Shown here: piece by piece, positions 1-64,000 of the stretch | How positions within the stretch are numbered: position 1 is the first letter of the stretch | Layout of the letters: the number at the start of each line of letters is the position of its first letter | Assembly: GCF_001677475.2 (NCBI RefSeq) | Contig: NZ_CP015229.1 | Reading direction: 5' to 3' (one strand) | From: Escherichia coli | Lineage (GTDB): Bacteria > Pseudomonadota > Gammaproteobacteria > Enterobacterales > Enterobacteriaceae | DNA length: 64,000 nt | Position numbers and translations under genes: made by a program | Notes under the pieces: generated by a model | Told to the model about the DNA's origin: nothing | The model's database searches: none | What the model saw: only the letters and a program-made list of their open reading frames with translations

Positions 1-616
1 GATGCTGTTCCGCCATAAGGCGACGGATATTGCCCGCGAACTCATCATCCTGAATCAGCGACAAATGGGCGCTGAGGATGGTTTTGCTTTCGCCGTCACG
101 CTCGCGCAACTGCTGGTTCAGTTGCTCGGCAAGCGTTGCCAGGCTGTGCTCCAGCCAGGTGGAATCTTGCGCACTGGCCGGGATCGCCCGATAACTGTCG
201 AGGCTGTCGCTCTGTAACAGGGTCAGTGTACCCACGCCGACGCCGCTTGCCAGCACATTGCCGTACAGTAAATCCGGGTTAAGGCGGCTTAATGAACGCG
301 GCAGCGGATGCGCCGTCAGTTCTGCCTGCGTCGGCTGAACGCTGTCGCTGTCGATAAAGCGCACCTGGATGTACTCTTCCAGCACGCGCCGCGCCTGCTC
401 TTCATCGCTGCCGCTAATGTTCAGGCTGCAACTGTCATTAAATAAGGTGCCGGTGCCAATCAGCGCCAGTGAACTTTTGGCATCGGCCTTTGCGTTCTGG
501 CGATGGTTAATAAAAGTGATTTCGCTTTGCCACTGGCTGCACTGCTCTTTAAGTTCCCACGCCGGACGAGCATGTAGACCGTTAGGCAAAGGACAGAGAA
601 ATTGAATCGTTAACAT
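1..616 (-). CDS. fryA: PTS multiphosphoryl transfer protein FryA, N-terminal part only (gene runs off the window start)
   Basis: Minus-strand ATG at 616 with GGAG RBS upstream; translation begins MLTIQFLCPLPNGLHARPAWELKEQ (HPr-like domain); open frame continues to position 1. Not in the ORF track because no stop lies inside the window. Confidence 0.85.
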   Translation of the reverse strand, partial: MLTIQFLCPLPNGLHARPAWELKEQCSQWQSEITFINHRQNAKADAKSSLALIGTGTLFNDSCSLNISGSDEEQARRVLEEYIQVRFIDSDSVQPTQAELTAHPLPRSLSRLNPDLLYGNVLASGVGVGTLTLLQSDSLDSYRAIPASAQDSTWLEHSLATLAEQLNQQLRERDGESKTILSAHLSLIQDDEFAGNIRRLMAEQH

Positions 617-640
617 AACCGCTCCGGGTTAATCAGGAGA

Positions 641-1678
641 TCATCTGAAATCCGTCAGTTGAACAACCGTCTCACGCGTAAGACGTTGAATAAGGGCAGA
701 TAAAAGCTGCTGCATCTGCAAGATGTCGCGGCAGTCGGCAATCGATGCGGCGCAATGTCCATGGCGGGTTGCTGGCCCCATCACCACTGTGGGTACGCCA
801 GTACCGGTTAAGTGAACCGCTCCACCGTCCGTGCCGCCGTTACTGAACATATCCGCCTGTAACGGCACGCCAATTTCTGCCGCCACGGTTTCGATCCAGG
901 CGGTGAGTTTTGGCGGCGCAATCAGTGACTTGTCGCTTAACACCAGCATCGGGCCGTTACCAATCTGGCGATGGTTAGCCGTGCCATAATCAAAGTTTTT
1001 CGCCCAGCAGGCGGTATCAAGCACAATGGCGACGTCCGGCGACACCGCGCGGGTGGCAGTTTGCCCGCCGCGTAATCCCACCTCTTCGCTCGAACTTGCC
1101 ACCAGCCACACTTCCGCAGGCAGTTCGGCGTCGTGCAGCTCACGTAGTAACGTCACCAGCAGATAGCAACCGAGGCGGTCATCAAAAGCTTTCCCCATCA
1201 CTCGCTGGTGGGGGAGAACCTGAAAAGTAGTATCAAACGTGACGCGATCGCCTGGGCGAATTCCCGCCTGCATCACTTCGTCATACGAGCGCGCACCAAT
1301 GTCCACGCGCATGGCGCTGACATCATTCCCCTGCCGGTCGCCGTCAAGCAGGCCGGGAATTTTGCACTCTTTACGGGTGGTGATGCGCACCGGCTGCAAC
1401 TGGCGGGCAGCCATGCGCACGTTGCCAACCGGCAGCACGTCAATAGCGCCTTCGCGGGAGATGCTGCGCACCATAAATCCCACTTCGTCCATATGCGCAC
1501 AGATCATCACTTTCGGACCTGTCGATTCATTGAGGCGGATCAGCACCGATCCCAGACCATCAAATCGCACTTCTTTTTGCAGGCGATCCGCTTCTTCCAG
1601 CAGGATCTGCCGCACTTCCTGTTCCGAGGAGGCGATCGCATCGGCCTCGCTCAACGCTTTTAATAGCGATAAATCCAT
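641..1678 (-). CDS. ypdE: M42-family aminopeptidase YpdE
   Basis: 345 aa ORF; N-terminus [21 protein letters not shown]; start overlaps ypdF stop by 1 nt (TAATG). Confidence 0.9.
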
Positions 1679-2763
1679 TATGCCTCTCCCGTGAGCAACA
1701 CTGTTTTCGGCATGGCGTAGAGCACTTCTGCGCCTTGCGGGGTAACCAGCACAACATCTTCGATGCGCACGCCCCCTTGCCCTGGCAAATAAATCCCCGG
1801 CTCTACGGTCAGTAACATGCCAGGCTGTAGCGTCGTGGTGTCCCTCGGTGAAAAACGCGGATCTTCATGGACTTCAATGCCGATAGCATGACCGGTGTTG
1901 TGGCCAAAATAGTCGCCATAACCGGCTTCTGTAATGACCCGGCGCGCGGCATCGTCAACCTGCTGGCAGCGCACGCCGGGGCGAATCGCGGAGATTGCCG
2001 CGAGCTGTGCCTGCAGGACAATCTGATAGACGTTAAACAGCGGGTGAGATTCGGCGCTCACCCCTTCGCCATTCACCAGCAAGGTGCGCGTCATATCAGA
2101 GCAGTAGCCCTGATATAGCGCACCGAAATCGAGAGTGACAAACTCGCCCGCTGCAACAATCTTGTCGCTGGCTTTGCCGTGCGGCAGCGCCCCACGCCAG
2201 CCACTGGCGACAATGGTGTCAAAAGAGGCTTTTTCTGCGCCCTGCTGGCGCATAAACCACTCCAGTTCAGCGGCTATCTCGCGCTCGCTCATCCCCGCCT
2301 GAATAAAGCGGCGAATATGCTCCGCTCCGCGATCGGCAATCCCACAGGCGAGGCGGATTTTCTCCACCTCCTCTGGCGTTTTGATTTGCCGCAGCACATC
2401 CGGCGTGGCGCTTACCAGTTTCGCATTGAGTTCAGACTGCCAGCGGTGCGCGGTTTCCCAACTCACCTGCTGGCCTTCAAAACCGAGCGTTTGCAACTGC
2501 TCATCGGCAATGATTTGCCTGACGACGGTTGTAAGCGTGTGCGTCGCGTCAAGCAAATGCAGCGGGTAGCCTTGCGTGCGAGCTTCCACATCCGCGTAAT
2601 AGCGCGAATCCACCAGAATGTGCGCACTTTCACGGCTAATCACCACATAACCTGATCCGGTGGAGATCCCCAGATGCGGCTGTTTGTTCTGCCGTGAGGA
2701 GAGAAGCACTGCATCCAGTTGTTGCGCCTTAAGCCAGTCGCGCAGCGAAGCGAGTAATGTCAT
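1678..2763 (-). CDS. ypdF: Xaa-Pro aminopeptidase YpdF (M24 family)
   Basis: 361 aa ORF with HxxxH/E metal-binding signature region typical of M24 peptidases; position between fryC and ypdE. Confidence 0.9.
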
Positions 2764-2777
2764 CTGGATTTTCCTTC

Positions 2778-4025
2778 TTACAGGCTATCGATTAACAATT
2801 TACCTTTGCGGAACATCATCAGACGCAGGAACACCACCATCAGCGCAGTTATGACTGCCCCCAGCGCGATCCCCGCCATATAGACGCCCAGGTTAGTGAC
2901 CAGCGGCCATGCCCAGATAGCGGATTCCGGGAACCATTGCACTGCGCCCAGCCAGACAGCGGCGGTTGAGCCGACAATAGCACCGACCATATACGACGGA
3001 ATGGCGGTGATGGGACTTTCCAGCGCAAACGGAATCGCACCTTCACTGATCCCCATAAACGCCAGGAACATCGCGGTTTTACCCTGCGGATAAAGTTGGG
3101 CGTTGAACAGACGTTTGCCGGTTAAACGGCGGTCGATAATGGTCGCCAGACCCAGACCAATCGGCGGAATAACAATAGCGATGGAACGCGCGGTAACCGG
3201 TAATACGTGGTCAGTGGTAAAGCTGAAGGCAACGAAACCAGCTGCTTTGTTGATCGGGCCACCAAGGTCGATTGCTGTCGCCGCGGCGATCCCCATCGCG
3301 TACATCAGCGCGCCCTTCTCACCTGCGGCAGTCAGCACGGTACGGATACCGCCGTTGATCCAGCCACCAAAGGGGGTGATGACGTAGTACATCGCCAACA
3401 TGACAAAAATGGCGGAAAGAATCGGTAGCAAAAATGTGGTTTTGAACGCTAACAGGAATTCCGGTAACTGGATTTTCTGGTTCATCCACTTCACAAGGTA
3501 ACCAGCAACGATAGAAATAATCAGGGCACCAATGAAGGTGGACGGCACCGGCGAAGAGGTCGCCCATTGCATAGTGCTGGGATCGAAGTTCAGCAGTTGC
3601 GTCGGCTGGGTAGACATCAACCCGCCGATAAAACCAGCCGGGAACGCCAGTTTGCCACCGATAGAGTTCGCCACAAATGCAGCAAACATCGGAATGGCAA
3701 AACCAAACAACACGCCGCCGAAGGACTGCGACAACCAGGCAAATTTCAGTAAGGAGAGGTCGAAACCGGAGAATTTCCCGCTATTAAGAGCATCCATGAT
3801 GCCGATATCAGCAGGAATTTTAAGCCAGCTATAAGCAATCAGCTGGCTGAAAGCGAGGATCACACCGCCCATAATTAAGGTCGGCACCATGCGTGAAATC
3901 CCTGACATCACATGCTGCGGGAGTTCACCCCAGAAGCTGCTTTTAGAGGCCTGCGGATTCTTAACTGCCGCTGCCGCACCGGATGCGCCAGGCACAACGG
4001 TTGCACTGCGTTTTTTAATGGCCAT
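2778..4025 (-). CDS. fryC: PTS fructose-like EIIC component FryC
   Basis: 415 aa polytopic membrane ORF with PTS EIIC character; synteny with fryB/ypdF. Confidence 0.9.
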
Positions 4026-4046
4026 AACAATTATCCCTGTCGAATA

Positions 4047-4373
4047 TTACTGTTGTTCAGAGGCAATCATCTCTTCGATTTCTTTGATGATGCCCGCAGC
4101 GTTTTTAATTGCGTCCTGCAAAGTGATTTCATAAACGTCGCGTGATTCGAAACGTTCGTTATCTTCCGGGGTAACTGCCACTGAGTGGATGATGATGGTC
4201 GCTTCGGCGATATCCTGCACCGTCAGGCGATTCTGGATGCCGTCCGCGCCCTGAGTTTCAATTTTCACTTCATAGCCTGCTTCCACCGCCGCTTCTTCCA
4301 GCGCCTGGGCTGCCATAAAGGTGTGAGCCAGACCCATAGGGCAGGCACATAAAGCAATCAGTTTCTTACTCAT
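4047..4373 (-). CDS. fryB: PTS fructose-like EIIB component FryB
   Basis: ORF track gives 125 aa; the RBS-supported start is the internal ATG (MSKKLIALCACPMGLAHTFMAAQ), giving 108 aa with the CxxxxxxH-like EIIB cysteine motif; GAGGA RBS upstream. Confidence 0.85.
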   Translation of the reverse strand: MSKKLIALCACPMGLAHTFMAAQALEEAAVEAGYEVKIETQGADGIQNRLTVQDIAEATIIIHSVAVTPEDNERFESRDVYEITLQDAIKNAAGIIKEIEEMIASEQQ

Positions 4374-4552
4374 CGTTAATTCCTCGTTCAGTGATAGTTG
4401 ACGATTGAAATTATGAACGTGCAAAACAAATCGCCGTTACCAGACAAATAATGCATTTACTGGAGAATTAATCCCGCTGTACGGAAGTGTGACGCAGGTC
4501 GGCCTTGTGAGGAGGACACAAAGAAAAATTGAATTAACTGTATGATTTAAAA

Positions 4553-4582
4553 GATTATCGGGAGAATTACCTCCCGATATAA
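4553..4582 (-). terminator. Intrinsic terminator downstream of glk
   Basis: Hairpin ATCGGGAG-AATTAC-CTCCCGAT followed by a T-rich run on the minus strand, just after the glk stop. Confidence 0.6.
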
Positions 4583-4592
4583 CAGGAAGGAT

Positions 4593-5558
4593 TTACAGAA
4601 TGTGCCCTAAGGTCTGGCGTAAATGTGCACCGGAACCGAGAAGACCCGGATTGTCATGGACGATGAGATACACCGGAATATCATGGACATATTCTTTAAA
4701 GCGCCCTTTATCTTCAAATGCGGCACGGAAACCAGAGGCTTTGAAGAACTCAAGGAAGCGCGGCACGATACCGCCCGCAATAAACACGCCGCCAAATGTC
4801 CCTAGATTGAGCGCCAGATTGCCGCCAAAACGGCCCATAATGACGCAAAACAGCGACAACGCGCGGCGGCAATCGGTGCAGCTGTCAGCCAGCGCGCGTT
4901 CGGTAATATCTTTTGGCTTGAGATTTTCTGGCAGGCGGTTGTCGGCTTTAACAATTGCGCGATACAAATTCACCAGCCCAGGGCCAGAAAGCACGCGTTC
5001 CGCCGAAACATGGCCAATTTCCGCACGCAGTATTTCGAGGATAATGGCCTCTTCTTCACTATTCGGCGCAAAATCAACGTGACCGCCTTCGCCTGGCAAG
5101 CTTACCCAACGCTTATCGACATGGACCAGATGTGCAACCCCAAGCCCCGTTCCGGCACCGTAAACCGCAATAGGCTTACCTTCGACCGGTTCTGCGCCAC
5201 CAAACTGAATCAGATGCTCTTTTTTCAGCATCGGGATCGCCATCGATACAGCGGTAAAATCGTTAATAATTTCCAGATGGCTAAAACCGAGATTCTTTTT
5301 CATTTCGGCAATTGAGAACGCCCAGGTATGGTTGGTCATTGCCACCCAGTCACCGGTAATTGGGCAAGCGATGGCAATACAGCCGTCTTTCACCTCGACC
5401 TTATGTTCTTCAAGATAAACGCGAATGACCGCTTCGAGGCTGGGGTAATCAAGCCCTGAATAGGTCTTAGCCTGCGAGATTTCACCACTGGCAATATCAC
5501 ACAGAGCAAGACGTGCGTTGGTGCCGCCCACATCACCGACTAATGCATACTTTGTCAT
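4593..5558 (-). CDS. glk: Glucokinase
   Basis: 321 aa; N-terminus [21 protein letters not shown] (ROK/glucokinase ATP-binding motif). Confidence 0.97.
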
Positions 5559-5761
5559 TCTTCAACTGCTCCGCTAAAGTCAAAATAATTCTTTCTCACA
5601 CTGTAAATTCCTGGGGGCATAACAACAACGCCGGAAAGGCAGGCTCCCTGTAAATATCGATCTGGGTCACACAATTACTTTATCGTTTCAGCACCAATTG
5701 CAGCGATGCCTTTTTGCAAGCTGGGCAAACTAAGTATCTGACCCCGCATAAGGAATAGAAC

Positions 5762-7018
5762 ATGCTCCATCCGCGAGCCAGAACCATGTTGTTATTATCG
5801 CTCCCCGCCGTGGCAATTGGGATTGCGTCCAGTCTTATTCTGATTGTGGTGATGAAAATCGCCTCGGTATTACAGAATTTGCTCTGGCAACGACTGCCGG
5901 GAACTCTGGGGATAGCCCAGGATTCACCTTTCTGGATCATCGCCATATTAACGCTAACAGGTATTGCGGTGGGGTTGGTTATCCGTTTCAGCCAGGGGCA
6001 TGCTGGACCAGACCCCGCCTGTGAACCGCTGATCGGCGCACCGGTTCCGCCCTCTGCGCTACCAGGACTTATCGTAGCATTAATTCTCGGTCTTGCTGGC
6101 GGCGTCAGCCTGGGGCCGGAACATCCGATCATGACCGTCAATATCGCCCTTGCCGTCGCCATTGGCGCTCGTCTGTTACCGCGCGTCAACCGAATGGAGT
6201 GGACTATTTTAGCCTCTGCCGGAACCATCGGCGCGCTGTTTGGCACACCTGTTGCGGCGGCGTTGATATTTTCGCAAACCTTAAATGGCAGTAATGAAGT
6301 GCCGCTATGGGATCGACTCTTTGCGCCGTTAATGGCAGCGGCGGCTGGTGCGCTGACGACAAGTCTATTTTTCCACCCCCATTTTTCGCTGCCCATTGCG
6401 CATTACGGACAGATGCAGATGGCAGACATTATCAGCGGTGCGATTGTAGCGGCGATTGCCATCGCTGCGGGGATGGTCGCCGTATGGTGTCTGCCACGGT
6501 TGCACGCAATGATGCATCAGATTAAAAACCCTGTGCTTATGCTCGGGGTTGGCGGGTTTATTCTCGGTATTTTGGGGGTTATTGGTGGGCCGGTTTCACT
6601 GTTTAAAGGGCTGGATGAGATGCAGCAAATGGTGATGAATCAGGCTTTCAGCACCAGTGATTACTTTTTACTGGCGGTGATTAAGCTCGCCGCTCTGGTC
6701 ATTGCCGCCGCCAGCGGGTTTCGTGGCGGGCGAATCTTCCCGGCAGTGTTTGTTGGCGTGGCGTTAGGTTTGATGCTACATGAACACGTTCCCGCAGTCC
6801 CGGCGGCAATTACTGTCTCCTGCGCTATTCTCGGTATGGTACTGGTGGTAACGCGCGATGGCTGGTTAAGCCTGTTTATGGCGGCAGTCGTTGTACCTGA
6901 TACCAATCTGCTACCGCTACTTTGTATCGTTATGCTTCCGGCATGGCTATTGCTGGCTGGCAAACCGATGATGATTGTGAATCGCCCGAAGCAGCAACCA
7001 CCCCACGATAATCTTTAG
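5762..7018 (+). CDS. yfeO: ClC-family putative ion channel YfeO
   Basis: 418 aa polytopic membrane ORF; N-terminus [20 protein letters not shown]; AAGGA RBS. Confidence 0.9.
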
Positions 7019-7132
7019 CAAAAAATGCTCTCCATCATGATTTAAGAGTTATGGCGATGAAACGGGGCTTTACCTCCCCGTAATATTGCGTTAACAGGCC
7101 GCTGACGGCTTCGATCGTGAAGGAGAATATCA

Positions 7133-7459
7133 ATGTTCAGGTCACTGTTTCTGGCGGCCGCCCTGATGGCTTTTACCCCGCTTGCGGCAAACGCAGGTGA
7201 AATTACCCTACTGCCATCAATCAAATTACAAATTGGCGATCGCGATCATTACGGTAATTACTGGGACGGTGGTCATTGGCGCGACCGTGATTACTGGCAT
7301 CGTAATTACGAATGGCGTAAAAACCGCTGGTGGCGTCACGATAATGGCTACCACCGTGGCTGGGATAAGCGTAAAGCGTATGAGCGTGGCTATCGTGAAG
7401 GCTGGCGCGACCGTGATGATCATCGAGGGAAAGGCCGTGGACACGGACATCGTCATTAA
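7133..7459 (+). CDS. ypeC: Small secreted protein YpeC (DUF2502), W/R/H/D-rich
   Basis: 108 aa; signal peptide [21 protein letters not shown] followed by low-complexity [18 protein letters not shown]...GHGHRH; GGAG RBS. Confidence 0.85.
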
Positions 7460-7483
7460 ACACATCCACCAATGGAGCACGAT

Positions 7484-7575
<92 letters not shown>

Positions 7576-7600
7576 TGTGCCTGGTACGACGCCAGTTGAA

Positions 7601-8848
<1,248 letters not shown>

Positions 8849-8851
8849 CTA

Positions 8852-8873
8852 AAACATAGCCTTTGCTATGTTT
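8852..8873. promoter_or_regulatory. MntR operator (palindrome) in the mntH leader
   Basis: AAACATAGC-CTTT-GCTATGTTT perfect inverted repeat immediately upstream of the mntH RBS; matches the MntR box as I recall it. Confidence 0.75.
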
Positions 8874-8890
8874 CATGCTATGCCAAACGA

Positions 8891-8910
8891 GAATGATTAT
8901 CAAATTCATT
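8891..8910. promoter_or_regulatory. Fur box candidate upstream of mntH
   Basis: GAATGATTATCAAATTCATT resembles the GATAATGATAATCATTATC Fur consensus; mntH is known to be Fur/MntR co-regulated. Confidence 0.5.
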
Positions 8911-9174
8911 TGAATGGATTGTGGTGATTTCTCTGATAGACCAGGATTATGACTACGAAAAGATTGATGACTTGAATGTTATGGTTATGTTTAATGTTAG
9001 CACATTTACATAACTTTCAGCTTCCATACACAACATAGCAGAAATGTATGACAGCTCACTATTTTTGAAGCTTGTCACAGGACGTCATTATAGTGTGTGT
9101 CAGATCTCGTTTTCCTTAACCATGTTACATAGAATGTGCACGGAAATTTAACCTGCCTCATATTTGGAGCAAAT

Positions 9175-10377
9175 ATGGACCGCGTCCTTCATTTTGTACT
9201 GGCACTTGCCGTTGTTGCGATTCTCGCACTGCTGGTAAGCAGCGACCGCAAAAAAATTCGTATCCGTTATGTTATTCAACTGCTTGTTATCGAAGTGTTA
9301 CTGGCGTGGTTCTTCCTGAACTCCGACGTTGGTTTGGGCTTCGTGAAAGGCTTCTCCGAAATGTTCGAAAAACTGCTCGGATTTGCCAACGAAGGGACTA
9401 ACTTCGTCTTTGGTAGCATGAATGATCAAGGCCTGGCATTCTTCTTCCTGAAAGTGCTGTGCCCAATCGTCTTTATCTCTGCACTGATCGGTATTCTCCA
9501 GCACATTCGCGTGTTGCCGGTGATTATCCGCGCAATTGGTTTCCTGCTCTCCAAAGTCAACGGTATGGGCAAACTGGAATCCTTTAACGCCGTCAGCTCC
9601 CTGATTCTGGGTCAGTCTGAAAACTTTATTGCCTATAAAGATATCCTTGGCAAAATCTCCCGTAACCGTATGTACACCATGGCAGCAACGGCGATGTCCA
9701 CCGTTTCTATGTCCATCGTTGGTGCATACATGACCATGCTGGAGCCGAAATATGTCGTTGCAGCGCTGGTACTGAATATGTTCAGCACATTTATCGTGCT
9801 GTCGCTGATCAACCCGTACCGTGTTGATGCCAGTGAAGAAAACATTCAGATGTCCAACCTGCACGAAGGTCAGAGCTTCTTCGAAATGCTGGGTGAATAC
9901 ATTCTGGCAGGTTTCAAAGTTGCCATTATCGTTGCCGCAATGCTGATCGGCTTTATCGCCCTGATCGCGGCGCTGAACGCACTGTTTGCCACCGTGACTG
10001 GCTGGTTTGGCTACAGCATCTCCTTCCAGGGCATCCTGGGCTACATCTTCTATCCGATTGCATGGGTGATGGGTGTTCCGTCCAGCGAAGCACTGCAGGT
10101 GGGCAGTATCATGGCGACCAAACTGGTTTCCAACGAGTTCGTTGCGATGATGGATCTGCAGAAAATTGCTTCCACGCTCTCTCCGCGTGCTGAAGGCATC
10201 ATCTCTGTGTTCCTGGTTTCCTTCGCTAACTTCTCTTCAATCGGGATTATCGCAGGTGCAGTTAAAGGCCTGAATGAAGAGCAAGGTAACGTGGTTTCTC
10301 GCTTCGGTCTGAAGCTGGTTTACGGCTCTACCCTGGTGAGTGTGCTGTCTGCGTCAATCGCAGCACTGGTGCTGTAA
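9175..10377 (+). CDS. nupC: Nucleoside:H+ symporter NupC
   Basis: ORF track starts at 9136; chosen start is the ATG giving [20 protein letters not shown] (400 aa), CNT-family transporter. Confidence 0.95.
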
Positions 10378-10388
10378 GCACCATACAT

Positions 10389-10420
10389 AAAAAAGCCGGG
10401 GATAATTCCCCGGCTTTTTT
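10389..10420. terminator. Bidirectional intrinsic terminator between nupC and pdeA
   Basis: AAAAAGCCGGGGATAATTCCCCGGCTTTTTT: GC-rich hairpin flanked by A-run and T-run. Confidence 0.8.
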
Positions 10421-10427
10421 ACGCCTG

Positions 10428-12617
10428 TTAATCAGCTAATGGCTGCGGGCGACCAATCAGATACCCTTGCAGATATTGCACCCCGAGCTTATGCAATAGC
10501 GCCTGTTGCTGTTGCGTCTCGACAAACTCCGCGACCACACTCAATGACTTCGCTTTCGCCAGATCGGTAATTGATCTCACAATCATCGCATCCAGCGTGT
10601 TCGTGACAATATCTTTCACAAAGACGCCATCAATTTTGATGATATCAGCCTGCAAACGCTTTAACCGTTCGTAGTTGGCATATCCGGTGCCAAAGTCATC
10701 AATCGCAATCCGGAAACCAAACTTATGCAGCTGCTCGATGTTGTACATGCTGCTTTCTGCGTTAGAAAACGCCTGCTCCTCGGTGATCTCAAGAATGACC
10801 GCCTGCGGGGAGATGTGATAACGCTTAAACAGACGAATAATCCGCCCGGCAATATTCTTTTGCAGCAGCGTGAGCGGCATTAAATTGACTGAAAAGCGCG
10901 GTCCTTTTTTGTCGCAAGGGTGTGTTGCCAGCCACTTCAACAAGGATTCCAGCACTTGCAAATCAAAACGCGCGCTAAGGTTAAACTGAGCAATAAGGGG
11001 CAGAAACTTATCCGGGGTCATAATGCCGCCGTCATACTTCAGTCGCGCGAGGATCTCATCATAACCTTCACCCTCTTTGTTGCGAATTGGCTGGGCGTAG
11101 AGCAGCAAATCACCCTGATCTAACGCCGTGCGAATGGTATTCAGCAATAGCACCTGTTTAGTGGTCTGCCCGGAAACCATCTCCTCTCTGCTATCCAGCG
11201 CCAGCACATGATGATGTGCACAGGATTGCTCCGCCAGCCAGCTTAACTGCCCCAACAAGGGTTGCAGGGTTTCCTGATTTCCATCAAAACGCCCCCAGGC
11301 AGCACCATAGCCCATATCCAGCCCGGTATTGTTCCAGTGAATTTGCCGACTATTCAGGATGTTAACCATATGCTGGAGTCGTCCTTCCGTTTCCGGTCCG
11401 CTCAGCACTAACAGCAGTTCACTACCCGGCAATTGATACAACTTTTCGTTTTCCTGCATCAACGGCAGCAGCGTACGGTAAATTGAGCGGATACAGTGAA
11501 CGCGCATCATTAACCCGTAATGACGACTCATAAACTCAAGATTATCAATGCGCAGGCAGCAAAAACTCTTGCCCGCCTCTTGCTCCGGCGCTTGTTCTAA
11601 CGCACGAAAGTTGGGTAGGAGCGTTAACGGATCGGTCAGCGCCTGCAAATGCCAGCGGCGATTAAGCCATTCACTGCGATGATAAATGCGCACCATATAG
11701 AGCAGGCAAACGCTAAAGGAAATCAGCACCGCAAGAATAAATGCCAGCGAATATTCGGTTTCCACCCCTTGCAAAAAGTTCTGGTTGTAATTCAGCAGGC
11801 AAAGCGTTGAAACAGCCCAGGTGAGATTTAAAAACGGATAGCGAAGCTTACCGACCCCGAGGGTAAAGATGATGAAGAAAACGGGTACCAGGTAACCGGC
11901 AATAAAGTCGTTTTCATAAGGTGTGCACAACAGAAGTAGCAGCACGCTTAACGCTGCCAGCCAGCTTAAGGTAAATGCGCGTTTCTCTTTGCCCAACGAC
12001 GGAGCGATATCCCTGCGCCACAATATCTGCGCAAAGTGGGGACTTACAATCATGCGAGTGAGATAGTAGAAAAGCATGTTGTAAATCAGCACAGCGGTGA
12101 AAAGGCTTAGCAAATCAACGACCGTGAAAATGGCATCCGCATCGCCGAAAAAGGTGGATATCTTTAGCGGGAAATCAAAGAAGCTCCCCACAAGATACAT
12201 GCTGCATTTGATGCCGATCGGCGTCACCAAACCAAGCCAGAACAGACGTTGCCAGACATATCGGCTGGTCAATCCATAACGCCAACGCGTCCCCAGCTGC
12301 CAGCGTAATATTGCGCAGGCACACAACACGACAAACGTCTGGCTGCCGAGCATGACCGCAGTCTGTAAAAAAGAGAGATGAAAGTTCCACAGATTGGTGC
12401 AAAACATCCCGCATAAAACGGGAACGACACCGCGCCAGCCAAAGATAAACAAGATTGATAGCATTACGCACAGTGGCATCCACGCCAGAAAGATATAACT
12501 GGAATGGATAATGGCAAGTGGCGAAATAAAACGGGATAGCTGAATAAGTACCACGGTGAGCGTAAACGCTAGTGTGAATATCTTGATATTTTTTATCAGG
12601 TTATGCTCCACAAACAT
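10428..12617 (-). CDS. pdeA: c-di-GMP phosphodiesterase PdeA (YfeA), MASE1-GGDEF-EAL
   Basis: ORF track 749 aa; start chosen at internal Met (MFVEHNLIKNIK) giving 729 aa; N-terminal polytopic domain, C-terminal EAL motifs (EITE...DDFGTGY). Confidence 0.85.
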   Translation of the reverse strand: MFVEHNLIKNIKIFTLAFTLTVVLIQLSRFISPLAIIHSSYIFLAWMPLCVMLSILFIFGWRGVVPVLCGMFCTNLWNFHLSFLQTAVMLGSQTFVVLCACAILRWQLGTRWRYGLTSRYVWQRLFWLGLVTPIGIKCSMYLVGSFFDFPLKISTFFGDADAIFTVVDLLSLFTAVLIYNMLFYYLTRMIVSPHFAQILWRRDIAPSLGKEKRAFTLSWLAALSVLLLLLCTPYENDFIAGYLVPVFFIIFTLGVGKLRYPFLNLTWAVSTLCLLNYNQNFLQGVETEYSLAFILAVLISFSVCLLYMVRIYHRSEWLNRRWHLQALTDPLTLLPNFRALEQAPEQEAGKSFCCLRIDNLEFMSRHYGLMMRVHCIRSIYRTLLPLMQENEKLYQLPGSELLLVLSGPETEGRLQHMVNILNSRQIHWNNTGLDMGYGAAWGRFDGNQETLQPLLGQLSWLAEQSCAHHHVLALDSREEMVSGQTTKQVLLLNTIRTALDQGDLLLYAQPIRNKEGEGYDEILARLKYDGGIMTPDKFLPLIAQFNLSARFDLQVLESLLKWLATHPCDKKGPRFSVNLMPLTLLQKNIAGRIIRLFKRYHISPQAVILEITEEQAFSNAESSMYNIEQLHKFGFRIAIDDFGTGYANYERLKRLQADIIKIDGVFVKDIVTNTLDAMIVRSITDLAKAKSLSVVAEFVETQQQQALLHKLGVQYLQGYLIGRPQPLAD

Positions 12618-12824
12618 GAGTACACTACTCTCACTGATCGGGGTTTTCAGGCACACAAATAATAAGTTTATTCGCATCGCGAAGCAAACAGGGGCCAGCC
12701 TGTTGCCTATTTTTCATCCAATGATGCTTTCACCAGGCGGCGCTAACCCGGACGTAGACTGTATTACAAAAGCGGCAAAAAGCAGAGACAAAAAACCCCC
12801 GCTTTGCAGCGAGGGTTGGAAATT

Positions 12825-12900
<76 letters not shown>

Positions 12901-12932
12901 GTCACGTAAAGCTTGTCGAGTTGACGGGCGGC

Positions 12933-12961
12933 ATCATATGAATTCCGCCCGAATGTGTCAA
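12933..12961 (-). promoter_or_regulatory. Sigma70 promoter for tRNA-Ala
   Basis: On minus strand TTGACA (12961-12956), 17-nt spacer, TATGAT (12938-12933), followed by GC-rich discriminator typical of stable-RNA promoters. Confidence 0.6.
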
Positions 12962-13134
12962 CGGCAAATTGCAACGTGTAGTTTCAATCGCTGAAAAATC
13001 AGGCAAATGAACAATTTTGGAAAACCGCTCGCATTCAGTAGTTATTCATGTCACGGTTTCCTGTAAAGTGGTGTTATAAAATGAACTACTAATAGACCCC
13101 ATACATTCAGGGAATTGTTATGTTCAAGGAGAGG

Positions 13135-13479
13135 ATGACGCCAGATGAACTTGCCAGACTGACTGGCTATAGCCGCCAGACCATTAATAAATGGGTACGC
13201 AAGGAAGGCTGGACAACGTCACCAAAACCTGGCGTCCAGGGTGGCAAAGCCCGACTGGTTCACGTCAATGAACAGGTTCGTGAATATATTCGCAATGCTG
13301 AACGTCCGGAAAGTCAGGGAGAAACGCCTGCCCTTTCTGGTGATGCGCCGCTTGAAGTATTGCTGGTGACACTGGCGAAAGAGATGACGCCAGTCGAACA
13401 AAAACAGTTTACATCCTTACTTCTGCGGGAAGGGATTATCGGATTGTTACAACGCTTAGGGATTCGCGATAGCAAATAA
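13135..13479 (+). CDS. yfeC: Putative HTH DNA-binding protein YfeC
   Basis: ORF track starts 13120; AGGAG RBS supports ATG at 13135 (MTPDELARLTGYSRQTINKWVRKEGW), 114 aa; paralogous to adjacent yfeD. Confidence 0.85.
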   Translation: MTPDELARLTGYSRQTINKWVRKEGWTTSPKPGVQGGKARLVHVNEQVREYIRNAERPESQGETPALSGDAPLEVLLVTLAKEMTPVEQKQFTSLLLREGIIGLLQRLGIRDSK

Positions 13480-13480
13480 T

Positions 13481-13873
13481 ATGAAAAGATTACGCAATAA
13501 AATGACCACCGAAGAACTGGCTGAATGTCTCGGTGTGGCTAAACAAACTGTTAACCGTTGGATCAGAGAAAAAGGCTGGAAAACGGAAAAATTTCCCGGC
13601 GTGAAAGGCGGTCGTGCCAGACTTATTCTGGTCGATACGCAAGTTTGCGAGTTTATTCAGAACACGCCTGCGTTCCATAACACACCAATGTTGATGGAAG
13701 CTGAAGAGAGAATTGCTGAATACGCTCCTGGAGCACGCGCCCCGGCGTATCGACAAATCATCAACGCGATAGATAATATGACAGACATTGAGCAGGAAAA
13801 AGTCGCGCAATTTTTGTCACGTGAAGGAATTCGCAATTTCCTCGCCCGTCTCGATATTGACGAATCAGCATAA
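13481..13873 (+). CDS. yfeD: Putative HTH DNA-binding protein YfeD
   Basis: 130 aa; MKRLRNKMTTEELAECLGVAKQTVNRWIREKGW, clear paralogue of YfeC. Confidence 0.85.
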   Translation: MKRLRNKMTTEELAECLGVAKQTVNRWIREKGWKTEKFPGVKGGRARLILVDTQVCEFIQNTPAFHNTPMLMEAEERIAEYAPGARAPAYRQIINAIDNMTDIEQEKVAQFLSREGIRNFLARLDIDESA

Positions 13874-13875
13874 AT

Positions 13876-13915
13876 AAAAAACGGCAGGATATTATCTCCT
13901 GCCGTTTATCTTTTT
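13876..13915. terminator. Bidirectional terminator between yfeD and gltX
   Basis: AAAAAACGGCAGGATATTATCTCCTGCCGTTTATCTTTTT hairpin with flanking A/T runs. Confidence 0.8.
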
Positions 13916-13924
13916 ACACGCTAA

Positions 13925-15340
13925 TTACTGCTGATTTTCGCGTTCAGCAATAAAGGCCAGCGCTTTGTTGATACGCTCAATGCTACGTGTCTTACCGATC
14001 GCGTGAACGGTAACATCCAGTGCTGGAGACTGCCCCGCACCGGTTACGGCGACACGCAGCGGCATACCAACTTTACCCATACCCACTTCCAACTCATCCG
14101 CCGTCGCCTGAATAGCGTGATGAACGTTTTCAGCGGTCCAGTCAGTAATCGCGGCCAGTTTGTCACGAACCACTTCCAGCGGCTGACGCGCTACCGGACG
14201 CAGATGTTTTTTCGCGGCGTCGGCATCGAACTCTGCAAAATCTTCGTAGAAATAACGGCAGCTCTGTGCCATCTCTTTCAGCGTCTTGCAGCGTTCGCCC
14301 AGCAGTTTCACCAGATCAGCCAGCTGCGGGCCGTTACGGGTATCGATATTTTCCTGCTCAATGTGCCACTGTAAGTGAGTAGCAACATACTCCGGCGGCA
14401 GCGCGTTAATGTAGTGATGGTTCAGCCACAGCAACTTGTCGGTGTTGAACGCACTGGCAGATTTGCTGACGGCATTCAAAGTGAAGTATTTGATCATCTC
14501 TTCACGAGTGAAGATTTCCTGATCGCCGTGGGACCAGCCCAGACGCACCAGATAGTTCAGCAGTGCTTCTGGCAAATAACCGTCATCACGGTACTGCATT
14601 ACGCTGACCGCCCCGTGACGTTTGGACAGTTTTTTACCGTCATCGCCGTTGATCATAGAAACGTGCGCGTAAACCGGCACCGGCGCTTTCAGGGCTTTAA
14701 GAATGTTGATCTGGCGCGGCGTGTTGTTGATATGGTCTTCGCCACGGATAACATGGGTGATTTCCATATCCCAGTCATCAACAACCACACAGAAGTTATA
14801 GGTTGGGGAACCATCGGTACGGCGAATGATCAGATCATCCAGCTCCTGGTTGCTGAACTCAATCGGGCCACGGATCTGATCGTCAAAAACAACAGAACCT
14901 TCCTGCGGGTTAGCAAAACGTACAACGCACGGTTCATCATCAGCATGATGCTCATGGCTGTGGCGGCAGCGACCGTCATAACGCGGCTTCTCACCTTTCG
15001 CCATTTGTTCTTCGCGCAGCGCTTCCAGGCGCTCTTTAGAGCAATAGCATTTATAAGCAGTGCCCTCTTCCAGCATCTGATCGATCACCGCGTTGTAGCG
15101 ATCAAAACGTTTGGTCTGGAAGTACGGACCTTCATCCCACTCCAGGCTCAGCCAGTTCATGCCATCCATAATGGCTTCGATAGCTTCCGGCGTGGAACGC
15201 TCAAGATCGGTGTCTTCAATACGCAGCACGAACTCACCGCCGTGGTTACGTGCAAAAAGCCAGGAGTAAAGAGCAGTACGCGCGCCGCCAACGTGCAGAT
15301 AGCCTGTTGGGCTTGGCGCGAAGCGAGTTTTGATTTTCAT
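13925..15340 (-). CDS. gltX: Glutamyl-tRNA synthetase
   Basis: 471 aa; N-terminus [27 protein letters not shown] (HIGH motif), KLSKR (KMSKS-like) motif present. Confidence 0.97.
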
Positions 15341-15553
15341 GAAATGGCCTTACGTTTAGAAAGATGCCGACAACCGGCAAATCCTGGAAAAATTGAGTGG
15401 GCGATATTCTATCACTCCCGCCTGATTCCTCAATGTAGTTCGGGTTTCTACCTTAAGCATTATTGTTTTCGTTGACAAATTGCGCAACACGGTCTGTTTT
15501 GCGATCATCTTGCTTAAATTTACGACGAACGAACAATTTCTTTAGAAAATGCG

Positions 15554-15581
15554 TTGACTCATTTTGAACTCTCCCTATAAT
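15554..15581 (+). promoter_or_regulatory. Sigma70 promoter of the Val-Val-Lys tRNA operon
   Basis: TTGACT (15554-15559), 16-nt spacer, TATAAT (15576-15581), GC-rich discriminator GCGACTCC, AT-rich upstream region. Confidence 0.7.
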
Positions 15582-15598
15582 GCGACTCCACACAGCGG

Positions 15599-15674
15599 GG
15601 GTGATTAGCTCAGCTGGGAGAGCACCTCCCTTACAAGGAGGGGGTCGGCGGTTCGATCCCGTCATCACCCACCA
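15599..15674 (+). tRNA. valU: tRNA-Val (UAC)
   Basis: GGGTGATTAGCTCAGCTGGGAGAGCACCTCCCTTACAAGGAGGGGGTCGGCGGTTCGATCCCGTCATCACCCACCA, 76 nt. Confidence 0.95.
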
Positions 15675-15718
15675 ACTACTTTATGTAGTCTCCGCCGTGT
15701 AGCAAGAAATTGAGAAGT

Positions 15719-15794
15719 GGGTGATTAGCTCAGCTGGGAGAGCACCTCCCTTACAAGGAGGGGGTCGGCGGTTCGATCCCGTCATCACCCACCA
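15719..15794 (+). tRNA. valX: tRNA-Val (UAC), second identical copy
   Basis: Identical 76-nt sequence to the first Val tRNA after a 44-nt spacer. Confidence 0.95.
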
Positions 15795-15798
15795 CTTC

Positions 15799-15874
15799 GG
15801 GTCGTTAGCTCAGTTGGTAGAGCAGTTGACTTTTAATCAATTGGTCGCAGGTTCGAATCCTGCACGACCCACCA
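15799..15874 (+). tRNA. lysV: tRNA-Lys (UUU)
   Basis: GGGTCGTTAGCTCAGTTGGTAGAGCAGTTGACTTTTAATCAATTGGTCGCAGGTTCGAATCCTGCACGACCCACCA, 4 nt after the second Val tRNA. Confidence 0.95.
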
Positions 15875-15878
15875 ATGT

Positions 15879-15907
15879 AAAAAAGCGCCCTAAAGGCGCT
15901 TTTTTGC
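15879..15907 (+). terminator. Intrinsic terminator of the tRNA operon
   Basis: AAAAAAGCGCCCTAAAGGCGCTTTTTTGC hairpin plus T-run. Confidence 0.85.
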
Positions 15908-15982
15908 TATCTGCGATTTGCGAAATTGCCTGATGCGCTTCACTTAGCAGACTACTATTTCCGGCAATTCCTGTCTCCTCAC

Positions 15983-16867
15983 CTACTGTGTCAATGCAGC
16001 CAACAGCTTAACCATCGCGGGCGTCACCTGCTGTGTTTCATAAACAATATATAAATCTGCAGGGATGCGCTGTTTGAGCGGACGGAAAATGACACCTGGC
16101 CAGTTCATTTGTGCGTAGCTGTCCGCTATCAATGTGATACCAATGCCCATACTGACCATGGCGAGTACCGTTTGCGGTTCATTAACTTCGCGAATAACAA
16201 CCGGTGAAAATCCCACCTGCTGGCAAACTCGCTGCAAAAAATCCCAGTCAGTGTACACGGGCGGCATTGTAACAAAATACTCGTCACGTAGCGCTTCCAG
16301 CGGGACGGTGGAAAATGATGAGAAATGATGCTCTTCAGGCATCGCCACCAGAAACGCCGATTCATGCAACCGTAAGCTGGTAAAACCTGCAGGTGGTTCT
16401 GTTGCCATTCGCCAGATACCGGCATCGAGTTCACGTCGTTCCAGCAGGGTCATTTGCATCGCGGGCATCTTTTCGCGAAAAAGAACGTCAACGTTAGGAT
16501 TTTCCCTGAGGAATCGCCGCATAACCGGGCGCATCCGTCCCCACATTGCCGTTCCCACTACGCCGAGTTCAATCCGCCCTGCTTCTCCCCGACCTATTTG
16601 TTCAACCCGAGCCAATACATTATTAGCATTCACCAGCAATCGACGCGATTCTTCCATCAAGATTTTGCCCGCGTGTGTCAGTACGACGCTGCGCGAATGG
16701 CGAATAAAAAGCTGCGTGCCGAGTTGATTTTCCAGCTCTTTAATATGAATACTGAGCGGAGGCTGAGACATATTTAAACGCGCTGCTGCGCGACCAAAAT
16801 GCAACTCTTCCGCTACGGCAAGAAAATAACGGAGCAACTTAAGATCTGTTCTGTATACGCGTTCCAT
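15983..16867 (-). CDS. xapR: LysR-family activator of xanthosine catabolism XapR
   Basis: ORF track 299 aa; start chosen at MERVYRTDLKLLRYFLAVAEELHFGRAAARLNMSQPPLS (294 aa), LysR HTH. Confidence 0.9.
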   Translation of the reverse strand: MERVYRTDLKLLRYFLAVAEELHFGRAAARLNMSQPPLSIHIKELENQLGTQLFIRHSRSVVLTHAGKILMEESRRLLVNANNVLARVEQIGRGEAGRIELGVVGTAMWGRMRPVMRRFLRENPNVDVLFREKMPAMQMTLLERRELDAGIWRMATEPPAGFTSLRLHESAFLVAMPEEHHFSSFSTVPLEALRDEYFVTMPPVYTDWDFLQRVCQQVGFSPVVIREVNEPQTVLAMVSMGIGITLIADSYAQMNWPGVIFRPLKQRIPADLYIVYETQQVTPAMVKLLAALTQ

Positions 16868-17087
16868 AATTAAGTGCTCCATATAATAAATACATCGTAT
16901 TAAATTATCATGGCATAAAGTATTTCACCACCAGATATCCGACATACATAAACACAATGGATAATATACCTGGTAATACATTTGGTACAGGAATAGGCAA
17001 GCGCACGATTGTAAACAAAGCACCAATGCCAAAACCAACGCCGGAAGAAAATAAAATATCTTTCACTAATTAACCTTTATCATAAAA

Positions 17088-17110
17088 GCAGCTCTGAAGA
17101 GCAGAGCTGC
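17088..17110 (-). terminator. Terminator hairpin downstream of xapB
   Basis: GCAGCTCTG-AAGA-GCAGAGCTGC inverted repeat followed by a T-run on the minus strand. Confidence 0.6.
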
Positions 17111-17118
17111 GAATCCTT

Positions 17119-18375
17119 TTAATGAGCCACCGCTCGATGCTTTATCTTTTCAGGGTCATGATTATATTTAAACCCAAAGAAAAATATCACTGCGAGAAAA
17201 AGAGCATATCCTGCAAACACCAGCCAGATAGTTTGCCAGTCTTTTACGCCATCCACCGAAAAGTAATCTACTGCCATACCGCTCAGAATCGAGCCAATCC
17301 ATGCGCCGACACCATTTACCATGGTCATAAAGAGCCCCTGCGCGCTGGCACGAATGCTGGAATCAACTTCCTGTTCGACAAATACCGAACCAGAAATATT
17401 GAAGAAATCGAATGCACAGCCATAAACAATCATCGACAGCAGCAGCAAAATAAATCCGGTTGTTGACGGATCGCCATAGGCGAAGAAGCCAAAGCGCAGC
17501 GTCCAGGCCACCATACTCATCAGCATGACGGTTTTAATTCCAAATCGCTTTAAAAAGAATGGGATAGTCAGTATAAAGCCCACTTCTGCCATCTGTGAAA
17601 CCGACAGTAAAATGGAGGGATATTTCACCACAAAACTGTCAGCAAACTCCGGGTTACGGGCGAAATCATGTAGGAACGGATTACCAAAAACGTTGGTAAT
17701 TTGCAGTACCGCACCCAGCATCATGGCAAAGAGGAAAAAGATGGCCATGCGTGGATTTTTAAACAGCACGAAGGCATCCAGACCCAGCTTGCTGGCAAGC
17801 GATGTGGTCGTTTTTTTCTCCGCAACCGGAATCTTCGGCAAAGTCAGCGCATAAGCCGACAGCAGCAATGACGCACCGGACGCGATATACAGCTGCAGAC
17901 TACTCAATTCCAGATGCAGCAGGCTTACTGCCCACATCGCGACAATGAACCCCACCGTACCAAAAACGCGAATGGGCGGGAAAGCGGTCACCGGGTCAAG
18001 CCCTGCCTGGGCAAGACAGGAATAAGAGACGCTGTTCGATAACGCAATAGTCGGCATAAACGCCATCGCATTGACTAACATCACCCAAAACATCATATCC
18101 GGATCAGTTACGGATGCCGCATAAAAAAGTACGCCCGCACACACCAGGTGACATAGCATGTATGCACGTTCTGCGCGCAGCCATTTGTCTGCGATGATCC
18201 CCATTATACCAGGCATAATAATCGCGGCGATCCCTTTGGAACTGTAAACCATGCCAACATTAGCGCCGGTGAAATGAAGGGTATTAATCATGTAAGAACC
18301 GAGGGTAACCAGCCAGCTCCCCCAGATAAAATATTGCAAAAAGGACATTACCTTTAAGCGCAAAGCGATGCTCAT
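17119..18375 (-). CDS. xapB: Xanthosine permease XapB (MFS nucleoside:H+ symporter family)
   Basis: 418 aa, 12-TM-like ORF; MSIALRLKVMSFLQYFIWGSWLVTLGSYM. Confidence 0.95.
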   Translation of the reverse strand: MSIALRLKVMSFLQYFIWGSWLVTLGSYMINTLHFTGANVGMVYSSKGIAAIIMPGIMGIIADKWLRAERAYMLCHLVCAGVLFYAASVTDPDMMFWVMLVNAMAFMPTIALSNSVSYSCLAQAGLDPVTAFPPIRVFGTVGFIVAMWAVSLLHLELSSLQLYIASGASLLLSAYALTLPKIPVAEKKTTTSLASKLGLDAFVLFKNPRMAIFFLFAMMLGAVLQITNVFGNPFLHDFARNPEFADSFVVKYPSILLSVSQMAEVGFILTIPFFLKRFGIKTVMLMSMVAWTLRFGFFAYGDPSTTGFILLLLSMIVYGCAFDFFNISGSVFVEQEVDSSIRASAQGLFMTMVNGVGAWIGSILSGMAVDYFSVDGVKDWQTIWLVFAGYALFLAVIFFFGFKYNHDPEKIKHRAVAH

Positions 18376-18435
18376 AATCGTTTCCTTGTCGCATCATATG
18401 GCCTCACTCAGTGAGGCCGTTTATTGTTGTTTTAC

Positions 18436-19269
18436 TCAGGCAATTTTGCGCAGAAAGCCGCAAATAAGATTAATAAAGTTTTGCTTTGAGAGTTCCGCTG
18501 CTGCCAGCGTTTGGGCATGAGAAAGCTTCACGTCACTCAGACCTTCCGCCATGTTGGTAATCGCAGAGACCGCAACGACTTTAAGGTCGCAATGGCGAGC
18601 TGAAATAACCTCAGGCACCACAGACATACCAACAACATCCCCACCAATAATTTGCATCATGCGAATTTCCGCCGCAGTCTCGAAATTCGGCCCCGGATAC
18701 GAGACGAACACGCCCTCCGTCAGAGAGAAACCCTCTTCTTTTGCCACTTTTTGTAACAGTGCGCGGTATTCCGCATCGTAGGCATTTGCCAGTGAGAAGA
18801 AACGCTCGCCAAAACGATCATCGTTAAGACCCACCATCGGCGTACCTGGCATGGCGTTGATATGATCTTTCAATGCGACCAGGCTGCCTGCCCCCACTTC
18901 CGGACGCAGCGAGCCTGCCGCATTGGTGCAGAACAGTAGCTCGCAGCCCAGCAGCTTAAAGGTACGAATTGCGTCAGTCATAATGGTCATTCCACGACCT
19001 TCGTAGAAATGTCCGCGACCTTTCATACATACCACCGGTACGCCCTGGAGATGGCCCAGCACTAACTCCCCCGCATGACCATGTACCGTACTTACCGGGA
19101 AGCCCGGCAGCTTTTCGTAGGAAATTGCGACAGCGTTCTCAATCTGATCGGCCAGCGCGCCCAGCCCGGAACCTAAAATAAAGGCCACTCGTGGCGTGAA
19201 ATCAGGTTTATAAGTCTTGATAATATCTATGCAAAACAGCGGGTTATGAGAAAATTGAACCTGAGGCAT
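18436..19269 (-). CDS. xapA: Xanthosine (purine nucleoside) phosphorylase II
   Basis: 277 aa; PNP-family motifs (GSGLG, hexameric/trimeric PNP fold signature). Confidence 0.95.
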   Translation of the reverse strand: MPQVQFSHNPLFCIDIIKTYKPDFTPRVAFILGSGLGALADQIENAVAISYEKLPGFPVSTVHGHAGELVLGHLQGVPVVCMKGRGHFYEGRGMTIMTDAIRTFKLLGCELLFCTNAAGSLRPEVGAGSLVALKDHINAMPGTPMVGLNDDRFGERFFSLANAYDAEYRALLQKVAKEEGFSLTEGVFVSYPGPNFETAAEIRMMQIIGGDVVGMSVVPEVISARHCDLKVVAVSAITNMAEGLSDVKLSHAQTLAAAELSKQNFINLICGFLRKIA

Positions 19270-19517
19270 ATATATCCTTTTTCTGTAGGGTGGAATCTAA
19301 CGCCTTTTTATAGCGAGGTTGTCCCGGCTCTTACCAATACACTTTTCTCACGCATTCAATAGCGATTCGATATCGATGGATTTATATCTTTTCTCTATTA
19401 ATCCACGGTAAAAACTGTATTGGCGATATTAATTCCTTTGCATTAACAATATGTCGTTTTTAGCAAACCACTTTATTAAGCAATCTACTAATAACGATCG
19501 GCATAGGGAATTATGCT

Positions 19518-20282
19518 ATGAAAAAACATCTTTTAACTCTGACACTTTCCTCTATATTAGCGATACCTGTTATATCTCATGCAGAATTTAAAGGCGGTTT
19601 TGCAGATATCGGCGTGCATTATCTGGACTGGACCAGCCGGACTACCGAAAAATCGTCGACCAAATCACACAAAGATGATTTTGGTTATCTTGAAATTGAA
19701 GGTGGCGCTAACTTTAGTTGGGGAGAAATGTACGGGTTCTTCGACTGGGAAAACTTCTATAACGGTCGCCATAATAAACCAGGTAGCGAGCAGCGTTATA
19801 CCTTTAAAAATACCAACCGTATTTACCTGGGTGACACCGGATTTAATCTTTACCTGCACACGTATGGCACCTACGGGTCTGCGAATCGTGTGAATTTCCA
19901 CGACGATATGTTCCTGTACGGTGTCGGCTACAATTTCACCGGCAGCGGTTGGTGGTTCAAACCGTTCTTTGCTAAGCGTTATACAGATCAAACCTATTAC
20001 ACTGGCGACAACGGCTATGTCGCCGGCTGGGTTGCAGGTTACAACTTTATGCTGGGCAGCGAGAAATTCACTCTTACCAACTGGAACGAGTACGAGTTTG
20101 ACCGTGACGCTACCTATGCAGCGGGTAATGGCGGTAAAGAAGGGCTGAATGGCGCAGTTGCACTGTGGTGGAATGCAACATCACACATCACTACGGGGAT
20201 TCAGTATCGATATGCGGATGACAAACTGGGCGAAGATTTTTACCAGGATGCGATAATCTACTCCATCAAATTTAACTTCTGA
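19518..20282 (+). CDS. yfeN: Putative outer-membrane beta-barrel protein YfeN (Tsx-like)
   Basis: 254 aa; signal peptide MKKHLLTLTLSSILAIPVISHA; aromatic-rich strands and C-terminal ...IKFNF typical of OMP barrels. Confidence 0.85.
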   Translation: MKKHLLTLTLSSILAIPVISHAEFKGGFADIGVHYLDWTSRTTEKSSTKSHKDDFGYLEIEGGANFSWGEMYGFFDWENFYNGRHNKPGSEQRYTFKNTNRIYLGDTGFNLYLHTYGTYGSANRVNFHDDMFLYGVGYNFTGSGWWFKPFFAKRYTDQTYYTGDNGYVAGWVAGYNFMLGSEKFTLTNWNEYEFDRDATYAAGNGGKEGLNGAVALWWNATSHITTGIQYRYADDKLGEDFYQDAIIYSIKFNF

Positions 20283-20320
20283 TTGATTCCTGCCGGGGCT
20301 CCCGGCAGTATGAATTCACT

Positions 20321-21247
20321 CTATATCTGATACAACGGATCCCCTTCCCGCCCAGCCATTAGCGCATGGCCCTGGTCTCGTACCACGTCCCATAACGCTT
20401 GTGCGGCGGTGGAAAGTGAACGGTTCTTCCTGCGCACCAGCATCAACTGGCGTTCCACCACCGGCGTAATGCGCTTTACCACCAGCGGGCTACCTTCAGG
20501 TAACGGCAGCGCCAGTGCGGGAAGAATACTGATGCCGATGCCTGCGGCTACCATCGGGAACAGCGTCGCCGGATGTCCAATCTCCTGCACAATATTCGCC
20601 TGAATACCATTGCGCGCCAGCGCTGCGTCAATCAGCGGTCGGCTGCCTGACGCGTAATCCTGCAACACCAATTTCGCTCCCTGTAATGCCTGCCAGGGTA
20701 CATAATCTTCCACGGCCAAAGCGCTATCGCGATGGCAAAGCAGAAAGAAAGGCTCGGAAAGAATCGCTTCACATTGCAGATCGCCCACTGGGCCTGGATC
20801 GATGACGATGCCAAAGTCGACATCTCCCTGGCGAATACTTTCCATCACCCACTGCTGCGGACGATCGTGCAGGACAAACTGAATATCTGGATAGCGGCGA
20901 TGGCTTTCAGCAATGCATTGCGGAATAAGATGCGCGGAAATGGTCTGGCTGGCAGCGACGCGAACTTTTCCGCTCAGTTGTTGCCCCATACGCCCGGTAT
21001 CGCGCAACGTACTGTTAAGTTCATCCAGTAGTCGCTCAAGACGCAAAGCCAACTGCTGCCCTGCATCTGTAAGCACCACTTCACGCGTGGTTCTGTCCAG
21101 CAGGCGAACACCAGTATGATTTTCCAGCTCCTTCACACTGTGACTCACTGCCGACTGGCTCAGGCCGATACGCTCTCCTGCACGACTAAAACTTTTCTCC
21201 TGCGCTACTGTGACGAAAACCTTTAATTGTTTTAAAGAATAATTCAT
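20321..21247 (-). CDS. yfeR: LysR-family transcriptional regulator YfeR
   Basis: 308 aa; N-terminal LysR HTH ([38 protein letters not shown]). Confidence 0.9.
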
Positions 21248-21336
21248 CTGTTTTCTTCATGAATGGATGCAATAAATCAATTTTATTTCTCAAACTGGAA
21301 GAAGCACAATAGAACCATCGATCATCTGGAGTCTTT

Positions 21337-22335
21337 ATGAAACTTTTTCGTATCCTCGATCCTTTCACCTTAACCCTGATCACGGTGGTGTTGCTGGCCT
21401 CTTTCTTTCCGGCCAGAGGCGATTTCGTCCCCTTCTTTGAAAATCTGACCACCGCAGCTATTGCCCTGCTGTTCTTTATGCACGGCGCGAAGTTGTCGCG
21501 TGAGGCGATTATTGCTGGCGGTGGTCACTGGCGACTGCATTTGTGGGTAATGTGCAGCACCTTCGTGCTGTTTCCGATTCTGGGTGTACTGTTTGCCTGG
21601 TGGAAACCGGTAAATGTCGACCCGATGCTCTACTCCGGTTTTCTCTACTTGTGCATTCTCCCCGCTACCGTGCAGTCTGCAATCGCCTTCACGTCAATGG
21701 CGGGCGGTAACGTCGCGGCGGCGGTTTGTTCTGCGTCAGCATCCAGCCTGCTGGGGATTTTCCTTTCGCCATTGCTGGTTGGCCTGGTGATGAATGTTCA
21801 CGGTGCAGGGGGCAGCCTTGAACAGGTCGGTAAAATTATGCTGCAACTGCTGCTGCCGTTTGTGTTGGGGCATCTTTCCCGGCCGTGGATTGGTGACTGG
21901 GTGTCGCGCAATAAAAAATGGATTGCGAAAACTGACCAGACGTCCATTCTGTTGGTGGTTTATACAGCGTTCAGCGAAGCCGTCGTTAATGGTATCTGGC
22001 ATAAAGTTGGCTGGGGATCATTGCTGTTTATCGTGGTGGTCAGCTGCGTTCTTCTGGCTATCGTGATTGTAGTTAACGTCTTTATGGCACGCCGACTGGG
22101 CTTCAATAAAGCAGATGAAATTACTATCGTCTTTTGTGGTTCGAAAAAGAGTCTGGCAAATGGCATCCCGATGGCAAACATTCTGTTCCCCACAGCGGTG
22201 ATCGGTATGATGGTGCTGCCCCTGATGATTTTCCATCAGATCCAATTGATGGTCTGTGCGGTGCTGGCGCGTCGATACAAACGCCAGACCGAACAGTTAC
22301 AGGCGCAGCAGAAAAGCCGCGCCAATAAAGCTTAA
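21337..22335 (+). CDS. yfeH: BASS-family (bile acid:Na+ symporter-like) transporter YfeH
   Basis: 332 aa polytopic membrane ORF, divergent from yfeR. Confidence 0.85.
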   Translation: MKLFRILDPFTLTLITVVLLASFFPARGDFVPFFENLTTAAIALLFFMHGAKLSREAIIAGGGHWRLHLWVMCSTFVLFPILGVLFAWWKPVNVDPMLYSGFLYLCILPATVQSAIAFTSMAGGNVAAAVCSASASSLLGIFLSPLLVGLVMNVHGAGGSLEQVGKIMLQLLLPFVLGHLSRPWIGDWVSRNKKWIAKTDQTSILLVVYTAFSEAVVNGIWHKVGWGSLLFIVVVSCVLLAIVIVVNVFMARRLGFNKADEITIVFCGSKKSLANGIPMANILFPTAVIGMMVLPLMIFHQIQLMVCAVLARRYKRQTEQLQAQQKSRANKA

Positions 22336-22550
22336 AGCGGACGCTTCAGGGGCTGGACCAGTTGCGTCAGCCCCTCAGTTTTAATCAGCAGCGTGATTTG
22401 CATTAGCTCACCGAGCTTCCCTGCCGGGAACTCATCTTTGCGGGCAAACCACAGAAGATACTCCTCCGGCAGGTCGATTAAGCGACGCCCTTTGTATTTG
22501 CCAAACGGCATTATCGTATTGGCTATTTCAATCAGCTGCTCTTTTTCCAT
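22332..22550 (-). CDS. ypeB: Small protein YpeB (DUF3820)
   Basis: ORF track 103 aa would overlap ligA; the start consistent with ligA stop is MEKEQLIEIANTIMPFGKYKGRRLIDL (72 aa). Confidence 0.75.
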   Translation of the reverse strand: MEKEQLIEIANTIMPFGKYKGRRLIDLPEEYLLWFARKDEFPAGKLGELMQITLLIKTEGLTQLVQPLKRPL

Positions 22551-22551
22551 C

Positions 22552-24576
<2,025 letters not shown>

Positions 24577-24581
24577 TCAAT

Positions 24582-24606
24582 GCTAAAAACCCCCGACAAG
24601 CGGGGG
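24582..24606 (-). terminator. Terminator-like hairpin between zipA and ligA
   Basis: On minus strand CCCCCG-CTTGT-CGGGGG followed by TTTTTAGC, ending about 14 nt before the ligA ATG. Confidence 0.5.
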
Positions 24607-24637
24607 TTCGAAGAGGAGTTAATTTGCCTTAAGTGTA

Positions 24638-25636
24638 TCAGGCGTTGGCGTCTTTGACTTCGCGGATGATGTCCTGGTACTCGCGCAATTTCTGCGGAGT
24701 CATCATACGGCGCTGATCGTCAAGCACTACACCGCCCACTTCATCGGCAATATGCTGCGCAGATTGCAGCATCAGCTTGAAGTTCTGCAGCTCGTCACCG
24801 TAAGACGGTACCTGCATAAAGATAGTGACACCCGGAGTAGTGAAATCCTTCATTTCAGGATCAAAGGTTCCCGGTTTCACCATATTCGCCAGGCTAAATA
24901 ACGCCGGGCCGCTGCCATCCGGGCTAAGATGACGATGGTAAATATTCATATCGCCAAAAATGAAGCCCGCTTGTTGAATGCTGTTAAGAAGCAGTTCACC
25001 GTTTAGCTCGCTACCGTGATGCGCCGCGACGTTCATGATAATCACCGCTTCTTTGCGCTTCGGTTTATCCATAACTGGAGCCGGTTCCGCTACAGGCTCA
25101 GGCTGTGGTGCCGCTACAGGCTCTGCAGGCTGGAAAGCCTGTTGTGCCGGTTGCGGTGCTGAATGCACTGGCTGCGGCGCTGATGCGACCTGTGGCGAAA
25201 CTGGCTGCTGCAACGGCTGTTCAGGCTGCGGCTGATAGGCAGGCTGCTGCACGGGTTGCTGCACCGGCTGCGCTGGACGCGGAGCATGTTGCGGCGGTAC
25301 CTGCGCTTCAGGCGGCTGCTGGACCGGTTGACGCGGCTGTGCAGACGCATAAGGCGGTTGGTACTGGTGTTGCGGCGACGGACGAGCAGCCTCATGCTCC
25401 TGGGCGTTAGCCGGGGCATGATTCACGCGGTGAACACGAACCTCACCAACGCCCTCATCATCTTCGACATCCTCGTCATAAGAATCGTCGTCACGTTTTG
25501 ACTTCATTCGTTTTAATGGCCGATCGCGGAACATAGAAGATCGTTCTTTACGGCTGGTCCAGAAACCATGTACCAGTAAAGCGATTATGGCGATCGCGCC
25601 AACAATGATTAATATCAGACGCAAATCCTGCATCAT
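24638..25636 (-). CDS. zipA: Cell-division protein ZipA
   Basis: ORF track 349 aa; start chosen at [26 protein letters not shown] (N-terminal TM anchor), long P/Q-rich linker, C-terminal FtsZ-binding domain. Confidence 0.9.
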
Positions 25637-25865
25637 TATATTCTCTGTTGTTCTAACACCTTGCCACCACGGCAAACATTTACTCACTAAGAGTATTTGC
25701 CGATTACCTCAAGTGCAAGTGCACTATTAACTTTCACAGCACAAAGATAGATGAAATCGTGCTTTTTGCTGTTTTTTCGAACATATCCTAACTGTCCATT
25801 GCGCAATTACCCGGTAAAATACGCAGAATTTTCCTGGGATTGGTCAAAAGGAGCTCATCCTGATT

Positions 25866-26627
25866 ATGGTTTCATCATTCACATCTGCCCCACGCAGCGG
25901 TTTTTACTATTTTGCGCAAGGCTGGAAGCTCGTCTCGCAACCTGGGATTCGGCGTTTCGTTATTTTACCGCTGCTGGTCAATATTTTGTTGATGGGGGGC
26001 GCATTCTGGTGGCTCTTTACGCAACTCGATGTCTGGATCCCGACTCTCATGAGTTATGTTCCGGACTGGTTACAATGGCTGAGCTATCTGTTGTGGCCTC
26101 TGGCTGTCATCTCTGTGCTGTTAGTGTTTGGCTATTTCTTCTCAACGATTGCTAACTGGATTGCCGCTCCGTTCAATGGTTTATTGGCTGAACAACTGGA
26201 AGCACGATTGACTGGCGCTACACCGCCAGATACCGGGATTTTCGGTATCATGAAAGATGTGCCGCGAATCATGAAACGCGAATGGCAAAAATTTGCCTGG
26301 TATCTGCCGCGCGCAATTGTATTGCTAATTCTTTACTTCATCCCTGGTATTGGGCAAACCGTCGCGCCGGTACTGTGGTTCCTGTTTAGCGCCTGGATGT
26401 TAGCCATCCAGTATTGCGATTACCCCTTCGATAACCACAAAGTGCCGTTTAAAGAGATGCGCACCGCCCTGCGCACACGCAAAATCACCAATATGCAGTT
26501 TGGTGCTTTAACCAGTCTGTTTACGATGATCCCTCTGCTTAATCTGTTCATCATGCCCGTTGCCGTTTGTGGTGCGACGGCGATGTGGGTCGATTGCTAT
26601 CGCGATAAACACGCGATGTGGCGGTAA
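25866..26627 (+). CDS. cysZ: Sulfate transporter CysZ
   Basis: 253 aa; [39 protein letters not shown]. Confidence 0.95.
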
Positions 26628-26811
26628 CAATCTACCGGTTATTTTGTAAACCGCTTGTGTGAAACAGGGGTGGCTTATGCCGCCCCTTATTCCATCTTGC
26701 ATGTCATTATTTCCCTTCTGCATATAGATATGCTAAATCCTTACTTCCGCATATTCTCTGAGCGGGTATGCTACCTGTTGTATCCCAATTTCATACAGTT
26801 AAGGACAGGCC

Positions 26812-27783
26812 ATGAGTAAGATTTTTGAAGATAACTCGCTGACTATCGGTCACACGCCGCTAGTTCGCCTGAATCGCATCGGTAACGGACGCATTCTGGC
26901 GAAGGTGGAATCTCGTAACCCCAGCTTCAGCGTTAAGTGCCGTATCGGTGCCAACATGATTTGGGATGCCGAAAAACGCGGCGTGCTGAAACCAGGCGTT
27001 GAACTGGTTGAACCAACCAGCGGTAATACCGGGATTGCACTGGCCTATGTCGCTGCCGCTCGCGGTTACAAACTTACCCTGACCATGCCAGAAACCATGA
27101 GTATTGAACGCCGCAAGCTGCTGAAAGCGTTAGGTGCAAACCTGGTGCTGACCGAAGGTGCTAAAGGCATGAAAGGCGCAATCCAAAAAGCAGAAGAAAT
27201 TGTCGCCAGCAATCCAGATAAATACCTTCTGCTGCAACAATTCAGCAATCCGGCAAACCCTGAAATTCACGAAAAAACCACCGGTCCGGAGATCTGGGAA
27301 GATACCGACGGTCAGGTTGATGTATTTATTGCTGGCGTTGGCACTGGCGGTACGCTGACCGGCGTCAGCCGCTACATTAAAGGCACCAAAGGCAAGACCG
27401 ATCTTATCTCTGTCGCCGTTGAGCCAACCGATTCTCCAGTTATCGCCCAGGCACTGGCTGGTGAAGAGATTAAACCTGGCCCGCATAAAATTCAGGGTAT
27501 TGGCGCTGGTTTTATCCCGGCTAACCTCGATCTCAAGCTGGTCGATAAAGTCATTGGCATCACCAATGAAGAAGCGATTTCTACCGCGCGTCGTCTGATG
27601 GAAGAAGAAGGTATTCTTGCAGGTATCTCTTCTGGAGCAGCTGTTGCTGCGGCGTTGAAACTACAAGAAGATGAAAGCTTTACCAACAAGAATATTGTGG
27701 TTATTCTACCATCATCGGGTGAGCGTTATTTAAGCACCGCATTGTTTGCCGATCTCTTCACTGAGAAAGAATTGCAACAGTAA
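26812..27783 (+). CDS. cysK: Cysteine synthase A (O-acetylserine sulfhydrylase A)
   Basis: 323 aa; [24 protein letters not shown]...[10 protein letters not shown] (PLP lysine motif). Confidence 0.97.
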
Positions 27784-27805
27784 TGCCAGCTTGTTAAAAA
27801 TGCGT

Positions 27806-27834
27806 AAAAAAGCACCTTTTCAGGTGCTTTTTTG
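27806..27834 (+). terminator. Intrinsic terminator after cysK
   Basis: AAAAAAGCACCTTTTCAGGTGCTTTTTTG hairpin plus T-run. Confidence 0.85.
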
Positions 27835-27905
27835 TGGCCTGCTTCAAACTTTCGCCCCTCCTGGCATTGATTCAGCCTGTCGGAACTGGTATTTAACCAG
27901 ACTAA

Positions 27906-27927
27906 TTATTTTGATGCGCGAAATTAA
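27906..27927. promoter_or_regulatory. Candidate Mlc/NagC-type operator in the ptsH upstream region
   Basis: TTATTTTGATGCGCGAAATTAA: AT-rich arms around a central CGCG, as in Mlc operators; ptsHI is known to be Mlc-regulated. Confidence 0.45.
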
Positions 27928-28166
27928 TCGTTACAGGAAAAGCCAAAGCTGAATCGATTTTATGATTTGGTTCAATTCTTCCTTTAGCGGCATAATGTTT
28001 AATGACGTACGAAACGTCAGCGGTCAACACCCGCCAGCAATGGACTGTATTGCGCTCTTCGTGCGTCGCGTCTGTTAAAAACTGGCGCGAACAATACAGG
28101 CTAAAGTCGAACCGCCAGGCTAGACTTTAGTTCCACAACACTAAACCTATAAGTTGGGGAAATACA

Positions 28167-28424
28167 ATGTTCCAGCAAGAAGTTACCATTACCGCTCCGA
28201 ACGGTCTGCACACCCGCCCTGCTGCCCAGTTTGTAAAAGAAGCTAAGGGCTTCACTTCTGAAATTACTGTGACTTCCAACGGCAAAACCGCCAGCGCGAA
28301 AAGCCTGTTTAAACTGCAGACTCTGGGCCTGACTCAAGGTACCGTTGTGACTATCTCCGCAGAAGGCGAAGACGAGCAGAAAGCGGTTGAACATCTGGTT
28401 AAACTGATGGCGGAACTCGAGTAA
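28167..28424 (+). CDS. ptsH: Phosphocarrier protein HPr
   Basis: 85 aa; [29 protein letters not shown] (His15 site). Confidence 0.98.
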
Positions 28425-28468
28425 TTTCCCGGGTTCTTTTAAAAATCAGTCACAAGTAAGGTAGGGTT

Positions 28469-30196
28469 ATGATTTCAGGCATTTTAGCATCCCCGGGTAT
28501 CGCTTTCGGTAAAGCTCTGCTTCTGAAAGAAGACGAAATTGTCATTGACCGGAAAAAAATTTCTGCCGACCAGGTTGATCAGGAAGTTGAACGTTTTCTG
28601 AGCGGTCGTGCCAAGGCATCAGCCCAGCTGGAAACGATCAAAACGAAAGCTGGTGAAACGTTCGGTGAAGAAAAAGAAGCCATCTTTGAAGGGCATATTA
28701 TGCTGCTCGAAGATGAGGAGCTGGAGCAGGAAATCATAGCCCTGATTAAAGATAAGCACATGACAGCTGACGCAGCTGCTCATGAAGTTATCGAAGGTCA
28801 GGCTTCTGCCCTGGAAGAGCTGGATGATGAATACCTGAAAGAACGTGCGGCTGACGTACGTGATATCGGTAAGCGCCTGCTGCGCAACATCCTGGGCCTG
28901 AAGATTATCGACCTGAGCGCCATCCAGGATGAAGTCATTCTGGTTGCCGCTGACCTGACGCCGTCCGAAACCGCACAGCTGAACCTGAAGAAGGTGCTGG
29001 GTTTCATCACCGACGCGGGTGGCCGTACTTCCCACACCTCTATCATGGCGCGTTCTCTGGAACTACCTGCTATCGTGGGTACCGGTAGCGTCACCTCTCA
29101 GGTGAAAAATGACGACTATCTGATTCTGGATGCCGTAAATAATCAGGTTTACGTCAATCCAACCAACGAAGTTATTGATAAAATGCGCGCTGTTCAGGAG
29201 CAAGTGGCTTCTGAAAAAGCAGAGCTTGCTAAACTGAAAGATCTGCCAGCTATTACGCTGGACGGTCACCAGGTAGAAGTATGCGCTAACATTGGTACGG
29301 TTCGTGACGTTGAAGGTGCAGAGCGTAACGGCGCTGAAGGCGTTGGTCTGTATCGTACTGAGTTCCTGTTCATGGACCGCGACGCGCTGCCCACTGAAGA
29401 AGAACAGTTTGCTGCTTACAAAGCAGTGGCTGAAGCGTGTGGCTCGCAGGCGGTTATCGTTCGTACCATGGACATCGGCGGCGACAAAGAGCTGCCATAC
29501 ATGAACTTCCCGAAAGAAGAGAACCCGTTCCTCGGCTGGCGCGCTATCCGTATCGCGATGGATCGTAAAGAGATCCTGCGCGATCAGCTCCGCGCTATCC
29601 TGCGTGCCTCGGCTTTCGGTAAATTGCGCATTATGTTCCCGATGATCATCTCTGTTGAAGAAGTGCGTGCACTGCGCAAAGAGATCGAAATCTACAAACA
29701 GGAACTGCGCGACGAAGGTAAAGCGTTTGACGAGTCAATTGAAATCGGCGTAATGGTGGAAACACCGGCTGCCGCAACAATTGCACGTCATTTAGCCAAA
29801 GAAGTTGATTTCTTTAGTATCGGCACCAATGATTTAACGCAGTACACTCTGGCAGTTGACCGTGGTAATGATATGATTTCACACCTTTACCAGCCAATGT
29901 CACCGTCCGTGCTGAACTTGATCAAGCAAGTTATTGATGCTTCTCATGCTGAAGGCAAATGGACTGGCATGTGTGGTGAGCTTGCTGGCGATGAACGTGC
30001 TACACTTCTGTTGCTGGGGATGGGTCTGGACGAATTCTCTATGAGCGCCATTTCTATCCCGCGCATTAAGAAGATTATCCGTAACACGAACTTCGAAGAT
30101 GCGAAGGTGTTAGCAGAGCAGGCTCTTGCTCAACCGACAACGGACGAGTTAATGACGCTGGTTAACAAGTTCATTGAAGAAAAAACAATCTGCTAA
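28469..30196 (+). CDS. ptsI: PTS Enzyme I
   Basis: 575 aa; [51 protein letters not shown]; [13 protein letters not shown] phosphohistidine motif. Confidence 0.98.
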
Positions 30197-30236
30197 TCCA
30201 CGAGATGCGGCCCAATTTACTGCTTAGGAGAAGATC

Positions 30237-30746
30237 ATGGGTTTGTTCGATAAACTGAAATCTCTGGTTTCCGACGACAAGAAGGATACCGGAACTATTG
30301 AGATCATTGCTCCGCTCTCTGGCGAGATCGTCAATATCGAAGACGTGCCGGATGTCGTTTTTGCGGAAAAAATCGTTGGTGATGGCATTGCTATCAAACC
30401 AACTGGAAACAAAATGGTCGCGCCTGTAGACGGCACCATTGGTAAAATCTTTGAAACCAACCACGCGTTCTCTATCGAATCTGATAGCGGCGTTGAACTG
30501 TTCGTCCACTTCGGTATCGACACCGTTGAACTGAAAGGCGAAGGCTTCAAGCGTATTGCTGAAGAAGGTCAGCGCGTGAAAGTTGGCGATACTGTCATTG
30601 AATTCGATCTGCCGCTGCTGGAAGAGAAAGCCAAGTCTACCCTGACTCCGGTTGTTATCTCCAACATGGACGAAATCAAAGAACTGATCAAACTGTCCGG
30701 TAGCGTGACTGTGGGTGAAACCCCGGTTATCCGCATCAAGAAGTAA
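30237..30746 (+). CDS. crr: Glucose-specific PTS EIIA (EIIA-Glc)
   Basis: 169 aa; [39 protein letters not shown]. Confidence 0.98.
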
Positions 30747-30760
30747 TTCTTGCCGCAGTG

Positions 30761-30790
30761 AAAAATGGCGCCCATCGGCGCCATTTTTTA
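30761..30790. terminator. Bidirectional terminator between crr and pdxK
   Basis: AAAAATGGCGCC-CATC-GGCGCCATTTTTTA; overlaps the pdxK stop codon. Confidence 0.8.
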
Positions 30791-31639
30791 TGCTTCCGCC
30801 AGCGGCGGCAAAATCAATTCATCGCTCTCATGCTGCTGGGTATAGCGCATCACCTCCAGCACACGTAATCCCGCGCTATGTACCGCGTCAGTTAATTCCT
30901 TACCTTTCAACAAGCCACTGATAAGCTGAGCACAAAACAGGTCGCCAGTCCCTTTCAGGTCAGTTTTAACCCGTGAATGGGAAATGACATTCACGCTGTC
31001 GGCACTGACCACCACCACCTGCATCTCCTGATTTTCTTCATTACCGGAGACGCTGGTAATCACCACCCATTTTAATGTGTCTGAAAGCAGACTTTTTGCG
31101 GCAGCAATGGCACTGTCGAGATCGCGGCAATTTTTACCGGTCAGGATTTCCAGCTCAAAAATATTGGGGGTAATTCCCTGCGCCAGCGGCAGTAAATATT
31201 GTCGATACGCCTCGGGAAGGTCAGGTTTGACATAAATTCCGCTATCAATATCGCCAATCACTGGATCGACCATGATCAATAGGTCAGGATGATCTTTGCG
31301 TAGTGCAGTCAGCCACTCGGCAAGGATTTTGATTTGCGATGCCGTTCCCATATAGCCCGTGGTTACAGCACGAAGTTGGCGCAACGCATCACGCTCCTGA
31401 AGCGCACGCAAATAGCCGCTAAACCATTCGTCCGGAATCGCACCACCGTAGAAAGTGTCATAATGCGGTGTATTGCTCAGCAATACAGTCGGCACGGCAA
31501 AGACATTCAAGCCGTTCTGTTTTATAGCAGGCACCGCAATGCTGTTGCCTACGCTGCCGTACACTACCTGCGACTGCACGGCGACGATATCCGCCTGCAA
31601 TGCCCTGCTCTTATCGTTAAACAACAACAAACTACTCAT
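30788..31639 (-). CDS. pdxK: Pyridoxal/pyridoxine/pyridoxamine kinase
   Basis: 283 aa; [40 protein letters not shown]. Confidence 0.95.
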
Positions 31640-31652
31640 TTAATTTTTTCTC

Positions 31653-32112
<460 letters not shown>

Positions 32113-32114
32113 TC

Positions 32115-33026
32115 TTAAATCCCTGCCCCCTGGCTAAAATGCTCTTCCCCAAACACCCCGGTAGAAAGGTAGCGATCGCCGCGATCGCAGATGATCGCGA
32201 CCACCACCGCGCCGGGGTTAGCTTTTGCCACGCGCAGTGCTCCGGCAACCGCGCCGCCAGAGCTGACGCCACAGAATATTCCTTCCCGCACTGCCAGTTC
32301 GCGCATGGTGTTTTCTGCATCGCGCTGATGAATATCCAGCACCTCATCCACCAGCGAAGCGTTGAAAATCCCCGGCAGATATTCCGCAGGCCAGCGGCGA
32401 ATGCCGGGAATGCTACTGCCCTCTTCCGGCTGCAGGCCAACAATGGTCACCGGTTTGGATTGTTCGCGCATAAAGCGTGAAACGCCGGTGATAGTGCCGG
32501 TTGTTCCCATGCTGGAGACAAAATGGGTAATGCGCCCGCCAGTTTGCTGCCAGATTTCCGGCCCGGTGGTAGTATAATGGGCGTAGGGATTATCAGGATT
32601 ATTGAACTGATCGAGCAGCTTTCCTTCACCACGATTCGCCATTTCAAGCGCCAGATCGCGCGCACCTTCCATGCCCTGCTCTTTGGTGACAAGAATCAGT
32701 TCCGCACCATAAGCACGCATCGCCGCACGGCGTTCCTGGCTCATGTTGTCGGGCATCAGCAATTTCATGCGATAGCCTTTAAGCGCGGCAATCATTGCCA
32801 GCGCAATGCCGGTGTTACCACTGGTGGCTTCGATCAGCACGTCACCCGGTTTAATTTCCCCGCGCTTTTCCGCCTCGACGATCATCGAAAGTGCCGCACG
32901 ATCTTTTACCGAACCTGCCGGGTTATTGCCTTCCAGTTTCAACCAGACTTCACTGCCGTTATTCGGCCCCATTCGCTGCAACTTCACCAGAGGCGTATTG
33001 CCAATTGTTTGTTCTAATGTACTCAC
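32115..33026 (-). CDS. cysM: Cysteine synthase B (O-acetylserine sulfhydrylase B)
   Basis: ORF track shows a 329 aa open frame; the start is taken as GTG at 33026 (STLEQTIGNTPLVKLQRMGP...), giving 303 aa; PLP motif SVKDRAA. Confidence 0.92.
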   Translation of the reverse strand: MSTLEQTIGNTPLVKLQRMGPNNGSEVWLKLEGNNPAGSVKDRAALSMIVEAEKRGEIKPGDVLIEATSGNTGIALAMIAALKGYRMKLLMPDNMSQERRAAMRAYGAELILVTKEQGMEGARDLALEMANRGEGKLLDQFNNPDNPYAHYTTTGPEIWQQTGGRITHFVSSMGTTGTITGVSRFMREQSKPVTIVGLQPEEGSSIPGIRRWPAEYLPGIFNASLVDEVLDIHQRDAENTMRELAVREGIFCGVSSGGAVAGALRVAKANPGAVVVAIICDRGDRYLSTGVFGEEHFSQGAGI

Positions 33027-33049
33027 GATCTCTATCCATACGTGGTGTT

Positions 33050-33086
33050 GCCTGATGCGACGCTTGCGCGTCTTATCAGGCCTACA
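33050..33086. repeat. REP element between cysA and cysM
   Basis: GCCTGATGCGACGCTTGCGCGTCTTATCAGGCCTACA, canonical REP, inside the cysPUWAM transcription unit. Confidence 0.8.
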
Positions 33087-33159
33087 GGTTACAAACCTTG
33101 CCATTAAAAAGCCCGGATCGCGGGAAGCGCCTCCGGGCGTTTAACATTCACTCAACCTA

Positions 33160-34257
33160 TCAGGCGCTTTGTGCGAGAGCAAGTTCCTCATCGCGGGTTT
33201 CAATACGCTCGTCGCCGTTATACAGCCGCGCATGTTGCAGACCAACGAATAAACGCTCGCCACGTTGCGGGGCGTCGTCGCCGTGCATCACGACCGTCAG
33301 CGCTTCGTTGTACCACCCCAGCGGCTGCACGACTAATTGGGTGTAGTGGCCTTTCGGGCTGGCTTCCAGTACCTGTACCGGCAGCGGCGAATCGAGGCTG
33401 GTACGGCGGCTGATATCCACTTCCCACGGACGCAGGAAGAGATCCACCGGCCCCTGATACGCAGGTGTATAGCCCAGCGGCCAGCGATGTGCGCCAACAT
33501 GGAACTGCCCGCCGCGAATGGTTCCCTGCAGGCGGTTCACTTCGCCCATAAATTCGAGTACAAAACGGGTCGCTGGTTCGCGCCATACCTGGTCCGGTGC
33601 ATCAGCCTGCTCGATATTGCCCTGGCTCATCACCACTACACGATCGGCTACTTCGGTCGCTTCTTCCTGGTCATGGGTCACAAACACGCTGGTGAATTTC
33701 AGCTCTTCATGTAACTGACGCAGCCAGCGACGCAGCTCTTTACGCACCTGCGCATCCAGCGCGCCAAACGGTTCATCAAGCAGCAGAATTTGCGGTTCTA
33801 CAGCCAGCGCGCGCGCCAGCGCTACACGCTGTTTCTGGCCGCCGGAAAGCTGCGCCGGATAACGATCCGCCAGATGGGCAAGCTGCACCATCTCCAGCAA
33901 TTTTGTCACTTTCGCTTTGATCGCCGCGGCATTCGGGCGCTCGCGACGCGGCAGCACCGTCAGGCCAAAAGCGATATTGTCGAACACCGTCATATGACGG
34001 AATAGCGCGTAATGCTGGAACACGAAACCGACTTTACGGTCCCTCGCGTGCAGACGGCTGACATCGGTACCGTGAAAGCGAATTTGTCCGCTGGTTTGAT
34101 GCTCCAGCCCGGCAATAATGCGCAGCAGCGTGGTTTTCCCGGAACCGGACGGCCCCAGCAACGCGACCATCTGACCAGAAGGAATATCCAGTGAGATATC
34201 GTTCAGCACCTGGGTGCGACCAAACGACTTCTTAATATTGGCAATCTCAATGCTCAT
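33160..34257 (-). CDS. cysA: Sulfate/thiosulfate ABC transporter ATP-binding protein
   Basis: 365 aa; Walker [10 protein letters not shown], signature [15 protein letters not shown]. Confidence 0.97.
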
Positions 34258-35122
34258 GATGCTCCTCCTGCTGCGCGCGTTTTTCCTGATTCTCCAGGCG
34301 CCACTGCAACATACTCTTTAAAAACAAGGTGATAATCGCCATCAGCGTCAACAGCGCGGCGGCGGTAAAGGAGCCGACGGTGTTGTAGTCCTGCTCCAGC
34401 AATTCAATCTGTAACGGCAGCGACAGGGTTTCACCGCGAATCGAGCCGGAAACCACCGATACCGCGCCAAACTCGCCAATCGCGCGGGCGTTGGTCAGCA
34501 CCACGCCGTAAAGCAGCGCCCAGCGAATATTCGGTAATGTGACGCGACGGAACATCTGCCAGCCGGACGCGCCAAGCAAAATCGCCGCTTCGTCCTCCTG
34601 GCTGCCCTGGCTTAACATCACCGGCACCAGCTCGCGCACCACAAATGGACACGTCACGAAGATGGTGACCAGCACCATTCCCGGCCACGAGAACATAATT
34701 TGCAGGTTATGCTCGTCGAGCCAACCGCCCAGCGGGCCATTAGAGCCGTAGAACAGCAGATACACCAGACCGGCAACCACCGGCGATACGGCAAACGGAA
34801 TGTCCAGTAGCGTCAGCAGTAACTGGCGTCCAGGGAAGTTAAAGCGCGTCACCAGCCAGGCCAGCAGAATGCCGAACACCAGGTTCACCGGCACGGCAAT
34901 CAGCGCAATCATCACCGTCAGCCAGATGGCGTGCAGCATGTCCGGGTCAGCCAGATTCTGTATAACTGGCATCAGCCCTTTGCTGAACGCCTGTATGAAG
35001 ATATAAATCATCGGCACCAGCAGGATGAACGCCGATACCAGCATCCCGATGCCAATCAGAAACCATTTGCCCCAGTTAATCGGGCGCGCGTCATAACGCT
35101 TCAATTGTGTCACTTCCGCCAT
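34247..35122 (-). CDS. cysW: Sulfate/thiosulfate ABC transporter permease CysW
   Basis: 291 aa membrane ORF; 11-nt overlap with cysA. Confidence 0.95.
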
Positions 35123-35955
35123 TAATGACCTACCACACGCCGACCAAAGCGACTTTGCAGAGTGTTAATTGAGAACAGCAGCATCAGGGATGCCGCGAGG
35201 ATCACCGAAGCAATCGCGCTCGCCGCCGGGTAATCAAACTCCTGCAAGCGCACAAAAATCATCAGCGACGTAACTTCCGTCTTCCAGGCGATGTTCCCGG
35301 CGATAAATATCACCGCGCCAAACTCACCAAGACTACGGGTAAACGACAGCGCAATACCGGCAATCAGCGCCGGAGAGAGTTCTGGCAGCACCACTTTGCA
35401 GAAGCTCTGCCAGCGCGTTGCACCGAGCGTTTCTGCCGCTTCTTCATATTCCGGCCCTAACTCTTCCAGCACCGGCTGCACGGTACGCACTACAAACGGA
35501 ATGCTGGTAAAGGCCATCGCCACCGCAATCCCCAGCCAGGTATAGGTGACTTTGATATCAAACTTCGCCAGCCATTCACCGTAAAAACCGTTCACGGAAA
35601 AGAGCGAGGCCAGCGTTAAACCGGCCACTGCCGTTGGCAGCGCAAAGGGTAAATCCATCAGCGCATCAAGCAGCGTGCGGCCAGGGAAGCGATAACGGGT
35701 TAAGATCCACGCCATCAGCAGGCCGAAAACACCGTTAAAAATCGACGCGACAAACGCCGACAGCAGCGTCACTTTATAGGCCGCGACCACCTGCGGATTG
35801 GTGATCACCTCCCAGTACTGCGCCCAGCTCATCTCAGAAAGCTGCATCACCAGCGCGGAGAGCGGCAGTAACAAAATCAGGCACACAAACAGCAGACTGG
35901 TGCCGAGGCTCAGGGTAAAGCCCGGCAACACGCGTCGTGAAGAAACTGCAAACAT
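35122..35955 (-). CDS. cysU: Sulfate/thiosulfate ABC transporter permease CysU (CysT)
   Basis: 277 aa membrane ORF; start/stop overlap with neighbours. Confidence 0.95.
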   Translation of the reverse strand: MFAVSSRRVLPGFTLSLGTSLLFVCLILLLPLSALVMQLSEMSWAQYWEVITNPQVVAAYKVTLLSAFVASIFNGVFGLLMAWILTRYRFPGRTLLDALMDLPFALPTAVAGLTLASLFSVNGFYGEWLAKFDIKVTYTWLGIAVAMAFTSIPFVVRTVQPVLEELGPEYEEAAETLGATRWQSFCKVVLPELSPALIAGIALSFTRSLGEFGAVIFIAGNIAWKTEVTSLMIFVRLQEFDYPAASAIASVILAASLMLLFSINTLQSRFGRRVVGH

Positions 35956-36971
35956 TACTTACGCCCCGCCGCTAACAGCTTGTCTAACTCGCCGCCGCTG
36001 GTGAAGTGGGTTTTCATCACTTCCGGCCAGGAGCCAAATTTGTCTTCCACGCGGAACAGATCGGTCTGCGGGAATTTGTCTTTCAGTTTGTCCATGACTT
36101 CCGGGTTATTTACGCGGTAGTAATAGTCGGTGATGATGGTTTGCGCCTGCGGGCTGTAGAGCCAGTTCAGGTAGGCTTTTGCTGCTTTTTCCGTACCGTT
36201 GGCCTGCACGTTTTTATCGACCCACGCCACCGGGAATTCCGCCAGAATGTTGGTTTTCGGAATCACCACTTCAAAGCCCTGCGCTTCATACTGTTTACGG
36301 ATGTTGTTCACTTCCGACTCGAAGCTGATCAGCACATCGCCCAGGCCGCGCTCGGCAAAAGTGGTGGTCGCGCCACGACCGCCGGTATCGAACACTTCAA
36401 CGTTTTTCAGGAACTGGGTCATAAACTGTTCGGTTTTGGCTTTATCGCCACCGTCAGCTTGATCCGCTACGCCCCATGCCGCCAGATAGGTATAACGCGC
36501 GTTACCCGACGTTTTCGGGTTCGGGAAAATCAGCTTCACGTCGGAGCGCACCAGGTCGTTCCAGTCGTGGATATTCTTCGGGTTGCCCTTACGCACCAGG
36601 AAGCCCATGGTGGAGTAGAACGGCGAGCTATTATTCGGCAGGCGCGACTGCCAGTCTGCCGGGATCAGCTTGCCTTTGTCATGCAGGATCTGTACGTCAG
36701 TCACCTGGTTATAAGTGACAACGTCGGCTTTTAAGCCCTGCAAAATTGCCAGCGCCTGTTTTGATGACCCGGCATGAGATTGTTTTATCGTCAGTTTGTC
36801 GCCGCCGTTATCTTTTGCCCACTGCTGTTCAAACGGGATATTCAGGGCGGCAAACAGCTCGCGGGAGACGTCATAAGAACTGTTCAGCAGTTCCGTTGCC
36901 TGTACATGGCCCGCCAGCAGCAGAGAAGCGACCAGCGCGAGTGAGTTCTTTTTCAGTAAGTTAACGGCCAT
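35955..36971 (-). CDS. cysP: Periplasmic thiosulfate-binding protein
   Basis: 338 aa; signal peptide [25 protein letters not shown]. Confidence 0.95.
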
Positions 36972-37274
36972 TGCGCACCCTTATAAATTTAATGACTTTC
37001 TAATAGTCATCATATTTATAACGGACGTGAAAGGAGTAACGGTTTTATATACCGTTTGGTGATTTGGAAGTTGAAAAGGGAATAAGAACTTGGTTCAACA
37101 GGCGTAATTGTTGCAGTCAGTTTGGACACGGACAGCGCGGAGAAACCGGAGCGTACACATAGTACGTGAGGATTTCGAGCACTGCCCGGGGCAAAAATGA
37201 CAAATAAAATAGCCTGGTGAACTTAGTTCAAGACGAAATCCTCCCCACACATGCAGGGAGGAAACAGAGGTGAA

Positions 37275-38066
37275 TCAGATGCCGACGCTAACCGTCTCCG
37301 GCAGTGTGCTGCCGCCATCAATCACATTCTGTGTACCGGTTAAATAACTTGATTCATCCGATGCGAGGAAGGCTGCCAGTTCGCCGACTTCCAGCGGATC
37401 GGCGAGGCGACGCATCGGGATTGCTTTTGCCATTTCAGTCAGCACCGATTCTGGATCTTCCGGGTTCGACTGGCGGGCAATGCTTTCCGCCATTGGCGTG
37501 CGAACGTATCCCGGGCAGATGGCGTTAACGCGAATACCAGACTGCGCGTACTCCACCGCCAGCGATTTAGTCAGGCCAACAATCGCCGCTTTCGTTAAGG
37601 CGTACGCCGTTTCACCCGGATCGGCCACCATATCGCCAGTGACCGAAGACATCATCACAATGCGACCATCTTTGCGGGCAATCATCTCCGGCAGCACCGC
37701 CTTCGTGACGTTCCATACGCCTTTAATATTGATATCAATATGGAAATCGCGATCTTCATCGCTCATATCGAGGAAACTGCCCAGACGACAAACGCCTGCG
37801 TTATTCACCAGGATATCAATGCGCCCTTCTTTTTCCTTCGCGCGCTTGATAGCTGCGGCTACCGACGCCGGGTCACGCACATCGGCGACAACCGCCGTAC
37901 AGCGATGACCACGACCACACAGTTCGTCCGCCAGTTTTTCGATCTCAGGGGAGATATCCAGCAAGATTAGGTTTGCGCCATGACGCGCAAAAGTTCTGGC
38001 AATTCCTTCGCCAATTCCCTGCAATGCGCCCGTAATCAGTGCTGTCTTGCCCGTGAGTTTACCCAT
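37275..38066 (-). CDS. ucpA: Short-chain dehydrogenase/reductase UcpA
   Basis: ORF track 285 aa; AAGGAGA RBS supports start at MGKLTGKTALITGALQGIGEGIA (263 aa), classical SDR TGxxxGIG and YxxxK motifs. Confidence 0.92.
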   Translation of the reverse strand: MGKLTGKTALITGALQGIGEGIARTFARHGANLILLDISPEIEKLADELCGRGHRCTAVVADVRDPASVAAAIKRAKEKEGRIDILVNNAGVCRLGSFLDMSDEDRDFHIDINIKGVWNVTKAVLPEMIARKDGRIVMMSSVTGDMVADPGETAYALTKAAIVGLTKSLAVEYAQSGIRVNAICPGYVRTPMAESIARQSNPEDPESVLTEMAKAIPMRRLADPLEVGELAAFLASDESSYLTGTQNVIDGGSTLPETVSVGI

Positions 38067-38194
38067 TTTAATGCTCTCCTTGTTAATACAGAGCGTTACA
38101 CTCCATTCCCTCTGAAAATACAGGATAAACAAAATATTGCTGCGGATCAGCTCACTAATTCAGGAAAATCTCAATTCAGTCGCTGCTTTATGCA

Positions 38195-39052
38195 TCATTT
38201 CAGGCGTTGCGTTAGCTCACTGCTGCGCTCAATCATTTTCAATGACTCCACATCATTGAGTTGCACAAGGCCAACAAACAGTAAATCGGTAACAGAATTT
38301 TGCGCCGTGCGGGTGGACATCGACGAGCTGCGCCATTCGGTTTCGCCAGAAACGGTATCGAGGGTGAAATGCGCCAGCCGCCGCAGCGGGGAATCGGTTA
38401 ACGAGGTAATGGCAATCACCGTTGCCCCCTGCTTTCGCGCTGCCTCGGCGCACAGCACAATCTCTTTTTTACTGCCGCTGTAAGAGATAGCGATTTGTAC
38501 ATCGCCTTTTTTTAGCGCCTGGGAAACGGTGGCTTGTACATGTGTGTCGGCTTCGCAGGCCACGCGATAGCCAATTTTCATCAGTTTGAATGAAAGATCG
38601 CGCCCCACCAGCGCCGACCCGCCCAGGCCCGTTATCTGGATAAACGGTGCTTTACTGATGACCTCAATGATTTTTTGCAGCCGCGCGTAGTCGAACAACG
38701 CGCAGGTTTGCTCCAGCGCCAGTTCTTTTTCGCGATTCAGTTTGCGGGCAATCACTTCCAGCGAATCATCACTGGTAATCGAACTGTGCAGGTGCAGCGC
38801 CGTGGCATTCGTTTTCTCCCGGCTGGCACTGTATTCGCCAATTAACGCCATACGCAATTCAGTAAATCCTTGCGCGCCGAGCTTCTGGGCAAACTTCACA
38901 ATACTCGACTGACTGATGCCGAGCTGTTTCGCCATCTTGCGCGAAGAAACGGATTTCAGCTCACTCACGTTGTCCTGCAGAAAGTCAGCAATTTTTTGCT
39001 CGTTCTCGGTAAATTCACTTTCCGCATTGCGTATTTTCGTCAGGTACAACAT
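38195..39052 (-). CDS. murR: RpiR/SIS-family repressor MurR
   Basis: ORF track 370 aa; start chosen at [24 protein letters not shown] (285 aa), HTH plus SIS domain; divergent from murQ. Confidence 0.9.
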
Positions 39053-39215
39053 CTTCCACTCTCCTGGGCTGGCAGCAAAAATTCCGCTTAAGTTCTTATG
39101 ACGCTCTTCACACTCTGCGAGTGTAGACTCAATGATTCCTTTAAGTCTGTCAATTCGGGATATATGATTCCATACATCTGCAATTATTTGATCGTAAATA
39201 GTAAGGTCACCACCG

Positions 39216-40112
39216 ATGCAACTTGAAAAGATGATTACCGAAGGCTCGAACGCCGCCTCGGCTGAAATTGACCGCGTATCAACGCTGGAAATGTGCCGGA
39301 TTATCAACGATGAAGATAAAACCGTGCCGCTTGCCGTTGAGCGCGTACTGCCGGATATCGCCGCAGCGATCGATGTTATCCACGCCCAGGTAAGCGGCGG
39401 CGGGCGTCTGATTTATCTCGGTGCGGGAACATCAGGTCGTCTGGGGATTCTGGATGCCAGCGAATGTCCGCCGACCTACGGCGTGAAACCGGGCCTGGTA
39501 GTTGGTTTGATTGCTGGCGGCGAATATGCTATTCAGCACGCGGTGGAAGGCGCGGAAGATAGCCGGGAAGGTGGTATTAATGATCTGAAAAATATCGGCT
39601 TAACCGCGCAGGATGTGGTGGTTGGTATTGCGGCCAGCGGACGCACGCCGTATGTGATTGCCGGACTGGAATACGCACGCCAGCTTGGCTGCCGCACAGT
39701 GGGAATTTCCTGTAATCCCGGGAGCGCTGTTTCAACTACCGCAGAGTTTGCCATTACGCCGGTAGTTGGGGCCGAAGTGGTCACTGGTTCTTCTCGAATG
39801 AAAGCAGGTACGGCGCAGAAACTGGTGCTCAACATGCTCTCCACCGGGCTGATGATTAAATCCGGCAAAGTGTTCGGCAACCTGATGGTCGATGTGGTCG
39901 CCACCAACGAAAAACTGCATGTGCGCCAGGTCAATATCGTTAAAAACGCCACCGGATGTAATACCGAACAAGCAGAAGCGGCGTTAATTGCCTGCGAACG
40001 CAACTGTAAAACTGCCATTGTGATGGTGCTGAAAAATCTCGATGCCGCAGAAGCTAAAAAACGCCTGGATCAACACGGCGGCTTTATTCGTCAGGTTTTA
40101 GACAAGGAATAA
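39216..40112 (+). CDS. murQ: N-acetylmuramic acid 6-phosphate etherase
   Basis: 298 aa; [41 protein letters not shown] domain. Confidence 0.97.
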
Positions 40113-40115
40113 CCC

Positions 40116-41540
<1,425 letters not shown>

Positions 41541-41545
41541 TATCA

Positions 41546-41635
41546 TGAAACGGACAATGCTCTATCTTTCTCTGCTGGCTGTTAGCTGCAGCGTCAGCGC
41601 CGCAAAATACCCTGTTCTGACAGAAGGTAGTTGAT
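41546..41635 (+). pseudogene. yfeW: 29-codon ORF encoding only a signal-peptide-like sequence; probable 5' remnant of yfeW (PBP4B)
   Basis: MKRTMLYLSLLAVSCSVSAAKYPVLTEGS then stop; in the reference gene order a ~430 aa penicillin-binding protein follows murP here, but only ~180 bp separate murP and yfeX in this window. Confidence 0.5.
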
Positions 41636-41663
41636 CAAGTATATGCGGCGTTAAAGCAGTAAT

Positions 41664-41700
41664 AAAAAGGCCAGTCAGTAATGTTACTGCCTGGCCTTTA
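41664..41700. terminator. Bidirectional terminator hairpin before the yfeX stop
   Basis: AAAGGCCAG-TCAGTAATGTTACTGC-CTGGCCTTT long inverted repeat. Confidence 0.7.
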
Positions 41701-41719
41701 ATCAATGAATCAGAAACGC

Positions 41720-42703
<984 letters not shown>

Positions 42704-42714
42704 TCAGACGCAAA

Positions 42715-43290
42715 TTAACGCCGCCAGATAATTTTACTGACTTTCCAGTTTTTCAGGGTATCGTCAGAAGGCATTAACCCTTCAGGACCACTCCATTCCC
42801 CGCTGAACTGGTAGCTAATATGTTGACTGCCTTCGGCTTTACATTCGACGGCACGATTATCATCACTGTCGGCCTTTTGGCAATTGCCAAATGCTTTGCT
42901 GTAAAGGTCGCTAAACGGTGTACCGATTTTAACACCGGTGTCAGCAGCAATATCGCTATCCAGCACATCAATGCGGCTGATCGTGCCTTGATCGCCGTTA
43001 ATCACCATCGCCACGTTGTCGCCTTTCATCACTTCAAAAAAGCGCACCACGTTGCCGTTCGCGGTTTTCATTCCGCTGCGCAGGCGATAATCGCCATCAA
43101 GCGCATCGGCAATGGCTTGTTCTTGCAGTGGTGTGGACGCCGTTAATTCACCCACGCCCTGCTCGCTCACTTTGGTGGACGAACCAAACCAGTTCCACGG
43201 GTTAGCGGCAGACCAGTTAACTGACGACATCGTGGAACAGCCGGCCAGCATCAACGGCATAGCGCATAACATTAAACGCAGCGATTTCAT
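42715..43290 (-). CDS. yfeY: Lipoprotein YfeY (DUF1131)
   Basis: 191 aa; lipobox MKSLRLMLCAMPLMLAGCS. Confidence 0.88.
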   Translation of the reverse strand: MKSLRLMLCAMPLMLAGCSTMSSVNWSAANPWNWFGSSTKVSEQGVGELTASTPLQEQAIADALDGDYRLRSGMKTANGNVVRFFEVMKGDNVAMVINGDQGTISRIDVLDSDIAADTGVKIGTPFSDLYSKAFGNCQKADSDDNRAVECKAEGSQHISYQFSGEWSGPEGLMPSDDTLKNWKVSKIIWRR

Positions 43291-43350
43291 GTCACTTCCT
43301 TTGGTTATTCAATAACGTTGCTTGGAGTGCAAATTCACCAAAAAGTGCCG

Positions 43351-43800
43351 TTATTCTTTTTCTTCATTAAAACAAGCGCGTAAACGTCGATTGGTCAGCA
43401 GCCAGATTAACGCCACAATATCCGCCACTACCAGCGCCAGACCGATACCGCTAACGGATTCACCGTTCAGCCACAGCCACGGTTGCCAGCAAAGTAAAAC
43501 CACTTGCGCTAACAGCAACAGAAAATAGAGCCCATGCCAGGTGCGAGGAAACGTAGCCCGCCGACCGCTCAACAAAAACGCCAGCACCGCCGGAATGCCA
43601 GGAATCAGCCCCAGCCAGAAATTATCGTGATCGGGATAAAACAGATTTAGCAGCGCAGTACCCTGCTCGCGCGACGCACCGGCAATGACAAACAGCACCC
43701 AGGTTCGCGCCTGAAGCAATAGCACAAGCCAGAAGAGCAAGGGTAAACGCAGGCGACCGTGCGCATCATAATGGACAGGATGAAACTCAGTACTCTTCAT
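43351..43800 (-). CDS. yfeZ: Inner-membrane protein YfeZ
   Basis: 149-151 aa hydrophobic ORF ([29 protein letters not shown]); exact start (43806 or 43800) uncertain. Confidence 0.8.
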
Positions 43801-44212
43801 CTTCAATCAAACGCTTACCCAGACTCAGCACGTCGGCGTGTTCATATCCCAGGCGTTCATACATTCCGAGCACCATGTCGTTATCTTCCGGCACATTGAT
43901 CTGAATTTTCGGGCAGCCGCGAGCAATCAGCTTTTTCTCCAGCCGGTTAAGCAACGCATTGGCAATCCCACGCCCACGAAACTCAGGATGCACGCCAAGA
44001 TAATAAGCAGACCCGCGATGCCCGTCATAACCGCCCATCACCGTTCCGACCACTTCACCGTTCACCTCAGCGACCAGAAACAAACTGACGTCATGGTTCA
44101 TCTTACGCTCGATGTCCATTTCCGGATCGTTCCACGGACGCAGCAAGTCGCAACGCTCCCAAAGGGTGATTACCTCTTCGAAATCTTCCTGGCGAAATAC
44201 GCGTATCTCCAT
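43787..44212 (-). CDS. ypeA: GNAT-family acetyltransferase YpeA
   Basis: ORF track 178 aa; start chosen at [24 protein letters not shown] (141 aa); overlaps the yfeZ start by about 14 nt. Confidence 0.88.
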
Positions 44213-44425
44213 GGTATTCGTTACCTTTTTGCGGGTTAAAAGGCTGATTATGGCGTGAACGGTCGAATTAGCCAATATCTGACGAAAATCGGTTGAAAAA
44301 GTGGCATAATGGGGAGTTGTCAACTATTGAAATGAAAAGTAAAACAATTCTCAACAGCAAACCGTCGTAACGGATTACGCGATACGATATAACATCTGGA
44401 ACTTTATTATTACAACTCAGGCCGT

Positions 44426-45295
44426 ATGAGCACTTTTAAACCACTAAAAACACTCACTTCGCGCCGCCAGGTGCTGAAAGCCGGTTTGGCTGCCCTGACG
44501 TTGTCAGGAATGTCGCAAGCCATCGCCAAAGACGAACCTTTAAAAACCAGCAACGGACACAGCAAGCCGAAAGCCAAAAAATCTGGCAGCAAACGTGTCG
44601 TTGTTCTCGATCCAGGCCACGGTGGGATCGATACCGGAGCGATCGGACGCAACGGTTCGAAAGAAAAACATGTGGTGCTGGCGATTGCTAAAAACGTCCG
44701 TTCCATTTTGCGTAATCATGGGATTGATGCGCGTTTAACGCGTTCTGGCGATACGTTTATCCCACTTTACGATCGCGTTGAAATCGCCCATAAACATGGC
44801 GCAGATCTGTTTATGTCAATTCATGCCGATGGCTTTACCAACCCGAAAGCTGCCGGTGCTTCGGTATTTGCCCTCTCTAACCGTGGGGCAAGTAGCGCAA
44901 TGGCGAAATACCTGTCTGAACGCGAAAACCGCGCCGATGAAGTTGCCGGTAAAAAGGCGACTGACAAGGATCACCTATTGCAGCAAGTGCTGTTTGATCT
45001 GGTGCAAACCGATACTATTAAAAACAGCCTGACGCTTGGCTCGCATATTCTGAAAAAGATTAAGCCGGTGCATAAACTGCACAGCCGCAACACCGAACAA
45101 GCCGCGTTTGTGGTGTTGAAATCGCCGTCGGTTCCTTCGGTGCTGGTGGAAACCTCGTTTATCACCAACCCGGAAGAAGAGCGACTGTTAGGCACGGCGG
45201 CGTTTCGTCAGAAAATCGCCACAGCGATTGCTGAAGGCGTGATCAGTTATTTCCACTGGTTCGACAACCAGAAAGCACATTCGAAAAAGCGATAA
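44426..45295 (+). CDS. amiA: N-acetylmuramoyl-L-alanine amidase AmiA
   Basis: 289 aa; Tat-type signal (SRRQVLKAGLAALTLSG), amidase_3 domain. Confidence 0.95.
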   Translation: MSTFKPLKTLTSRRQVLKAGLAALTLSGMSQAIAKDEPLKTSNGHSKPKAKKSGSKRVVVLDPGHGGIDTGAIGRNGSKEKHVVLAIAKNVRSILRNHGIDARLTRSGDTFIPLYDRVEIAHKHGADLFMSIHADGFTNPKAAGASVFALSNRGASSAMAKYLSERENRADEVAGKKATDKDHLLQQVLFDLVQTDTIKNSLTLGSHILKKIKPVHKLHSRNTEQAAFVVLKSPSVPSVLVETSFITNPEEERLLGTAAFRQKIATAIAEGVISYFHWFDNQKAHSKKR

Positions 45296-46198
<903 letters not shown>

Positions 46199-46203
46199 CT
46201 CCC

Positions 46204-47256
46204 TCACCCCCATTCCCGCATCCGCTGATGCAACGTCAACGACGGCTTCTCGGCAAACAGCTGCTGGTAATCCGTGGCAAATTGCCCCAGATGCCAGAAT
46301 CCCCACTGCATGGCGGCGTCTTTTACCGTTGTGCTTTGCGACCACGGGCTTATCAGTTCGCGGCGTACGGCATTCAGGCGAATGCGTTTCAGCCACGCGT
46401 TCGGGCCAATGCCTAAAATAGCGTGAAACGCGTTTTGTAGCGTGCGGCGACTGACATGCAGTTGATTACACAAATCCAGCACCGTCACCGGTTCGGACAT
46501 GTTTTCCAGCACATATTCACGGGCGCGGGAAAGTAATCTACGGTAACTCTGATGACTGATGCTTTCCGCCGTCACCATTGGTTGCGCTTCTTCCAGCATC
46601 GCCCCCATCGCCATTAGCAAATTATCCCCCAGCACTTTTCGCACTGCAGGCTGATGGAGATTTTCCGGGTTCTCGCAAAACGTCGCCAGCGCCTGTTGGA
46701 CAAAGCCCCACAGCGCGGCTTTATGCTGCTCTTTCACTTCCAGCGCCGACTGGCTACGCAGCATATGTAATACCCGATCCGGATTATGCAAAAAGTTAGC
46801 CTGACGGGTGATGACATCTTCAGAAAGCACTACGCCCAGGATCGTGTAATCGTCCGGCGTACTTAATTCAAACTCAGTGCCACCGGGGCGCGTCGCTATT
46901 TCTGCGCTTCCCAGACATTGCGAACCGATAAATCCCTGCTCACCGCGCGTCGCCGGAATGCCAAACCAGAACGAGTTCGGCCAGACCAGGCACGACTGAC
47001 GCAGTGCCAGACCGGTGTATTCACGAAAAACCTGAATATCATCGAGTAGAATTTCCGTAAATTCACCATGAAACTTGCCCGGATGCAGCTGATCGTAAAT
47101 CTGCTGCCAGGCGGTAATCGTTAAAGCATGTTCATAGACATCCGTTGTCTGTCGTTGATGAACATTATCCACTTCGACCTTCGGCGTGAGCTTCAGGTTT
47201 TCGGGTAAGGGTTCATGATAAAGATGGTGCAAATTGGCTGTACGGGTCTTTTTCAT
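46204..47256 (-). CDS. eutR: AraC-family activator of the eut operon
   Basis: 350 aa; C-terminal AraC HTH; stop is 5 bp from the convergent hemF stop. Confidence 0.95.
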
Positions 47257-47301
47257 GATGTTAATGCCAGGTGTTGTAGGACACCCGGCACCTCCGACAG
47301 G

Positions 47302-47802
47302 TTAATGGGGCTTGAGACGATAACGACTACTGCGTTTACGTAACGTCCCGGCAGAAAAGAGCTGTTCGAGCGCATTTCTGGCTTTTTCCAGCGGCCAGCC
47401 AAAGTGGGCAGCCACTTCTCCTGCCGTCATTCCCTGACGTACTGATGTTAACAGCGCCAACAACTCGTCAGCAGATTCCGCGACGATAACTGGCGCGTCG
47501 GGTTCCTTTACGGGTTGCTTCGGCTGGCGGTTAAAGCCAGTAACCAGCCACTGGGTGTCATCGTCTGGCCGACCGATCTCCTTACGGCTGATGACACGCC
47601 CGGTACGCATCGCGGCAGCACAACCTGCGTCCAGCGCAGCACGACACGCCGCCAGATCGCCTTCCACCACCAGCGTTAAGCGACCAGGGTCAAGCACTTC
47701 GTGACTGAGCAGACGAACGTTAGCTGCTTTGAGCATGGCATCCGCTGCATCTATCGCGGCGACCATGCCGTCCACTTCCAGCAATCCCAGTGCATTGATC
47801 AT
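47302..47802 (-). CDS. eutK: Microcompartment shell protein EutK (BMC domain plus C-terminal nucleic-acid-binding-like domain)
   Basis: MINALGLLEVDGMVAAIDAADAMLKAANVRLL (BMC fold); start 47802 or 47808. Confidence 0.92.
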   Translation of the reverse strand: MINALGLLEVDGMVAAIDAADAMLKAANVRLLSHEVLDPGRLTLVVEGDLAACRAALDAGCAAAMRTGRVISRKEIGRPDDDTQWLVTGFNRQPKQPVKEPDAPVIVAESADELLALLTSVRQGMTAGEVAAHFGWPLEKARNALEQLFSAGTLRKRSSRYRLKPH

Positions 47803-47814
47803 CGGCAACCTCCA

Positions 47815-48474
47815 TTACGCACGCTGGATTGGATTACGCGCGATTTCCAGCACTGCATCGGTAAAGGCGTTACAGGCCGCTTTACACGCTGCCTGGCTAC
47901 CGGTTAAAAATGCTGCCGAGTAGTTAGTTTCAGACGGTGGCGGGACATAGGTCACCAGCTGTACGTCGGCAGATTTCAGGGCTGCATCAATGCCGTAGGT
48001 CGCTTCCAGCGGCGGTGCCACCAGATACGCCATCGGATCGCCAAGCGTGATCCCGGCGGTTGATGAGAGATAAGAACCGGTACGCGAAACTACATGTGCC
48101 AGGAAGGCTGTATTTTCTGCGTCATTAGCCCACTGGAAAGCAGCGCCATTTTCAATATGCGCAACCATCGCATCCAGACCTGCACGCACTTCCGCCGGGT
48201 TTGGCCCACCAAGCATAATCAGCACTTCACCGGCAGTCGGTGACGGTCCGTGTGCAGCGCCCGCATACAGCGAGCGACCATACACCACTTCGACCATCGC
48301 CTGTTTGGTCGCTTCGTCAGCCGCAATGTAGGTTACGTCATCGGAGTCGGCAGAAATCAGCCCGAGGCTACGAATATGCGGCGGCAATTTCAGTTCACGC
48401 GCAAATTCGGCGTTAACGGAGGCAATCACCCGCATGGCGGTGACAGACGGTCGAATCAAATCTAAAGCTGGCAT
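47815..48474 (-). CDS. eutL: Microcompartment shell protein EutL (tandem BMC domain)
   Basis: 219 aa. Confidence 0.95.
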
Positions 48475-48483
48475 GATGCCTCC

Positions 48484-49371
48484 TTATCGGGTCATGTTGA
48501 TGCCGGATGCTTTCTGCTCCAGCATACGTTTCGCCAAATCCACAATGACGGCTGCGGCTTCAACCGGCGGTGTGCCGCCCTGGTGAATGTTAGAGATACA
48601 GGTGCGATCGGCCTCAACGGTGGTCGCCATACGCGGCGAGTAAACGGCGTAGCAGGAGAGGCTTTCTGACTGCCCTAATCCCGGGCGTTCGCCCACCAGC
48701 AGGATCACCACTTTCGCGCCGAGGATCTCACCGATCTGATCTTCAATCTTCACGCGACCATAACGAACAAAGAATGGCGTACCGACTTTCAGCCCGGCCT
48801 GTTTCAGGCCCGCCATCAGCGGCGGCAGGATCTCTTCGTAGTTCACGGTGATCGCATCAGTTGACAGGCCATCAGAAATAACGACCTGCACGTCCGGATT
48901 GGCAACACACTGCGCTTTCAGCGCTTCAACAGCTTCTGCACTCAGGCGGCGGCCCATATCCGGGCGAGTCAGGTAGAGATTTTTGTCGCTAATTTCAGAG
49001 CGTACTTCCAGCAAGCCCTGCGCTTTCACCCACTCTTCCGGCACTTCTTTAAGTACGGTATCTTTCGAACGAGAGTGATCGGCCAGGAAACGCAGCAACG
49101 CCTGGGTACGCGGACGCGGACCGGCACGACCGGTACAAACGCGGGCCACGGTGCTGCGACGCAGTTCTGTTAACACATCCGCACGATGTGGGTTTTCAAC
49201 ACCAATCCACGCTTTTGCTTCCGCAGAACCTAAATCCAGCGCGCAGCTTTCCGAGGTCACCGATGCCGCACAGGTGGTGGTGGCGCACTTTGCTTCTGAC
49301 GGCTCGGGGGCCGTTTGTCCCATTGACGCCATCACGCTGCGTACAATTTCTTCAATCTGTTTTTGATCCAT
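48484..49371 (-). CDS. eutC: Ethanolamine ammonia-lyase small subunit
   Basis: 295 aa; [18 protein letters not shown]. Confidence 0.96.
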
Positions 49372-49391
49372 GATGTGTTATCTCCGCGTCA

Positions 49392-50753
49392 TCAGAAGAA
49401 CAGTGACGGATCGCCCGCCCGTTTGGTCAGGCGACCGTTTGCCATAATGCCCATGCTTTCCAGCCAGCGCTCAAACTCCGGTGACGGGCGCAGGTTGAGT
49501 AACTGACGCACAGTGGCAGTGTCGTGGAAGGCCGTGGTCTGGTAGTTGAGCATGATGTCATCGCCTAACGGCATCCCCATGATGTAGTTGCAGCCTGCGG
49601 TGGCGAGCAGGATCATCAGGTTTTCGTTGAGGTTCTGGTCAGCGTCAGCGTGGTTGGTGTAACAGCAGTCACAGCCCATAGAGATGCCGCTCAGCTTGCC
49701 CATAAAGTGATCTTCTAAGCCCGCACGGATAATCTGACGGTCATTGTAGAGATACTCCGGCCCAATAAAGCCGACCACGGTGTTGACGATAAACGGATCG
49801 TAATGACGCGCCAGCCCATAGTTACGTGCTTCCATCGTCACCTGGTCTGCGCCGAAGTTAGCGCCAGCGGATAGCGCTGAACCTTGTCCGGTTTCGAAGT
49901 AGAGGCAGTTTTCCCCGGCGATACGGTTGAACTCTGCACCCACTGCGCGCGCTTCGTCGAGCATCGCCAGTTCCACACCAAACTCTTTCAGCCCTTTTTC
50001 ACTGCCACAGATACTCTGGAAAATCAGCCCGCCTGGTGCGCCACGACGAATCGCTTCGATCTGGGTGGTGACGTGCGCCAGTACGCAGCCCTGAGTTGGG
50101 ATGTTGAATTTGTCGATCACGCTATAGATGGTGTCCAGCACGCGGCTTAAGTTTTCCACGTCGTCAGTTACCGGGTTGACGCCGATCACCGCATCGCCCA
50201 CCCCGAAGGAAAGCCCTTCGTAGATTTGCGCGGCGATACTTTGCACGTCGTCACGGGTGTCATTTGGCTGCAAACGGGCGCTGAAGGTGCCCGGAATACC
50301 GATGGTGGTATTGGCCTTTTTGATTACCGGCATTTTCTTCGCGCCGTAGATCAGGTCCGCGTTGGAGCAAATCTTCGCTACCGCCGCGACCACTTCCGAG
50401 GTCAGCCCTTTGCGGGTAAAGGCAATGTCGTCCACGCTGGTTTCATCGCTCAGCACATACTCACGCAGTTCGCTGATGCTCCAGTTTTTAATCTGGTTGT
50501 AGGCCGTTTCGTTAACGTCGTCCTGAATCAGCCGCGTCACGCAGTCATCTTCATAGGCAATCACCGGATTATTGCGGATGTCCGCTACGGTCATTTCCGA
50601 CAACACCTGCTTTGCCGCCACGCGCTCCTGTGAGCTTGCCGCTGCAACGCCTGCCAGCACATCCCCCGAACGCAGTTCGTTGGCTTTAGCCAGCACCTCT
50701 TTTACATCCTTAAACTGATATACATTGCCGAACAATGTGGTCTTTAGTTTCAT
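49392..50753 (-). CDS. eutB: Ethanolamine ammonia-lyase large subunit
   Basis: 453 aa; MKLKTTLFGNVYQFKDVKEVLAKANELRSGDVLAG. Confidence 0.97.
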   Translation of the reverse strand: MKLKTTLFGNVYQFKDVKEVLAKANELRSGDVLAGVAAASSQERVAAKQVLSEMTVADIRNNPVIAYEDDCVTRLIQDDVNETAYNQIKNWSISELREYVLSDETSVDDIAFTRKGLTSEVVAAVAKICSNADLIYGAKKMPVIKKANTTIGIPGTFSARLQPNDTRDDVQSIAAQIYEGLSFGVGDAVIGVNPVTDDVENLSRVLDTIYSVIDKFNIPTQGCVLAHVTTQIEAIRRGAPGGLIFQSICGSEKGLKEFGVELAMLDEARAVGAEFNRIAGENCLYFETGQGSALSAGANFGADQVTMEARNYGLARHYDPFIVNTVVGFIGPEYLYNDRQIIRAGLEDHFMGKLSGISMGCDCCYTNHADADQNLNENLMILLATAGCNYIMGMPLGDDIMLNYQTTAFHDTATVRQLLNLRPSPEFERWLESMGIMANGRLTKRAGDPSLFF

Positions 50754-50764
50754 AAGTCGTTCCC

Positions 50765-52168
50765 TCAGGAAGGAAATGCGAGTGATTTCACCGTCACCGG
50801 CACAACCGATCCGCCAAAAAGAGGCGTACCAATGTCGATATAGTCCCCCGCGCGGACAATCACTTCGTCAATGACTGCCAACGGGAGTTGTTGTAGCTGT
50901 GGGCGCAATAACATGCCCAGAGCTTTACCAAAGTCCTGCCCGGCCACCACCAGCAGGGGATGCGGATTCGGAAAACGCGCGACGAAATCGACCAGCGCGT
51001 TGATGACCGTCAGTACCGCGGCGTAACGCACAGGCAGCGAGGCGGGAAGCGCCAGCACGTACGCGTCAGTTTTGGGATCAAGATCCAGCTGAATCAGCGC
51101 CTGTTGCCAGGCACTCACCAGATCCGTTTCATCAATCGGGATCGCCACCGGCAAATTGCGCAGCGGCAGTTGTACGCCCTCCAGCCAGATTGTGCTGCCA
51201 GAGAGCGAAAGGGTATGTGCACCCGCGCCAATCACCGTGGCGCGTACGGTTTGCGCCGGAAACTGCACATTCATCTCACGCAGGCGCGGATGGTCATGCA
51301 GCGCCGTTGCCAGAAGTGGGCCAATATCGGCAAAACAGAACGGGTCGGCGGGCTGGTGGCGATAACATTCGCCCACGCCGCCAGAAAGCGTAATGATTTC
51401 GGGCGTAACACCTGTGGGCAGCAAACCGGTTTGCATCAATGCCTGCGCGAGCGGCGAGAGCGTTCCGTCAATCACTTCGACAATCAGTTCTGCCATCCGC
51501 CGGGTAACCTGCACCAGCTGCGCGCCGGTCAGCGAACGGACGTCAGTGCCTGCACCGAAGCACTCATCCACAATCATCTGCCCCGGTTTATGAGCGTAAA
51601 CCACGCGCCCCTGGCTGTCGGTTTCCAGCAGGCGACCACCGACGTTGAGGCAGGCAGTGCCGCTGATTTTTCCGGCATCGAACAGGGCGTAGTTCGCGGT
51701 GCCACCGCCGATGTCGATATTCAGTACCCGACACAGCCGTTGTTCAGAAAGGGTTTGCGCCCCGGCACCGTGACCAGCGATTACGGATTCGAGGTGCGGC
51801 CCGGCGCTGGCGACGACAAAATCGCCCAGCGACTGAGAGAGCGCCATCACCGCCAGGCGAGCATTGCGGGTTTTCGCGCTTTCACCGGTGATGATGATGG
51901 CACCAGAATCAACGCTTTCCGGCGCAATTCCCGCTGCCTGATATTGCTCTAAAATCAGCGATTTCAGTTCCGCTTCTTTTAAACCACCCTGTTTATCGAC
52001 AGGGGTAAAGAACACCGGGCTTTGCCAGCTAATTTCGCGTTTGATGAATTCGTAGCGCGGCACCTGCGACACCGCCGCACGGTTAACCAGCTCCAGGTGG
52101 GAGAAAATCACCTGGGTGGTGGTGGTGCCGATATCGATACCGACGCTCAGTAGCTGGCGAGTGTTCAC
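50765..52168 (-). CDS. eutA: Ethanolamine ammonia-lyase reactivase EutA
   Basis: 467 aa; MNTRQLLSVGIDIGTTTTQVIFS (ASKHA-like ATPase); 11 bp downstream of eutB with no insertion. Confidence 0.96.
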   Translation of the reverse strand: MNTRQLLSVGIDIGTTTTQVIFSHLELVNRAAVSQVPRYEFIKREISWQSPVFFTPVDKQGGLKEAELKSLILEQYQAAGIAPESVDSGAIIITGESAKTRNARLAVMALSQSLGDFVVASAGPHLESVIAGHGAGAQTLSEQRLCRVLNIDIGGGTANYALFDAGKISGTACLNVGGRLLETDSQGRVVYAHKPGQMIVDECFGAGTDVRSLTGAQLVQVTRRMAELIVEVIDGTLSPLAQALMQTGLLPTGVTPEIITLSGGVGECYRHQPADPFCFADIGPLLATALHDHPRLREMNVQFPAQTVRATVIGAGAHTLSLSGSTIWLEGVQLPLRNLPVAIPIDETDLVSAWQQALIQLDLDPKTDAYVLALPASLPVRYAAVLTVINALVDFVARFPNPHPLLVVAGQDFGKALGMLLRPQLQQLPLAVIDEVIVRAGDYIDIGTPLFGGSVVPVTVKSLAFPS

Positions 52169-53391
52169 GATTGTGCCTCCGCTTCGGTTTTAGCCGTTGC
52201 CGCGTCTTCTTTTGGCACCAGCATCATCGCCACGCCAATCGCCGTGACGCCGCCGATAAGCTTGCCGACAATCATCGGGAAGATCATGGCGTTCATGTTG
52301 GCAGCGGCGAAGCCTAAGTGGTCGCCCAGGGCGAAAGCAGCGGAAACGGCGAAGGCGCAGTTGATGACTTTGCCGCGGGTATCCATCTGCTTCATCATGC
52401 CAAACATCGGGATGTTGTTGGCAAGCGTTGCCACCATGCCGGCTGCCGCGATGTTGTTCATATTCAGCACTTTACCGACGCTCATCAGCGGTTTTTCAAA
52501 CCAGCGGGTCAGCAGCAGCACCATCGGATACGCCCCTAACAGAACGCAGGAGATAGAACCGATAACTTCAATGGCGCGCATCACCTCACCGGGTTTATCG
52601 CCAGGGGCCATAAAGATAGGATCCAGACCGGGGATCAGTTCCCAGCCAAGCAGGAATTTCACTACCGCAGCGGCAAGACCGAGGGTGATCAATGCAACGA
52701 GGAATTTGGCAAAGATCTGGAAGCCGTTGATCATTTTTTCCGGGATGAATTTCAGCCCCAGCGCCACCAGAATCGCGACAATGATCACCGGGATCATGTT
52801 CATCAGGATCAGGGCGAAAGTGAAATCCACCGGCTGACCGTTGATCTGTACACCGGAGTACATCGCTACCAGACCACCAGCGATACAACCAATCGGAATG
52901 GTCACAATGCCCGCCAGCACGCCGAGCGCCAGATAACGACGGTCAGAAGGTTCGATAATGCCGAGCGCCACCGGAATGGAAAACACAATCGTTGGCCCCA
53001 TCATCGACCCGAGAATTAACCCAGAGTATAGCCACGCGGCTACGTCGCCGCCCGCCAGCTCTTTGGCGAGGAAGAAGCCGCCCATATCGCACGCCAGCAG
53101 TGTTCCGGCGAACATCGATGGGTTAGCGCCGAGCATTTCGTAAACCGGAATAATTACCGGCCCGAGTACGTGGGCCAGTACCGGTGCCAGCGCGGTCATA
53201 CCGACCATCGCCAGGCCCAGTGCGCCCATTGCCATAAAGCCTTCTTCGAACTGACCGCCTGATCCTTCGATACTTTTACCGAACTTACCGAGGAAACGAG
53301 CAGAACCGCCGAACTGCGACAGGATCCTGTCTACGGCAGCTATCAGCATAAAGAACATCATGATGTACATGATGATTTCGTTAATTCCCAT
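52165..53391 (-). CDS. eutH: Ethanolamine permease/facilitator EutH
   Basis: 408 aa polytopic membrane ORF; 4-nt overlap with eutA. Confidence 0.95.
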   Translation of the reverse strand: MGINEIIMYIMMFFMLIAAVDRILSQFGGSARFLGKFGKSIEGSGGQFEEGFMAMGALGLAMVGMTALAPVLAHVLGPVIIPVYEMLGANPSMFAGTLLACDMGGFFLAKELAGGDVAAWLYSGLILGSMMGPTIVFSIPVALGIIEPSDRRYLALGVLAGIVTIPIGCIAGGLVAMYSGVQINGQPVDFTFALILMNMIPVIIVAILVALGLKFIPEKMINGFQIFAKFLVALITLGLAAAVVKFLLGWELIPGLDPIFMAPGDKPGEVMRAIEVIGSISCVLLGAYPMVLLLTRWFEKPLMSVGKVLNMNNIAAAGMVATLANNIPMFGMMKQMDTRGKVINCAFAVSAAFALGDHLGFAAANMNAMIFPMIVGKLIGGVTAIGVAMMLVPKEDAATAKTEAEAQS

Positions 53392-53421
53392 CGCCTTTAC
53401 TCCCTGTTAGTTGTTATTTAT

Positions 53422-53506
<85 letters not shown>

Positions 53507-53507
53507 T

Positions 53508-54695
53508 TTATTGCGCCGCTGCGTACAGACCGACAATCTGTTCCAGGCTGGCGGTACGCGGGTTGCTGCGCAGACAAATATCTTCCTGCGCGGCCTGCGC
53601 CCATGCGCCGTAATGTCCGGTGGTTGCACCCACGTCTGCCAGCCGCTTGTTGATCCCGACTTCCGCAATCAGCTCACTTACCGCGTTAATAGCGTCACGA
53701 TCGTCGGATTTTTTAGTTCGCAGCGCCCGACCAATCTGACTAAACCGATCACGACAAACCATCCGGTTAAATTCCATCACCGTTGGCAGCAACATGGCGT
53801 TCGCCAGACCGTGTGGAATATGCAGCGCCGCCCCTGGCTGATGCGCCATCGCGTGGCACAACCCAAGTCCGGCACTGGAAAACGCCATTCCCGCCATACA
53901 TGAAGCCAGCAACATGCTCTCGCGCGCGGCAAGGTCATGACCGTAGCCCACCGCTTTCGGCAGTGATTTGCCAATCATCGCAATGGCACCAATCGCCAGA
54001 CTGTCGGTAAACGGTGTGGCGTTCAGCGCGCTGTACGCTTCAATGGCATGGGTTAACGCATCAATGCCAGTCATCGCCGTGACATGCGACGGCACACCTT
54101 CGGTCAATGCGGCGTCGAGGATCGCCACATCCGGCATCAGCGAGGCATGGGCTAACACCTGCTTGCGCCCGCTCACCGCGTCAATAATCACCGTTACGTT
54201 GGTGGTTTCAGAGCCGGTTCCGGCGGTCGTTGGAATGGCAATCAGCGGCAAGCGCGGTTGCAGAACGCTGGTTTCTGACATCTCTGCCAGCGTGCTATCC
54301 GGGTTCGTCACCAGCAACGCCACGGCTTTTGCTGCATCCAGCACCGAGCCGCCGCCAAACGCGATCAACCCATCACAGCCTGATTCACGCAACTGCGCCA
54401 CGGCTGCACACACGTCGGTGATGCACGGTTCGCCCACCGGACATGGCCAGAGCGTCATGGCGATACCTTTAACGGCCAGGCTGCGCGTCAGCCCGGCGGT
54501 CATCCCTGCCTGATGCAAAAAGCTGTCTGCCATCACGAACAGATGTTTCAGCCCACGCGTTTGCGCTTGCTGCCCGCAACTGCTCACCGCGCCCGGACCG
54601 CAAAGCGTCACCGGTGGAACGCTAAATGTTTTTACCCGTTGCAGATTCAGGGTATCGAACGCCTGAAAGAGCGCGGTCTGCAATTCATTTTGCAT
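53508..54695 (-). CDS. eutG: Iron-containing alcohol dehydrogenase EutG
   Basis: 395 aa. Confidence 0.95.
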   Translation of the reverse strand: MQNELQTALFQAFDTLNLQRVKTFSVPPVTLCGPGAVSSCGQQAQTRGLKHLFVMADSFLHQAGMTAGLTRSLAVKGIAMTLWPCPVGEPCITDVCAAVAQLRESGCDGLIAFGGGSVLDAAKAVALLVTNPDSTLAEMSETSVLQPRLPLIAIPTTAGTGSETTNVTVIIDAVSGRKQVLAHASLMPDVAILDAALTEGVPSHVTAMTGIDALTHAIEAYSALNATPFTDSLAIGAIAMIGKSLPKAVGYGHDLAARESMLLASCMAGMAFSSAGLGLCHAMAHQPGAALHIPHGLANAMLLPTVMEFNRMVCRDRFSQIGRALRTKKSDDRDAINAVSELIAEVGINKRLADVGATTGHYGAWAQAAQEDICLRSNPRTASLEQIVGLYAAAQ

Positions 54696-55521
54696 ATAGC
54701 CCCTCCGCTTTTTCTCGCCCGCTACTGGCGATCGCCAGCGGGGTCATAAACAAACTGTGCTGCGGTAAATGCACCTGTAACGCCGGGAATTGTTTGCGAA
54801 ACAGTTCCGCCACGCCCGGTTGCATACAAGAGCCGCCCGCCAGCCATAAATCAGTAATGCCCTGCCCTTCAATATGCCGGGCAACAATGTCCGCCATTTT
54901 TTCGTACACCGGTTTCACCGCGGGCCAAATCTCTTCACCGTGACCGCGCTTGTACTGCTCTGCCTCTTCCAGCGAAATACGACGATTTCCGGCGAGAGTC
55001 AGAGAGATGTGATGTCCGCCAGTGGCTTCATCCGCCGAGTACGTCACCTTGCCCTTTTTCACGATGGCAATGCCGGTAGTGCCACCGCCGATATCCACTA
55101 CGCCTGCGTTATCCAGTTGCAGCAGATCCGCGACTGCGGTTGGCTCATCCAGCACATGGCTCACTTCCAGTCCGGCAGACTCCAGCACGTTGATGGAAAT
55201 ACGCGGGTCCGTACCTGGAGGAAAAGAGGTCGCCGCATGGCTAAAACGGCGACCGAATTGCTGCTCGAGGGTGTCGAGATGGCGACGAACAATGGTGACC
55301 GCACCGAAGAAATCCCAGACGATGCCGTCGCGGACCACATCAGCCCAGTCGAGGCATACCGCCACCGGCTGACCGTCGCGGTCAACAACCATCGACACCA
55401 CATCGCAGGTGCCCAGATCCACCCCCAGCCACAGCGGAGATTCCGTCGCGGCAGGCGTCTGGTTACACAGCGTTGCCGCTATGTGCAGACGTGGGGTGAG
55501 CCATTGTTCGTCGTGCGCCAT
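54685..55521 (-). CDS. eutJ: Chaperone-like protein EutJ (Hsp70/actin-fold ATPase)
   Basis: 278 aa; 11-nt overlap with eutG. Confidence 0.95.
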   Translation of the reverse strand: MAHDEQWLTPRLHIAATLCNQTPAATESPLWLGVDLGTCDVVSMVVDRDGQPVAVCLDWADVVRDGIVWDFFGAVTIVRRHLDTLEQQFGRRFSHAATSFPPGTDPRISINVLESAGLEVSHVLDEPTAVADLLQLDNAGVVDIGGGTTGIAIVKKGKVTYSADEATGGHHISLTLAGNRRISLEEAEQYKRGHGEEIWPAVKPVYEKMADIVARHIEGQGITDLWLAGGSCMQPGVAELFRKQFPALQVHLPQHSLFMTPLAIASSGREKAEGLYAK

Positions 55522-55531
55522 CTGTTACTCC

Positions 55532-56935
55532 TTAAACAATGCGAAACGCATCGACTAATACACAGCGACGCAGACGGACAAACGTCCGCGCGCTGGTTAC
55601 CCCTTCACCGGTTGGCGTGGTGATGGTCATGGTGGTCCAGCCTTCCCCGCCCAGCCCCAGCCCGGCAATACACGGTCCGTTCTTAACGAAAATGCTGGTA
55701 TCAATGGCATTCGCCATCTGGTTCATGTTCTCGATATTGCGCGAGTGCATTGCCGCCGTGTGGTGGCAACCGCCTTCCAGTTTCACCGCCAGCGCAATGG
55801 CATCCGCCACGTTGGCGACGCGCACGACGGGCAGCACCGGCATCATCAGTTCAGTCACAGCAAACGGATGTTCTGCGGTGGTTTCTACAAACAGCAGTCG
55901 CGTTTGTTCCGGAACTTTAAGGCCGATTGCCGCCGCGATTTTCGCCGCATCGCGACCAACCCAGTCACGGCTGACGGTGCCTTTTCCGCGCTCGTCGATA
56001 TTTTTCAGCAACACCGGTTGCAGCTGCTGCGCCTGCTCTGCGGTCAGTTTCACCGCGTGCTGGCCTTCCATCAGACGCATCAGTTCATCGGCTACGCTAT
56101 CCACAACAATCAGTACCTTTTCGTCGGCACAAATGATGTTGTTATCGAAAGACGCGCCTTTGACGATGGACTGAGCAGCACGGGCGAGGTCAGCGGTTTC
56201 ATCCACCACTACCGGCGGGTTGCCAGCGCCTGCGGCAATCAGACGTTTATTGGTGTGTTTACGCGCCGCTTCTACTACCGCTTCGCCGCCGGTCACCACC
56301 AGAAGGCCGATGCCCGGAAACTTGAACAAACGTTGCGCGGTTTCGATATCCGGATTGGCCACGGTCACCAGTAAGTTTTCCGGCCCGCCTGCAGCAACAA
56401 TTGCCCGGTTGAGCAGCGTAATCGCTCGCTGAGAGACTTTTTTCGCCGCCGGATGCGGGGCAAAAATGACGCTGTTGCCCGCAGCAATCAGGCTGATGGC
56501 GTTATTAATAACGGTCGCCGCCGGGTTAGTGGACGGCGTTACCGAAGCCACCACGCCCCAGGGCGCGTTTTCAATTAGGGTCAGGCCGTTGTCGCCGGTC
56601 AGCACCTGCGGAGAGAGGCACTCAACGCCTGGTGTGCCGCGCGCCTGAGCGACGTTTTTGGCAAATTTATCTTCGACGCGCCCCATGCCGGTTTCACTGA
56701 CGGCAAGTTCCGCTAAATCTCTGGCGTGTTTTTCGCCTGCTTCACGAATGGCAACAATGGCTAACTGGCGCATTGCCACGCTCTTTAACCCTTGCTGGGC
56801 AATTTTGGCTGCCGCAACGGCGTCATCCAGGGACGCGAAAACGCCCATCTCATGAACGGCGGCGGGCGGCGTATCACTGCTTTGCATTTTCAGCAGTACC
56901 GCTTTCACCACCTGTTCAATATCCTGTTGATTCAT
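55532..56935 (-). CDS. eutE: Acetaldehyde dehydrogenase (CoA-acylating) EutE
   Basis: 467 aa; MNQQDIEQVVKAVLLKMQSS. Confidence 0.96.
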   Translation of the reverse strand: MNQQDIEQVVKAVLLKMQSSDTPPAAVHEMGVFASLDDAVAAAKIAQQGLKSVAMRQLAIVAIREAGEKHARDLAELAVSETGMGRVEDKFAKNVAQARGTPGVECLSPQVLTGDNGLTLIENAPWGVVASVTPSTNPAATVINNAISLIAAGNSVIFAPHPAAKKVSQRAITLLNRAIVAAGGPENLLVTVANPDIETAQRLFKFPGIGLLVVTGGEAVVEAARKHTNKRLIAAGAGNPPVVVDETADLARAAQSIVKGASFDNNIICADEKVLIVVDSVADELMRLMEGQHAVKLTAEQAQQLQPVLLKNIDERGKGTVSRDWVGRDAAKIAAAIGLKVPEQTRLLFVETTAEHPFAVTELMMPVLPVVRVANVADAIALAVKLEGGCHHTAAMHSRNIENMNQMANAIDTSIFVKNGPCIAGLGLGGEGWTTMTITTPTGEGVTSARTFVRLRRCVLVDAFRIV

Positions 56936-56946
56936 GATGTTCTGCC

Positions 56947-57234
56947 TTATTTGTGGAAAATTACCTGACCGCCAGACACCACCTCATCGACGATGCCAAT
57001 CACGCACAGATCGACCGGTGACGTTTCGCTTTTATGCGCCTGGCGGGCGGAACTGCCACTCACCAGCAACACCCACTCCCCGGTTCCCGCGCCAATATTG
57101 TCGATGGCGACGGCACATTGCCCGTCAGGATTACCTTGTGGATCAATCATTTCCACCATCAGCAATTTGTCATGCGCCAGTCCGTGATGGCGTACGGTAC
57201 AAACAATTTGTCCAGTGACGACTGCCAGTTTCAT
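56947..57234 (-). CDS. eutN: Microcompartment vertex protein EutN
   Basis: 95 aa; MKLAVVTGQIVCTVRHHGLAHDKLLMVEMI (EutN/CcmL fold). Confidence 0.95.
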   Translation of the reverse strand: MKLAVVTGQIVCTVRHHGLAHDKLLMVEMIDPQGNPDGQCAVAIDNIGAGTGEWVLLVSGSSARQAHKSETSPVDLCVIGIVDEVVSGGQVIFHK

Positions 57235-57340
57235 ACCCGCCTCCGTGGCGTATTTCAGGTAAAAGCTCCCCCTACCCTCCGCGGAAGGTAAAATGAAAAA
57301 TGAGAGAGCGTGACGCCCGAATCGACGTCACACAGGGTGA

Positions 57341-57634
57341 TTACAGGTTGCTGCTATCGCCTTTCAGGCCGATCGGGAAAACTTCTTCCAGGTCGCCGTG
57401 CGGGCGCGGGATAACATGTACAGATACCAGCTCGCCGATACGCTGTGCCGCTGCGGCACCGGCATCGGTCGCCGCTTTACAGGCTGCAACATCACCACGA
57501 ACCATAGCAGTACACAGGCCGCCGCCAATCTGCTTAACACCAACCAGTTTGACGCGCGCAGCTTTCACCATCGCGTCAGAAGCCTCAATCAGTGCAACCA
57601 GGCCCCGGGTTTCGATCATTCCTAATGCTTCCAT
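57341..57634 (-). CDS. eutM: Major microcompartment shell protein EutM (BMC domain)
   Basis: ORF track 111 aa; AGAGGA RBS supports start at [28 protein letters not shown] (97 aa). Confidence 0.95.
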
Positions 57635-57672
57635 TGTGCTTTCCTCTTTATCAGGGTCCAGAACGGGACCGT

Positions 57673-58689
57673 TCATTCAACCAGTGTTTGTAAACTGCTT
57701 TCGCGGTTCACTTCTGTCTGACGCGGCACAGCTGCCACCAGCGCCAGCTCGATAATTTCCTGCACGCTACAACCACGAGAGAGATCGTGCATCGGCGCGG
57801 CAAGTCCTTGTATCAATGGCCCGACGGCACGATATCCGCCGAGTCGTTGTGCGATTTTGTAGCCAATATTTCCGGCTTCCAGCGACGGAAAAACCATCAC
57901 ATTGGCCTTGCCTTGTAGCGGGCTGGCAGGCGCTTTTTGCGCCGCCACTTCCGGCACGAAGGCGGCGTCAAACTGCAACTCGCCATCGACTACCAACTGC
58001 GGCGCGCGCTCACGGACGATTTCTGTCGCCTGCTGGACGTTGGCAACGCAGGGGTGACGGGCGCTGCCGTTACTGGAAAACGACAACATCGCCACGCGCG
58101 GCTCTTCTCCGGTGATGGCGCGCCAGGTTTCGGCGCTGGCAAGCGCGATATCCGCCAACTGCGCCGCCGTCGGCTGTGGCACTACGCTGCAATCGGCAAA
58201 GCCCAATGCGGGGCCACTGTACTGTGGCAGCATCAGGAAAATGGAGGAGAGCGTTTTACAGCCTGGCTGTAAGCCAATAATGCGTAATCCGGCACGCAGC
58301 ACATTCGCCGTGGAAGAGAGATTGCCCGCGATACAGACATCCGCTGTCCCGGCGCTGACCATTGCGGCAGCGAACATCAGCGGATCGGTGAGTTTTTCCA
58401 GCGCATCCGGCGGCGTTTTTTCGCCCGCGCGGGCCAGCCAGCGATGAGCAAATTCTTCCCGCATTGCGAGGTTGCCATGCGGATCAATCACCTGTAGCCC
58501 GTCCATCGCCACGCCATGACTGAGCGCAAACTGACGAAGTTCAAACGGATTGGCGACCAGAATGGGCGTTGCCAGACCTTGTTGATGTAAATATTGCGCA
58601 GCTTTCAGCACACGTTGATCTAACGCATCCGGAAAAACTACTCTGGCGGGCGCTCGCAACGCCAGTTCACGACAACGTTCAATAATCAT
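57673..58689 (-). CDS. eutD: Phosphotransacetylase EutD
   Basis: 338 aa; [34 protein letters not shown]. Confidence 0.96.
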
Positions 58690-59489
58690 TGCGTTTCCCC
58701 CAGTCGTTGTTGGATCTGCTTCACCGTTAGCGGCTGCTTCGTTACGCTCAGGATCATCATCACGTAGACCGTGCTCGAAAGGCGGTTCAGTGCCTGCAAG
58801 ATGTCCGGGCGTAATACTTCAAAACTGCGGGTTATAAACACCTGCGCCGCTACGGTTTCGGTTTCCCGCACTTTGGTGCGTAGCAGATTGAGCAACGCAG
58901 CATCGCGCCCGTGGCTGGCTTCCGGCACCAGATGATCGTGGTCGAGATAGCGCAGCGGCTGGTGAGAAAGCCGATGCAGATCTTCGTCAGAAAGCCCGAC
59001 AATCGCTTGTTCGCCCAGCGGTTCCCCCAGCGCATCGGCGCGCATAATGTTGCCAAGACGCGAGCGGATGTCCGCCAGCCACGGCTGCCACGGTTCTGCC
59101 AGTTCAATTTGCAGCCACACTGCCAGCGCAATGGTGCTGTCGAGAACCGCGCGAAAACCCAGGCGCGGATCGCTTTTGGCGACCATTTTTTCCGCCGACA
59201 GGTGAGTCAGCGTATCCGGCTTTTTTGCCACCGGCTGGCGGCACAGTTCGCAGCACGCCTGCGGATGTTCATCGCTACTGGTCAGCCCGTGAACGGGCTG
59301 TGGCTGCTGCTGTTCATCGTCAACAAACAGGCGGCCCTGCTCGTCAATAAACTTGATGCGCAGATGGCGGCTTTCCAGTAACTCCCGGGCAGAGGGCGTC
59401 AGGCGACTGTGCGCAGGGAGATGGATCTCTGCGCCTTCGCTGAGCGTATGGTTCGCTCGTAGCCATGCTTCGGTGATGAAATCTTTCAT
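58686..59489 (-). CDS. eutT: Ethanolamine-utilisation corrinoid adenosyltransferase EutT
   Basis: 267 aa; 4-nt overlaps on both sides. Confidence 0.95.
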
Positions 59490-60187
59490 AGGGATTGCCA
59501 GTTAGCCGGCCAGGCGACATACAGGAATTTCACGCTGGATGTCGTGCCAAATTCGATGCTGGAGCCTTTCGGGATAAACATCACGTCGCCTGCTTTGGCG
59601 ATCATGGTTTCGCCTTCGTGGCGAACATGCAGTTCCCCTTCCAGCACCATGTCGATTTCGTCGTAGTTCAGGGTCCATGGGAAGAAGGCGTTCTCCCACT
59701 GCATAAAACCGGCGGCCATGCTACTGCCGTCATCTCCGGTGACCAGATCCGTTAATCCGACGCAGTGTGGCTGTGCGCCGTCGAAACGACCAAACTTGAC
59801 GCTGCTGCCATCAATCACTTTGATGCCGCCTTTGCCGGTCACCGATTTGAAGCTCGGCTGCATTGCCCCCTGCTCCAGCGACTGTTTTTCCTTCATCACT
59901 TTTTCCATCAGCTGCGCGACCAGGCTTTCGGTAAACTGGCCTTCCGGCAACTGGGCAATGATGGTTTCGCGGATGCGCTGGCTTTCGGTTTTATCGGCTG
60001 GCGCGCTGGCGGGAACAGACGCCGTTACCGGAGTCGATTCATCGCATTCGGTGATGGTAAAACCCAGTAGTTCCGCCACTTCACGGGCTTCCGGAGTAAT
60101 AATGCTGGCACGTAGAACCACGGACATTGCCTGTTCGCCGCGCGCGTGTGCTTCACGAATATCATTCGCTGTGATGAGTTTTTTCAC
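59486..60187 (-). CDS. eutQ: Cupin-fold protein EutQ
   Basis: 233 aa; MKKLITANDIREAHARGEQAMSVVLRASIITPEAR. Confidence 0.93.
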   Translation of the reverse strand: MKKLITANDIREAHARGEQAMSVVLRASIITPEAREVAELLGFTITECDESTPVTASVPASAPADKTESQRIRETIIAQLPEGQFTESLVAQLMEKVMKEKQSLEQGAMQPSFKSVTGKGGIKVIDGSSVKFGRFDGAQPHCVGLTDLVTGDDGSSMAAGFMQWENAFFPWTLNYDEIDMVLEGELHVRHEGETMIAKAGDVMFIPKGSSIEFGTTSSVKFLYVAWPANWQSL

Positions 60188-60641
60188 CTGCTTCCTCCTG
60201 TTTGGTGAGAGATGCCAGATAATCCACCAGTTGCTGCACGCTTTGCGGGTCGTGGCTGTTTAGCTCGAAAATCGGCTCTTCGAAGCCAGTCTCAAGCAAT
60301 AACTTTCGCGTTGCGGCGACGTCAGCATCTGGCATGTCCGTTTTACTGATGACGGCGATTTGCCGTTTGCTGACGCCAATATCCAGCAACCCGGCAGGCA
60401 ACCGACTTTCCGGGTCATTCGCGTCGTGGACATAGATCAGCATGTCCACATCCTGTAGCGTGGTAATTAAGGCGTGATACCAGCGGGGATGGCTAAAATA
60501 TTCACCTGGCGTATCAATATCACCCTTATTATTAAATTCCACAGCCTGCGTTTTTCGCGCGAGGGTATAATCCCCTTGCAACGCATTAAATAACGTTGTC
60601 TTTCCTGCTCCGACAGCACCCACAAACGCAATTCGTTTCAT
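60162..60641 (-). CDS. eutP: P-loop NTPase EutP
   Basis: 159 aa; Walker A GAVGAGKTT; 26-nt overlap with eutQ. Confidence 0.93.
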   Translation of the reverse strand: MKRIAFVGAVGAGKTTLFNALQGDYTLARKTQAVEFNNKGDIDTPGEYFSHPRWYHALITTLQDVDMLIYVHDANDPESRLPAGLLDIGVSKRQIAVISKTDMPDADVAATRKLLLETGFEEPIFELNSHDPQSVQQLVDYLASLTKQEEAGEKTHHSE

Positions 60642-60653
60642 GAATGCCTCGCA

Positions 60654-60989
60654 TTAACTTTTGGTCATTTCACAAAGCGTATAATTTAATAAGCGACCTA
60701 AACCACTGACAGTTTGTGATAACGCTTCTTCTACTGCACCCACCGAGCCATAAATCACCAGCGCGCCGCTAAAACGGTCGAGAAATCCGATATGCACATC
60801 GGCGGCTTTCAGCGCTAAATCACCGGCGATCATCGCCGTTTCGCCGGGAGTTAGCGTCATAATGCCGATTGCACCCGCATCCGGAACGCCGATTTTCTTC
60901 GCCAGTTCCTCGCCGGGATGCGCGATGAGATGCGCCAGTGTGACCTGTTTGCCGGGCACAAATTCTTGAATGATGCGTTCTTTATCCAT
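60654..60989 (-). CDS. eutS: Microcompartment shell protein EutS (permuted BMC domain)
   Basis: ORF track 135 aa; start chosen at [26 protein letters not shown] (111 aa). Confidence 0.9.
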
Positions 60990-61238
60990 GAGTCGCCGCC
61001 TGTGAAAAACTTGCGTGTATCGTGACAATTTTTCGTCAGAGTAAATAACAAAATTCGGCAAGCGCGTTTAAAAGGTGAGGTAGATCACTAAGAATGGAGA
61101 GATATTTACTGTTATGAATAAACTTTCATATGCGACGCATGAATATAAATAAAATAATATCGAGATATTTTATATACTGATTTTTTTATTATTCGCAAAC
61201 TCAGTAATAAGCTTTACTAATATATTGCAGCTAAACTG

Positions 61239-61262
61239 CTTACCCTGAATATTCAGGGTAAG
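61239..61262. other. Perfect 24-bp palindrome between the maeB stop and the eut promoter region (possible maeB terminator hairpin)
   Basis: CTTACCCTGA-ATAT-TCAGGGTAAG, 10-bp arms with a 4-nt loop, in an otherwise AT-rich intergenic region. Confidence 0.45.
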
Positions 61263-61280
61263 CGTGAGAGTTAAAAAAAA

Positions 61281-63560
61281 TTACAACGGTTGGGTTTGCG
61301 CTTCAACCACGGCCAGCGCCACCATGTTGACGATACGACGCACCGATGCGATCGGCGTTAACACGTGAACCGGTTTCGCCACGCCCATCAGCACCGGACC
61401 GACAGTCACACCTTCCGAGCTGGAAACGCGCAGTAAGTTGTAACTAATGCGGGCAGCTTCCATGTTTGGCATTACCAGAATATTGGCGGAACCTTTCAAA
61501 GGGCTGTCCGGCATACGGTCATTGCGAATCGCTTCCACCAGCGCTGCATCGCCGTGCATTTCACCATCAATCATCAGTTCTGGCGCTCGTTCCCTGACCA
61601 GTTCCAGCGCCTGACGCATTTTGCTCGACGACGGGCAGTCAGAAGAACCAAAGTTGGAGTGCGACAACAAAGCAACACGCGGCTCAATACCAAAACGACG
61701 GACAGTTTCTGCCGCCATCAAGGTGATCTCCGCCAGCTCTTCTGCGTCTGGTTCGTCATTGACGTATGTATCGGCAATAAAGGTGTTACCACTCGGCAGC
61801 AGCAGCGCGTTCATGGCACCTGCGGTGTGAACGCCATCGCGATAACCAAAGACATTTTTTACCACGCTAAAGTGTTCATGGTAATCACCCACCGTACCGC
61901 AAATCATTGCATCGGCTTCGCCACGCTGAACCATGATCGCGCCGATCACTGTCGGGTTACTGATCAGCGCACGCTGCGCCTGCTCCTGGGTGACACCACG
62001 ACGCTTCATGATCTGGAAGTATTCGGTCCAGTACTCTTTAAAGCGCGGATCGGATTCGTTATTGACGATCTCAAAATCAACACCCGCTTTGATCTGCAAG
62101 CCCAGTTTCTGAATGCGCATTTCGATCACGTTCGGACGACCGATAAGGATCGGTTTCGCCAGTCCCAGCGTTACCAGTTCCTGAGTGGCATGCAGAACGC
62201 GCGCCTCTTCCCCTTCCGGCAGAACAACGCGCTTCGGCGCTTTGCGAGCCTGGGAGAAAATCGGCTTCATAAACAGGTTGGTTTTGTAAACGAACTCAGT
62301 CAGCTTGTCGATGTAGACGTCGAAATCAGCAATCGGACGCGTCGCCACGCCCGACTCCATCGCCGCTTTCGCGACCGCAGGAGCGATCTTAACGATCAAG
62401 CGCGGATCAAACGGTTTTGGAATGATGTATTCCGGACCAAAGCTCAGATCCTGATCGCCATAAGCTGAAGCCACCACTTCACTCTGTTCCGCATGGGCCA
62501 GTTCTGCAATCGCGCGTACTGCCGCCAGTTTCATCTCTTCGTTGATGGCGGTTGCGCCAACGTCCAGCGCGCCACGGAAGATGAACGGGAAGCAAAGAAC
62601 GTTGTTCACCTGGTTCGGGTAGTCGGAACGGCCGGTACAGATGATGGCATCCGGACGCACTTCTTTCGCCAGCGGCGGCAGAATTTCCGGTTCCGGGTTC
62701 GCCAGCGCCAGGATCATTGGCGCACGGGCCATTTTCTTCACCATTTCCTGGGTCAGCACTTTCGGGCCGGAACAGCCGAGGAAAATATCCGCGCCTTCAA
62801 TCACATCATCGAGGGTACGTTTGCCGTCATCCACTACCGCATATGCGGCTTTGGTTTCCGCCATGTTTGGCTCACGGCCCTGATAGATAACACCTTTTGA
62901 ATCGCAAACCACGATGTTATGTTTTTGCAGCCCCAGCGCCACCAGCAGGTTCATACAAGCGATTGCTGCGGCACCCGCGCCGGAAACCACCATCCGCACG
63001 TCGGAGATGTTTTTCTCCACCACGCGCAAGCCGTTGAGGATGGCGGCAGTGCTGATGATTGCCGTGCCGTGCTGATCGTCGTGGAATACCGGAATATTCA
63101 TCCGCTCGCGCAGTTTCTGTTCAATATAGAAACATTCTGGCGCTTTAATGTCTTCGAGGTTGATTCCGCCGAAGGTCGGTTCGAGCGCAGCGACAACTTC
63201 AATAAATTTGTCCGGGTCGAGTTCATCAACTTCAATGTCAAATACATCAATCCCGGCGAATTTCTTAAACAGAACGCCCTTGCCTTCCATCACCGGTTTG
63301 CCTGCCAGCGCTCCAATGTTGCCTAACCCCAGCACCGCCGTACCGTTAGAGATCACCGCCACCAGGTTACCGCGCGCGGTATATTTGTAGGCTTTTAGCG
63401 GGTCTTTTTCGATTTCAAGACAAGGTGCGGCAACGCCTGGTGAGTAGGCCAGCGCCAGATCGCGCTGCGTTGCCAGAGGCTTGGTTGGAGAAACCTGGAT
63501 TTTCCCTGGAACTGGAAATTCATGGAAATCAAGTGCACTTTGTTTTAACTGGTCATCCAT
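61281..63560 (-). CDS. maeB: NADP-dependent malic enzyme (malic enzyme plus PTA-like domain)
   Basis: 759 aa; [44 protein letters not shown]. Confidence 0.97.
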
Positions 63561-63848
63561 TTGGTTGTTCCTTTCACGTAACGTTCACAAATAAAGTGTG
63601 TGGGCAACAGCCCCTGCCCACAACGTGGCGCACATTATTACCCTGCCGGAGTCTACAGACTTTGAGCAAGTCCAAACTCTCACCATTAATATAATGTTTT
63701 GGTAATAATCCTATAACACTGATGTTACCTGCTTAATCCAGCAATACCATGCCTGTCTGCTATGCTTTTTTGATGCGTTTAGCGAAATTTCTCAGAAGTG
63801 TGAATTAACGCACTCATCTAACACTTTACTTTTCAAGGAGTATTTCCT

Positions 63849-64000
63849 ATGAACGAGTTAGACGGCATCAAACAGTTCACCACTGTCGTGGCAGACAGCG
63901 GCGATATTGAGTCCATTCGCCATTATCATCCCCAGGATGCCACCACCAATCCTTCGCTGTTACTCAAGGCTGCCGGATTATCACAATATGAGCATTTAAT
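63849..64000 (+). CDS. talA: Transaldolase A, N-terminal part only (runs off the window end)
   Basis: AAGGAG RBS then [50 protein letters not shown]. Confidence 0.9.

Follow-up and report, generated by a model that had tools for sequence, protein, structure and literature searches.

Conjugates of sugars with acids or amino acids can enter bacterial metabolism through systems such as MngA/MngB (a PTS and a cytoplasmic hydrolase for mannosylglycerate) and frl and gfr (fructoselysine and glucoselysine), which serve here as an analogy and in which a transporter or a phosphotransferase system (PTS) brings in the sugar-(amino) acid conjugate and a dedicated cytoplasmic enzyme splits its phosphorylated form. 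The frvABXR and sgcXBCQAER operons of E. coli are, like the fry operon, orphan PTS operons in which a PTS permease is combined with the gene of an M42 peptidase (FrvX and SgcX, respectively). In the more distant Latilactobacillus sakei LT-13, a cluster (LACBS_00568-00576) also places a peptidase pair beside a PTS; it consists of PRD regulators, an aminopeptidase, Lac-type PTS IIA, IIB and IIC components, an RDD protein, another aminopeptidase and MalY, the last of which has demonstrated beta-lyase and amino-acid racemase activities (PMC5845896). The fry locus is already known and annotated in E. coli, and its function is still unexplained. FryABC is termed putative or "fructose-like", with an unknown substrate, in a 2017 paper as well as in a 2023 review, which agrees with the first-pass annotation, where the operon was described as annotated, poorly characterised and lacking an established substrate. 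Since a full-text literature search found no substrate assignment for the fry system, it also yielded no paper that assigns to it a conventional sugar without involvement of the peptidases.

The window analyzed here is a stretch of 64,000 nucleotides from Escherichia coli (assembly GCF_001677475.2, contig NZ_CP015229.1). It starts within the fryB-fryC-ypdF-ypdE-fryA operon, the 3' end of which is cut by the window edge. Open reading frame listing and translation recovered the five genes of this set, all on the minus strand and four of them complete, in the places where the first-pass annotation had put them:

1..616, minus strand, fryA, 5' part (codons 1-205 of 831), from translation; the remainder lies beyond the window edge
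641..1678, minus strand, ypdE, M42 metallo-aminopeptidase, 345 aa (PF05343)
1678..2763, minus strand, ypdF, M24B Xaa-Pro aminopeptidase, 361 aa (PF01321 + PF00557)
2778..4025, minus strand, fryC, fructose-family PTS EIIC permease, 415 aa (PF02378)
4047..4373, minus strand, fryB, fructose-type PTS EIIB, 108 aa (PF02302); start codon according to the RefSeq annotation

The proposed gene identities, including the assignment of the two peptidases to the M24 and M42 families, were confirmed by Pfam (PTS_IIB, PTS_EIIC, Creatinase_N + Peptidase_M24 and Peptidase_M42 over the operon), NCBIfam, the RefSeq annotation and structures, and the agreement of the family assignments across Pfam, NCBIfam and PDB supports the identity of the locus. 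E. coli K-12 b2387-b2383 is the orthologous locus, with the same genes, order, strand relationship, spacing and flanking glk; the proteins share 97.8-99.3% amino acid identity with those of K-12, and the nucleotide identity of the operons is only 96.2-97.5%. Of the extent originally proposed for the operon, 1-4424, the genes stand and the right end does not: the TTG at position 4424 does no more than lengthen the reading frame and lies upstream of the -10 box described below, whereas the conserved annotated start is the ATG at 4373.

Among the PTS components, FryB passes the fructose-type IIB model TIGR00829 (91.2 bits, cutoff 76.85) and carries the active-site motif CACPMGLAHT near its N-terminus (in the context LCACPMGLAHT), and FryC barely passes the fructose-type EIIC model TIGR01427 (157.8 bits, cutoff 157.55), its PF02378 score being 51.4 bits (cutoff 30.7). 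Both proteins are closer to components from Caproiciproducens than to FrvB encoded in the same genome: FryB is 77% identical to the Caproiciproducens IIB and 40% to FrvB, and FryC is 62% identical to the syntenic IIC and only 27% to FrvB. Within the window, FryA (residues 1-205, 99.0% identical to K-12) contains an HPr-like domain that carries the phosphorylation motif GLHARP; a linker then leads into the N-terminal domain of EI, of which only the first part is encoded. Judging from the full orthologue, EIIA and the mobile and PEP-binding domains of EI fall outside. In the full-length orthologue, Pfam detects HPr (6-84), PEP-utilisers_N (119-234), PEP-utilizers (262-334), PEP-utilizers_C (360-650) and PTS_EIIA_2 (687-826), a domain content that identifies it as a predicted triple HPr-EI-EIIA fusion; the earlier description of FryA as an HPr-EI-like fusion was correct for these two parts and incomplete with respect to EIIA. 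As judged by domain composition, fry encodes a self-contained fructose-family PTS together with two cytoplasmic metallo-aminopeptidases.

The two peptidases reportedly form a complementary pair, in which YpdE is a broad exo-aminopeptidase and YpdF a Xaa-Pro aminopeptidase, and both are said to cleave ordinary peptides in vitro. The motifs LDFG, SDMTR, GHAIG, VEPG and RIED of YpdF place D212, D223, H292, E321 and E335, which we take to be the five M24B metal ligands (Asp, Asp, His, Glu, Glu). YpdF further matches the E. coli-specific NCBIfam equivalog PRK09795 (815 bits, cutoff 393), has a solved structure (PDB 5CNX, "Aminopeptidase YpdF") and carries, relative to the K-12 protein, a cluster of seven substitutions at residues 57-82. 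YpdE contains a full-length M42 domain (PF05343, 287 bits, positions 1-292 of 292 covered), matches the E. coli-specific equivalog PRK09961 (679 bits, cutoff 412) and an orthologue of known structure (PDB 1YLO, E = 1e-224), and retains the full M42 di-metal set, with H62, D166, E198/E199, D221 and H308 invariant in alignment A1. Both enzymes have been characterized biochemically as aminopeptidases (Zheng et al. 2005, cited in PMC3511314); for the activity of YpdE, the citing paper refers to its reference 51, and it also mentions, as unpublished data, that YpdE is dodecameric (PMC3511314). The stop codon of ypdF and the ATG of ypdE overlap as ATGA, which suggests that the two genes are translationally coupled.

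The region upstream of fryB contains the following elements:

4410..4415, minus strand, putative -10 box CATAAT of the fry promoter, conserved in alignment A2
4440..4474, minus strand, two 15-nt direct repeats, GGATTAATTCTCCAG (4474-4460) and GCATTATTTGTCTGG (4454-4440), read directly; the block is conserved in six enterobacterial genera
4485..4492, minus strand, conserved upstream block TCACACTT, invariant or near-invariant in alignment A2
4556..4579, minus strand, glk terminator hairpin, a perfect 9-bp stem followed by a T-rich tail

The fry transcription unit is delimited upstream by the glk terminator hairpin. Upstream of fryB, a search for consensus sigma-70 promoters with a score of 9/12 or higher gave no match, and a -35 element could not be recognised; the -10 box is identical in five of the six genera in alignment A2, with CATACT in Hafnia, and is kept also in genera with a different upstream neighbor. 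The direct repeats are spaced 20 nt start to start, the proximal copy abuts the -35 position, and they are possibly the site of an AraC-type activator, for which YpdC is the candidate. Because the repeat motif by itself shows no enrichment over the window (11 matches, with 7 expected), the support for this site comes from its position and conservation. Hafnia and Superficieibacter retain the convergent arrangement of ypdC and fryA without glk, ypdAB or alaC as neighbors, and YpdC, this adjacent AraC-type protein, is probably the regulator of fry.

The genomic context of YpdE homologs was analyzed by a genome scan, of which the best 80 loci were considered, so that the counts are those of a sample, and by a neighbor-joining tree of 84 M42 proteins built without bootstrap support. 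YpdE falls into a single M42 clade with members at 27 loci of other genomes, from three phyla, every one of them PTS-linked, and a Creatinase_N + M24 gene is also present in 24 of the 25 informative loci of this clade; about 50 other M42 genes in the same sample, from Bacillales and others, have no PTS neighbor. In E. coli K-12 itself, all three M42 paralogues sit in PTS operons. A PatB-family C-S lyase accompanies 16 of the 17 informative non-enterobacterial loci among the best 80; TIGR04350 is the top match for all 13 cluster PatB proteins tested (above the cutoff for 11), with which E. coli MalY shares only 28-29% identity. None of the 8 enterobacterial loci in the sample has PatB or a PRD regulator nearby, and fryA and ypdC are found there instead. 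The peptidases are homologous across loci (37-49% identity for M42, 34-47% for M24) and the PTS family varies, being either fructose-type or lactose/cellobiose-type: compared with locus L006, FryC matches the IIC with E = 8e-4 only, and the IIB proteins show no similarity. Glycoside hydrolases are absent from every cluster examined, and further enzymes of amino-acid metabolism occur in individual clusters, namely alanine dehydrogenase in L006 and an aspartase-like lyase in Clostridium baratii; the Caproiciproducens cluster also has mannose-6-phosphate isomerase. Judging from these gene neighborhoods, the PTS-M42-M24 linkage represents a conserved cross-phylum module; the "unusual functional combination" noted in the first-pass annotation is thus unusual with respect to the E. 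coli literature, and not an oddity of E. coli. The recurrence of the same pairing in distant gut and food bacteria suggests sugars joined to amino acids or short peptides as substrates.

From this conserved neighborhood, we consider there to be about an even chance that the five fry proteins act in one pathway that breaks down a sugar attached to an amino acid or a short peptide. In such a route, the EI, HPr and EIIA domains of FryA would relay phosphate from PEP to the FryB cysteine, and FryC would import the conjugate with phosphorylation of its sugar part. YpdE and YpdF would then trim residues from the free N-terminus, with YpdF removing those that precede proline, to yield free amino acids and a sugar phosphate, or else a sugar-phosphate-amino acid to be finished by other enzymes. 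Transcription would depend on an activator, probably YpdC, and start at a promoter upstream of fryB. We infer here that the transporter and the peptidases share a substrate, as well as the nature of this substrate and the identity of the regulator. The enterobacterial operon encodes neither a hydrolase nor PatB, and both peptidases are said to accept ordinary peptides, which argues against the conjugate reading. We know of no PTS permease that carries peptide conjugates, the nearest transport precedents being glycosides with small aglycones and fructoselysine or glucoselysine, nor, to our knowledge, do aminopeptidases alone cleave a glycosidic bond.

The absence of glycosidases would be accounted for if the substrate were an aminoacyl-amino-sugar, with an amino acid amide-bonded to the hexosamine amine as in the Cys-GlcN core of bacillithiol or mycothiol. 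The PTS would phosphorylate the sugar, and YpdE or YpdF would cleave the amide, the amino-sugar phosphate taking the place of the leaving residue, to produce an amino acid and a hexosamine-6-phosphate destined for central metabolism, with PatB, where present, degrading the freed cysteine. This scheme would also explain how the peptidases alone suffice in Proteobacteria (8 Enterobacterales loci and Vibrio locus L034) and why a cysteine-degrading C-S lyase is found in Firmicutes and Actinobacteria; furthermore, non-peptide amides are also among the substrates of the M24 fold, and weak NCBIfam matches of YpdF point to ectoine hydrolase. However, such an activity is unreported for M42 or M24B enzymes, the proline-specific enzyme would be left without a role, and a hydrolase would still be needed for bacillithiol and mycothiol, in which glucosamine bears a glycosidic bond to malate or inositol. 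The scheme is wholly inferential, and we consider it unlikely.

We assign a similarly low probability to the possibility that fry is a conventional, "fructose-like" sugar or polyol PTS and that the peptidase genes are unrelated co-transcribed passengers. The scores of FryB and FryC as fructose-type IIB and IIC, the reported in vitro cleavage of ordinary peptides and the existence of several orphan Fru-family PTS paralogues in E. coli are compatible with this explanation, but it is hard to reconcile with a PTS linkage that holds in all 27 clade loci listed among the best 80, over three phyla and even through a swap of the PTS family, with the lack of PTS neighbors for M42 genes outside the YpdE clade, or with the apparent translational coupling of ypdF and ypdE within the operon.

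The operon might also be a leftover of horizontal transfer that does little or nothing in this lineage and persists chiefly through inertia; "cryptic", the label used in the first-pass annotation, would then be apt. The absence of a consensus promoter and of a published inducing condition, the higher GC content of ypdE and ypdF (57.5%, window 52.6%) and the clostridial affinity of the closest PTS relatives would fit such a remnant, as would the state of fryA. Assemblies that match the window at 99.98-100% identity lack one nucleotide 8-12 nt past window position 1, so that the reading frame shifts at about codon 210 and FryA ends at codon 253; among 24 contigs inspected that share the window's YpdF allele, 23 have the frameshift. 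Hence the lineage of the window probably carries fryA as a pseudogene, and the pathway may be impaired there. The frameshift is limited to one recent lineage, however, with fryA intact in a 99.3% identical relative (L100), and none of the four genes complete in the window is disrupted or has lost catalytic residues. Of the 5426 complete E. coli genomes, 5414 carry the locus, RefSeq gives these genes in the matching region, and all five genes show dN/dS values of 0.02-0.12 (against K-12, 0.025 for ypdE and 0.12 for ypdF), indicating strong purifying selection. Moreover, a ypdE deletion mutant is outcompeted in the mouse bladder (competitive index 0.30), which makes ypdE a validated bladder-fitness gene of uropathogenic E. 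coli (PMC8767336), and an in-frame fryA deletion alters fitness after prolonged growth in LB (PMC5364489). Selection and these fitness phenotypes indicate that the fry genes are maintained; crypticity has not been demonstrated, and a functionless remnant appears improbable. The old label "CelM endoglucanase / Frv operon protein", which would make YpdE, and possibly YpdF, a hydrolase acting on a sugar phosphate, survives in some database names and PDB titles and could draw on the association of M42 genes with three PTS operons of E. coli (families Fru, Fru and Gat), but M42 "cellulases" have been shown to be aminopeptidases without cellulase activity (PMC3511314) and YpdE has the full M42 metal site and a measured aminopeptidase activity, so that this explanation is very improbable.

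The comparison with frv that had been proposed in the first-pass annotation places FrvX, 35% identical to YpdE, in a separate M42 clade, and the same is true of SgcX (32%). Both the frv and sgc operons lack an M24 partner and their own EI/HPr, unlike fry; IIB and IIC are fused in frv, whose regulator is of the HTH + EIIA kind, in contrast to the separate IIB and IIC genes and AraC-type regulator of fry, and sgc employs a galactitol-family PTS. The clade of YpdE, the separate IIB and IIC and the AraC-type regulator rule out fry as an frv-type operon. The L. sakei cluster, the arrangement of which matches the "type B" clusters (15 of the best 80 loci), differs from fry in its lactose/cellobiose-family PTS, PRD regulators, and PatB/MalY and RDD proteins, which have no counterpart in the Enterobacterales loci, and in the lack of a dedicated EI/HPr. 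In clostridial clusters (Caproiciproducens faecalis, Enterocloster lavalensis, Hungatella, Lachnospiraceae), IIB-IIC-M24-M42 are syntenic with fry, with identities to E. coli of 74-77% for FryB, 57-64% for FryC, 43-47% for YpdF and 42-49% for YpdE, and the Caproiciproducens IIB and IIC are equal in length to those of E. coli (108 and 415 aa). These clusters, unlike fry, contain a separate EIIA, a PRD/Mga/EIIA regulator upstream and PatB downstream, and in Caproiciproducens also ManA, and they lack fryA and ypdC. Whereas MngA/MngB and the related systems rely on a GH38 mannosidase or SIS-type deglycases, the companions of the PTS in fry and its counterparts are aminopeptidases, with or without a C-S lyase.

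The left end of the window is occupied by the fry operon, the genes of which were delineated by listing and translation of open reading frames and by Pfam domain searches.

Genes of the fry operon in the window
4373-4047, minus strand: fryB, PTS_IIB domain
4025-2778, minus strand: fryC, PTS_EIIC domain
2763-1678, minus strand: ypdF, Creatinase_N and Peptidase_M24 domains
1678-641, minus strand: ypdE, Peptidase_M42 domain, its own ATG overlapping the ypdF stop codon
616-1, minus strand: fryA, codons 1-205 only, the gene being cut by the window edge

The first-pass annotation described this region as a PTS operon encoding two aminopeptidases, and the gene listing, Pfam, NCBIfam and genome matches agree with this description of a real, already annotated and poorly understood operon. 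This region corresponds to the annotated fry locus of 5414 of the 5426 complete E. coli genomes; NCBIfam assigns YpdE and YpdF to E. coli equivalogs and the IIB and IIC components to fructose-type models, the cutoff being barely exceeded in the case of FryC. The right end, previously placed at 4424, reflects a TTG extension of the open reading frame upstream of the -10 box, and the annotated start of fryB is at 4373. The HPr and EI domains of the proposed HPr-EI fusion were recovered by Pfam; in a matching E. coli genome, FryA at full length consists of HPr, three EI domains and EIIA_2, the last of which had been missed.

Compared with K-12, the fry genes of the window show 96.2-97.5% DNA identity and 97.8-99.3% protein identity, contain no stop codons and evolve at dN/dS of 0.02-0.12. 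The GLHARP motif of the FryA HPr domain and the CACPMGLAHT motif of FryB are present, as are the M42 ligands of YpdE (H62, D166, E198/E199, D221 and H308) and the M24 ligands of YpdF (D212, D223, H292, E321 and E335); structures have been solved for a YpdE orthologue (PDB 1YLO) and for YpdF itself (PDB 5CNX). The dN/dS of ypdF is as high as 0.12 because 7 of the 8 amino acid differences from K-12 YpdF fall within a 26-residue stretch of the N-terminal domain (codons 57-82, window 2517-2595), which may reflect recombination in this segment or a variable surface. In some E. coli and Shigella YpdE proteins, for example one found on 157 contigs (P0024), codons 72-98 (window 1385-1465) are removed by an in-frame 27-aa deletion flanked by the 8-bp repeat GGTGCGCA. 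According to blastn, this segment is kept in 5413 of the 5426 complete genomes, among which the deletion is rare, and the same 81 nt are unusually polymorphic, 1601 genomes being 80-90% identical to the window there. A megablast estimate of deletion prevalence (1561 genomes) was discarded as artefactual, because megablast works with a 28-nt word and even K-12 contains no exact run of that length in this segment. At 57.5% GC, ypdE and ypdF (window 641-2763) exceed both the window as a whole (52.6%) and the neighbouring glk (51.3%), which is consistent with a foreign origin of the operon.

Over its first 5763 nt, the window matches GCA_018683295.1 with 100% and GCA_016118665.1 with 99.98% identity. 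In both assemblies one G is missing from a G5 run near codon 210 of fryA, and codon 253 becomes a stop in the shifted frame. The frameshift site is 8-12 nt beyond window position 1 and thus outside the window (5771-5775 in the compared contig L099, and the same in L098). Among the contigs read with this YpdF allele, fryA is disrupted or uncalled in 23 of 24; it is intact in a relative that is 99.3% identical (L100). Given the frameshift in these near-identical assemblies, the dedicated phosphorelay is probably broken in the source lineage. At two separate places (1-9000 and 30001-42000), the closest of the 5426 RefSeq complete E. coli genomes reaches only 96-97% identity to the window, whereas draft assemblies labelled E. 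coli match it exactly; the YpdF, YpdE and FryC proteins of the window also occur unchanged in NCBI records under this label. The source is a divergent Escherichia lineage that is sparse among complete genomes, possibly a cryptic clade. Across 30001-42000, some E. coli genomes align as two pieces with about 1.2 kb of extra DNA and have pbp4b among the listed features, and others are colinear; pbp4b (yfeW) may be absent from the window.

The region upstream of fryB contains the following elements.

Features between glk and fryB
4579-4556: glk terminator, which bounds the fry unit
4492-4485: conserved block TCACACTT
4474-4460 and 4454-4440: two 15-nt direct repeats, 20 nt apart, abutting the -35 position
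4415-4410: putative -10 box CATAAT

The block, the repeats and the -10 box are conserved in an alignment of upstream regions from six enterobacterial genera, among them two where another gene lies upstream. A consensus sigma-70 promoter was not found upstream of fryB, and the arrangement of the repeats and the -10 box, as a candidate site only, is typical of sites bound by AraC-type activators. The AraC-family gene ypdC is usually grouped with the ypdAB two-component system. In Superficieibacter (L015 13563-14423) and Hafnia (L016 13564-14445), ypdC is retained convergent with fryA, and glk, ypdA, ypdB and alaC are not neighbours of fry; ypdC accompanies the fry operon and not ypdAB. From the layout of the site and this retained convergent arrangement, we infer that YpdC is likely to be a dedicated fry regulator. 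The repeat motif is not enriched across the window as a regulon signal would be. Other candidate signals were rejected: the TGTGT..TCACA spacing of a CRP site upstream of fryB differs between the window and K-12, a putative sigma-54 promoter upstream of this gene has a spacing one off in a stretch that is not conserved, and matches to internal terminators and promoters are no commoner than in shuffled sequence. No known RNA elements were detected in window 1-6000, the sole match (E = 0.058) being far under the gathering score.

To our knowledge, the substrates of the E. coli fry, frv, frw and sgc PTS operons have been unknown since genome sequencing, and nobody has connected the M42 "peptidase" found in three of these orphan operons to sugar transport. 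In the 2005 work of Zheng et al., YpdE is reportedly a broad exo-aminopeptidase, and YpdF a Xaa-Pro aminopeptidase with limited Met-aminopeptidase activity. A later paper cites both as aminopeptidases characterised by Zheng et al. 2005 and reports YpdE to be dodecameric (PMC3511314). FryABC is still termed putative, with an unknown substrate (PMC5364489; PMC10305011). A ypdE deletion mutant was outcompeted in the mouse bladder with a competitive index of 0.30 (PMC8767336), an in-frame fryA deletion improved plating on LB following prolonged culture (PMC5364489), and ypdF and fryA are listed as 1.5-1.9-fold up in a CpxR regulon table (PMC2731931). The earlier statement that the operon has no established substrate agrees with our full-text literature search, in which none was assigned to fry or to any PTS-M42-M24-PatB cluster.

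All three K-12 M42 paralogues (ypdE, frvX and sgcX) are located in PTS operons. The nearest non-enterobacterial homologues of YpdE, identified among 1.8 billion representative proteins, are 41-44% identical, and their contigs encode a PRD/EIIA regulator, M42, Lac-type IIA-IIB-IIC, M24 and a class I/II aminotransferase-fold protein, followed on one contig by alanine dehydrogenase. One genome per species was then scanned, and the best 80 loci, a sample to which the counts below refer, were annotated by BLAST against a reference-protein panel and by family clustering. Two architectures were found. Type A, with the order IIB-IIC-M24-M42, occurs with fryA and ypdC in Enterobacterales (Escherichia, Citrobacter, Pseudocitrobacter, Enterobacter, Superficieibacter and Hafnia). 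In Clostridia (Caproiciproducens, Hungatella, Enterocloster and a Lachnospiraceae MAG), the type A genes are accompanied by a PRD regulator, an EIIA encoded separately and the aminotransferase-fold gene. Type B, with the order M42-IIA-IIB-IIC(Lac)-M24 and often closed by an RDD-family membrane protein, is found in Clostridium, Terrisporobacter, Streptococcus cuniculi, Companilactobacillus, Faecalibacillus, Erysipelotrichales, Olsenella, Collinsella and Vibrio. The identity of FryB and FryC to their Caproiciproducens counterparts is 77% and 62%, whereas that to E. coli's own FrvB is 40% and 27%; the four-gene core is thus orthologous between phyla, probably as a result of horizontal transfer. 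The two types share orthologous peptidases, but FryB and FryC have no orthologues among the type B PTS proteins: FryC matches the IIC of one Lac-type locus (L006) with E = 8e-4, and IIB gives no match.

In a neighbor-joining tree of 84 M42 proteins, built with no bootstrap, types A and B form a single clade, which excludes FrvX and about 50 M42 genes with no PTS neighbour. Within this clade, all 27 loci from other genomes are PTS-linked, and 24 of the 25 informative ones have an adjacent M24 gene. The comparison with the paralogous frv operon proposed in the first-pass annotation places FrvX, 35% identical to YpdE (SgcX of the sgc operon, 32%), outside the YpdE clade. The aminotransferase-fold gene encodes a PatB-family C-S lyase (TIGR04350 is the best match for 13 of 13 tested, 11 of them above the curated cutoff). 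Of the informative non-enterobacterial loci, 16 of 17 have this gene as a neighbour, versus 0 of 8 enterobacterial ones. Neither alaC, located 7 kb away in E. coli (~20% identity), nor E. coli MalY (28-29%) qualifies as its counterpart. The Caproiciproducens cluster additionally carries mannose-6-phosphate isomerase, and none of the clusters among the best 80 loci contains a glycoside hydrolase. Presumed M24-M42 fusions of 700-790 aa were dismissed as evidence of coupling: these are tandem M42-M42 proteins which, like paired M42 genes, lie beside Mur-ligase-family genes on metagenomic contigs with no PTS nearby (L089 7001-10753; L090 and L091 2913-5286; L096 6289-8426). A third type of PTS-M42 cluster, in Clostridium baratii (L044 4169-13135) and in L038, comprises an aspartase-like Lyase_1, an RDD protein, Lac-type IIB/IIC, a GRDB-like fragment, two M42 genes and a sigma-54/PRD regulator.

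A Fru-family PTS, two complementary aminopeptidases and a linkage that survives a change of transporter family are most economically explained if transporter and peptidases share a substrate. Such a substrate would have a sugar that can be phosphorylated, together with a peptide or amino acid whose N-terminus is free. The broad M42 and proline-specific M24B enzymes together would degrade proline-rich peptides. The presence of PatB points to a Cys or Ser derivative, as a beta-substituted alanine, among the products; elimination of its leaving group would yield pyruvate. In at least one lineage, ManA points to mannose-6-phosphate. We rank O- or S-glycosyl amino acids or peptides first as substrates and aminoacyl-amino-sugars second, the latter accounting better for proteobacterial versions that would need neither lyase nor hydrolase. 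That the peptidases are passengers in the operon is less compatible with the conservation pattern, and that fry is a decaying remnant, with the selection signal; a non-peptidase role of M42 is less in keeping with the published enzymology. Starting from the shared-substrate reading, we tentatively propose, as a rather doubtful generalization, that fry might be the enterobacterial form of a class of PTS pathways, widespread but so far undescribed, that import sugar-amino acid or sugar-peptide conjugates to be dismantled by the M42 and M24B pair, with a PatB-type lyase step in Firmicutes and Actinobacteria. Candidate conjugates would be peptides of proline-rich glycoproteins that are O- or S-glycosylated at Ser, Thr or Cys, or else aminoacyl-amino-sugars; in Firmicutes and Actinobacteria, the lyase, in place of a glycosidase, would beta-eliminate the phosphosugar or degrade the released amino acid.

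If correct, this proposal would add a new substrate class for the PTS, a physiological role for PTS-linked M42 peptidases (YpdE and perhaps FrvX and SgcX) and a novel kind of nutrient for gut, food and urinary-tract bacteria. Since ypdE contributes to UPEC fitness in the mouse bladder, the fry substrate may be host-derived. For the window itself, the result is a correct reading of a known locus, with fryA probably broken in the source strain. The fry locus is already known, and the new element is comparative evidence for a conserved PTS-peptidase pairing, usually joined by a C-S lyase. Among the best 80 loci, the YpdE-type peptidase pair adjoins a PTS in three phyla despite the swap of PTS families, so the substrate question becomes testable. 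The same type B cluster has been drawn around malY in L. sakei LT-13, the MalY of which is a beta-lyase and racemase, with no functional interpretation (PMC5845896); the proposed pathway, if true, might also account for the long-puzzling pairing of malX with malY.

Follow-up and report, generated by a model that had tools for sequence, protein, structure and literature searches.

YpeC, a predicted periplasmic DUF2502 protein of the MarA/SoxS and Rcs regulons, and its possible role in the damaged cell envelope

What is the small, strongly charged protein encoded between yfeO and mntH, and does its position beside a manganese/iron transporter gene tell us anything about its function? The earlier note on this locus, made by reading the DNA, named the product YpeC, described it as a secreted protein with a low-complexity body, and proposed that it binds metal or polyanions in the periplasm, perhaps in connection with Mn/Fe status through mntH. 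We asked how these claims fare when the gene, its promoter, its relatives and its neighbours are compared across genomes and with the published record. All coordinates refer to the window, i.e. the whole 64 kb stretch of DNA that was analysed. The coding sequence and its ribosome-binding site are as follows.

7133 to 7459, + strand: ypeC coding sequence (ATG start, 108 codons plus TAA; supported by a Pfam match, an exact UniProt match and a codon comparison)
7120 to 7125, + strand: Shine-Dalgarno sequence AAGGAG (7 nt 5' of the ypeC ATG; kept in the alignment of orthologue upstream regions)

The name given to the protein holds. The translated product was 100% identical to UniProt P64542 (YPEC_ECOLI), the same protein was present on at least 1000 contigs, and it matched Pfam DUF2502 (PF10697) over the entire profile (positions 1-90 of 90, E = 3e-24, 85.4 bits; the gathering cut-off of the family is 27 bits), while a scan of YpeC against NCBIfam matched no family. 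Synteny pointed the same way: the gene order glk-yfeO-ypeC-mntH-nupC is that of E. coli, yfeO-ypeC-mntH occurred in this arrangement in 5267 of 5426 complete E. coli genomes, and RefSeq lists the gene between yfeO and mntH as 'DUF2502 domain-containing protein YpeC'. The Rfam scan of the whole window returned tRNAs only, none of them near ypeC. We are thus nearly certain that the gene is ypeC and that its product is a DUF2502 protein, exported by the Sec route and cut after Ala21 to give an 11 kDa soluble periplasmic protein with a folded core and a disordered tail. The gene, its family, the periplasmic prediction and the regulation by MarA/SoxS and Rcs are already on record.

Is the protein sequence under selection? 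The DNA around ypeC was ∼92% identical to E. coli, which left enough differences to compare. Between the window and E. coli PCN033, ypeC differed at 17 codons, all of them synonymous (0 non-synonymous), and for the two neighbours the corresponding numbers were 88 synonymous and 20 non-synonymous codon differences in yfeO, and 43 and 3 in mntH. The 114-bp region upstream of ypeC was also nearly unchanged (110/114 positions identical). As every one of the 17 codon differences is synonymous, YpeC is under strong purifying selection; if about three in four random changes alter the amino acid, an outcome of 0 out of 17 would be vanishingly unlikely without it. Judged by these codons, the selective constraint spans the tail of the protein as well as its core.

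We then considered the route of export and the composition of the mature protein.

7133 to 7195, + strand: Sec-type signal peptide, residues 1-21 (sequence features, and a fixed mature N-terminus behind two unrelated signal peptides)

The signal peptide reported in the earlier note stands on two kinds of evidence. The sequence itself reads as an n-region (MFR), 16 hydrophobic residues that make up the h-region, and the motif A-N-A, with the predicted cleavage between A21 and G22 (ANA followed by GE). The mature N-terminus does not vary across the family alignments, where it reads (G/A)EITL(L/V)P, and the paralogue-type sequences have in front of it an unrelated signal peptide whose end falls at the same place as in YpeC. 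The signal peptide contains no twin-Arg motif. The whole protein has neither a Cys nor a lipobox, the residues around the cleavage site being ANA and then G, and because there is no Cys YpeC is not a lipoprotein.

Mature YpeC (87 aa) consists to a large extent of a few residue types (R 18.4%, G 14.9%, D 11.5%, H 10.3%, W 9.2% and Y 8.0%) and has a pI of 9.98 and a GRAVY of -2.1. Set against the usual amino-acid frequencies of E. coli proteins, Trp was ∼6-fold, His 4.5-fold and Arg 3.3-fold higher. The calculated net charge of the mature protein was +7.6 at pH 7 and +17 at pH 5. Each of the charged, W/R/H/D-rich motifs quoted before could be located, namely RDRD at residues 50-53, WRK at 61-63, a 12-residue motif at 85-96 and the His-rich end GHGHRH at 103-108. 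The description of the body as low-complexity proved correct in part: it applies to the last ∼38 residues, but residues ∼30-70 form a domain that is conserved position by position.

7220 to 7345, + strand: DUF2502 core mini-domain, residues ∼30-71 (family conservation and AlphaFold)
7346 to 7456, + strand: cationic tail, residues 72-108 (subfamily motif and His-rich end; predicted disordered)

To define the core we used two alignments, one of 39 orthologues and one of 71 family members that included distant ones. In the family signature a hydrophobic strand precedes IGDRDxxGxYWDGxxWRDxxWW, and YpeC has all of the conserved positions. Among the 71 sequences, G35, G41 and W44 were invariant and P28, D38, Y43, D45, G46, W49, R50 and W55 were conserved in at least 90%; His and Cys were absent from these invariant and near-invariant residues. 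The YWDGxxW unit was present twice in tandem in 20 of the 47 distant relatives examined. AlphaFold2 was run twice, and in the run with the deeper alignment the core (mature residues 11-50) was predicted with a pLDDT of 80-90 as short β-bridges, one short helix and a β-hairpin.

Searches of the PDB with the YpeC profile and with the core returned no analogue of known function. The best match of the profile, 5wuf (E = 0.14), was rejected as compositional, with the tail aligned to an engineered His-tag/TEV linker, and the match of the core alone to SusD (E = 0.057) was set aside as weak and equally compositional. When the 71 relatives were scanned against Pfam at E up to 1, with WXXGXW repeats and RcnB among the families sought, DUF2502 was found together with scattered non-significant matches.

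The tail is of a different nature. Its predicted disorder is reflected in a pLDDT below 50 for mature residues 52-87; residues 71-108 have a pI of 10.6 and a charge of +6 at pH 7, which approximately doubles on going from pH 7 to pH 5 because of the histidines. YpeC orthologues have in common a nearly invariant 10-residue tail motif, and G86, Y87 and G90 were invariant in the 39-sequence alignment. The His-rich C-terminus that had been pointed out earlier turned out to be conserved: every one of the 68 intact orthologues had at least 3 His in their last 12 residues, with 3-14 His per tail, where the 16 orthologues kept outside this count were evident frameshifts, read-throughs or truncations. 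Among the distant relatives (n = 47) the ends were His/Asp-rich in 27, carried CPPGQAKKGxC in 9 and were of other types in 11.

How widely is this protein distributed? A search of 1.84 billion cluster representatives yielded 118 DUF2502 representatives (E up to 1e-3), all of them short single-domain proteins. The named members came mostly from the Enterobacterales (Escherichia, Citrobacter, Klebsiella, Enterobacter, Cronobacter, Chimaeribacter, Rouxiella, Brenneria and Serratia), the order to which the Rcs system belongs; beyond it, members were found in Azonexus and in a gammaproteobacterial MAG.

We next asked which signals lie upstream of ypeC. The promoter was deduced by phylogenetic footprinting.

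7014 to 7028, - strand: marbox (MarA/SoxS/Rob site) GCATTTTTTGCTAAA (pattern match and identity with a published site; overlaps the yfeO stop codon)
7043 to 7057, + strand: candidate RcsB-type site TAAGAGTTATGGCGA (conserved left half TNRGA, degenerate right half)
7062 to 7081: GC palindrome ACGGGG-N8-CCCCGT, preceding the putative -10 hexamer
7081 to 7086, + strand: putative -10 hexamer TAATAT (footprint conservation; no good -35)

Four blocks stood out in the comparison of ten genera: the marbox, TT.RGAGT at 7041-7049, CGTAATAT and the Shine-Dalgarno region. The octamer CGTAATAT, which holds the putative -10 hexamer, was the most conserved of all upstream blocks (7 of its 8 positions conserved in at least 90%), and Mangrovibacter alone departed from it, at three positions. 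A scan of 6850-7700 for consensus promoters and terminators found nothing, which for the promoter is explained by the poor -35. Together these features suggest a promoter that depends on an activator, has a poor -35 and starts transcription near 7093. A hairpin in the 5'-UTR (7097-7110) was also considered, and it is not claimed here: it has 4 base pairs, a predicted energy of -3 kcal/mol and weak covariation.

The marbox lies ∼72 bp (centre) upstream of the predicted start and is the sole match to the pattern GCAYNNWNNRYYAAA in the 64 kb window. It was conserved in 8-9 of the 10 genera despite a differing upstream gene, which in the orthologous loci may be yfeO, an aldo-keto reductase gene or ipdC. 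Its binding by MarA and SoxS is documented in orthologues. In ETEC the ypeC site is a MarA ChIP-seq peak whose sequence is identical to the marbox of the window, purified MarA bound a ypeC fragment in vitro at 0.3 μM, the highest affinity class of that study, and ypeC is among the E. coli SoxS ChIP-exo targets (PMC5684230). In Salmonella, the identical marbox sequence is a SoxS ChIP-seq site (PMC10268841).

The second candidate site, centred ∼44 bp upstream of the predicted start, resembles an RcsB box. When compared with the RcsB consensus TN(G/A)GAN4TC(T/C)NA (PMC7913699), the window sequence had 2 mismatches and a non-canonical N5 spacing, so that no canonical RcsB box was matched in the ypeC promoter at 1 mismatch or fewer. 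The left half-site (TAAGA, 7043-7047) occupied a conserved position in all ten genera. At the same place the Klebsiella sequence fits TNRGA-N5-TCYNA perfectly (0 mismatches), and that of Mangrovibacter departs from the N4 box, as published, by a single mismatch. A scan for an RcsAB box gave no match within 5 mismatches. The ypeC promoter may thus contain an RcsB-type half-site. Published expression data on E. coli orthologues show a strong dependence on Rcs: ypeC was increased 42-60-fold upon inhibition of LolCDE, together with wca, osmB, bdm, ycfJ and spy (PMC5105897), and was decreased 24-fold in an O157:H7 isolate with a disrupted rcsB (PMC5343319). The literature on the E. coli and Salmonella orthologues shows that MarA/SoxS target ypeC directly and that it ranks among the genes most strongly dependent on Rcs. 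Control by MarA/SoxS and Rcs places ypeC in the response to envelope damage and antibiotic stress, and not in Mn/Fe homeostasis.

What, then, might YpeC do when it is induced? The reading we prefer, at a probability of roughly 0.3, is that YpeC is an effector of the response to envelope damage that binds an anionic and/or glycan component of the envelope. According to this proposal, envelope damage would cause YpeC to accumulate in the periplasm, where the aromatic/Arg/Asp core would serve as a recognition module and the polycationic tail as an electrostatic anchor, and the net effect would be an envelope that is stabilised or shielded. Candidate ligands are peptidoglycan, the phosphates of the LPS inner core and lipid A, anionic phospholipids, osmoregulated periplasmic glucans and colanic-acid intermediates. 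The idea of glycan or polyanion binding is based on composition and analogy. The Trp/Tyr/Arg/Asp-rich module, sometimes in tandem, resembles surfaces that recognise glycans or phosphosugars, and tandem duplication of such a core is common for repeats that bind cell walls or glycans. Moreover, the conditions that induce the gene are all envelope lesions, and the polycationic tail, as read from its sequence, fits the binding of a polyanion. On the other hand, the His-rich tail of the orthologues is explained at least as well by metal binding. No data on a ligand, on binding or on a phenotype of YpeC were found in the searchable literature.

Metal binding is the best surviving alternative. Here YpeC would be a periplasmic metal binder or buffer whose HxHxH-type tail, perhaps with Asp and His of the body, chelates Zn, Ni, Cu, Mn or Fe and either sequesters the metal or hands it to a transporter. 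The conservation of the His-rich C-terminus makes it plausible that the protein can bind metal, and the His tail of YpeC may possibly do so; in addition to the intact orthologues, all 68 with a His-rich end, the 27 distant relatives with His/Asp-rich ends speak for this reading. Similar His-rich stretches serve periplasmic proteins such as ZinT, ZnuA and ZraP, and one distant homologue of YpeC lies 2.9 kb from an operon of the bufferin type, bufferins being copper-related. In the other direction, no His or Cys is found among the invariant residues of the family, 20 of the 47 distant relatives have no His-rich end (nine of these 20 carry CPPGQAKKGxC instead), and Pfam scans showed no homology to any metal-binding family. 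The known regulators of ypeC are Rcs and MarA/SoxS, and the published literature mentioning ypeC contained no metal-related study that we could find.

The neighbourhood of mntH bears on the same question, and its features are listed below.

7473 to 7573: REP/BIME palindromes in the ypeC-mntH spacer (inverted repeats 7473-7526 and 7544-7573)
7601 to 8839, - strand: mntH, Nramp Mn/Fe transporter gene, convergent neighbour of ypeC (ORF list, annotation and synteny)
8853 to 8872: perfect MntR palindrome at the mntH promoter (box scan)
8889 to 8907: Fur-like box at the mntH promoter (box scan)

As had been noted earlier, ypeC and mntH are transcribed convergently, from opposite strands, and 141 bp separate them. 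The REP core occurred 7 times in the window, where 0.87 occurrences were expected. Because transcription is convergent, an operon of ypeC with mntH is excluded. The MntR and Fur-like boxes lie at the opposite end of mntH, its 5' end, ∼1.7-1.8 kb downstream of the ypeC promoter region. The same scan that recovered both boxes at mntH, and so provided its own positive control, found no MntR or Fur box upstream of ypeC; the best Fur match there had 6 mismatches out of 19 and lay inside yfeO. The arrangement of the two genes in other genomes was as follows.

DUF2502 gene tail-to-tail with mntH: Klebsiella, Cronobacter, Mangrovibacter, Shimwellia, Enterobacter and Pluralibacter
PTS gene between the DUF2502 gene and mntH: Citrobacter and Atlantibacter
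DUF2502 gene in an unrelated neighbourhood: Brenneria, Azonexus and two metagenomic contigs

Six of the eight other enterobacterial genera thus retain the tail-to-tail arrangement, a point in favour of a connection to metal, but in the remaining two the PTS gene breaks the adjacency, and outside the Enterobacteriaceae it is absent. As the adjacency was seen within one bacterial family, the linkage of ypeC and mntH looks like inherited synteny rather than a functional cluster. The link of ypeC to Mn/Fe transport is positional only, and the suggestion that YpeC is tied to Mn/Fe status through mntH is not borne out, given the metal boxes at the far end of mntH, the broken adjacency and the known control by MarA/SoxS and Rcs. 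Taken together, we regard a role of YpeC as a metal binder or buffer as rather unlikely.

A further possibility is that YpeC acts in the periplasm as a holdase or anti-aggregation factor that works without ATP, in the manner of Spy, CpxP, ZraP or the disordered acid-shock protein Asr, its disordered charged tail keeping damaged envelope proteins soluble. The joint induction of ypeC, spy, degP and further genes of the envelope-stress response upon LolCDE inhibition (PMC5105897) would agree with this, as would a tail that is predicted to be disordered and highly charged, whose conserved short motif could fold on binding and whose charge climbs steeply at acid pH. YpeC nevertheless shows no similarity to the Spy, CpxP and ZraP families, and the part of the protein that is best conserved in the family is the folded aromatic core and not the tail, so we give a holdase function only a slim chance. 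The Rcs induction of Ivy and MliC prompted us to consider roles as a lysozyme inhibitor or as a decoy for antimicrobial peptides, which were set aside, as neither similarity nor supporting evidence was found. That ypeC is a mere compositional curiosity, a low-complexity ORF without specific function kept by chance or by overlapping signals, is effectively refuted by the evidence from selection and expression: the other long frames, three in number, also run open through this region and tens of E. coli assemblies carry frameshifted alleles, but the 17 to 0 ratio of synonymous to non-synonymous differences, the position-specific conservation across genera, the conserved promoter with a marbox that is bound experimentally in orthologues and the 24- to 60-fold regulation of the orthologous genes stand against it.

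If YpeC is indeed an envelope-damage effector, a bolder version of the proposal can be formulated, which we consider a long shot. DUF2502 proteins (YpeC and YaaX) would then represent a new class of Rcs-deployed periplasmic polycations, in which a Trp-rich mini-domain that recognises glycans or polyanions is joined to an Arg/Gly/His sticker-rich tail tunable by pH or metal, and which reinforce the damaged envelope by cross-linking or coacervating with LPS, osmoregulated periplasmic glucans, colanic-acid intermediates and peptidoglycan. A function for YpeC and YaaX would fill a gap in how the Enterobacterales respond physically to damage to the outer membrane, lipoproteins and peptidoglycan and to antibiotics, ypeC being among the genes most strongly induced when Rcs fires and a high-affinity MarA/SoxS target as well. 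It would also characterise a small domain without structural precedent.

Finally, how does YpeC compare with known systems? It resembles ZinT, ZraP and RcnB/YohN in being small, exported and endowed with His-rich or charged low-complexity segments. The genes for these proteins are under metal regulators, whereas ypeC is under Rcs and MarA/SoxS, and Pfam and PDB searches revealed no sequence or structural homology of YpeC to ZinT, ZraP/CpxP/Spy or RcnB. Proteins of the Spy, CpxP and Asr type are small, abundant in the periplasm and induced by envelope or acid stress, and YpeC is co-induced with spy. It has no homology to them, and its Trp-rich core is predicted to contain β-structure rather than to form an α-helical cradle. 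Pfam DUF2510, with its motif RYWDGxxWT, has a short YWDGxxW-type motif in common with DUF2502, and one DUF2502 member matched it at E = 0.11, which is not significant, and we claim no relationship between the two families.

The closest comparison is with the DUF2502 paralogue YaaX (E. coli b0005). YaaX has the same mature N-terminus and core as YpeC and, like YpeC, has a signal peptide and a basic tail and is induced through Rcs. It differs from YpeC in its unrelated signal peptide and in the lack of the 10-residue tail motif; moreover, the tail of YaaX is Pro/His-rich, whereas that of YpeC is Arg/Gly/His-rich. The yaaX locus (thrC-yaaX-yaaA) is apart from that of ypeC, and no marbox was found upstream of yaaX. 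The yaaX gene is listed as part of the RcsB regulon, and both colicin M and Lol inhibition induce it (PMC2731931, PMC3599342, PMC5105897). A third member, SMDB11_2817 of Serratia marcescens, is a DUF2502 protein like YpeC but has been described as closer to YaaX (PMC8470065); it was chosen from the transcriptome of a ΔgumB mutant, in which Rcs is activated, and its promoter became one of three luminescent Rcs reporters (PMC8470065).

The reading frame of ypeC is overlapped by three further long ORFs in alternative frames, which lie on both strands within window positions 7182-7568:

7182-7535, + strand, overlapping ORF of 117 aa
7221-7568, - strand, overlapping ORF of 115 aa
7226-7480, - strand, overlapping ORF of 84 aa

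These long ORFs are presumably a by-product of the codon usage of ypeC, which is rich in CGT, GAT, TGG, CAT and GGC. Public databases also contain frameshift chimeras whose first part is YpeC and whose remainder is read in the +1 frame (e.g. P0107, P0273 and P0274); these three come from tens of E. coli contigs, complete-size genomes among them. In several of the YpeC chimeras the shift point lies directly after a run of five A (7321-7325), and in others it lies elsewhere.

Upstream of the gene, two inverted repeats were found:

7062-7081, GC palindrome ACGGGG-N8-CCCCGT, directly 5' of the inferred -10 element, which it overlaps
7097-7110, small 4-bp hairpin (GGCC...GGCT) in the inferred 5' UTR of ypeC

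The GC palindrome is retained in Escherichia, Citrobacter, Klebsiella and Atlantibacter, and the Enterobacter version carries compensating changes (ACGAG...CTCGT). Covariation in the 5' UTR hairpin was only weak.

The spacer between the convergent ypeC and mntH genes is filled by REP/BIME-type palindromes, and the mntH promoter carries two candidate regulator sites:

7473-7526 and 7544-7573, REP/BIME-type palindromes of the ypeC-mntH spacer
33050-33081 and 53492-53505, further REP/BIME-type palindrome sites
8853-8872, perfect MntR palindrome AACATAGCCTTTGCTATGTT
8889-8907, Fur-like box (4/19 mismatches)

The REP core GCCTGATGCGACGC occurs in 7 copies in the window (at most 2 mismatches), compared to 0.87 expected by chance. 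Across the mntH start of E. coli PCN033, RefSeq annotates an 18-aa 'hypothetical protein' (L005 3421-3477), whose counterpart in the window would overlap the MntR box.

In PCN033 the paralogue yaaX lies tail-to-tail with yaaA (L014 5234-6346), as ypeC does with mntH; yaaA is annotated as 'peroxide stress protein', a gene tied to oxidative stress and iron. This convergent arrangement, common to both DUF2502 genes, may be a coincidence. Downstream of ypeC, Citrobacter and Atlantibacter carry a PTS EIIC/EIIB gene (L010 2233-3330 and L012 2013-3327) in the slot that mntH holds in the other genera.

The window also contains tRNA genes:

12825-12900, - strand, one tRNA-Ala(GGC)
15599-15874, + strand, two tRNA-Val(TAC), then tRNA-Lys(TTT)

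We take the same locus of E. coli K-12 to carry two Ala and three Val tRNA genes, and the copy numbers may thus differ.

In nine distant DUF2502 proteins of the 71-member family alignment, a conserved CPPGQAKKG(N/R)C end replaces the His-rich tail. A two-copy homologue with the C-terminal CPPGQAKKGRC is found in a gammaproteobacterial MAG (JACREF010000009.1, L006 1-5375), preceded by three same-strand genes without annotation; in this single case it lies 2.9 kb from a bufferin-type operon (ECF sigma factor, anti-sigma factor and BufA1/MbnB/HvfC/DoxX). Finally, one DUF2502 family member gave a weak match (E = 0.11) to Pfam DUF2510, which we take to be a family with an RYWDGxxWT motif.

Follow-up and report, generated by a model that had tools for sequence, protein, structure and literature searches.

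What does the short segment at 8852-8910, between the divergent genes mntH and nupC, do? It may hold operators for MntR and Fur, it may owe its sequence to a small coding frame or to an RNA structure, or its resemblance to operators may be accidental. The window, namely the whole 64,000-nucleotide stretch of Escherichia coli DNA that was analyzed, has the gene order yfeO-ypeC-mntH-nupC-pdeA around this segment. The regulated gene is mntH (7601-8839, minus strand), which encodes a 412-residue NRAMP Mn2+/H+ importer; the assignment is based on the ORF list, the RefSeq annotation of matching E. coli loci, and the NCBIfam model NF001923 (MntH), which the product matches at 621.5 bits against a cut-off of 430. 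The ORF list also gives yfeO (5762-7018) and ypeC (7133-7459), both on the plus strand, nupC (9175-10377, plus strand, identified as NupC), and the GGDEF/EAL gene pdeA (10428-12677, minus strand). The mntH-nupC intergenic stretch of 461 bp is present at 95% identity or higher in 5,424 of the 5,426 complete E. coli genomes.

Two features on the nupC side of the locus should be mentioned separately. Imperfect inverted repeats occur twice on the nupC side of the intergenic region (8973-8990/9002-9019 and 9019-9030/9045-9056), together with a promoter-like site on the plus strand, TTGAAG-18-TATAGT (9065-9094); this stretch (8973-9094) presumably contains the promoter and regulator sites of nupC. 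Beyond nupC, the gene is directly adjacent to pdeA in the window (10378-10427), where K-12 has IS186 (insL3); the window thus does not derive from K-12.

On the mntH strand, the region upstream of the gene reads ...TTGATAATCATTCTCGTTTGGCATAGCATG-AAACATAGCAAAGGCTATGTTT-T-AGAGG-CACAAG-ATG. The Shine-Dalgarno sequence AGAGG (8846-8850, minus strand), read directly from the letters, is followed by 6 nt (CACAAG) and the ATG codon (8839-8837), and its GAGG is kept in the 35-species alignment described below. An inverted-repeat search located the arms AAACATAGC (8852-8860) and GCTATGTTT (8865-8873), which are 100% complementary and are separated by a 4-nt spacer, forming the perfect 9-4-9 palindrome AAACATAGC-AAAG-GCTATGTTT at 8852-8873. 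The palindrome is unique in the 64-kb window at up to three mismatches, where shuffled sequences give an expectation of 0.02, and 12 nt separate it from the ATG codon of mntH.

Related sites are found at the other manganese genes of K-12. The region upstream of mntP carries two palindrome-like sites at three mismatches (0.01 expected), and rybA/mntS carries one at four mismatches, straddling the 5' end of rybA. The core ATAGC-N4-GCTAT is common to the mntH site, both mntP sites, and the mntS/rybA site. We made an MntR matrix from the three K-12 sites mntS, mntP-1, and mntP-2, leaving the mntH site out. With this matrix the mntH palindrome scores 28.4 bits, within the range of the training sites themselves (26.7-30.5 bits), while the runner-up in the window scores 15.2 bits and the simulated maximum is 17.2 bits, though the matrix is not wholly independent because its training sites were located by their similarity to the mntH palindrome. 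Judged by its symmetry, its matrix score, and its identity to K-12, 8852-8873 has the features of an enterobacterial MntR (DtxR-family) operator, and we regard it as the predicted MntR site. Mn2+-dependent control by MntR is established for the identical K-12 sequence (PMC8632737, PMC8264917, PMC4207228).

For Fur, a symmetrised 19-bp matrix was made from 15 other K-12 Fur sites, with mntH left out. The site centres were taken from Chen et al. 2007 (PMC2189734) and converted to current K-12 numbering via start-codon distances; the 15 training 19-mers aligned as aaTGATAATnATTATCAtt and needed no adjustment. The matrix scores 21.5 bits at 8886-8904 (centre 8895) and 16.7 bits at 8892-8910 (centre 8901), compared with 20.9-30.2 bits for the training sites. 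These are the two best sites of the window, the third best scoring 13.2 bits, and 21.5 bits was reached in none of 100 simulated 64-kb sequences. The 7-1-7 motif TGATAATnATTATCA also matches at 8888-8902 with two mismatches, one of two matches of this quality in the window (0.17 expected). The two overlapping 19-bp sites lie 6 bp apart and cover 25 bp in all, so that 8886-8910 shows both the score and the 6-bp-overlap architecture of a probable Fur box. The published information-theory scan, which used a 10-bit cut-off, gave the K-12 mntH Fur cluster as two sites over 25 bp with 19.9 bits, at -56 from the mntH ATG codon, which corresponds to position 8895 of the window (PMC2189734). Our scan thus reproduces the published K-12 position. 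The classical Fur consensus GATAATGATAATCATTATC matches at 15 of 19 positions (8889-8907), but an unrelated stretch at 24501-24519 matches equally well, and the consensus count was therefore dropped as a test.

A strong Fur site is also observed upstream of K-12 mntP (L004), at about 2389, 60-120 nt downstream of the two MntR sites (2266-2327). It scores 25.3 bits in our matrix and 22.8 bits in the scan of Chen et al. 2007 (PMC2189734). The exporter gene, too, thus has adjacent MntR and Fur sites.

The first-pass annotation had proposed a perfect MntR palindrome immediately upstream of the mntH ribosome-binding site and a Fur-like box about 20 bp further upstream, to be checked by scanning with MntR and Fur matrices. 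Both sites clearly pass these scans, with the scores given above. The palindrome ends 1 nt before the Shine-Dalgarno sequence, as described. The Fur-like box is real and well above chance, but its spacing differs from the one given: 12 bp lie between the end of the palindrome (8873) and the start of the first Fur 19-mer (8886), and the centres of the two operators are about 32 bp apart. The interval 8852-8910 exactly brackets the palindrome and the Fur cluster, and, as a correction of detail, the sense strand of mntH is the minus strand.

The positions of the two operators relative to the promoter should be noted. A consensus scan found one sigma-70-like promoter on the mntH strand, consisting of a predicted -35 hexamer TTGATA (8898-8903) and a predicted -10 hexamer TAGCAT (8875-8880) with a 17-nt spacer. 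The -35 hexamer is embedded in the Fur sites and is invariant in 35 of 35 species; the T, A, and final T of the -10 hexamer are likewise invariant in these species. From the predicted hexamers, transcription of mntH would start at about 8869-8867. With a start at this position, the palindrome, which begins 2 nt after the -10 hexamer, would span roughly -5 to +18. The Fur sites overlap the predicted, conserved -35 hexamer and the spacer, the start itself being deduced from the hexamers. The description of both operators as lying on the mntH leader is therefore loose, with Fur over -35 and the spacer and MntR over roughly -5 to +18 according to the predicted hexamers. On the basis of this start, the two sites appear to be operators that occlude the promoter and not elements of a long leader.

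This geometry suggests how the two repressors may act. Fe2+-Fur bound at 8886-8910 would lie over the -35 hexamer and the greater part of the spacer, shutting out RNA polymerase. Mn2+-MntR, a dimer of the DtxR family, bound at 8852-8873 would block open-complex formation or promoter escape. Either repressor would be enough alone, the two acting independently, and the MntH importer would be made only when iron and manganese are both scarce. Oxidised OxyR, bound just upstream at about 8914-8950, may activate the promoter under H2O2 stress. We consider that the segment is almost certainly the core promoter/operator region of mntH, at which Fe-Fur and Mn-MntR each repress by occlusion and OxyR activates. 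In this account the sites, their statistics, position, and conservation, and the identity to K-12 come from the present analysis and the regulation comes from the literature, whereas we infer the start and the occlusion geometry.

The regulation itself has been described in detail. E. coli mntH is repressed by Fe-Fur and Mn-MntR and activated by OxyR (Patzer & Hantke 2001, Kehres 2000/2002, as cited in PMC8632737, PMC8264917), and repression by Fur and that by MntR are independent of each other (PMC8632737, PMC8264917). A review assigns the promoter a site of its own for each of MntR, Fur, and OxyR (PMC8632737), and the regulation of mntH is recorded in the RegulonDB curation (PMC4207228). The core Fur regulon worked out for nine E. 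coli strains from ChIP-exo and expression data includes mntH (PMC10164565), and loss of Fur derepresses a mntH-lacZ fusion (PMC4676285). The Salmonella mntH and sitABCD genes are each under the control of the two repressors (PMC8970401).

The activator site is less sharply defined than the two operators. An OxyR-like sequence, ATAAtcctggtCTATcagagaaATCAccacaatCCAT, lies at 8914-8950 on the minus strand and agrees with the tetrad pattern at 12 of 16 positions, a pattern that is not distinctive, since the window contains three such sites at up to four mismatches. Its blocks AT (8950-49), CTAT (8939-36), AATCA (8929-25), and A..C (8919, 8917) are conserved at 0.91-1.00 in the 35 species and recur at intervals of about 10 bp, while the bases between them vary. 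The promoter has a separate OxyR site according to the literature (PMC8632737), and 8914-8950, which the first-pass annotation had not named, is its putative position.

The distribution of the palindrome was examined in 100,044 species, each represented by one genome; the exact pattern AAACATAGC-N4-GCTATGTTT occurs at 87 loci. In 34 of them an mntH orthologue, divergent from nupC, begins 11-14 nt downstream of the palindrome, in genera including Escherichia, Citrobacter, Salmonella, Kluyvera, Pseudocitrobacter, and Intestinirhabdus. Four further loci, from Enterobacter, Cedecea, E. coli, and Dryocola (L019 6408-6429, L021 6441-6462, L024 1347-1368, and L041 566-587), precede a gene for a SitA-like cluster A-I Mn/Fe ABC substrate-binding protein, and each has a Fur-like AATGATAAT box beside the palindrome. 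By their sequence, these appear to represent the same two-repressor arrangement at a second enterobacterial Mn importer. A second element of the ATAGC..GCTAT type is also present in tandem at each of the four, being ATAGCAATTGCTATA in three.

The remaining loci, about 49 of the 87, are in unrelated taxa with no Mn-related neighbour, as judged from an inspected sample, and were set aside as chance occurrences or unrelated repeats. The 22-bp pattern occurs on six contigs of the metagenome bin Bacterium P11BWT0bin.6 (L051-L056) and on three contigs of a Saprospiraceae bin (L008-L010). The multiple copies in these two bins suggest an unrelated dispersed repeat.

The 34 mntH loci were aligned with the window to give a 35-species set, in which identities were measured to the window. 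The set was selected by the exact palindrome, and conservation of the 18 bases specified in it accordingly carries no information; the evidence comes only from the N4 spacer and the flanking elements. The spacer AAAG, which is unconstrained by the search pattern, has a mean identity of 1.00, and the full 22-mer including AAAG thus precedes mntH in the genomes of 34 other enterobacterial species as well. The mean identity is 0.93 in the Fur 19-mer at 8889-8907, with 11 invariant columns, and 0.90 in the -10 hexamer, where TAnnnT is invariant. It falls to 0.52 in the 8-bp gap (8881-8888) that separates the -10 hexamer from the Fur core and to 0.39 upstream of 8950.

A similar distribution is seen within E. 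coli. The exact 70-bp haplotype of the window is common to about 1,115 E. coli genomes. In four sampled haplotypes, with 1-8 differences in the 70-bp query, the changes are in the 8-bp spacer, beside the -10 hexamer, or upstream of the Fur cluster, and no difference was found in the palindrome or the Fur core of these four. The stretch 8881-8888 is thus a polymorphic hotspot both within E. coli and between genera, while the operators flanking it are invariant.

The alternative that deserves the most attention is that the sequence is conserved by constraint on a protein, not by operator function. The small ORF ypeD (b4819; 8820-8909, minus strand, 29 codons) is annotated in RefSeq over exactly these bases, spanning the Fur/-35 region, the -10 hexamer, and the MntR palindrome and overlapping mntH by 20 nt. 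It was found by ribosome profiling and is among the ORFs detected by western blot, and homologues of YpeD have been claimed in Salmonella and Citrobacter koseri (bioRxiv 10.1101/2021.07.02.450978). The behaviour of the frame among relatives, however, does not resemble that of a coding gene. Only 17 of the 35 species, about half, keep it at or near full length (24-29 codons), and two of these are without the ATG codon. In the other 18, which include three Escherichia lineages, it is cut to 8-11 codons, again with two lacking ATG. The ATG codon is consequently replaced in four of the 35 species, and the frame is truncated or start-less in 20. Within E. coli, codons 8-9 are ATT-TAA in at least 850 and GTT-TGA in at least 289 of the 5,426 complete genomes, so that a stop at codon 9 is found in at least 1,139 of them (at least 21%), with both operators intact.

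The pattern of conservation in the peptide also argues against coding constraint. MNLIIIL, one conserved block of YpeD, falls on the Fur core, and KHSKGYV, the other, falls on the MntR palindrome; the stretch between them varies. Within the Fur cluster, conservation at the first, second, and third codon positions is 0.84, 0.92, and 0.90, i.e., third positions are not relaxed. Neither an ORF kept across relatives nor coding-type substitutions, as expected of a maintained coding gene, were thus found in the 35 species and the 5,426 E. coli genomes. The residues that are conserved in YpeD thus correspond to operator bases, and the frame is often broken. Its apparent conservation is most simply explained as a side effect of the Fur, -10, and MntR elements in the DNA, and we consider protein-coding constraint a very unlikely source of the conserved sequence. 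This is a caution for YpeD, whose reported conservation is explained by the operators that its frame crosses.

The expression of ypeD still bears on the simple promoter model. Its ATG codon (8907-8909) is inside the Fur cluster, has no obvious Shine-Dalgarno sequence, and at 8909 lies about 40 nt upstream of the start deduced for mntH, which counts against that model. Ribosome-profiling support for a frame that begins so far upstream means that there must be one or more further transcripts, for which the simple model does not account. A consensus scan of 8910-9180 found no second promoter-like site on the mntH strand. It is conceivable, though we would give it a low chance, that ypeD serves as a regulatory upstream ORF on a longer transcript starting upstream of the Fur-controlled promoter, and that its translation through the palindrome and the mntH ribosome-binding site tunes the translation of mntH in strains where the frame is intact. 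If so, a textbook promoter would gain a layer of post-transcriptional control.

The palindrome could alternatively act as an RNA hairpin in the 5' untranslated region of mntH, as an attenuator, a terminator, or an element of translation or stability. A transcript containing the whole palindrome can indeed form an 11-bp stem just before the Shine-Dalgarno sequence (90-nt fold, z = -2.2). However, with the start placed inside the palindrome, only its promoter-distal two-thirds would be transcribed. A stem of only 5 bp is then allowed, and the leader folds no better than shuffled sequences (z = +0.23). No U-tract or terminator-like site is present, and a search of both strands of 8600-9400 for Rfam families, including the yybP-ykoY manganese riboswitch, gave no match with E <= 1. 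The related motif of mntP is upstream of the promoter and that of rybA/mntS straddles the RNA 5' end, positions that exclude a role in the RNA, and the unpaired loop AAAG is invariant too, which would be expected for DNA recognition but not for a hairpin. The RNA-hairpin reading, for which the odds now appear extremely poor, was rejected for the lack of a terminator and of an Rfam match and for the weak leader fold.

Chance resemblance of one or both matches in an AT-rich intergenic region, to which the equalled classical Fur consensus and the indistinct OxyR pattern might point, is hardly credible and effectively refuted for the MntR and Fur sites by the palindrome and Fur statistics given above, by matrices that exclude mntH and yet return both sites as the top hits of the window, and by conservation of both sites, but not of their flanks, across genera; judged from sequence, it would apply only to the exact placement of OxyR.

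We thus return to the dual operator at the mntH core promoter. The system is already known; what has been obtained here is the correct reading of a textbook promoter, and it is nothing new. Nothing is added to the biology of manganese and iron homeostasis. The value of the result is that of a positive control, as which, rather than as a novelty, the sites had been recorded: they were correctly read from the raw sequence, so that reading regulatory sites in this way works in this window. Small matrices derived from a handful of K-12 sites recover the mntH operators as the top hits in 64 kb.

The closest known system is the mntH promoter of K-12 MG1655. The region 8800-8911, which takes in everything between the mntH start and the far end of the Fur cluster, matches it at every base, and the proposal of dual repression by Mn and Fe is thereby supported, repression by Fur and MntR being established for K-12. 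Dual Fe2+-Fur and Mn2+-MntR repression of the K-12 promoter, with OxyR activation, is reported to have been described by Patzer and Hantke in 2001, Kehres et al. in 2000, and Anjem et al. in 2009. The order yfeO-ypeC-mntH-nupC is the same, and the Fur cluster is likewise at -56 from the ATG codon. The two sequences differ at 8912 (C in the window, T in K-12), a position immediately beyond the Fur cluster and 3 nt upstream of the ypeD ATG codon, and at two more bases in the nupC-proximal part of the intergenic region; the window also lacks IS186 between nupC and pdeA. No functional effect of these differences is expected.

The mntH promoter of Salmonella enterica (L043, L079), reportedly the subject of Kehres et al. 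2002, has the same 22-bp palindrome, the same TTGATAATCATT Fur/-35 core, the same TAGCAT -10 hexamer, and the same CTATCA..AATCA upstream blocks, and the spacing of all elements is equal. The two promoters have diverged in their spacers and upstream of 8950. The Fur half-site also differs, being ATTATC in Salmonella, which is nearer the consensus, and ATTCTC in the window.

The K-12 mntS (rybA) and mntP sites, which Waters et al. are said to have described in 2011, share the ATAGC-N4-GCTAT core and the 22-bp length with the mntH site. They differ from it in being imperfect palindromes, 3-4 mismatches from the mntH sequence, and the mntP sites are far upstream and mediate activation, in contrast to the repression at mntH.

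The sitABCD promoter of Salmonella, Shigella, and pathogenic E. coli is also reported, by Ikeda et al. in 2005, to be co-repressed by MntR and Fur. The promoters of this type found in our scan carry, as at mntH, the exact AAACATAGC-N4-GCTATGTTT pattern beside a Fur-like box. They differ from the mntH promoter in the N4 spacer, in the Fur-like box, which abuts the palindrome directly or sits on its other side, in the tandem second ATAGC-like palindrome, and in the downstream gene.

Follow-up and report, generated by a model that had tools for sequence, protein, structure and literature searches.

The predicted shared terminator of nupC and pdeA in Escherichia coli as an unoccupied IS186 hot spot

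What does the absence of an insertion sequence tell about the strain that lacks it? This question is raised by the short interval between the convergent genes nupC and pdeA in a 64-kb stretch of Escherichia coli DNA (“the window”, meaning the whole stretch that was analysed). A preliminary description of the window depicted this interval as a single terminator common to both genes and free of any insertion sequence, pointed to a copy of IS186 at the same place in strain MG1655, and took the lack of this copy, together with a missing prophage at the eut locus, as a hint at a strain or derivative devoid of these mobile elements. As detailed below, the interval is a hot spot for IS186 that is vacant in the window. 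The observation is correct, yet of a kind known before, considering that the terminator is an ordinary one, that the insertion (IS186C) is annotated in the K-12 reference, and that the target preference of IS186 has been published.

The two genes that flank the interval are readily recognized. The upstream one, nupC (9175–10377, plus strand), encodes a nucleoside:H+ symporter of 400 amino acids and ends with a TAA codon at 10375–10377; its product matches the NupC/NupG family model TIGR00804 with 486.7 bits (cut-off 442), and a 400-amino-acid gene call on an identical public contig maps to precisely these window positions. The opposing gene, pdeA (yfeA; 10428–12617, minus strand), encodes a putative c-di-GMP phosphodiesterase of 729 amino acids with MASE1 and EAL domains, both of which are matched by the respective Pfam models. 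Its open reading frame extends over 10428–12677, while the 729-amino-acid gene call on the identical public contig corresponds to 10428–12617; the stop codon is TAA at 10430–10428 (TTA at 10428–10430 on the plus strand). No equivalog-level match for PdeA was returned by NCBIfam, and the identity assigned here is based on the RefSeq annotation of matching DNA, in which the homologous region is designated nupC and pdeA in thousands of E. coli genomes, and on an exact-sequence protein look-up, which yielded an E. coli phosphodiesterase. With nupC ending at 10377 and the minus-strand stop codon of pdeA occupying plus-strand positions from 10428 onwards, the distance of 50 bp between the two stop codons given in the preliminary description is exact.

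The convergent spacer (10378–10427) is arranged in the order GCACCATACAT-AAAAAA-GCCGGGGA-TAAT-TCCCCGGC-TTTTTT-ACGCCTG. Its centre is occupied by a hairpin, GCCGGGGA-TAAT-TCCCCGGC (10395–10414), composed of an 8-bp stem and a 4-nt loop and usable on both strands. In the reading direction of nupC, the hairpin is followed by the T6 tract (10415–10420), corresponding to U6 in the nupC transcript, and the A6 tract (10389–10394) corresponds, on the minus strand, to the U6 of the pdeA-side terminator. The stem begins 17 nt past the nupC stop codon and 13 nt past that of pdeA. The core hairpin has a folding energy of −17.0 kcal/mol on the plus strand and −16.1 kcal/mol on the minus strand, with U6 immediately adjacent in both cases; the whole 50-nt gap folds at −25.0 kcal/mol (plus) and −30.8 kcal/mol (minus), with z-scores of −7.7 and −7.9, respectively, and none of 200 shuffled sequences folded equally well. 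A scan with a consensus terminator model reported the plus-strand site only, although the minus strand possesses an equal stem and U6. An Rfam search of positions 8800–13200 with a permissive E-value revealed no RNA family in the gap; the output consisted of sub-threshold matches driven by the hairpin and one tRNA.

Thus, a stable, GC-rich stem-loop with a U-tract at its 3' side on both strands lies close to both stop codons, and the gap is, as far as can be predicted from its sequence, a canonical bidirectional intrinsic (Rho-independent) terminator common to nupC and pdeA. Since the GC-rich hairpin is placed between an A-tract and a T-tract, either transcript would end in the hairpin followed by U6, and termination at this element would be expected to occur in vivo. 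The hairpin is identical in the uropathogenic strain UPEC 536 and in O157:H7 EC4115, which carry other flank haplotypes. Two small differences set alleles of the spacer apart. First, the K-12-type allele has G-T as the outermost pair of the stem, in place of the G-C of the window, UPEC 536 and O157:H7. Second, an extra C is present at 10379, directly after the nupC stop codon (TAAGCACC versus TAAGACC in six other strains); hence, the spacer measures 50 bp in the lineage of the window as opposed to 49 bp in the other E. coli strains, six of which were compared.

In the MG1655 reference, this element is no longer intact. The annotation of NC_000913.3 lists “insertion sequence:IS186C” with the gene insL3 (b2394) between nupC and pdeA (2514273–2515617), in agreement with the preliminary description. 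As judged by its 23-bp inverted repeats, IS186C is 1339 bp long, and it is bordered on either side by the 10-bp direct repeat GGATAATTCC. In the window, GGATAATTCC is present as a single copy (10400–10409) that makes up the loop and the inner stem of the hairpin. When IS186C and one copy of the repeat are removed from the MG1655 sequence, the hairpin is restored, with two differences from the window: C/T in the outer pair of the stem, and the absence of the extra C that the window has after the nupC stop codon. In its interrupted state, MG1655 leaves each of the two genes with a 4-bp remnant hairpin lacking a U-tract. A duplication of GGATAATTCC also flanks IS186 in E. coli C, TUM1857 and CM2. 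The inverted repeat of IS186 (CATAAGCGCTAACTTAAGGGTTG) has no match in the 64-kb window with up to three mismatches allowed, so that the impression of an IS-free interval, initially gained by eye, is borne out.

IS186 preferentially inserts into 5'-GGGG(N6/N7)CCCC, as stated in PMC6925257. The terminator stem contains such a sequence, GGGGATAATTCCCC (10398–10411), which was located by pattern search with that consensus and which reads GGGG-ATAATT-CCCC. It is unoccupied and constitutes the sole GGGG-N6-CCCC match in the 64 kb, where 1.2 would be expected by chance. Because the stem conforms to GGGG-N6-CCCC, the terminator doubles as an IS186 landing site.

How frequently this site is used becomes evident from the complete RefSeq genomes of E. 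coli. The nupC–pdeA junction is uninterrupted in 4460 of 5425 genomes (82%), and IS186 in one or the other orientation accounts for 929 of the 965 split junctions, corresponding to approximately 17% of the complete genomes. The orientation found in K-12 is present in 472 genomes, mainly laboratory K-12 strains, while 457 genomes, including E. coli C, ATCC 8739 and ML35, carry IS186 inverted at the identical position with matching flanks. An exception among the former is TUM1857, in which the K-12 orientation is combined with flanks of the haplotype seen in strain 2/0, whose site is empty (over 470 nt of flanking sequence, one mismatch to 2/0 versus nine to K-12). In CM2, an inverted IS186 resides between flanks that are only about 97% identical to those of K-12. 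IS186 with the GGATAATTCC duplication thus spans at least three flank haplotypes, and its presence on different haplotypes indicates that the 10-bp target was entered independently several times. Among the papers searched, none mentions both IS186 and nupC.

The interval also accommodates other elements. In ETEC4077, the sequence shows IS200C within the A-tract, immediately to the left of the hairpin; in ETEC1701, IS200C is annotated in the nupC–pdeA interval; and E686 contains an IS4 copy between the two genes. A search for this exact hairpin among the species representatives of GTDB gave a sole match, namely a 289-bp contig (NZ_VLXZ01000152.1, 1.4× coverage) in the assembly of Alkalicoccobacillus porphyridii. 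On this contig, the E. coli nupC–pdeA spacer is free of an IS and shows the T allele of the K-12 type; the contig is probably E. coli contamination.

To which lineage does the window belong? Alignment over the full 64 kb revealed that the window is collinear with MG1655, at an overall identity of about 97.3% (96.0–99.3% per segment), and confirmed that the reference has IS186 at nupC–pdeA where the window has none. In this alignment, no DNA longer than about 60 bp is present in the window and absent from MG1655; hence, there is no mobile element within the window, a statement which applies to these 64 kb and not to the rest of the genome. For positions 1–25000 and 39001–64000, the best identity to any complete RefSeq E. 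coli genome is at most 97.7% (5,425 genomes with matches), and all complete genomes matching these two 25-kb stretches fall in the 95–99% band. Two draft assemblies are much closer. GCA_033692955.1 is 100% identical to the window over 13.2 kb and shows the same empty nupC–pdeA junction, and GCA_016118665.1 is 99.99% identical over 13.2 kb, with the junction likewise empty; in these assemblies, the junction lies inside contigs of 369 kb and 596 kb. To judge from these sequence comparisons, the window appears to derive from a deep-branching lineage of E. coli that is represented by drafts and has no complete genome in the collection; as a guess, it may be cryptic clade I.

Apart from the two mobile elements, the window and MG1655 differ in a few further places. 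About 960 bp of MG1655 holding yfeS are missing at window positions 32106–32110, and about 1.4 kb comprising yfeW (PBP4B) except for its first 80 nt are missing at 41625–41668, where about 42 bp are found instead. In the region of 12825–12900 and 15599–15874, the window has one tRNA-Ala(GGC) versus two in MG1655 (alaX, alaW) and two tRNA-Val(UAC) versus three (valU, valX, valY), while tRNA-Lys is present in both.

Taken together, the window very probably represents an intact bidirectional terminator of the ancestral type, i.e., the commoner, unoccupied form of an IS186 site, in a natural E. coli lineage about 2.7% removed from K-12. Insertion of IS186, as it occurred in K-12 and in about 17% of the complete genomes, splits this terminator, and the lineage of the window has presumably never carried IS186 at the site.

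An earlier occupancy followed by loss would lead to the same sequence. The lineage may have had IS186 at this position and lost it by precise excision, restoring the hairpin, an event that has been reported for the IS186 hot spot at the lon promoter (PMC3861542) and that, if precise, would leave no scar; the fact that the nupC–pdeA site is a repeatedly used hot spot also speaks in favour of such a history. However, the empty state occurs in 82% of the genomes and on each of the divergent flank haplotypes sampled, the two near-identical assemblies of the window lineage are both empty, and the sequence bears no trace of former occupancy. Parsimony therefore favours primary absence, and we consider a past excision improbable.

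Far less can be said for an engineered or cured derivative of K-12, such as a strain with a reduced genome and no IS elements, in which IS186C and the prophage of the eut locus would have been deleted. This idea derives its appeal from the fact that both mobile elements known from this region of K-12 are gone while collinearity with MG1655 is otherwise preserved. The second of these elements is CPZ-55, a cryptic prophage of 6.8 kb situated between eutB and eutA in MG1655. In the window, eutB (49392–50753) and eutA (50765–52168) are separated by a junction of 11 bp (50754–50764), as is evident from the open reading frames, the sequence, the MG1655 annotation and the break in the alignment, and the junction constitutes an empty CPZ-55 site; the prophage was hence correctly described as missing. 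A K-12 derivative would, however, be expected to be about 100% identical to MG1655, and the identity actually found, in every segment as well as overall, implies that the window does not originate from such a strain. Furthermore, a 1-bp insertion and a C/T change distinguish the spacer itself from its K-12 counterpart, further differences concern yfeS, the greater part of yfeW and two tRNA gene copies, and draft assemblies of natural isolates match the window at 100%. The divergence of 2.7% refutes this explanation, and its probability is negligible. As for the suggested lack of mobile elements, the absence of both elements stands for the region under study, but the notion of a special strain or derivative is not supported, given the 97.3% identity and the fact that the empty sites are the majority states: of 5423 complete E. 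coli genomes, 4964 have no interruption between eutB and eutA.

An equally negligible chance is left to the idea that the IS was dropped upon collapse of repeats during assembly and that the empty junction is an artefact: IS copies are a classic source of trouble in short-read drafts, and those of IS186 break contigs in the K-12 strain NCM3722 (PMC3045373), but repeats yield contig breaks rather than a seamless junction with a single 10-bp target in a perfect hairpin, and this idea was rejected because the seamless junction is shared by two independent assemblies, well inside their large contigs, with thousands of complete genomes showing the identical empty junction.

With the window assigned to the unoccupied, ancestral-type state, the occupied state in the laboratory strains deserves a closer look. 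When MG1655 and E. coli C are compared, the 6 kb on each side of the site are identical (0 mismatches in 12 kb) and one and the same 10-bp target is used, yet the orientations of IS186 are opposite. In PI6, which is the most similar empty-site strain examined, 61 mismatches are found on one side and 21 on the other. The opposite orientations could mean that IS186 entered twice, independently and very recently, or that it was flipped, or excised and re-inserted, at the hot spot. We tentatively propose, as a possibility we would hesitate to rely on, that few natural IS186 hot spots of E. coli are used as heavily as the nupC–pdeA terminator and that IS186 was flipped in place or excised and re-inserted in the very recent ancestry of K-12 or C. 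If this were true, the orientation in the K-12 reference would be nearly private to laboratory K-12, and the contribution of the window would be confined to supplying the unoccupied allele.

For the interpretation of other genomes, it follows that the K-12 reference is the exception at nupC–pdeA, and an empty site at nupC–pdeA or at eutB–eutA should not suggest an unusual or engineered strain. A terminator stem of the type GGGG-N6-CCCC may serve as a landing pad for IS186, and a single insertion then deprives two genes of their terminator simultaneously; this risk concerns constructs that use such hairpins and are propagated in IS186-bearing hosts. The hot-spot statistics compiled here are a modest by-product of the analysis.

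Finally, the locus can be placed beside systems that are already known. As predicted from sequence, the nupC–pdeA hairpin resembles the bidirectional intrinsic terminators found between other convergent bacterial genes, with nothing unusual about it. With regard to MG1655, IS186C sits at exactly the site of the hairpin, whereas the window is without IS186. A further counterpart is the IS186 hot spot at the lon promoter, where insertion in either orientation as well as precise excision has been described (PMC3045373, PMC3861542). At both loci, a target of the GGGG(N6/N7)CCCC type is used repeatedly, at one position and in both orientations; in contrast to the lon promoter, the target at nupC–pdeA is a terminator hairpin between convergent genes, so that what is lost upon insertion is a terminator, not expression.

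Follow-up and report, generated by a model that had tools for sequence, protein, structure and literature searches.

Conserved synteny of the tandem regulator genes yfeC and yfeD of Escherichia coli and homology of their family to the phage Mu c repressor

The window analysed here is a 64,000-nt stretch of Escherichia coli DNA (contig NZ_CP015229.1), in which the genes yfeC and yfeD lie in tandem between a tRNA-Ala gene on one side and gltX with the tRNA-Val/tRNA-Lys operon on the other. The features of this locus are collected in Table 1, and they confirm the flanks that had been named in the first-pass annotation. The pair as such is already known in E. coli: both genes are annotated, have a family in Pfam and are covered by ChIP-exo in the literature. 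Their K-12 counterparts are b2398 (YfeC) and b2399 (YfeD); the YfeD protein of the window is 100% identical to that of K-12 and YfeC differs from K-12 YfeC at 2 residues, so that the genes are the same and show no material difference. Compared with K-12 the window has one copy fewer of tRNA-Ala and of tRNA-Val, with tRNA-Ala present once as against twice in most E. coli. Rfam returned nothing at the locus beyond the four tRNAs. The start of yfeC listed in Table 1 is the longer one chosen by PGAP, and the N-terminal extension that it adds (MFKER, MIKER or MLKER) is conserved at the protein level; a K-12-style start at 13135, which is the coordinate used in the first-pass annotation, would give a protein of 114 aa.

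Table 1. Features of the yfeC-yfeD locus, in coordinates of the window
Feature	Position	Strand	Evidence and remarks
tRNA-Ala(GGC)	12825..12900	-	ARAGORN, Rfam; 3' end toward pdeA, 5' (promoter) side toward yfeC
Intergenic control region tRNA-Ala/yfeC	12901..13119	.	Alignment of 78 loci
Predicted sigma-70-like promoter, tRNA-Ala operon	12933..12961	-	Consensus scan: TTGACA, 17 nt spacer, TATGAT; 11/12 match
Candidate extended -10 element GTGTTATAAAAT, yfeC-yfeD promoter	13070..13081	+	Conserved block, 78-locus alignment
yfeC	13120..13479	+	119 aa
YfeC N-terminal Mu-type/MerR-like winged helix-turn-helix domain	13141..13296	+	
YfeC C-terminal two-helix segment, after disordered linker	13351..13455	+	AF2; hhalign; shuffle control 0/300
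yfeD	13481..13873	+	130 aa; start 1 nt past yfeC stop codon
YfeD N-terminal winged helix-turn-helix domain	13499..13663	+	AF2 model; Pfam HTH_17 31.4 bits
YfeD C-terminal helical segment	13742..13849	+	AF2 model; alignment
Bidirectional intrinsic-terminator hairpin	13879..13907	.	Terminator scan on both strands and inverted repeat I4
gltX (glutamate--tRNA ligase)	13925..15340	-	Convergent with yfeD
tRNA-Val(UAC) x2 and tRNA-Lys(UUU) operon	15599..15874	+	3' end toward xapR, away from gltX/yfeCD

YfeC and YfeD had been described as the products of a tandem duplication, and this holds: the two proteins are identical at 48 of 127 positions (38%) in BLASTP with E=1e-27, far above chance, and a Pfam domain search places both in PF07037 (YfeC-like) with 174.1 bits for YfeC and 213.5 bits for YfeD (gathering cut-off 22.9 bits), each as one full-length stretch. 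PF07037, the "YfeC-like transcription regulator" family, was formerly named DUF1323. The motif TxxELAxxxGxxxQTxNxWxRxxGW proposed earlier for their N-terminal regions fits both proteins exactly, the N-terminal helix-turn-helix is recovered in each and is of the winged type, and the similarity noted at their C-terminal tails corresponds to REGI..(L/F)L.RL.I, which is common to the two.

The AF2 models (monomer pTM only 0.45–0.52) follow the winged helix-turn-helix with a disordered linker of 15–25 residues and then two or three short helices. Fold matches were found to the DNA-binding domain of pSK1 Par, a phage Xis, BldC, RacA, the DNA-binding domain of the Mu repressor and MerR proteins; in Foldseek searches of the PDB and BFVD these covered the N-terminal domain only and no full-length match was detected, and phmmer of YfeD against PDB sequences gave no match. 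The MerR models of Pfam stay below cut-off (MerR_1 12.6 bits for YfeC, cut-off 21.6), and no MerR model is among the best 25 Pfam families listed for YfeD. In the predicted order of parts, an N-terminal Mu-repressor/MerR-like winged helix-turn-helix comes first, then a disordered linker, and last a two-helix segment at the C-terminus. By this model the winged helix-turn-helix would contact DNA, and by analogy with the Mu repressor the C-terminal helices may mediate the formation of dimers or oligomers.

A quite different function was assigned to the pair in 2007, when RASTA-Bacteria predicted yfeD/yfeC as a type II toxin–antitoxin pair, a prediction that was repeated later. The genes are indeed two, small and tightly spaced, one with a helix-turn-helix (PMC2374986; PMC5847654), and there are weak sub-threshold matches to YdaS_toxin (20.3 bits, cut-off 30) and to AbiEi-like helix-turn-helix models, but we consider this function extremely unlikely. 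As paralogs that agree in fold and in the order of their domains, YfeC and YfeD are not a toxin with its antitoxin, and no toxin domain lies above threshold in Pfam, NCBIfam or PADLOC, the last two returning only generic, sub-threshold helix-turn-helix matches. Each protein binds many chromosomal sites, and K-12, EHEC and K1 strains survive deletion of yfeC, with normal growth reported for the K1 mutant, despite the 20-fold rise in yfeD described below. The fixed vertical inheritance of the genes is also unlike toxin–antitoxin loci, which typically occur patchily.

In 77/77 genomes the distance from the yfeC stop to the yfeD start lies between -20 and +9 nt, with exactly 1 nt in 48 of them, and the terminator scan finds a single shared terminator 3' of yfeD, a hairpin common to the convergent yfeD and gltX. 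This arrangement points to a two-gene operon in which yfeC and yfeD would be co-transcribed and probably also translationally coupled. Upstream, the spacer that separates tRNA-Ala from yfeC keeps a length of 216–221 bp in all genera compared and contains conserved blocks. The predicted promoter of the tRNA-Ala operon is divergent from yfeC and near-invariant across 78 genomes, and a further conserved block, at 13070..13081, is a candidate promoter element for yfeC-yfeD, chosen on its conservation in the alignment; it was not listed by the sigma-70 consensus scan.

The first-pass annotation had raised the prospect that the pair derives from an integrated element, taken here as a genomic island or prophage that entered at one of the flanking tRNA genes and of which yfeCD would be what remains. 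There are tRNA genes on both flanks of yfeCD, the GC content of the two genes (0.45–0.48) is slightly below that of gltX and pdeA (0.50–0.56), a mild difference without diagnostic value, and their DNA-binding domain has a fold often met in excisionases, small subunits of terminases and phage repressors. Integrases that target tRNA genes insert at the tRNA 3' end. Both tRNA operons instead turn their 5' (promoter) side to the yfeCD pair and point away from it: the 3' end of tRNA-Ala (12825) faces pdeA and that of tRNA-Lys (15874) faces xapR. It is past these 3' ends, and not at yfeCD, that gene content varies between genera, with pdeA found in 58/70 loci and an xapR ortholog in 14/45. No att-like repeat of the tRNA 3' ends was detected in 12600–16000, where the only matches were tRNA–tRNA similarity and short chance matches, and the annotation of the E. 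coli region that corresponds to window positions 1–25000, reaching from about 13 kb before the pair to about 11 kb after it, contains no integrase, transposase or phage gene. A tblastn search with YfeD gave 0 matches in 50,697 phage records and matches in 13 of 72,556 "plasmid" records, twelve of which are typed as non-mobilizable and several of which are chromosome-sized.

The genomic-context comparison, which had been set beforehand as the test able to refute integration, found the position conserved across enterobacteria and no mobile-element signatures. In a set of 80 species from about 25 Enterobacteriaceae genera, yfeC-yfeD is at the same place in 80/80 species loci; tRNA-Ala precedes it in 74/74 loci and gltX is next to it in 67/75. 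Cronobacter and Cedecea carry the pair at this site too. Within E. coli the two genes are present in 5425/5426 complete genomes, and the distribution is thus not patchy. In Kosakonia the pair is parted from gltX and retained, and the genes that follow yfeD encode ordinary regulators and transporters. Purifying selection acts on both yfeC and yfeD, with dN/dS of 0.064 for yfeC and 0.085 for yfeD against E. albertii and of 0.05–0.16 in comparisons with Salmonella, Citrobacter and further genera, values that are usable only for comparisons with unsaturated dS. Because the pair is conserved at its position across distant enterobacteria without mobile-element signatures, the reading as a tRNA-integrated remnant falls, and we hold it to be very unlikely; the pair does not lie on the side of the tRNAs where integration would place it, has neither att repeats nor an integrase, and shows fixed synteny. 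Taken by itself, nearness to tRNA genes says little for integration, and the question is decided by orientation and by synteny across genera. The site between tRNA genes is an ancient, stable feature and not an insertion scar, and yfeC and yfeD very probably constitute a core, vertically inherited chromosomal two-gene operon of paralogous small transcription factors.

Outside the Enterobacteriaceae set the slot between tRNA-Ala and gltX differs in content among families, being empty or occupied by an esterase, a focA-like gene or a yfeC-like gene. Erwinia and Edwardsiella each have one yfeC-like gene beside gltX, Pantoea has two recent yfeC-like copies there, Chimaeribacter has a single yfeC-like copy beside gltX and one further deep lineage also has a single copy, while no yfeC-like gene was found beside gltX in Rouxiella, Pectobacterium or Proteus. 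The yfeC-like gene and its gltX neighbourhood are thereby kept across four enterobacterial families. A restriction of the family to Enterobacteriaceae was considered and rejected on the genes beside gltX in Pantoea, Erwinia and Edwardsiella, and long poly-HTH repeat proteins in the list of homologs were set aside as unrelated, as they match any helix-turn-helix model. In the phylogeny the first-position genes form one clade and the second-position genes another, with mean distances within the clade of 0.26 and 0.44, respectively; the internal branches of the neighbour-joining tree are very short, and a C/D duplication before or after the split of Enterobacteriaceae and Erwiniaceae fits equally. 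The ancestral state was probably a single yfeC-like gene convergent with gltX and framed by tRNA-Ala, gltX and tRNA-Val/Lys, already in place before several Enterobacterales families diverged. Tandem duplication of this gene, no later than the base of the Enterobacteriaceae, would then have given rise to a slow-evolving yfeC and a faster yfeD, with later independent tandem duplications in Pantoea and in one Enterobacter species.

The best profile matches of the family among proteins of known structure belong to phage Mu. A profile of the family searched against the PDB returned as its top two matches the I-alpha domain of MuA (1tns, E=2e-6) and the Mu repressor (1g4d, E=9e-5), with the next match at 0.08, and the Edwardsiella ortholog alone matched the two Mu structures with E=7e-9 and 5e-8. 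The Mu-type domain is common to the repressor and the transposase of Mu-like phages (PMC3820752) and is modelled in Pfam by PF02316 (HTH_Tnp_Mu_1, gathering cut-off 23.3 bits). The Edwardsiella ortholog scores 53.2 bits and the Chimaeribacter ortholog 28.0 bits on this model, and both are above the cut-offs of PF02316 and PF07037 alike. In the opposite direction, the Mu repressor scores 23.1 bits on PF07037 (cut-off 22.9) over residues 42–132. YfeC of the window is below the PF02316 cut-off (15.2 bits, E=0.027) and YfeD is not among the matches listed, and since the window proteins do not reach the cut-off of the Mu model, the link to Mu rests on profiles and on the bridging orthologs. Pairwise similarity to the Mu repressor is very low (16 aligned residues). 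An hhalign comparison with a four-sequence Mu-repressor profile gave 97.5% probability and E=8.8e-12 over 105 columns, and an alignment of Enterobacteriaceae sequences only still gave 83.8% and E=7.8e-6 in the same register. The C-terminal half alone aligned with E=1.5e-5 and scored above 300/300 column shuffles (31.4 vs 9.7±2.0), and the alignment stops at column 107 of the 170 of the repressor profile, where YfeC and YfeD end. Homology of the YfeC family to the N-terminal two-thirds of the Mu c repressor, comprising the DNA-binding domain and the helical segment that follows, is well supported by these profile comparisons. A limited search of the literature on yfeC together with phage Mu did not find this homology.

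Homology of nearly full length to Mu-family c repressors suggests one route by which the gene could have arrived: the c repressor of a Mu-like prophage that transposed beside gltX in an early Enterobacterales ancestor, decayed, was domesticated and was later duplicated. In the genomes examined the yfeC-like gene has a single slot, beside gltX, and the named members are all from Enterobacterales. The c gene is the outermost at the left end of Mu and could therefore outlast deletion of the remaining phage, and the E. coli chromosome keeps another Mu homolog, SfsB, which is 64% identical to Ner. However, capture of a host regulator by phages would fit the homology as well, no further Mu-like remnant was seen at the locus in any lineage examined, and a Mu insertion, if real, would be too old for its end sequences to survive. 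Descent from a prophage repressor is thus a tentative proposal to which we give somewhat less than even weight. Of the mobile-element origin raised in the first-pass annotation, the tRNA-integrated relic does not stand; because of the Mu c repressor homology and the peaks of both proteins at the start of sfsB, treated below, a mobile-element ancestry that is ancient, of Mu type and unrelated to the tRNAs is possible.

The function of the pair, formerly given as not established, is partly known, as RNA-seq has been published for YfeC and ChIP-exo for both YfeC and YfeD (PMC8464067), and RefSeq K-12 names YfeC a dual regulator. The ChIP-exo data set contains 50 sites for YfeC and 43 for YfeD, and 16 of the 20 direct YfeC targets are repressed (PMC8464067). 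Deletion of yfeC raised yfeD by log2 4.3, or 20-fold (PMC8464067). YfeC may thus repress its own operon, and the rise could instead reflect a polar or cassette effect. Coordinate conversion places the YfeC peak assigned to yfeC at the 3' end of alaX, ~400 bp upstream of the gene and not at the putative yfeC promoter. Genes for tRNAs are prone to ChIP artefacts.

That same peak near alaX enters into another interpretation, in which the two proteins are dedicated local regulators of gltX, of the flanking tRNA operons or of both, and which would explain the very old linkage. The presence of a yfeC-like gene beside gltX in four families agrees with it, as does the high conservation of the intergenic region that is common with the predicted tRNA-Ala promoter, and several YfeC targets (rpmB, rpmH, rpsU and rplU) are translation genes. 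But neither gltX nor alaW has an assigned ChIP-exo site in the YfeC or YfeD list, binding is spread over the genome, and Kosakonia has not lost the pair now that it is away from gltX; the linkage may merely reflect a stable, highly expressed neighbourhood. We regard a dedicated local role as improbable.

Among the ChIP-exo sites, the start of sfsB bears on the relationship to Mu. SfsB (Nlp) is the chromosomal homolog of Mu Ner mentioned above, and by coordinate conversion both YfeC and YfeD have ChIP-exo peaks within its first ~50 nt. The peak is the strongest of all for YfeD (S/N 57.6) and YfeC has a peak at identical coordinates (S/N 28.6). The genes that respond to deletion of yfeC do not include sfsB. 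A CAGAA-N6-TTCTG repeat is present upstream of sfsB and was given no weight. The binding of Rep-like paralogs at the start of a ner homolog would be what is expected of a dispersed, host-fixed immunity switch of Mu type that is still a working circuit, although we judge it rather unlikely that YfeC/YfeD and SfsB form one. The homologies on which such a switch would be built are well supported, and the regulatory link comes from one published ChIP-exo data set and the coordinate conversion. Homo- and hetero-oligomers of YfeC and YfeD might be the active forms, and the proteins might, as pure inference, cross-react with the operators of incoming Mu-like phages. The homology to the Mu c repressor gives these poorly understood regulators a structural and mechanistic model, that of a winged helix-turn-helix with an oligomerising helical segment, acting as a repressor.

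Several known systems can be set beside the pair. Islands and prophages targeted to tRNA genes are like yfeCD only in their nearness to tRNA genes, and differ from it in the side of the tRNAs that they occupy, in their integrases and att repeats and in their patchy occurrence. MerR proteins, whose family name NCBI applies to YfeD, have a long antiparallel coiled coil and an effector domain; YfeC and YfeD are without both, and in the AF2 models the disordered linker and two-helix segment replace that region. The small MerR-like winged-helix proteins BldC, RacA (N-domain), pSK1 Par and phage Xis match the fold of the N-terminal domain. SfsB sets a precedent for a regulator of the Mu early region that became fixed in the E. 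coli core genome, though it has a different fold, family and locus. The I-alpha domain of MuA (1tns/1tnt) is the best PDB match of the family profile and has the same winged helix-turn-helix signature, but it is the DNA-binding domain of a 663-aa transposase, and YfeC and YfeD have no catalytic domains. The Mu c repressor (Rep) and its relatives in D108, SfMu and PhiR68_1 have in common with YfeC and YfeD the signature W..P.EL...GW....GVKGGKA and, after the linker, a helical segment with the pattern L..L...M/L.P.E....L.LL...G...L, and YfeC is likewise mainly a repressor. They differ in that about the last 60 residues of the Mu repressor are missing from the 119–130 aa YfeC and YfeD, and in that Rep is encoded by a prophage gene next to ner and the transposase, whereas yfeC and yfeD belong to the core genome and keep a fixed locus, with tRNA-Ala, gltX, pdeA, nupC and mntH as neighbours.

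The placement of yfeC and yfeD between tRNA-Ala and the gltX/tRNA-Val-Lys cluster, as described in the first-pass annotation, is confirmed by the window coordinates (see table). Both are already known, partly characterised genes. The N-terminal helix-turn-helix motif and the common C-terminal tail are seen in both products, which align with 38% identity over 127 positions (E=1e-27), and both match the Pfam model PF07037 ("YfeC-like") over their full length, at 174 bits for YfeC and 213 bits for YfeD (cut-off 22.9), in support of the proposed tandem duplication. Against K-12, YfeD is identical and YfeC carries two substitutions, both in the linker; as judged by sequence, the window is E. coli-like. 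Five codons lying 5' of the K-12 yfeC start (MFKER, 13120–13137) are conserved at the protein level across genera, with the variants MFKER, MIKERM, MLKERM and MVKDRM, and the 119-aa form is the one chosen by PGAP. Both observations make 13120 the probable true start, in place of position 13135 used in curated K-12 annotation. RefSeq names for YfeD in E. coli genomes vary between "MerR family transcriptional regulator" and "YfeC-like transcriptional regulator"; the former is a loose name, since no MerR model reaches its cut-off.

Features of the yfeC–yfeD region and of related loci in compared genomes
Feature	Sequence	Coordinates	Strand	Remarks
yfeC	window	13120–13479	same as yfeD	ORF, 119 aa; 114 aa from K-12-style start 13135
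yfeD	window	13481–13873	same as yfeC	ORF, 130 aa
tRNA-Ala(GGC)	window	12825–12900	−	
gltX	window	13925–15340	−	
tRNA-Val, tRNA-Val, tRNA-Lys	window	15599–15874	+	
extended −10-like element	window	13070–13081		conserved; candidate part of a yfeC-yfeD promoter
YfeC ChIP-exo peak labelled "yfeC"	window	roughly 12812–12846		converted from NC_000913.2 2516052–2516085
xapR-xapAB region	window	15874–16882		just past tRNA-Lys 3' end
yfeC remnant	Escherichia sp. MOD1-EC7003 (locus L004)	7668–8001		
yfeC, yfeD-like gene, yfeD	Enterobacter sp. BIGb0383 (locus L067)	7244–8390		tandem
two yfeC-type genes	Pantoea agglomerans (locus L089)	6450–7181		tandem, 117 aa each

It had also been suggested that the pair may be left over from an element that integrated at a tRNA gene. 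This reading is refuted: the pair keeps its position in distant enterobacteria and shows no signs of a mobile element, the outcome that the first-pass annotation had itself set as disproof. The locus is carried by 5425 of 5426 complete E. coli genomes, and a synteny scan using one genome per species (80 loci, about 25 Enterobacteriaceae genera) found the order tRNA-Ala(−), yfeC(+), yfeD(+), gltX(−), tRNA-Val/Lys(+) throughout, except with respect to gltX. tRNA-Ala is directly upstream of yfeC in all 74 loci that have this flank in view, at a spacing of 216–221 bp that includes invariant blocks, and gltX adjoins yfeD in 67 of 75; the eight exceptions are seven loci of Kosakonia species and relatives, where yfeD is followed by genes for ordinary regulators and transporters, and one poor assembly. 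Because both tRNA operons are transcribed outward, away from yfeCD, the pair and gltX occupy the 5' sides of the tRNAs. The insertion point of tRNA-targeting integrases is the tRNA 3' end, and it is past the 3' ends that genus-variable content is located (pdeA in 58/70 loci, an xapR ortholog in only 14/45). No att-like repeats were found around the pair, the annotation of the E. coli region corresponding to window positions 1–25000 lists no mobility genes, and tblastn returned no matches among 50,697 phage records. Only 13 "plasmid" matches were obtained, twelve of them typed as non-mobilizable and several being chromosome-sized records. The GC dip of yfeCD is mild. Purifying selection acts on both genes: dN/dS versus E. 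albertii is 0.064 (yfeC) and 0.085 (yfeD), and comparisons with other genera give 0.05–0.16 wherever dS can be used.

The tRNA genes themselves vary in copy number. In the window tRNA-Ala(GGC) is single and tRNA-Val(UAC) double, versus two and three copies in K-12; one tRNA-plus-spacer unit is cleanly missing (116 gap columns in the alignment), which could reflect either real recombination between tandem copies or assembly collapse. Among the 80 loci, tRNA-Ala ranges from 1 to 3 copies and tRNA-Val from 1 to 5, with variation also present in other E. coli and Escherichia species. The xapR-xapAB region and its equivalents are patchy, and it is on this flank of tRNA-Lys that one would expect tRNA-associated gene turnover.

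The gltX neighbourhoods of other families show that yfeC-like genes are not confined to Enterobacteriaceae. Between tRNA-Ala and gltX, Erwinia psidii (Erwiniaceae) has one yfeC-like copy, Edwardsiella tarda (Hafniaceae) one divergent copy, Chimaeribacter (Yersiniaceae) a focA-like gene followed by one yfeC-like gene convergent with gltX, and Pantoea agglomerans (Erwiniaceae) two copies at a distance of 0.25; since these two are mutual closest relatives, the Pantoea duplication is recent and independent of that of yfeC/yfeD. An uncharacterised lineage, whose GltX shows only 74–76% identity to any of the listed homologs, has one copy adjoining gltX. Rouxiella, Pectobacterium and Proteus keep the tRNA-Ala … gltX … tRNA-Val/Lys frame and have no yfeC-like gene between tRNA-Ala and gltX. 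In a neighbour-joining tree, all first-position genes form one clade and all second-position genes another, the latter evolving faster (mean distance 0.44 versus 0.26); the internal branches are not long enough for the C/D split to be dated against Erwiniaceae. The simplest account would be a single gene adjoining gltX early in Enterobacterales, its loss in some lineages, one old duplication giving yfeC and yfeD, and later, independent duplications elsewhere. Enterobacter sp. BIGb0383 has a third copy, and tandem duplication is recurrent in this family.

Several loci depart from the common arrangement. In Escherichia sp. MOD1-EC7003 a natural deletion has removed most of yfeC together with its promoter and spared yfeD: YfeC is recognisable at residues 82–119 only, and the spacer separating tRNA-Ala from yfeD falls about 250 bp short of its usual length. 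In the Kosakonia-type loci (L054, L064–L066, L071, L074 and L079), yfeCD is still accompanied by pdeA and tRNA-Ala, and gltX was not found within 8 kb downstream; yfeD is followed there by AraC, metallo-β-lactamase-fold, TetR, MmyB-like, MFS, PhzF, EamA and LacI-type genes, and none of the eight scanned ORFs encodes an integrase. In Chimaeribacter, Pantoea and Rouxiella (L082, L089 and L091), all outside Enterobacteriaceae, tRNA-Ala is separated from the yfeC-like gene (or from gltX) by a formate/nitrite-transporter-family gene, and these loci lack pdeA, which in Enterobacteriaceae is usually located between nupC and tRNA-Ala. The family search also matched proteins of 300–1300 aa with 5–13 tandem generic helix-turn-helix repeats (P0174, P0177, P0182 and similar); these match dozens of helix-turn-helix models indiscriminately, inflated the match count, and were rejected as relatives.

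With the family profile as query, the top PDB entry was MuA transposase domain I-alpha (E=2e-6), followed by the DNA-binding domain of the Mu c repressor (E=9e-5); after these two, E rose to 0.08. The Edwardsiella positional ortholog alone matched the same two entries at E=7e-9 and 5e-8, and the Edwardsiella and Chimaeribacter orthologs exceed the Pfam cut-offs of both PF02316, the Mu model, and PF07037. Reciprocally, PF07037 (cut-off 22.9) matches residues 42–132 of the Mu repressor at 23.1 bits. Profile-profile comparison with a repressor alignment from four phages (Mu, PhiR68_1, D108 and SfMu) gave 97.5% probability and E=8.8e-12 over 105 columns, spanning nearly the whole YfeC-like protein and the first 107 of 170 repressor columns. 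The register was unchanged with an Enterobacteriaceae-only alignment (E=7.8e-6), and the C-terminal half alone gave E=1.5e-5, its score of 31.4 being reached in 0 of 300 column-shuffled controls (9.7±2.0). For these proteins sequence profiles are more specific than fold searches, and the profiles identify YfeC and YfeD as homologs of the Mu-family repressor DNA-binding domain plus the next helical segment. A limited literature search combining yfeC with phage Mu terms found no mention of yfeC among the top-ranked papers.

The yfeC–yfeD gap is −20 to +9 nt in 77/77 genomes (1 nt in 48), a single bidirectional terminator serves the yfeD side and gltX, and an extended −10-like element is conserved upstream; for these reasons the two genes are predicted to form one operon. 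Published ChIP-exo data assign 50 sites with an inverted-repeat motif to YfeC and 43 to YfeD, and 16 of 20 direct YfeC targets are repressed (PMC8464067). None of these sites is assigned to gltX or alaW, so a role as dedicated regulators of gltX or the tRNAs is possible but unsupported. A toxin–antitoxin reading (PMC2374986) is contradicted by the paralogy of the two proteins, the failure to find a toxin domain, genome-wide DNA binding by both, the viability of deletions and the vertical inheritance of the pair. Mutants of yfeC are viable, with a gut-colonisation defect reported in one study. Deletion of yfeC raises yfeD mRNA about 20-fold (log2 4.33, padj about 5e-133; supplementary differentially-expressed-gene table of PMC8464067), and published ΔyfeC phenotypes are thus those of a YfeD-over-producing strain. 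YfeC may repress its own operon, and the rise could reflect such autorepression or a polar effect of the deletion. The YfeC peak labelled "yfeC" appears to lie over the alaX 3' end and terminator, about 400 bp upstream of yfeC and off its promoter; it may reflect genuine binding or an artefact of high transcription in the region. Coordinates were converted from NC_000913.2 to NC_000913.3 by adding about 1977, an offset based on the differences between the two versions; it agrees with the total length difference and puts another listed site sensibly upstream of ibaG.

Identical coordinates are given in the PMC8464067 lists for the strongest YfeD peak (S/N 57.6) and for one of the YfeC peaks (S/N 28.6); after conversion both lie within the opening ~50 nt of sfsB (K-12 NC_000913.3 about 3334930–3334960; K-12 locus L099 about 931–961), outside the window. 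A CAGAA-N6-TTCTG inverted repeat precedes the sfsB start by about 35–50 nt. The sfsB product shares 64% identity with Mu Ner, and in Mu the promoter driving ner is under repressor control. A regulatory link between YfeC/YfeD and sfsB is offered as a hypothesis. sfsB is missing from the differential-expression table for the yfeC deletion (PMC8464067); redundancy could possibly mask its regulation, because YfeD is strongly induced in that strain.

The Mu-repressor homology provides a mechanistic model and testable predictions for both proteins. DNA would be contacted via the wing and recognition helix, and the C-terminal helices may mediate oligomerisation by analogy with the Mu repressor, the basis for this part of the model. 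The pair may be an anciently domesticated repressor of a Mu-like prophage, a reading compatible with all of the data; transfer could also have run from host to phage. The Mu-family repressors differ from YfeC and YfeD in their last ~60 residues, which have no counterpart in the chromosomal proteins.

Follow-up and report, generated by a model that had tools for sequence, protein, structure and literature searches.

The closest described system to the array treated here is the valU operon of Escherichia coli K-12. In the annotation of strain MG1655 (b2401-b2404), this operon reads valU, 44 nt, valX, 46 nt, valY, 4 nt (CTTC) and lysV, that is, three tRNA-Val genes ahead of one tRNA-Lys gene. Changes in the number of identical tandem tRNA genes also have an older precedent in E. 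coli, since Russell et al. reportedly described in 1970 how the su3 doublet at the tandem tRNA-Tyr genes tyrT-tyrV segregates to a singlet by unequal recombination. The tRNA genes of E. coli and Shigella genomes are likewise said to have been compared by Withers et al. in 2006. The tyrT-tyrV pair resembles the valU array in that identical tandem tRNA genes lie a short spacer apart, a unit can be lost or gained by exchange, and RtT-type repeats vary downstream. It differs in operon and amino acid, and in that its event was shown genetically, whereas the one proposed here for valU is drawn from comparison of sequences.

More recently, tRNA gene dosage in Pseudomonas fluorescens SBW25 has been found to shift by recombination-driven duplication and loss, which is both frequent and reversible (PMC10954465, PMC7661048). 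Those duplications cover tens of kb to Mb and were selected after the deletion of a tRNA gene, unlike the change in the valU array, which involves a single 122-bp period of a natural tandem array and bears no sign of selection. As for expression, the K-12 valU operon has a CUUC spacer between Val and Lys and a Rho-independent terminator that ends the transcript (PMC4176162). From its precursor of about 438 nt, RNase P trims off the terminator first and then frees the pre-tRNAs singly from the 3' end, in the 3'-to-5' direction (PMC4176162).

The valU locus of the window

What we call the window is the whole stretch of E. coli DNA under analysis, 64,000 nt long. Its tRNA genes were called with ARAGORN, with the Rfam tRNA model (gathering score 29) as a second test. 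ARAGORN reports four tRNA genes in the whole window, three of which form a Val-Val-Lys array. The array and its surroundings comprise the following features, in order of position:

13925-15340, minus strand: gltX (glutamate-tRNA ligase), left flank, divergent; from the ORF list and the annotations of homologous regions, 99.6% amino-acid identity to MG1655 GltX
15554-15581, plus strand: predicted promoter of the valU operon, TTGACT-16 nt-TATAAT; promoter scan, 11 of 12 consensus matches
15599-15674, plus strand: tRNA-Val(UAC) copy 1, equivalent of valU; ARAGORN, Rfam 65.9 bits, identical to MG1655 valU
15675-15718, plus strand: spacer 1, 44 nt, equal to the valU-valX spacer of MG1655 (identity 1.00, against 0.54 to spacer 2)
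15719-15794, plus strand: tRNA-Val(UAC) copy 2; ARAGORN, Rfam 65.9 bits, identical to copy 1
15795-15798, plus strand: CTTC spacer, 4 nt, as at the valY-lysV junction; read directly from the sequence
15799-15874, plus strand: tRNA-Lys(UUU), equivalent of lysV; ARAGORN, Rfam 79.2 bits, identical to MG1655 lysV
15877-15907, plus strand: predicted Rho-independent terminator, hairpin AAAAAAGCGCC-CUAAA-GGCGCUUUUUU and then a U-run; RNA fold of -19.1 kcal/mol, z = -6.6
15983-16867, minus strand: xapR, right flank, convergent; from the ORF list and the annotations of homologous regions

The start of xapR was set by homology to the annotated XapR of 294 aa, the mechanical ORF extending to 16882. The original prediction of two identical Val genes 44 nt apart, with the Lys gene 4 nt further on, was confirmed to the base by ARAGORN, Rfam and direct readout, and the Rfam E-values of the three genes (1e-13 to 1e-16) are far beyond chance. 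Both Val genes match each other, and each of valU, valX and valY of MG1655, at 76 of 76 positions (type 1). The 258-nt intergenic region between gltX and valU, which contains the promoter and the leader, has two differences from MG1655. A simple terminator scan had no plus-strand terminator after Lys in its output; folding gives a strong hairpin there.

Since the gltX-xapR position, tRNAs identical to those of K-12, the CTTC junction, and a promoter and terminator are all found here, the array is, judged by its sequence, the chromosomal valU operon. With only two Val genes and no spacer 2, it is an allelic copy-number variant of the operon rather than its reference form. This variant should still be fully functional: one sigma-70 promoter would give a polycistronic precursor that ends at the Rho-independent terminator, with a length of some 316 nt against the approximately 438 nt of K-12. 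Processing by RNase P from 3' to 5', as in K-12, is likely, since every sequence context relevant to processing is identical to that of K-12.

A deletion of 122 bp relative to MG1655

The original prediction placed valU, valX and valY ahead of lysV in MG1655, and the annotation agrees: the reference has three Val genes at this place, and not two. Aligned with MG1655, the window shows a single clean gap of 122 bp, free of filler, in an array that is otherwise identical. These missing 122 bp amount to one repeat period, the 46-nt spacer 2 plus one 76-nt Val gene. The alignment of the spacers that had been proposed as a check finds the 44-nt spacer kept at 100% identity and the 46-nt spacer absent. 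The two operons thus share the position between gltX and xapR, the Val and Lys sequences, spacer 1, the CTTC junction and the terminator, and they differ in that the window has two Val genes instead of three, lacking spacer 2 and one Val gene. A further difference lies downstream, where MG1655 carries a 156-bp RtT-like repeat 3' of lysV that is missing from the window.

The breakpoints fall inside a tract of 84 bp of perfect identity common to valX and valY, made up of GAAGT, the 76-nt tRNA and CTT. Because the spacer retained is spacer 1, which lies between valU and valX, the exchange can be assigned to the valX-valY pair. The window's second Val gene is accordingly a valX/valY recombinant, with the context of valX upstream and that of valY downstream. 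The recombining tracts being identical, the exact crossover point and the molecular pathway are not legible in the sequence.

Direction of the change

The array was placed in a wider context by a scan for the Val-NNNN-Lys junction in which each species was represented by a single genome. The scan yielded 71 loci, and the tally was limited to the 49 Enterobacteriaceae species representatives with a complete array next to gltX. Three Val genes followed by Lys are found in 40 of these 49, and two Val genes followed by Lys in six. Single representatives (1/49 each) have the order Val-Lys-Val-Lys, only one Val gene, or five Val genes, the last being Intestinirhabdus alba.

The two spacers are only 54% identical to each other. 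Across genera, by contrast with this value, they show an identity of 0.72-1.00 to their own type and of about 0.5 to the other type, and both are conserved in their own position in Salmonella, Citrobacter, Klebsiella, Kluyvera, Raoultella, Kosakonia, Mangrovibacter and other Escherichia species. Because three copies prevail among the representatives and both spacers are orthologous across genera, the three-Val array with both spacers is ancestral to the family and older than Escherichia, and the allele of the window is a derived deletion. It follows that the window has undergone a contraction, and not K-12 an expansion.

Two-copy arrays in other species retain either of the two spacers. Spacer 1 is kept in E. 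albertii, Shimwellia pseudoproteus, Pseudocitrobacter vendiensis and Kosakonia oryzendophytica, as well as in a genome titled Enterobacter pulveris, and spacer 2 in Kosakonia sacchari. In I. alba, the spacers of the five-Val array follow the order 1, 2, 1, 2. Given these two-copy species and the five copies of I. alba, both contraction and expansion have been recurrent across species. Franconibacter helveticus (locus L072, 6106-6503) has three Val genes with the spacers swapped, first one of the spacer 2 type and then one of the spacer 1 type; the arrays of F. helveticus and I. alba are the kind of product expected from successive unequal exchanges.

Alleles of the array within E. coli

The frequency of each allele among 5,426 complete E. 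coli genomes was determined with short queries diagnostic of the junctions, for which a coverage of 80% is reached by the collinear allele only and by neither of its partial pieces. These queries replaced the coverage of a 1.5-kb query, which was ambiguous since BLAST pieces were sometimes joined. The allele of the window (spacer 1-Val-CTTC-Lys) occurs in 213 of the 5,426 genomes (3.9%), and spacer 2 is present in 5,182. An alternative two-copy allele, in which the promoter-proximal Val gene is followed by spacer 2, was found in 133/5,426, and a one-copy allele, as in strain Xuzhou21, in 26/5,426. Four-copy alleles come in two forms: one with a spacer 2-Val-spacer 2 junction (up to 79/5,426) and one with a spacer 1-Val-spacer 1 junction (up to 70/5,426; IAI39, O55:H7 DEC5A and others), together up to about 150 of the 5,426. 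All four-copy counts are upper bounds, a few of the spacer 2-Val-spacer 2 matches being odd two-piece matches in assemblies of laboratory strains. Overall, about 90% of the genomes have three copies, 6.4% two, 0.5% one and fewer than 3% four, so that at least three copies are present in about 93%, in a set where some assemblies labelled complete may themselves carry repeat errors.

Two-piece matches also arose with the query for the alternative two-copy allele. Their reading as artefacts was dismissed, since a full-length match together with the next Val copy would account for the 250-bp span and the summed bit score, and the annotation of one such genome confirms the allele. This alternative allele (valU-spacer 2-Val-lysV) is also found in the K-12 laboratory derivatives JW5437-1, J53 and DOC14, which points either to deletions that arise within the time scale of laboratory work or to records with assembly errors.

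The window allele is hence a standing polymorphism of a known kind and is not unique to this genome. The same Val-44 nt-Val-CTTC-Lys arrangement, with spacer 1, is found in the annotated complete genomes of O103:H2 str. 12009, JP538, 19M19 and E2863, whose flanks differ from those of the window by about 1.3-1.4%. Unlike the window, 19M19 and E2863 have the RtT-like repeat, and JP538 is the only one of the four with a single tRNA-Ala(GGC) gene, as in the window. Over the flanks, the two-copy JP538 differs from the three-copy MG1655 at just 1 of 4,002 sites, and O103:H2 12009, 19M19 and the window lie 14-58 sites apart from one another and from MG1655 (about 4 kb of flanks). Several distinct flank haplotypes thus carry the allele, for which repeated, independent deletions are the simplest explanation, in a comparison that covers the flank haplotypes of a handful of genomes.

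Lineage of the window

The best identity to any complete E. coli genome is 97.9% over window positions 4000-28000 and 97.7% over 39001-64000, and it is mosaic along the window, ranging from 90.5% to 99.7% per 2 kb. Compared with JP538, the stretch at 6000-8000 (yfeO/ypeC/mntH) is 90.5% identical, against 98-99% in its surroundings, and that at 32000-39000 (cysM-cysP) about 95%, against 98-99% elsewhere; these divergent patches suggest mosaic recombination. Some 960 bp of JP538 between yfeK and cysM, with yfeS (a WGR-domain protein), are absent at window positions of about 32106-32110.

The XapB protein of the window is rare and led to two independent draft assemblies, GCA_033692955.1 and GCA_012665465.1, which match the window at 100% identity over 9,257 nt and likewise carry Val-Val-Lys. 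An exact-protein search with GltX was far less specific, with thousands of matching blocks, and the loci read among them had a DNA identity of only 95-98%. The window appears to belong to a deep-branching lineage of E. coli type with no complete genome among the 5,426, and the Val-Val-Lys allele is common to several of its members. In a further assembly of this lineage, GCA_033745465.1 (locus L086, 6502-9257), the xapR flank is followed by Lys, by an array like that of the lysT operon (Lys-Lys-Lys-Val-Lys-Val-Lys) and by cpoB-pal-tolB. This join would come either from recombination between the two Val/Lys operons, which have identical Lys genes and terminators, or from a chimeric short-read contig.

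Proposed unequal exchange and its alternatives

Our preferred reading, to which we give a probability of about 0.86, is that the window carries a valU operon with a derived two-Val allele, produced by the loss of one period through unequal exchange or slippage between valX and valY. An ancestral three-Val array would have lost a 122-bp period and become Val-spacer 1-Val-CTTC-Lys, through an unequal homologous exchange between valX and valY, which are identical, or through replication slippage between these two; the molecular pathway would be either RecA-dependent exchange or RecA-independent slippage. What speaks for such an origin is that the deletion comprises exactly one period, that its breakpoints lie within identical sequence, that the longer form is ancestral, and that reciprocal and alternative products exist. 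In the E. coli population, the reciprocal product (four copies) and the alternative ones (two copies from the other pair, and one copy) are all present. The proposal that unequal recombination between identical tandem copies had contracted the array is supported in this way, both by the exact loss of one period and by the three-copy state of the outgroups.

The short array could also be a product of assembly, if the source genome had three Val genes of which one unit was collapsed, together with one Ala gene and the RtT-like repeat. Indeed, the window has the shortest form of each of three tandem repeats that lie within 3 kb (Val, Ala(GGC) and RtT-like), as a collapse would give, the exactly matching relatives are draft whole-genome-shotgun assemblies, and the way in which a related draft contig (GCA_033745465.1) joins the two Val/Lys operons is suspicious. 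However, the missing spacer 2 is not itself repeated, and an assembler faced with repeats would usually break the contig there rather than drop unique sequence. The arrangement recurs in the 213 complete genomes, and the lineage assemblies that are 100% identical to the window, one of which stands for eight more places like it, share it on contigs that span the locus and measure 495-596 kb. Moreover, the state without the RtT-like repeat is common (about 44%), and the Val and Ala short alleles would be expected to coincide by chance in about 5 of 5,426 genomes, JP538 being one that has both. An assembly error is thus unlikely. That the deletion took place outside this lineage, which would have acquired an already existing two-copy allele through homologous recombination with another E. 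coli lineage, would agree with the mosaic nature of E. coli chromosomes and with the range of 90.5%-99.7% identity per 2 kb in the window, and a short conversion tract would leave no trace in an invariant array. Yet the flanks of the window are 52-58 of about 4,000 sites away from the other two-copy carriers examined, as far as from the three-copy MG1655, no donor haplotype is evident from the flank comparison, and the closest complete genome over the 1.5-kb locus reaches 99.2%. We consider such an import very improbable, and its ultimate origin would in any case be the same unequal exchange.

The opposite polarity, with two copies ancestral, the three copies of K-12 a derived expansion and nothing lost in the genome of the window, is extremely improbable. 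Expansions do exist at this locus, as in the four-copy alleles of E. coli and the five copies of I. alba, and the representative of the sister species E. albertii has two copies. Against these stand the 40 three-copy representatives out of 49, which are spread over many genera, and the share of about 93% of complete E. coli genomes with at least three copies. In addition, spacer 2, which is only 54% like spacer 1 and orthologous across genera, is of old origin rather than a recent copy of spacer 1.

tRNA dosage and significance

With two Val genes in the valU operon and a lysT operon of the standard kind on the GCA_033745465.1 contig of the same lineage (two Val and five Lys genes), the dosage of Val(UAC) in the genome of the window is probably four, against five. 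Of these two operons, only lysT proved essential in K-12; valUXY-lysV does not appear among the essential transcription units, and loss of this entire unit is tolerated (PMC11480407). A large phenotype from the loss of one of five Val(UAC) copies is therefore unlikely, and the effect on fitness would be near-neutral. A lineage-specific down-tuning of tRNA supply, as opposed to neutral drift, is quite unlikely. Were it true, a lineage about 2.2% away from every complete E. coli genome would have fixed the short forms of both Val(UAC) and Ala(GGC), and its tRNA gene dosage would be fitted to growth strategy or codon demand.

On its own, the feature has little significance, with only a slight phenotype to be expected: the operon is well studied, polymorphisms of this kind are already known, and the allele can be found annotated among the public complete genomes. 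It does provide a clean example of tandem tRNA arrays that are polymorphic in copy number within a species, with one to four Val copies at this locus and with both two-copy products and both four-copy reciprocal products occurring in E. coli. For codon-adaptation models, this means that the tRNA gene counts of K-12 are not to be assumed for other strains, and where assemblies differ in their number of tRNAs, the difference can be real and need not stem from faulty annotation. As a PCR marker, the 122-bp difference in size between gltX and xapR would be easy to use.

Other short repeats and minor elements near the array

Spacer 1 opens, right after valU, with a small hairpin, ACTAC-TTTAT-GTAGT (window 15675-15690), of which the stem is conserved across genera and the loop is variable (for example, CTACTTAGGTAG and CTACTTCGGTAG). 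Such a hairpin may be a conserved element with a part in processing or structure.

At the other end of the operon, the window has no 156-bp RtT-like repeat 3' of the lysV terminator (about position 15917), unlike MG1655. Within this repeat, the lysV 3' end and the terminator occur a second time, and many genome annotations label it 'RtT sRNA'. With 3,046 of the 5,426 complete genomes (56%) carrying it and about 44% lacking it, the repeat represents a common polymorphism, again with direct repeats at its bounds.

On the minus strand, at 12825-12900, the window has one tRNA-Ala(GGC) gene in place of the tandem alaX-alaW pair of MG1655, in which a 39-nt spacer separates the two genes. A collinear match to the single-copy allele was obtained in 132 of the 5,426 complete E. 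coli genomes (2.4%), and one locus (L080) has a three-copy Ala(GGC) array. K-12 has no Ala(GGC) genes besides alaW and alaX, and their double deletion leads to growth defects under some conditions (PMC11480407). For this reason, the contraction of Ala(GGC) may matter more than that of Val. The alaW slot varies in other genomes as well: in Escherichia sp. E1V33 (locus L047, 1415-1490) it is filled by a tRNA-Ala(UGC) gene, the Ala type of the rRNA operons, and in Citrobacter sp. NCU1 (locus L062, 10485-10560) by a chimeric gene with a body of the UGC type and a 3' end of the GGC type. These changes look like gene conversion between genes for tRNA-Ala isoacceptors.
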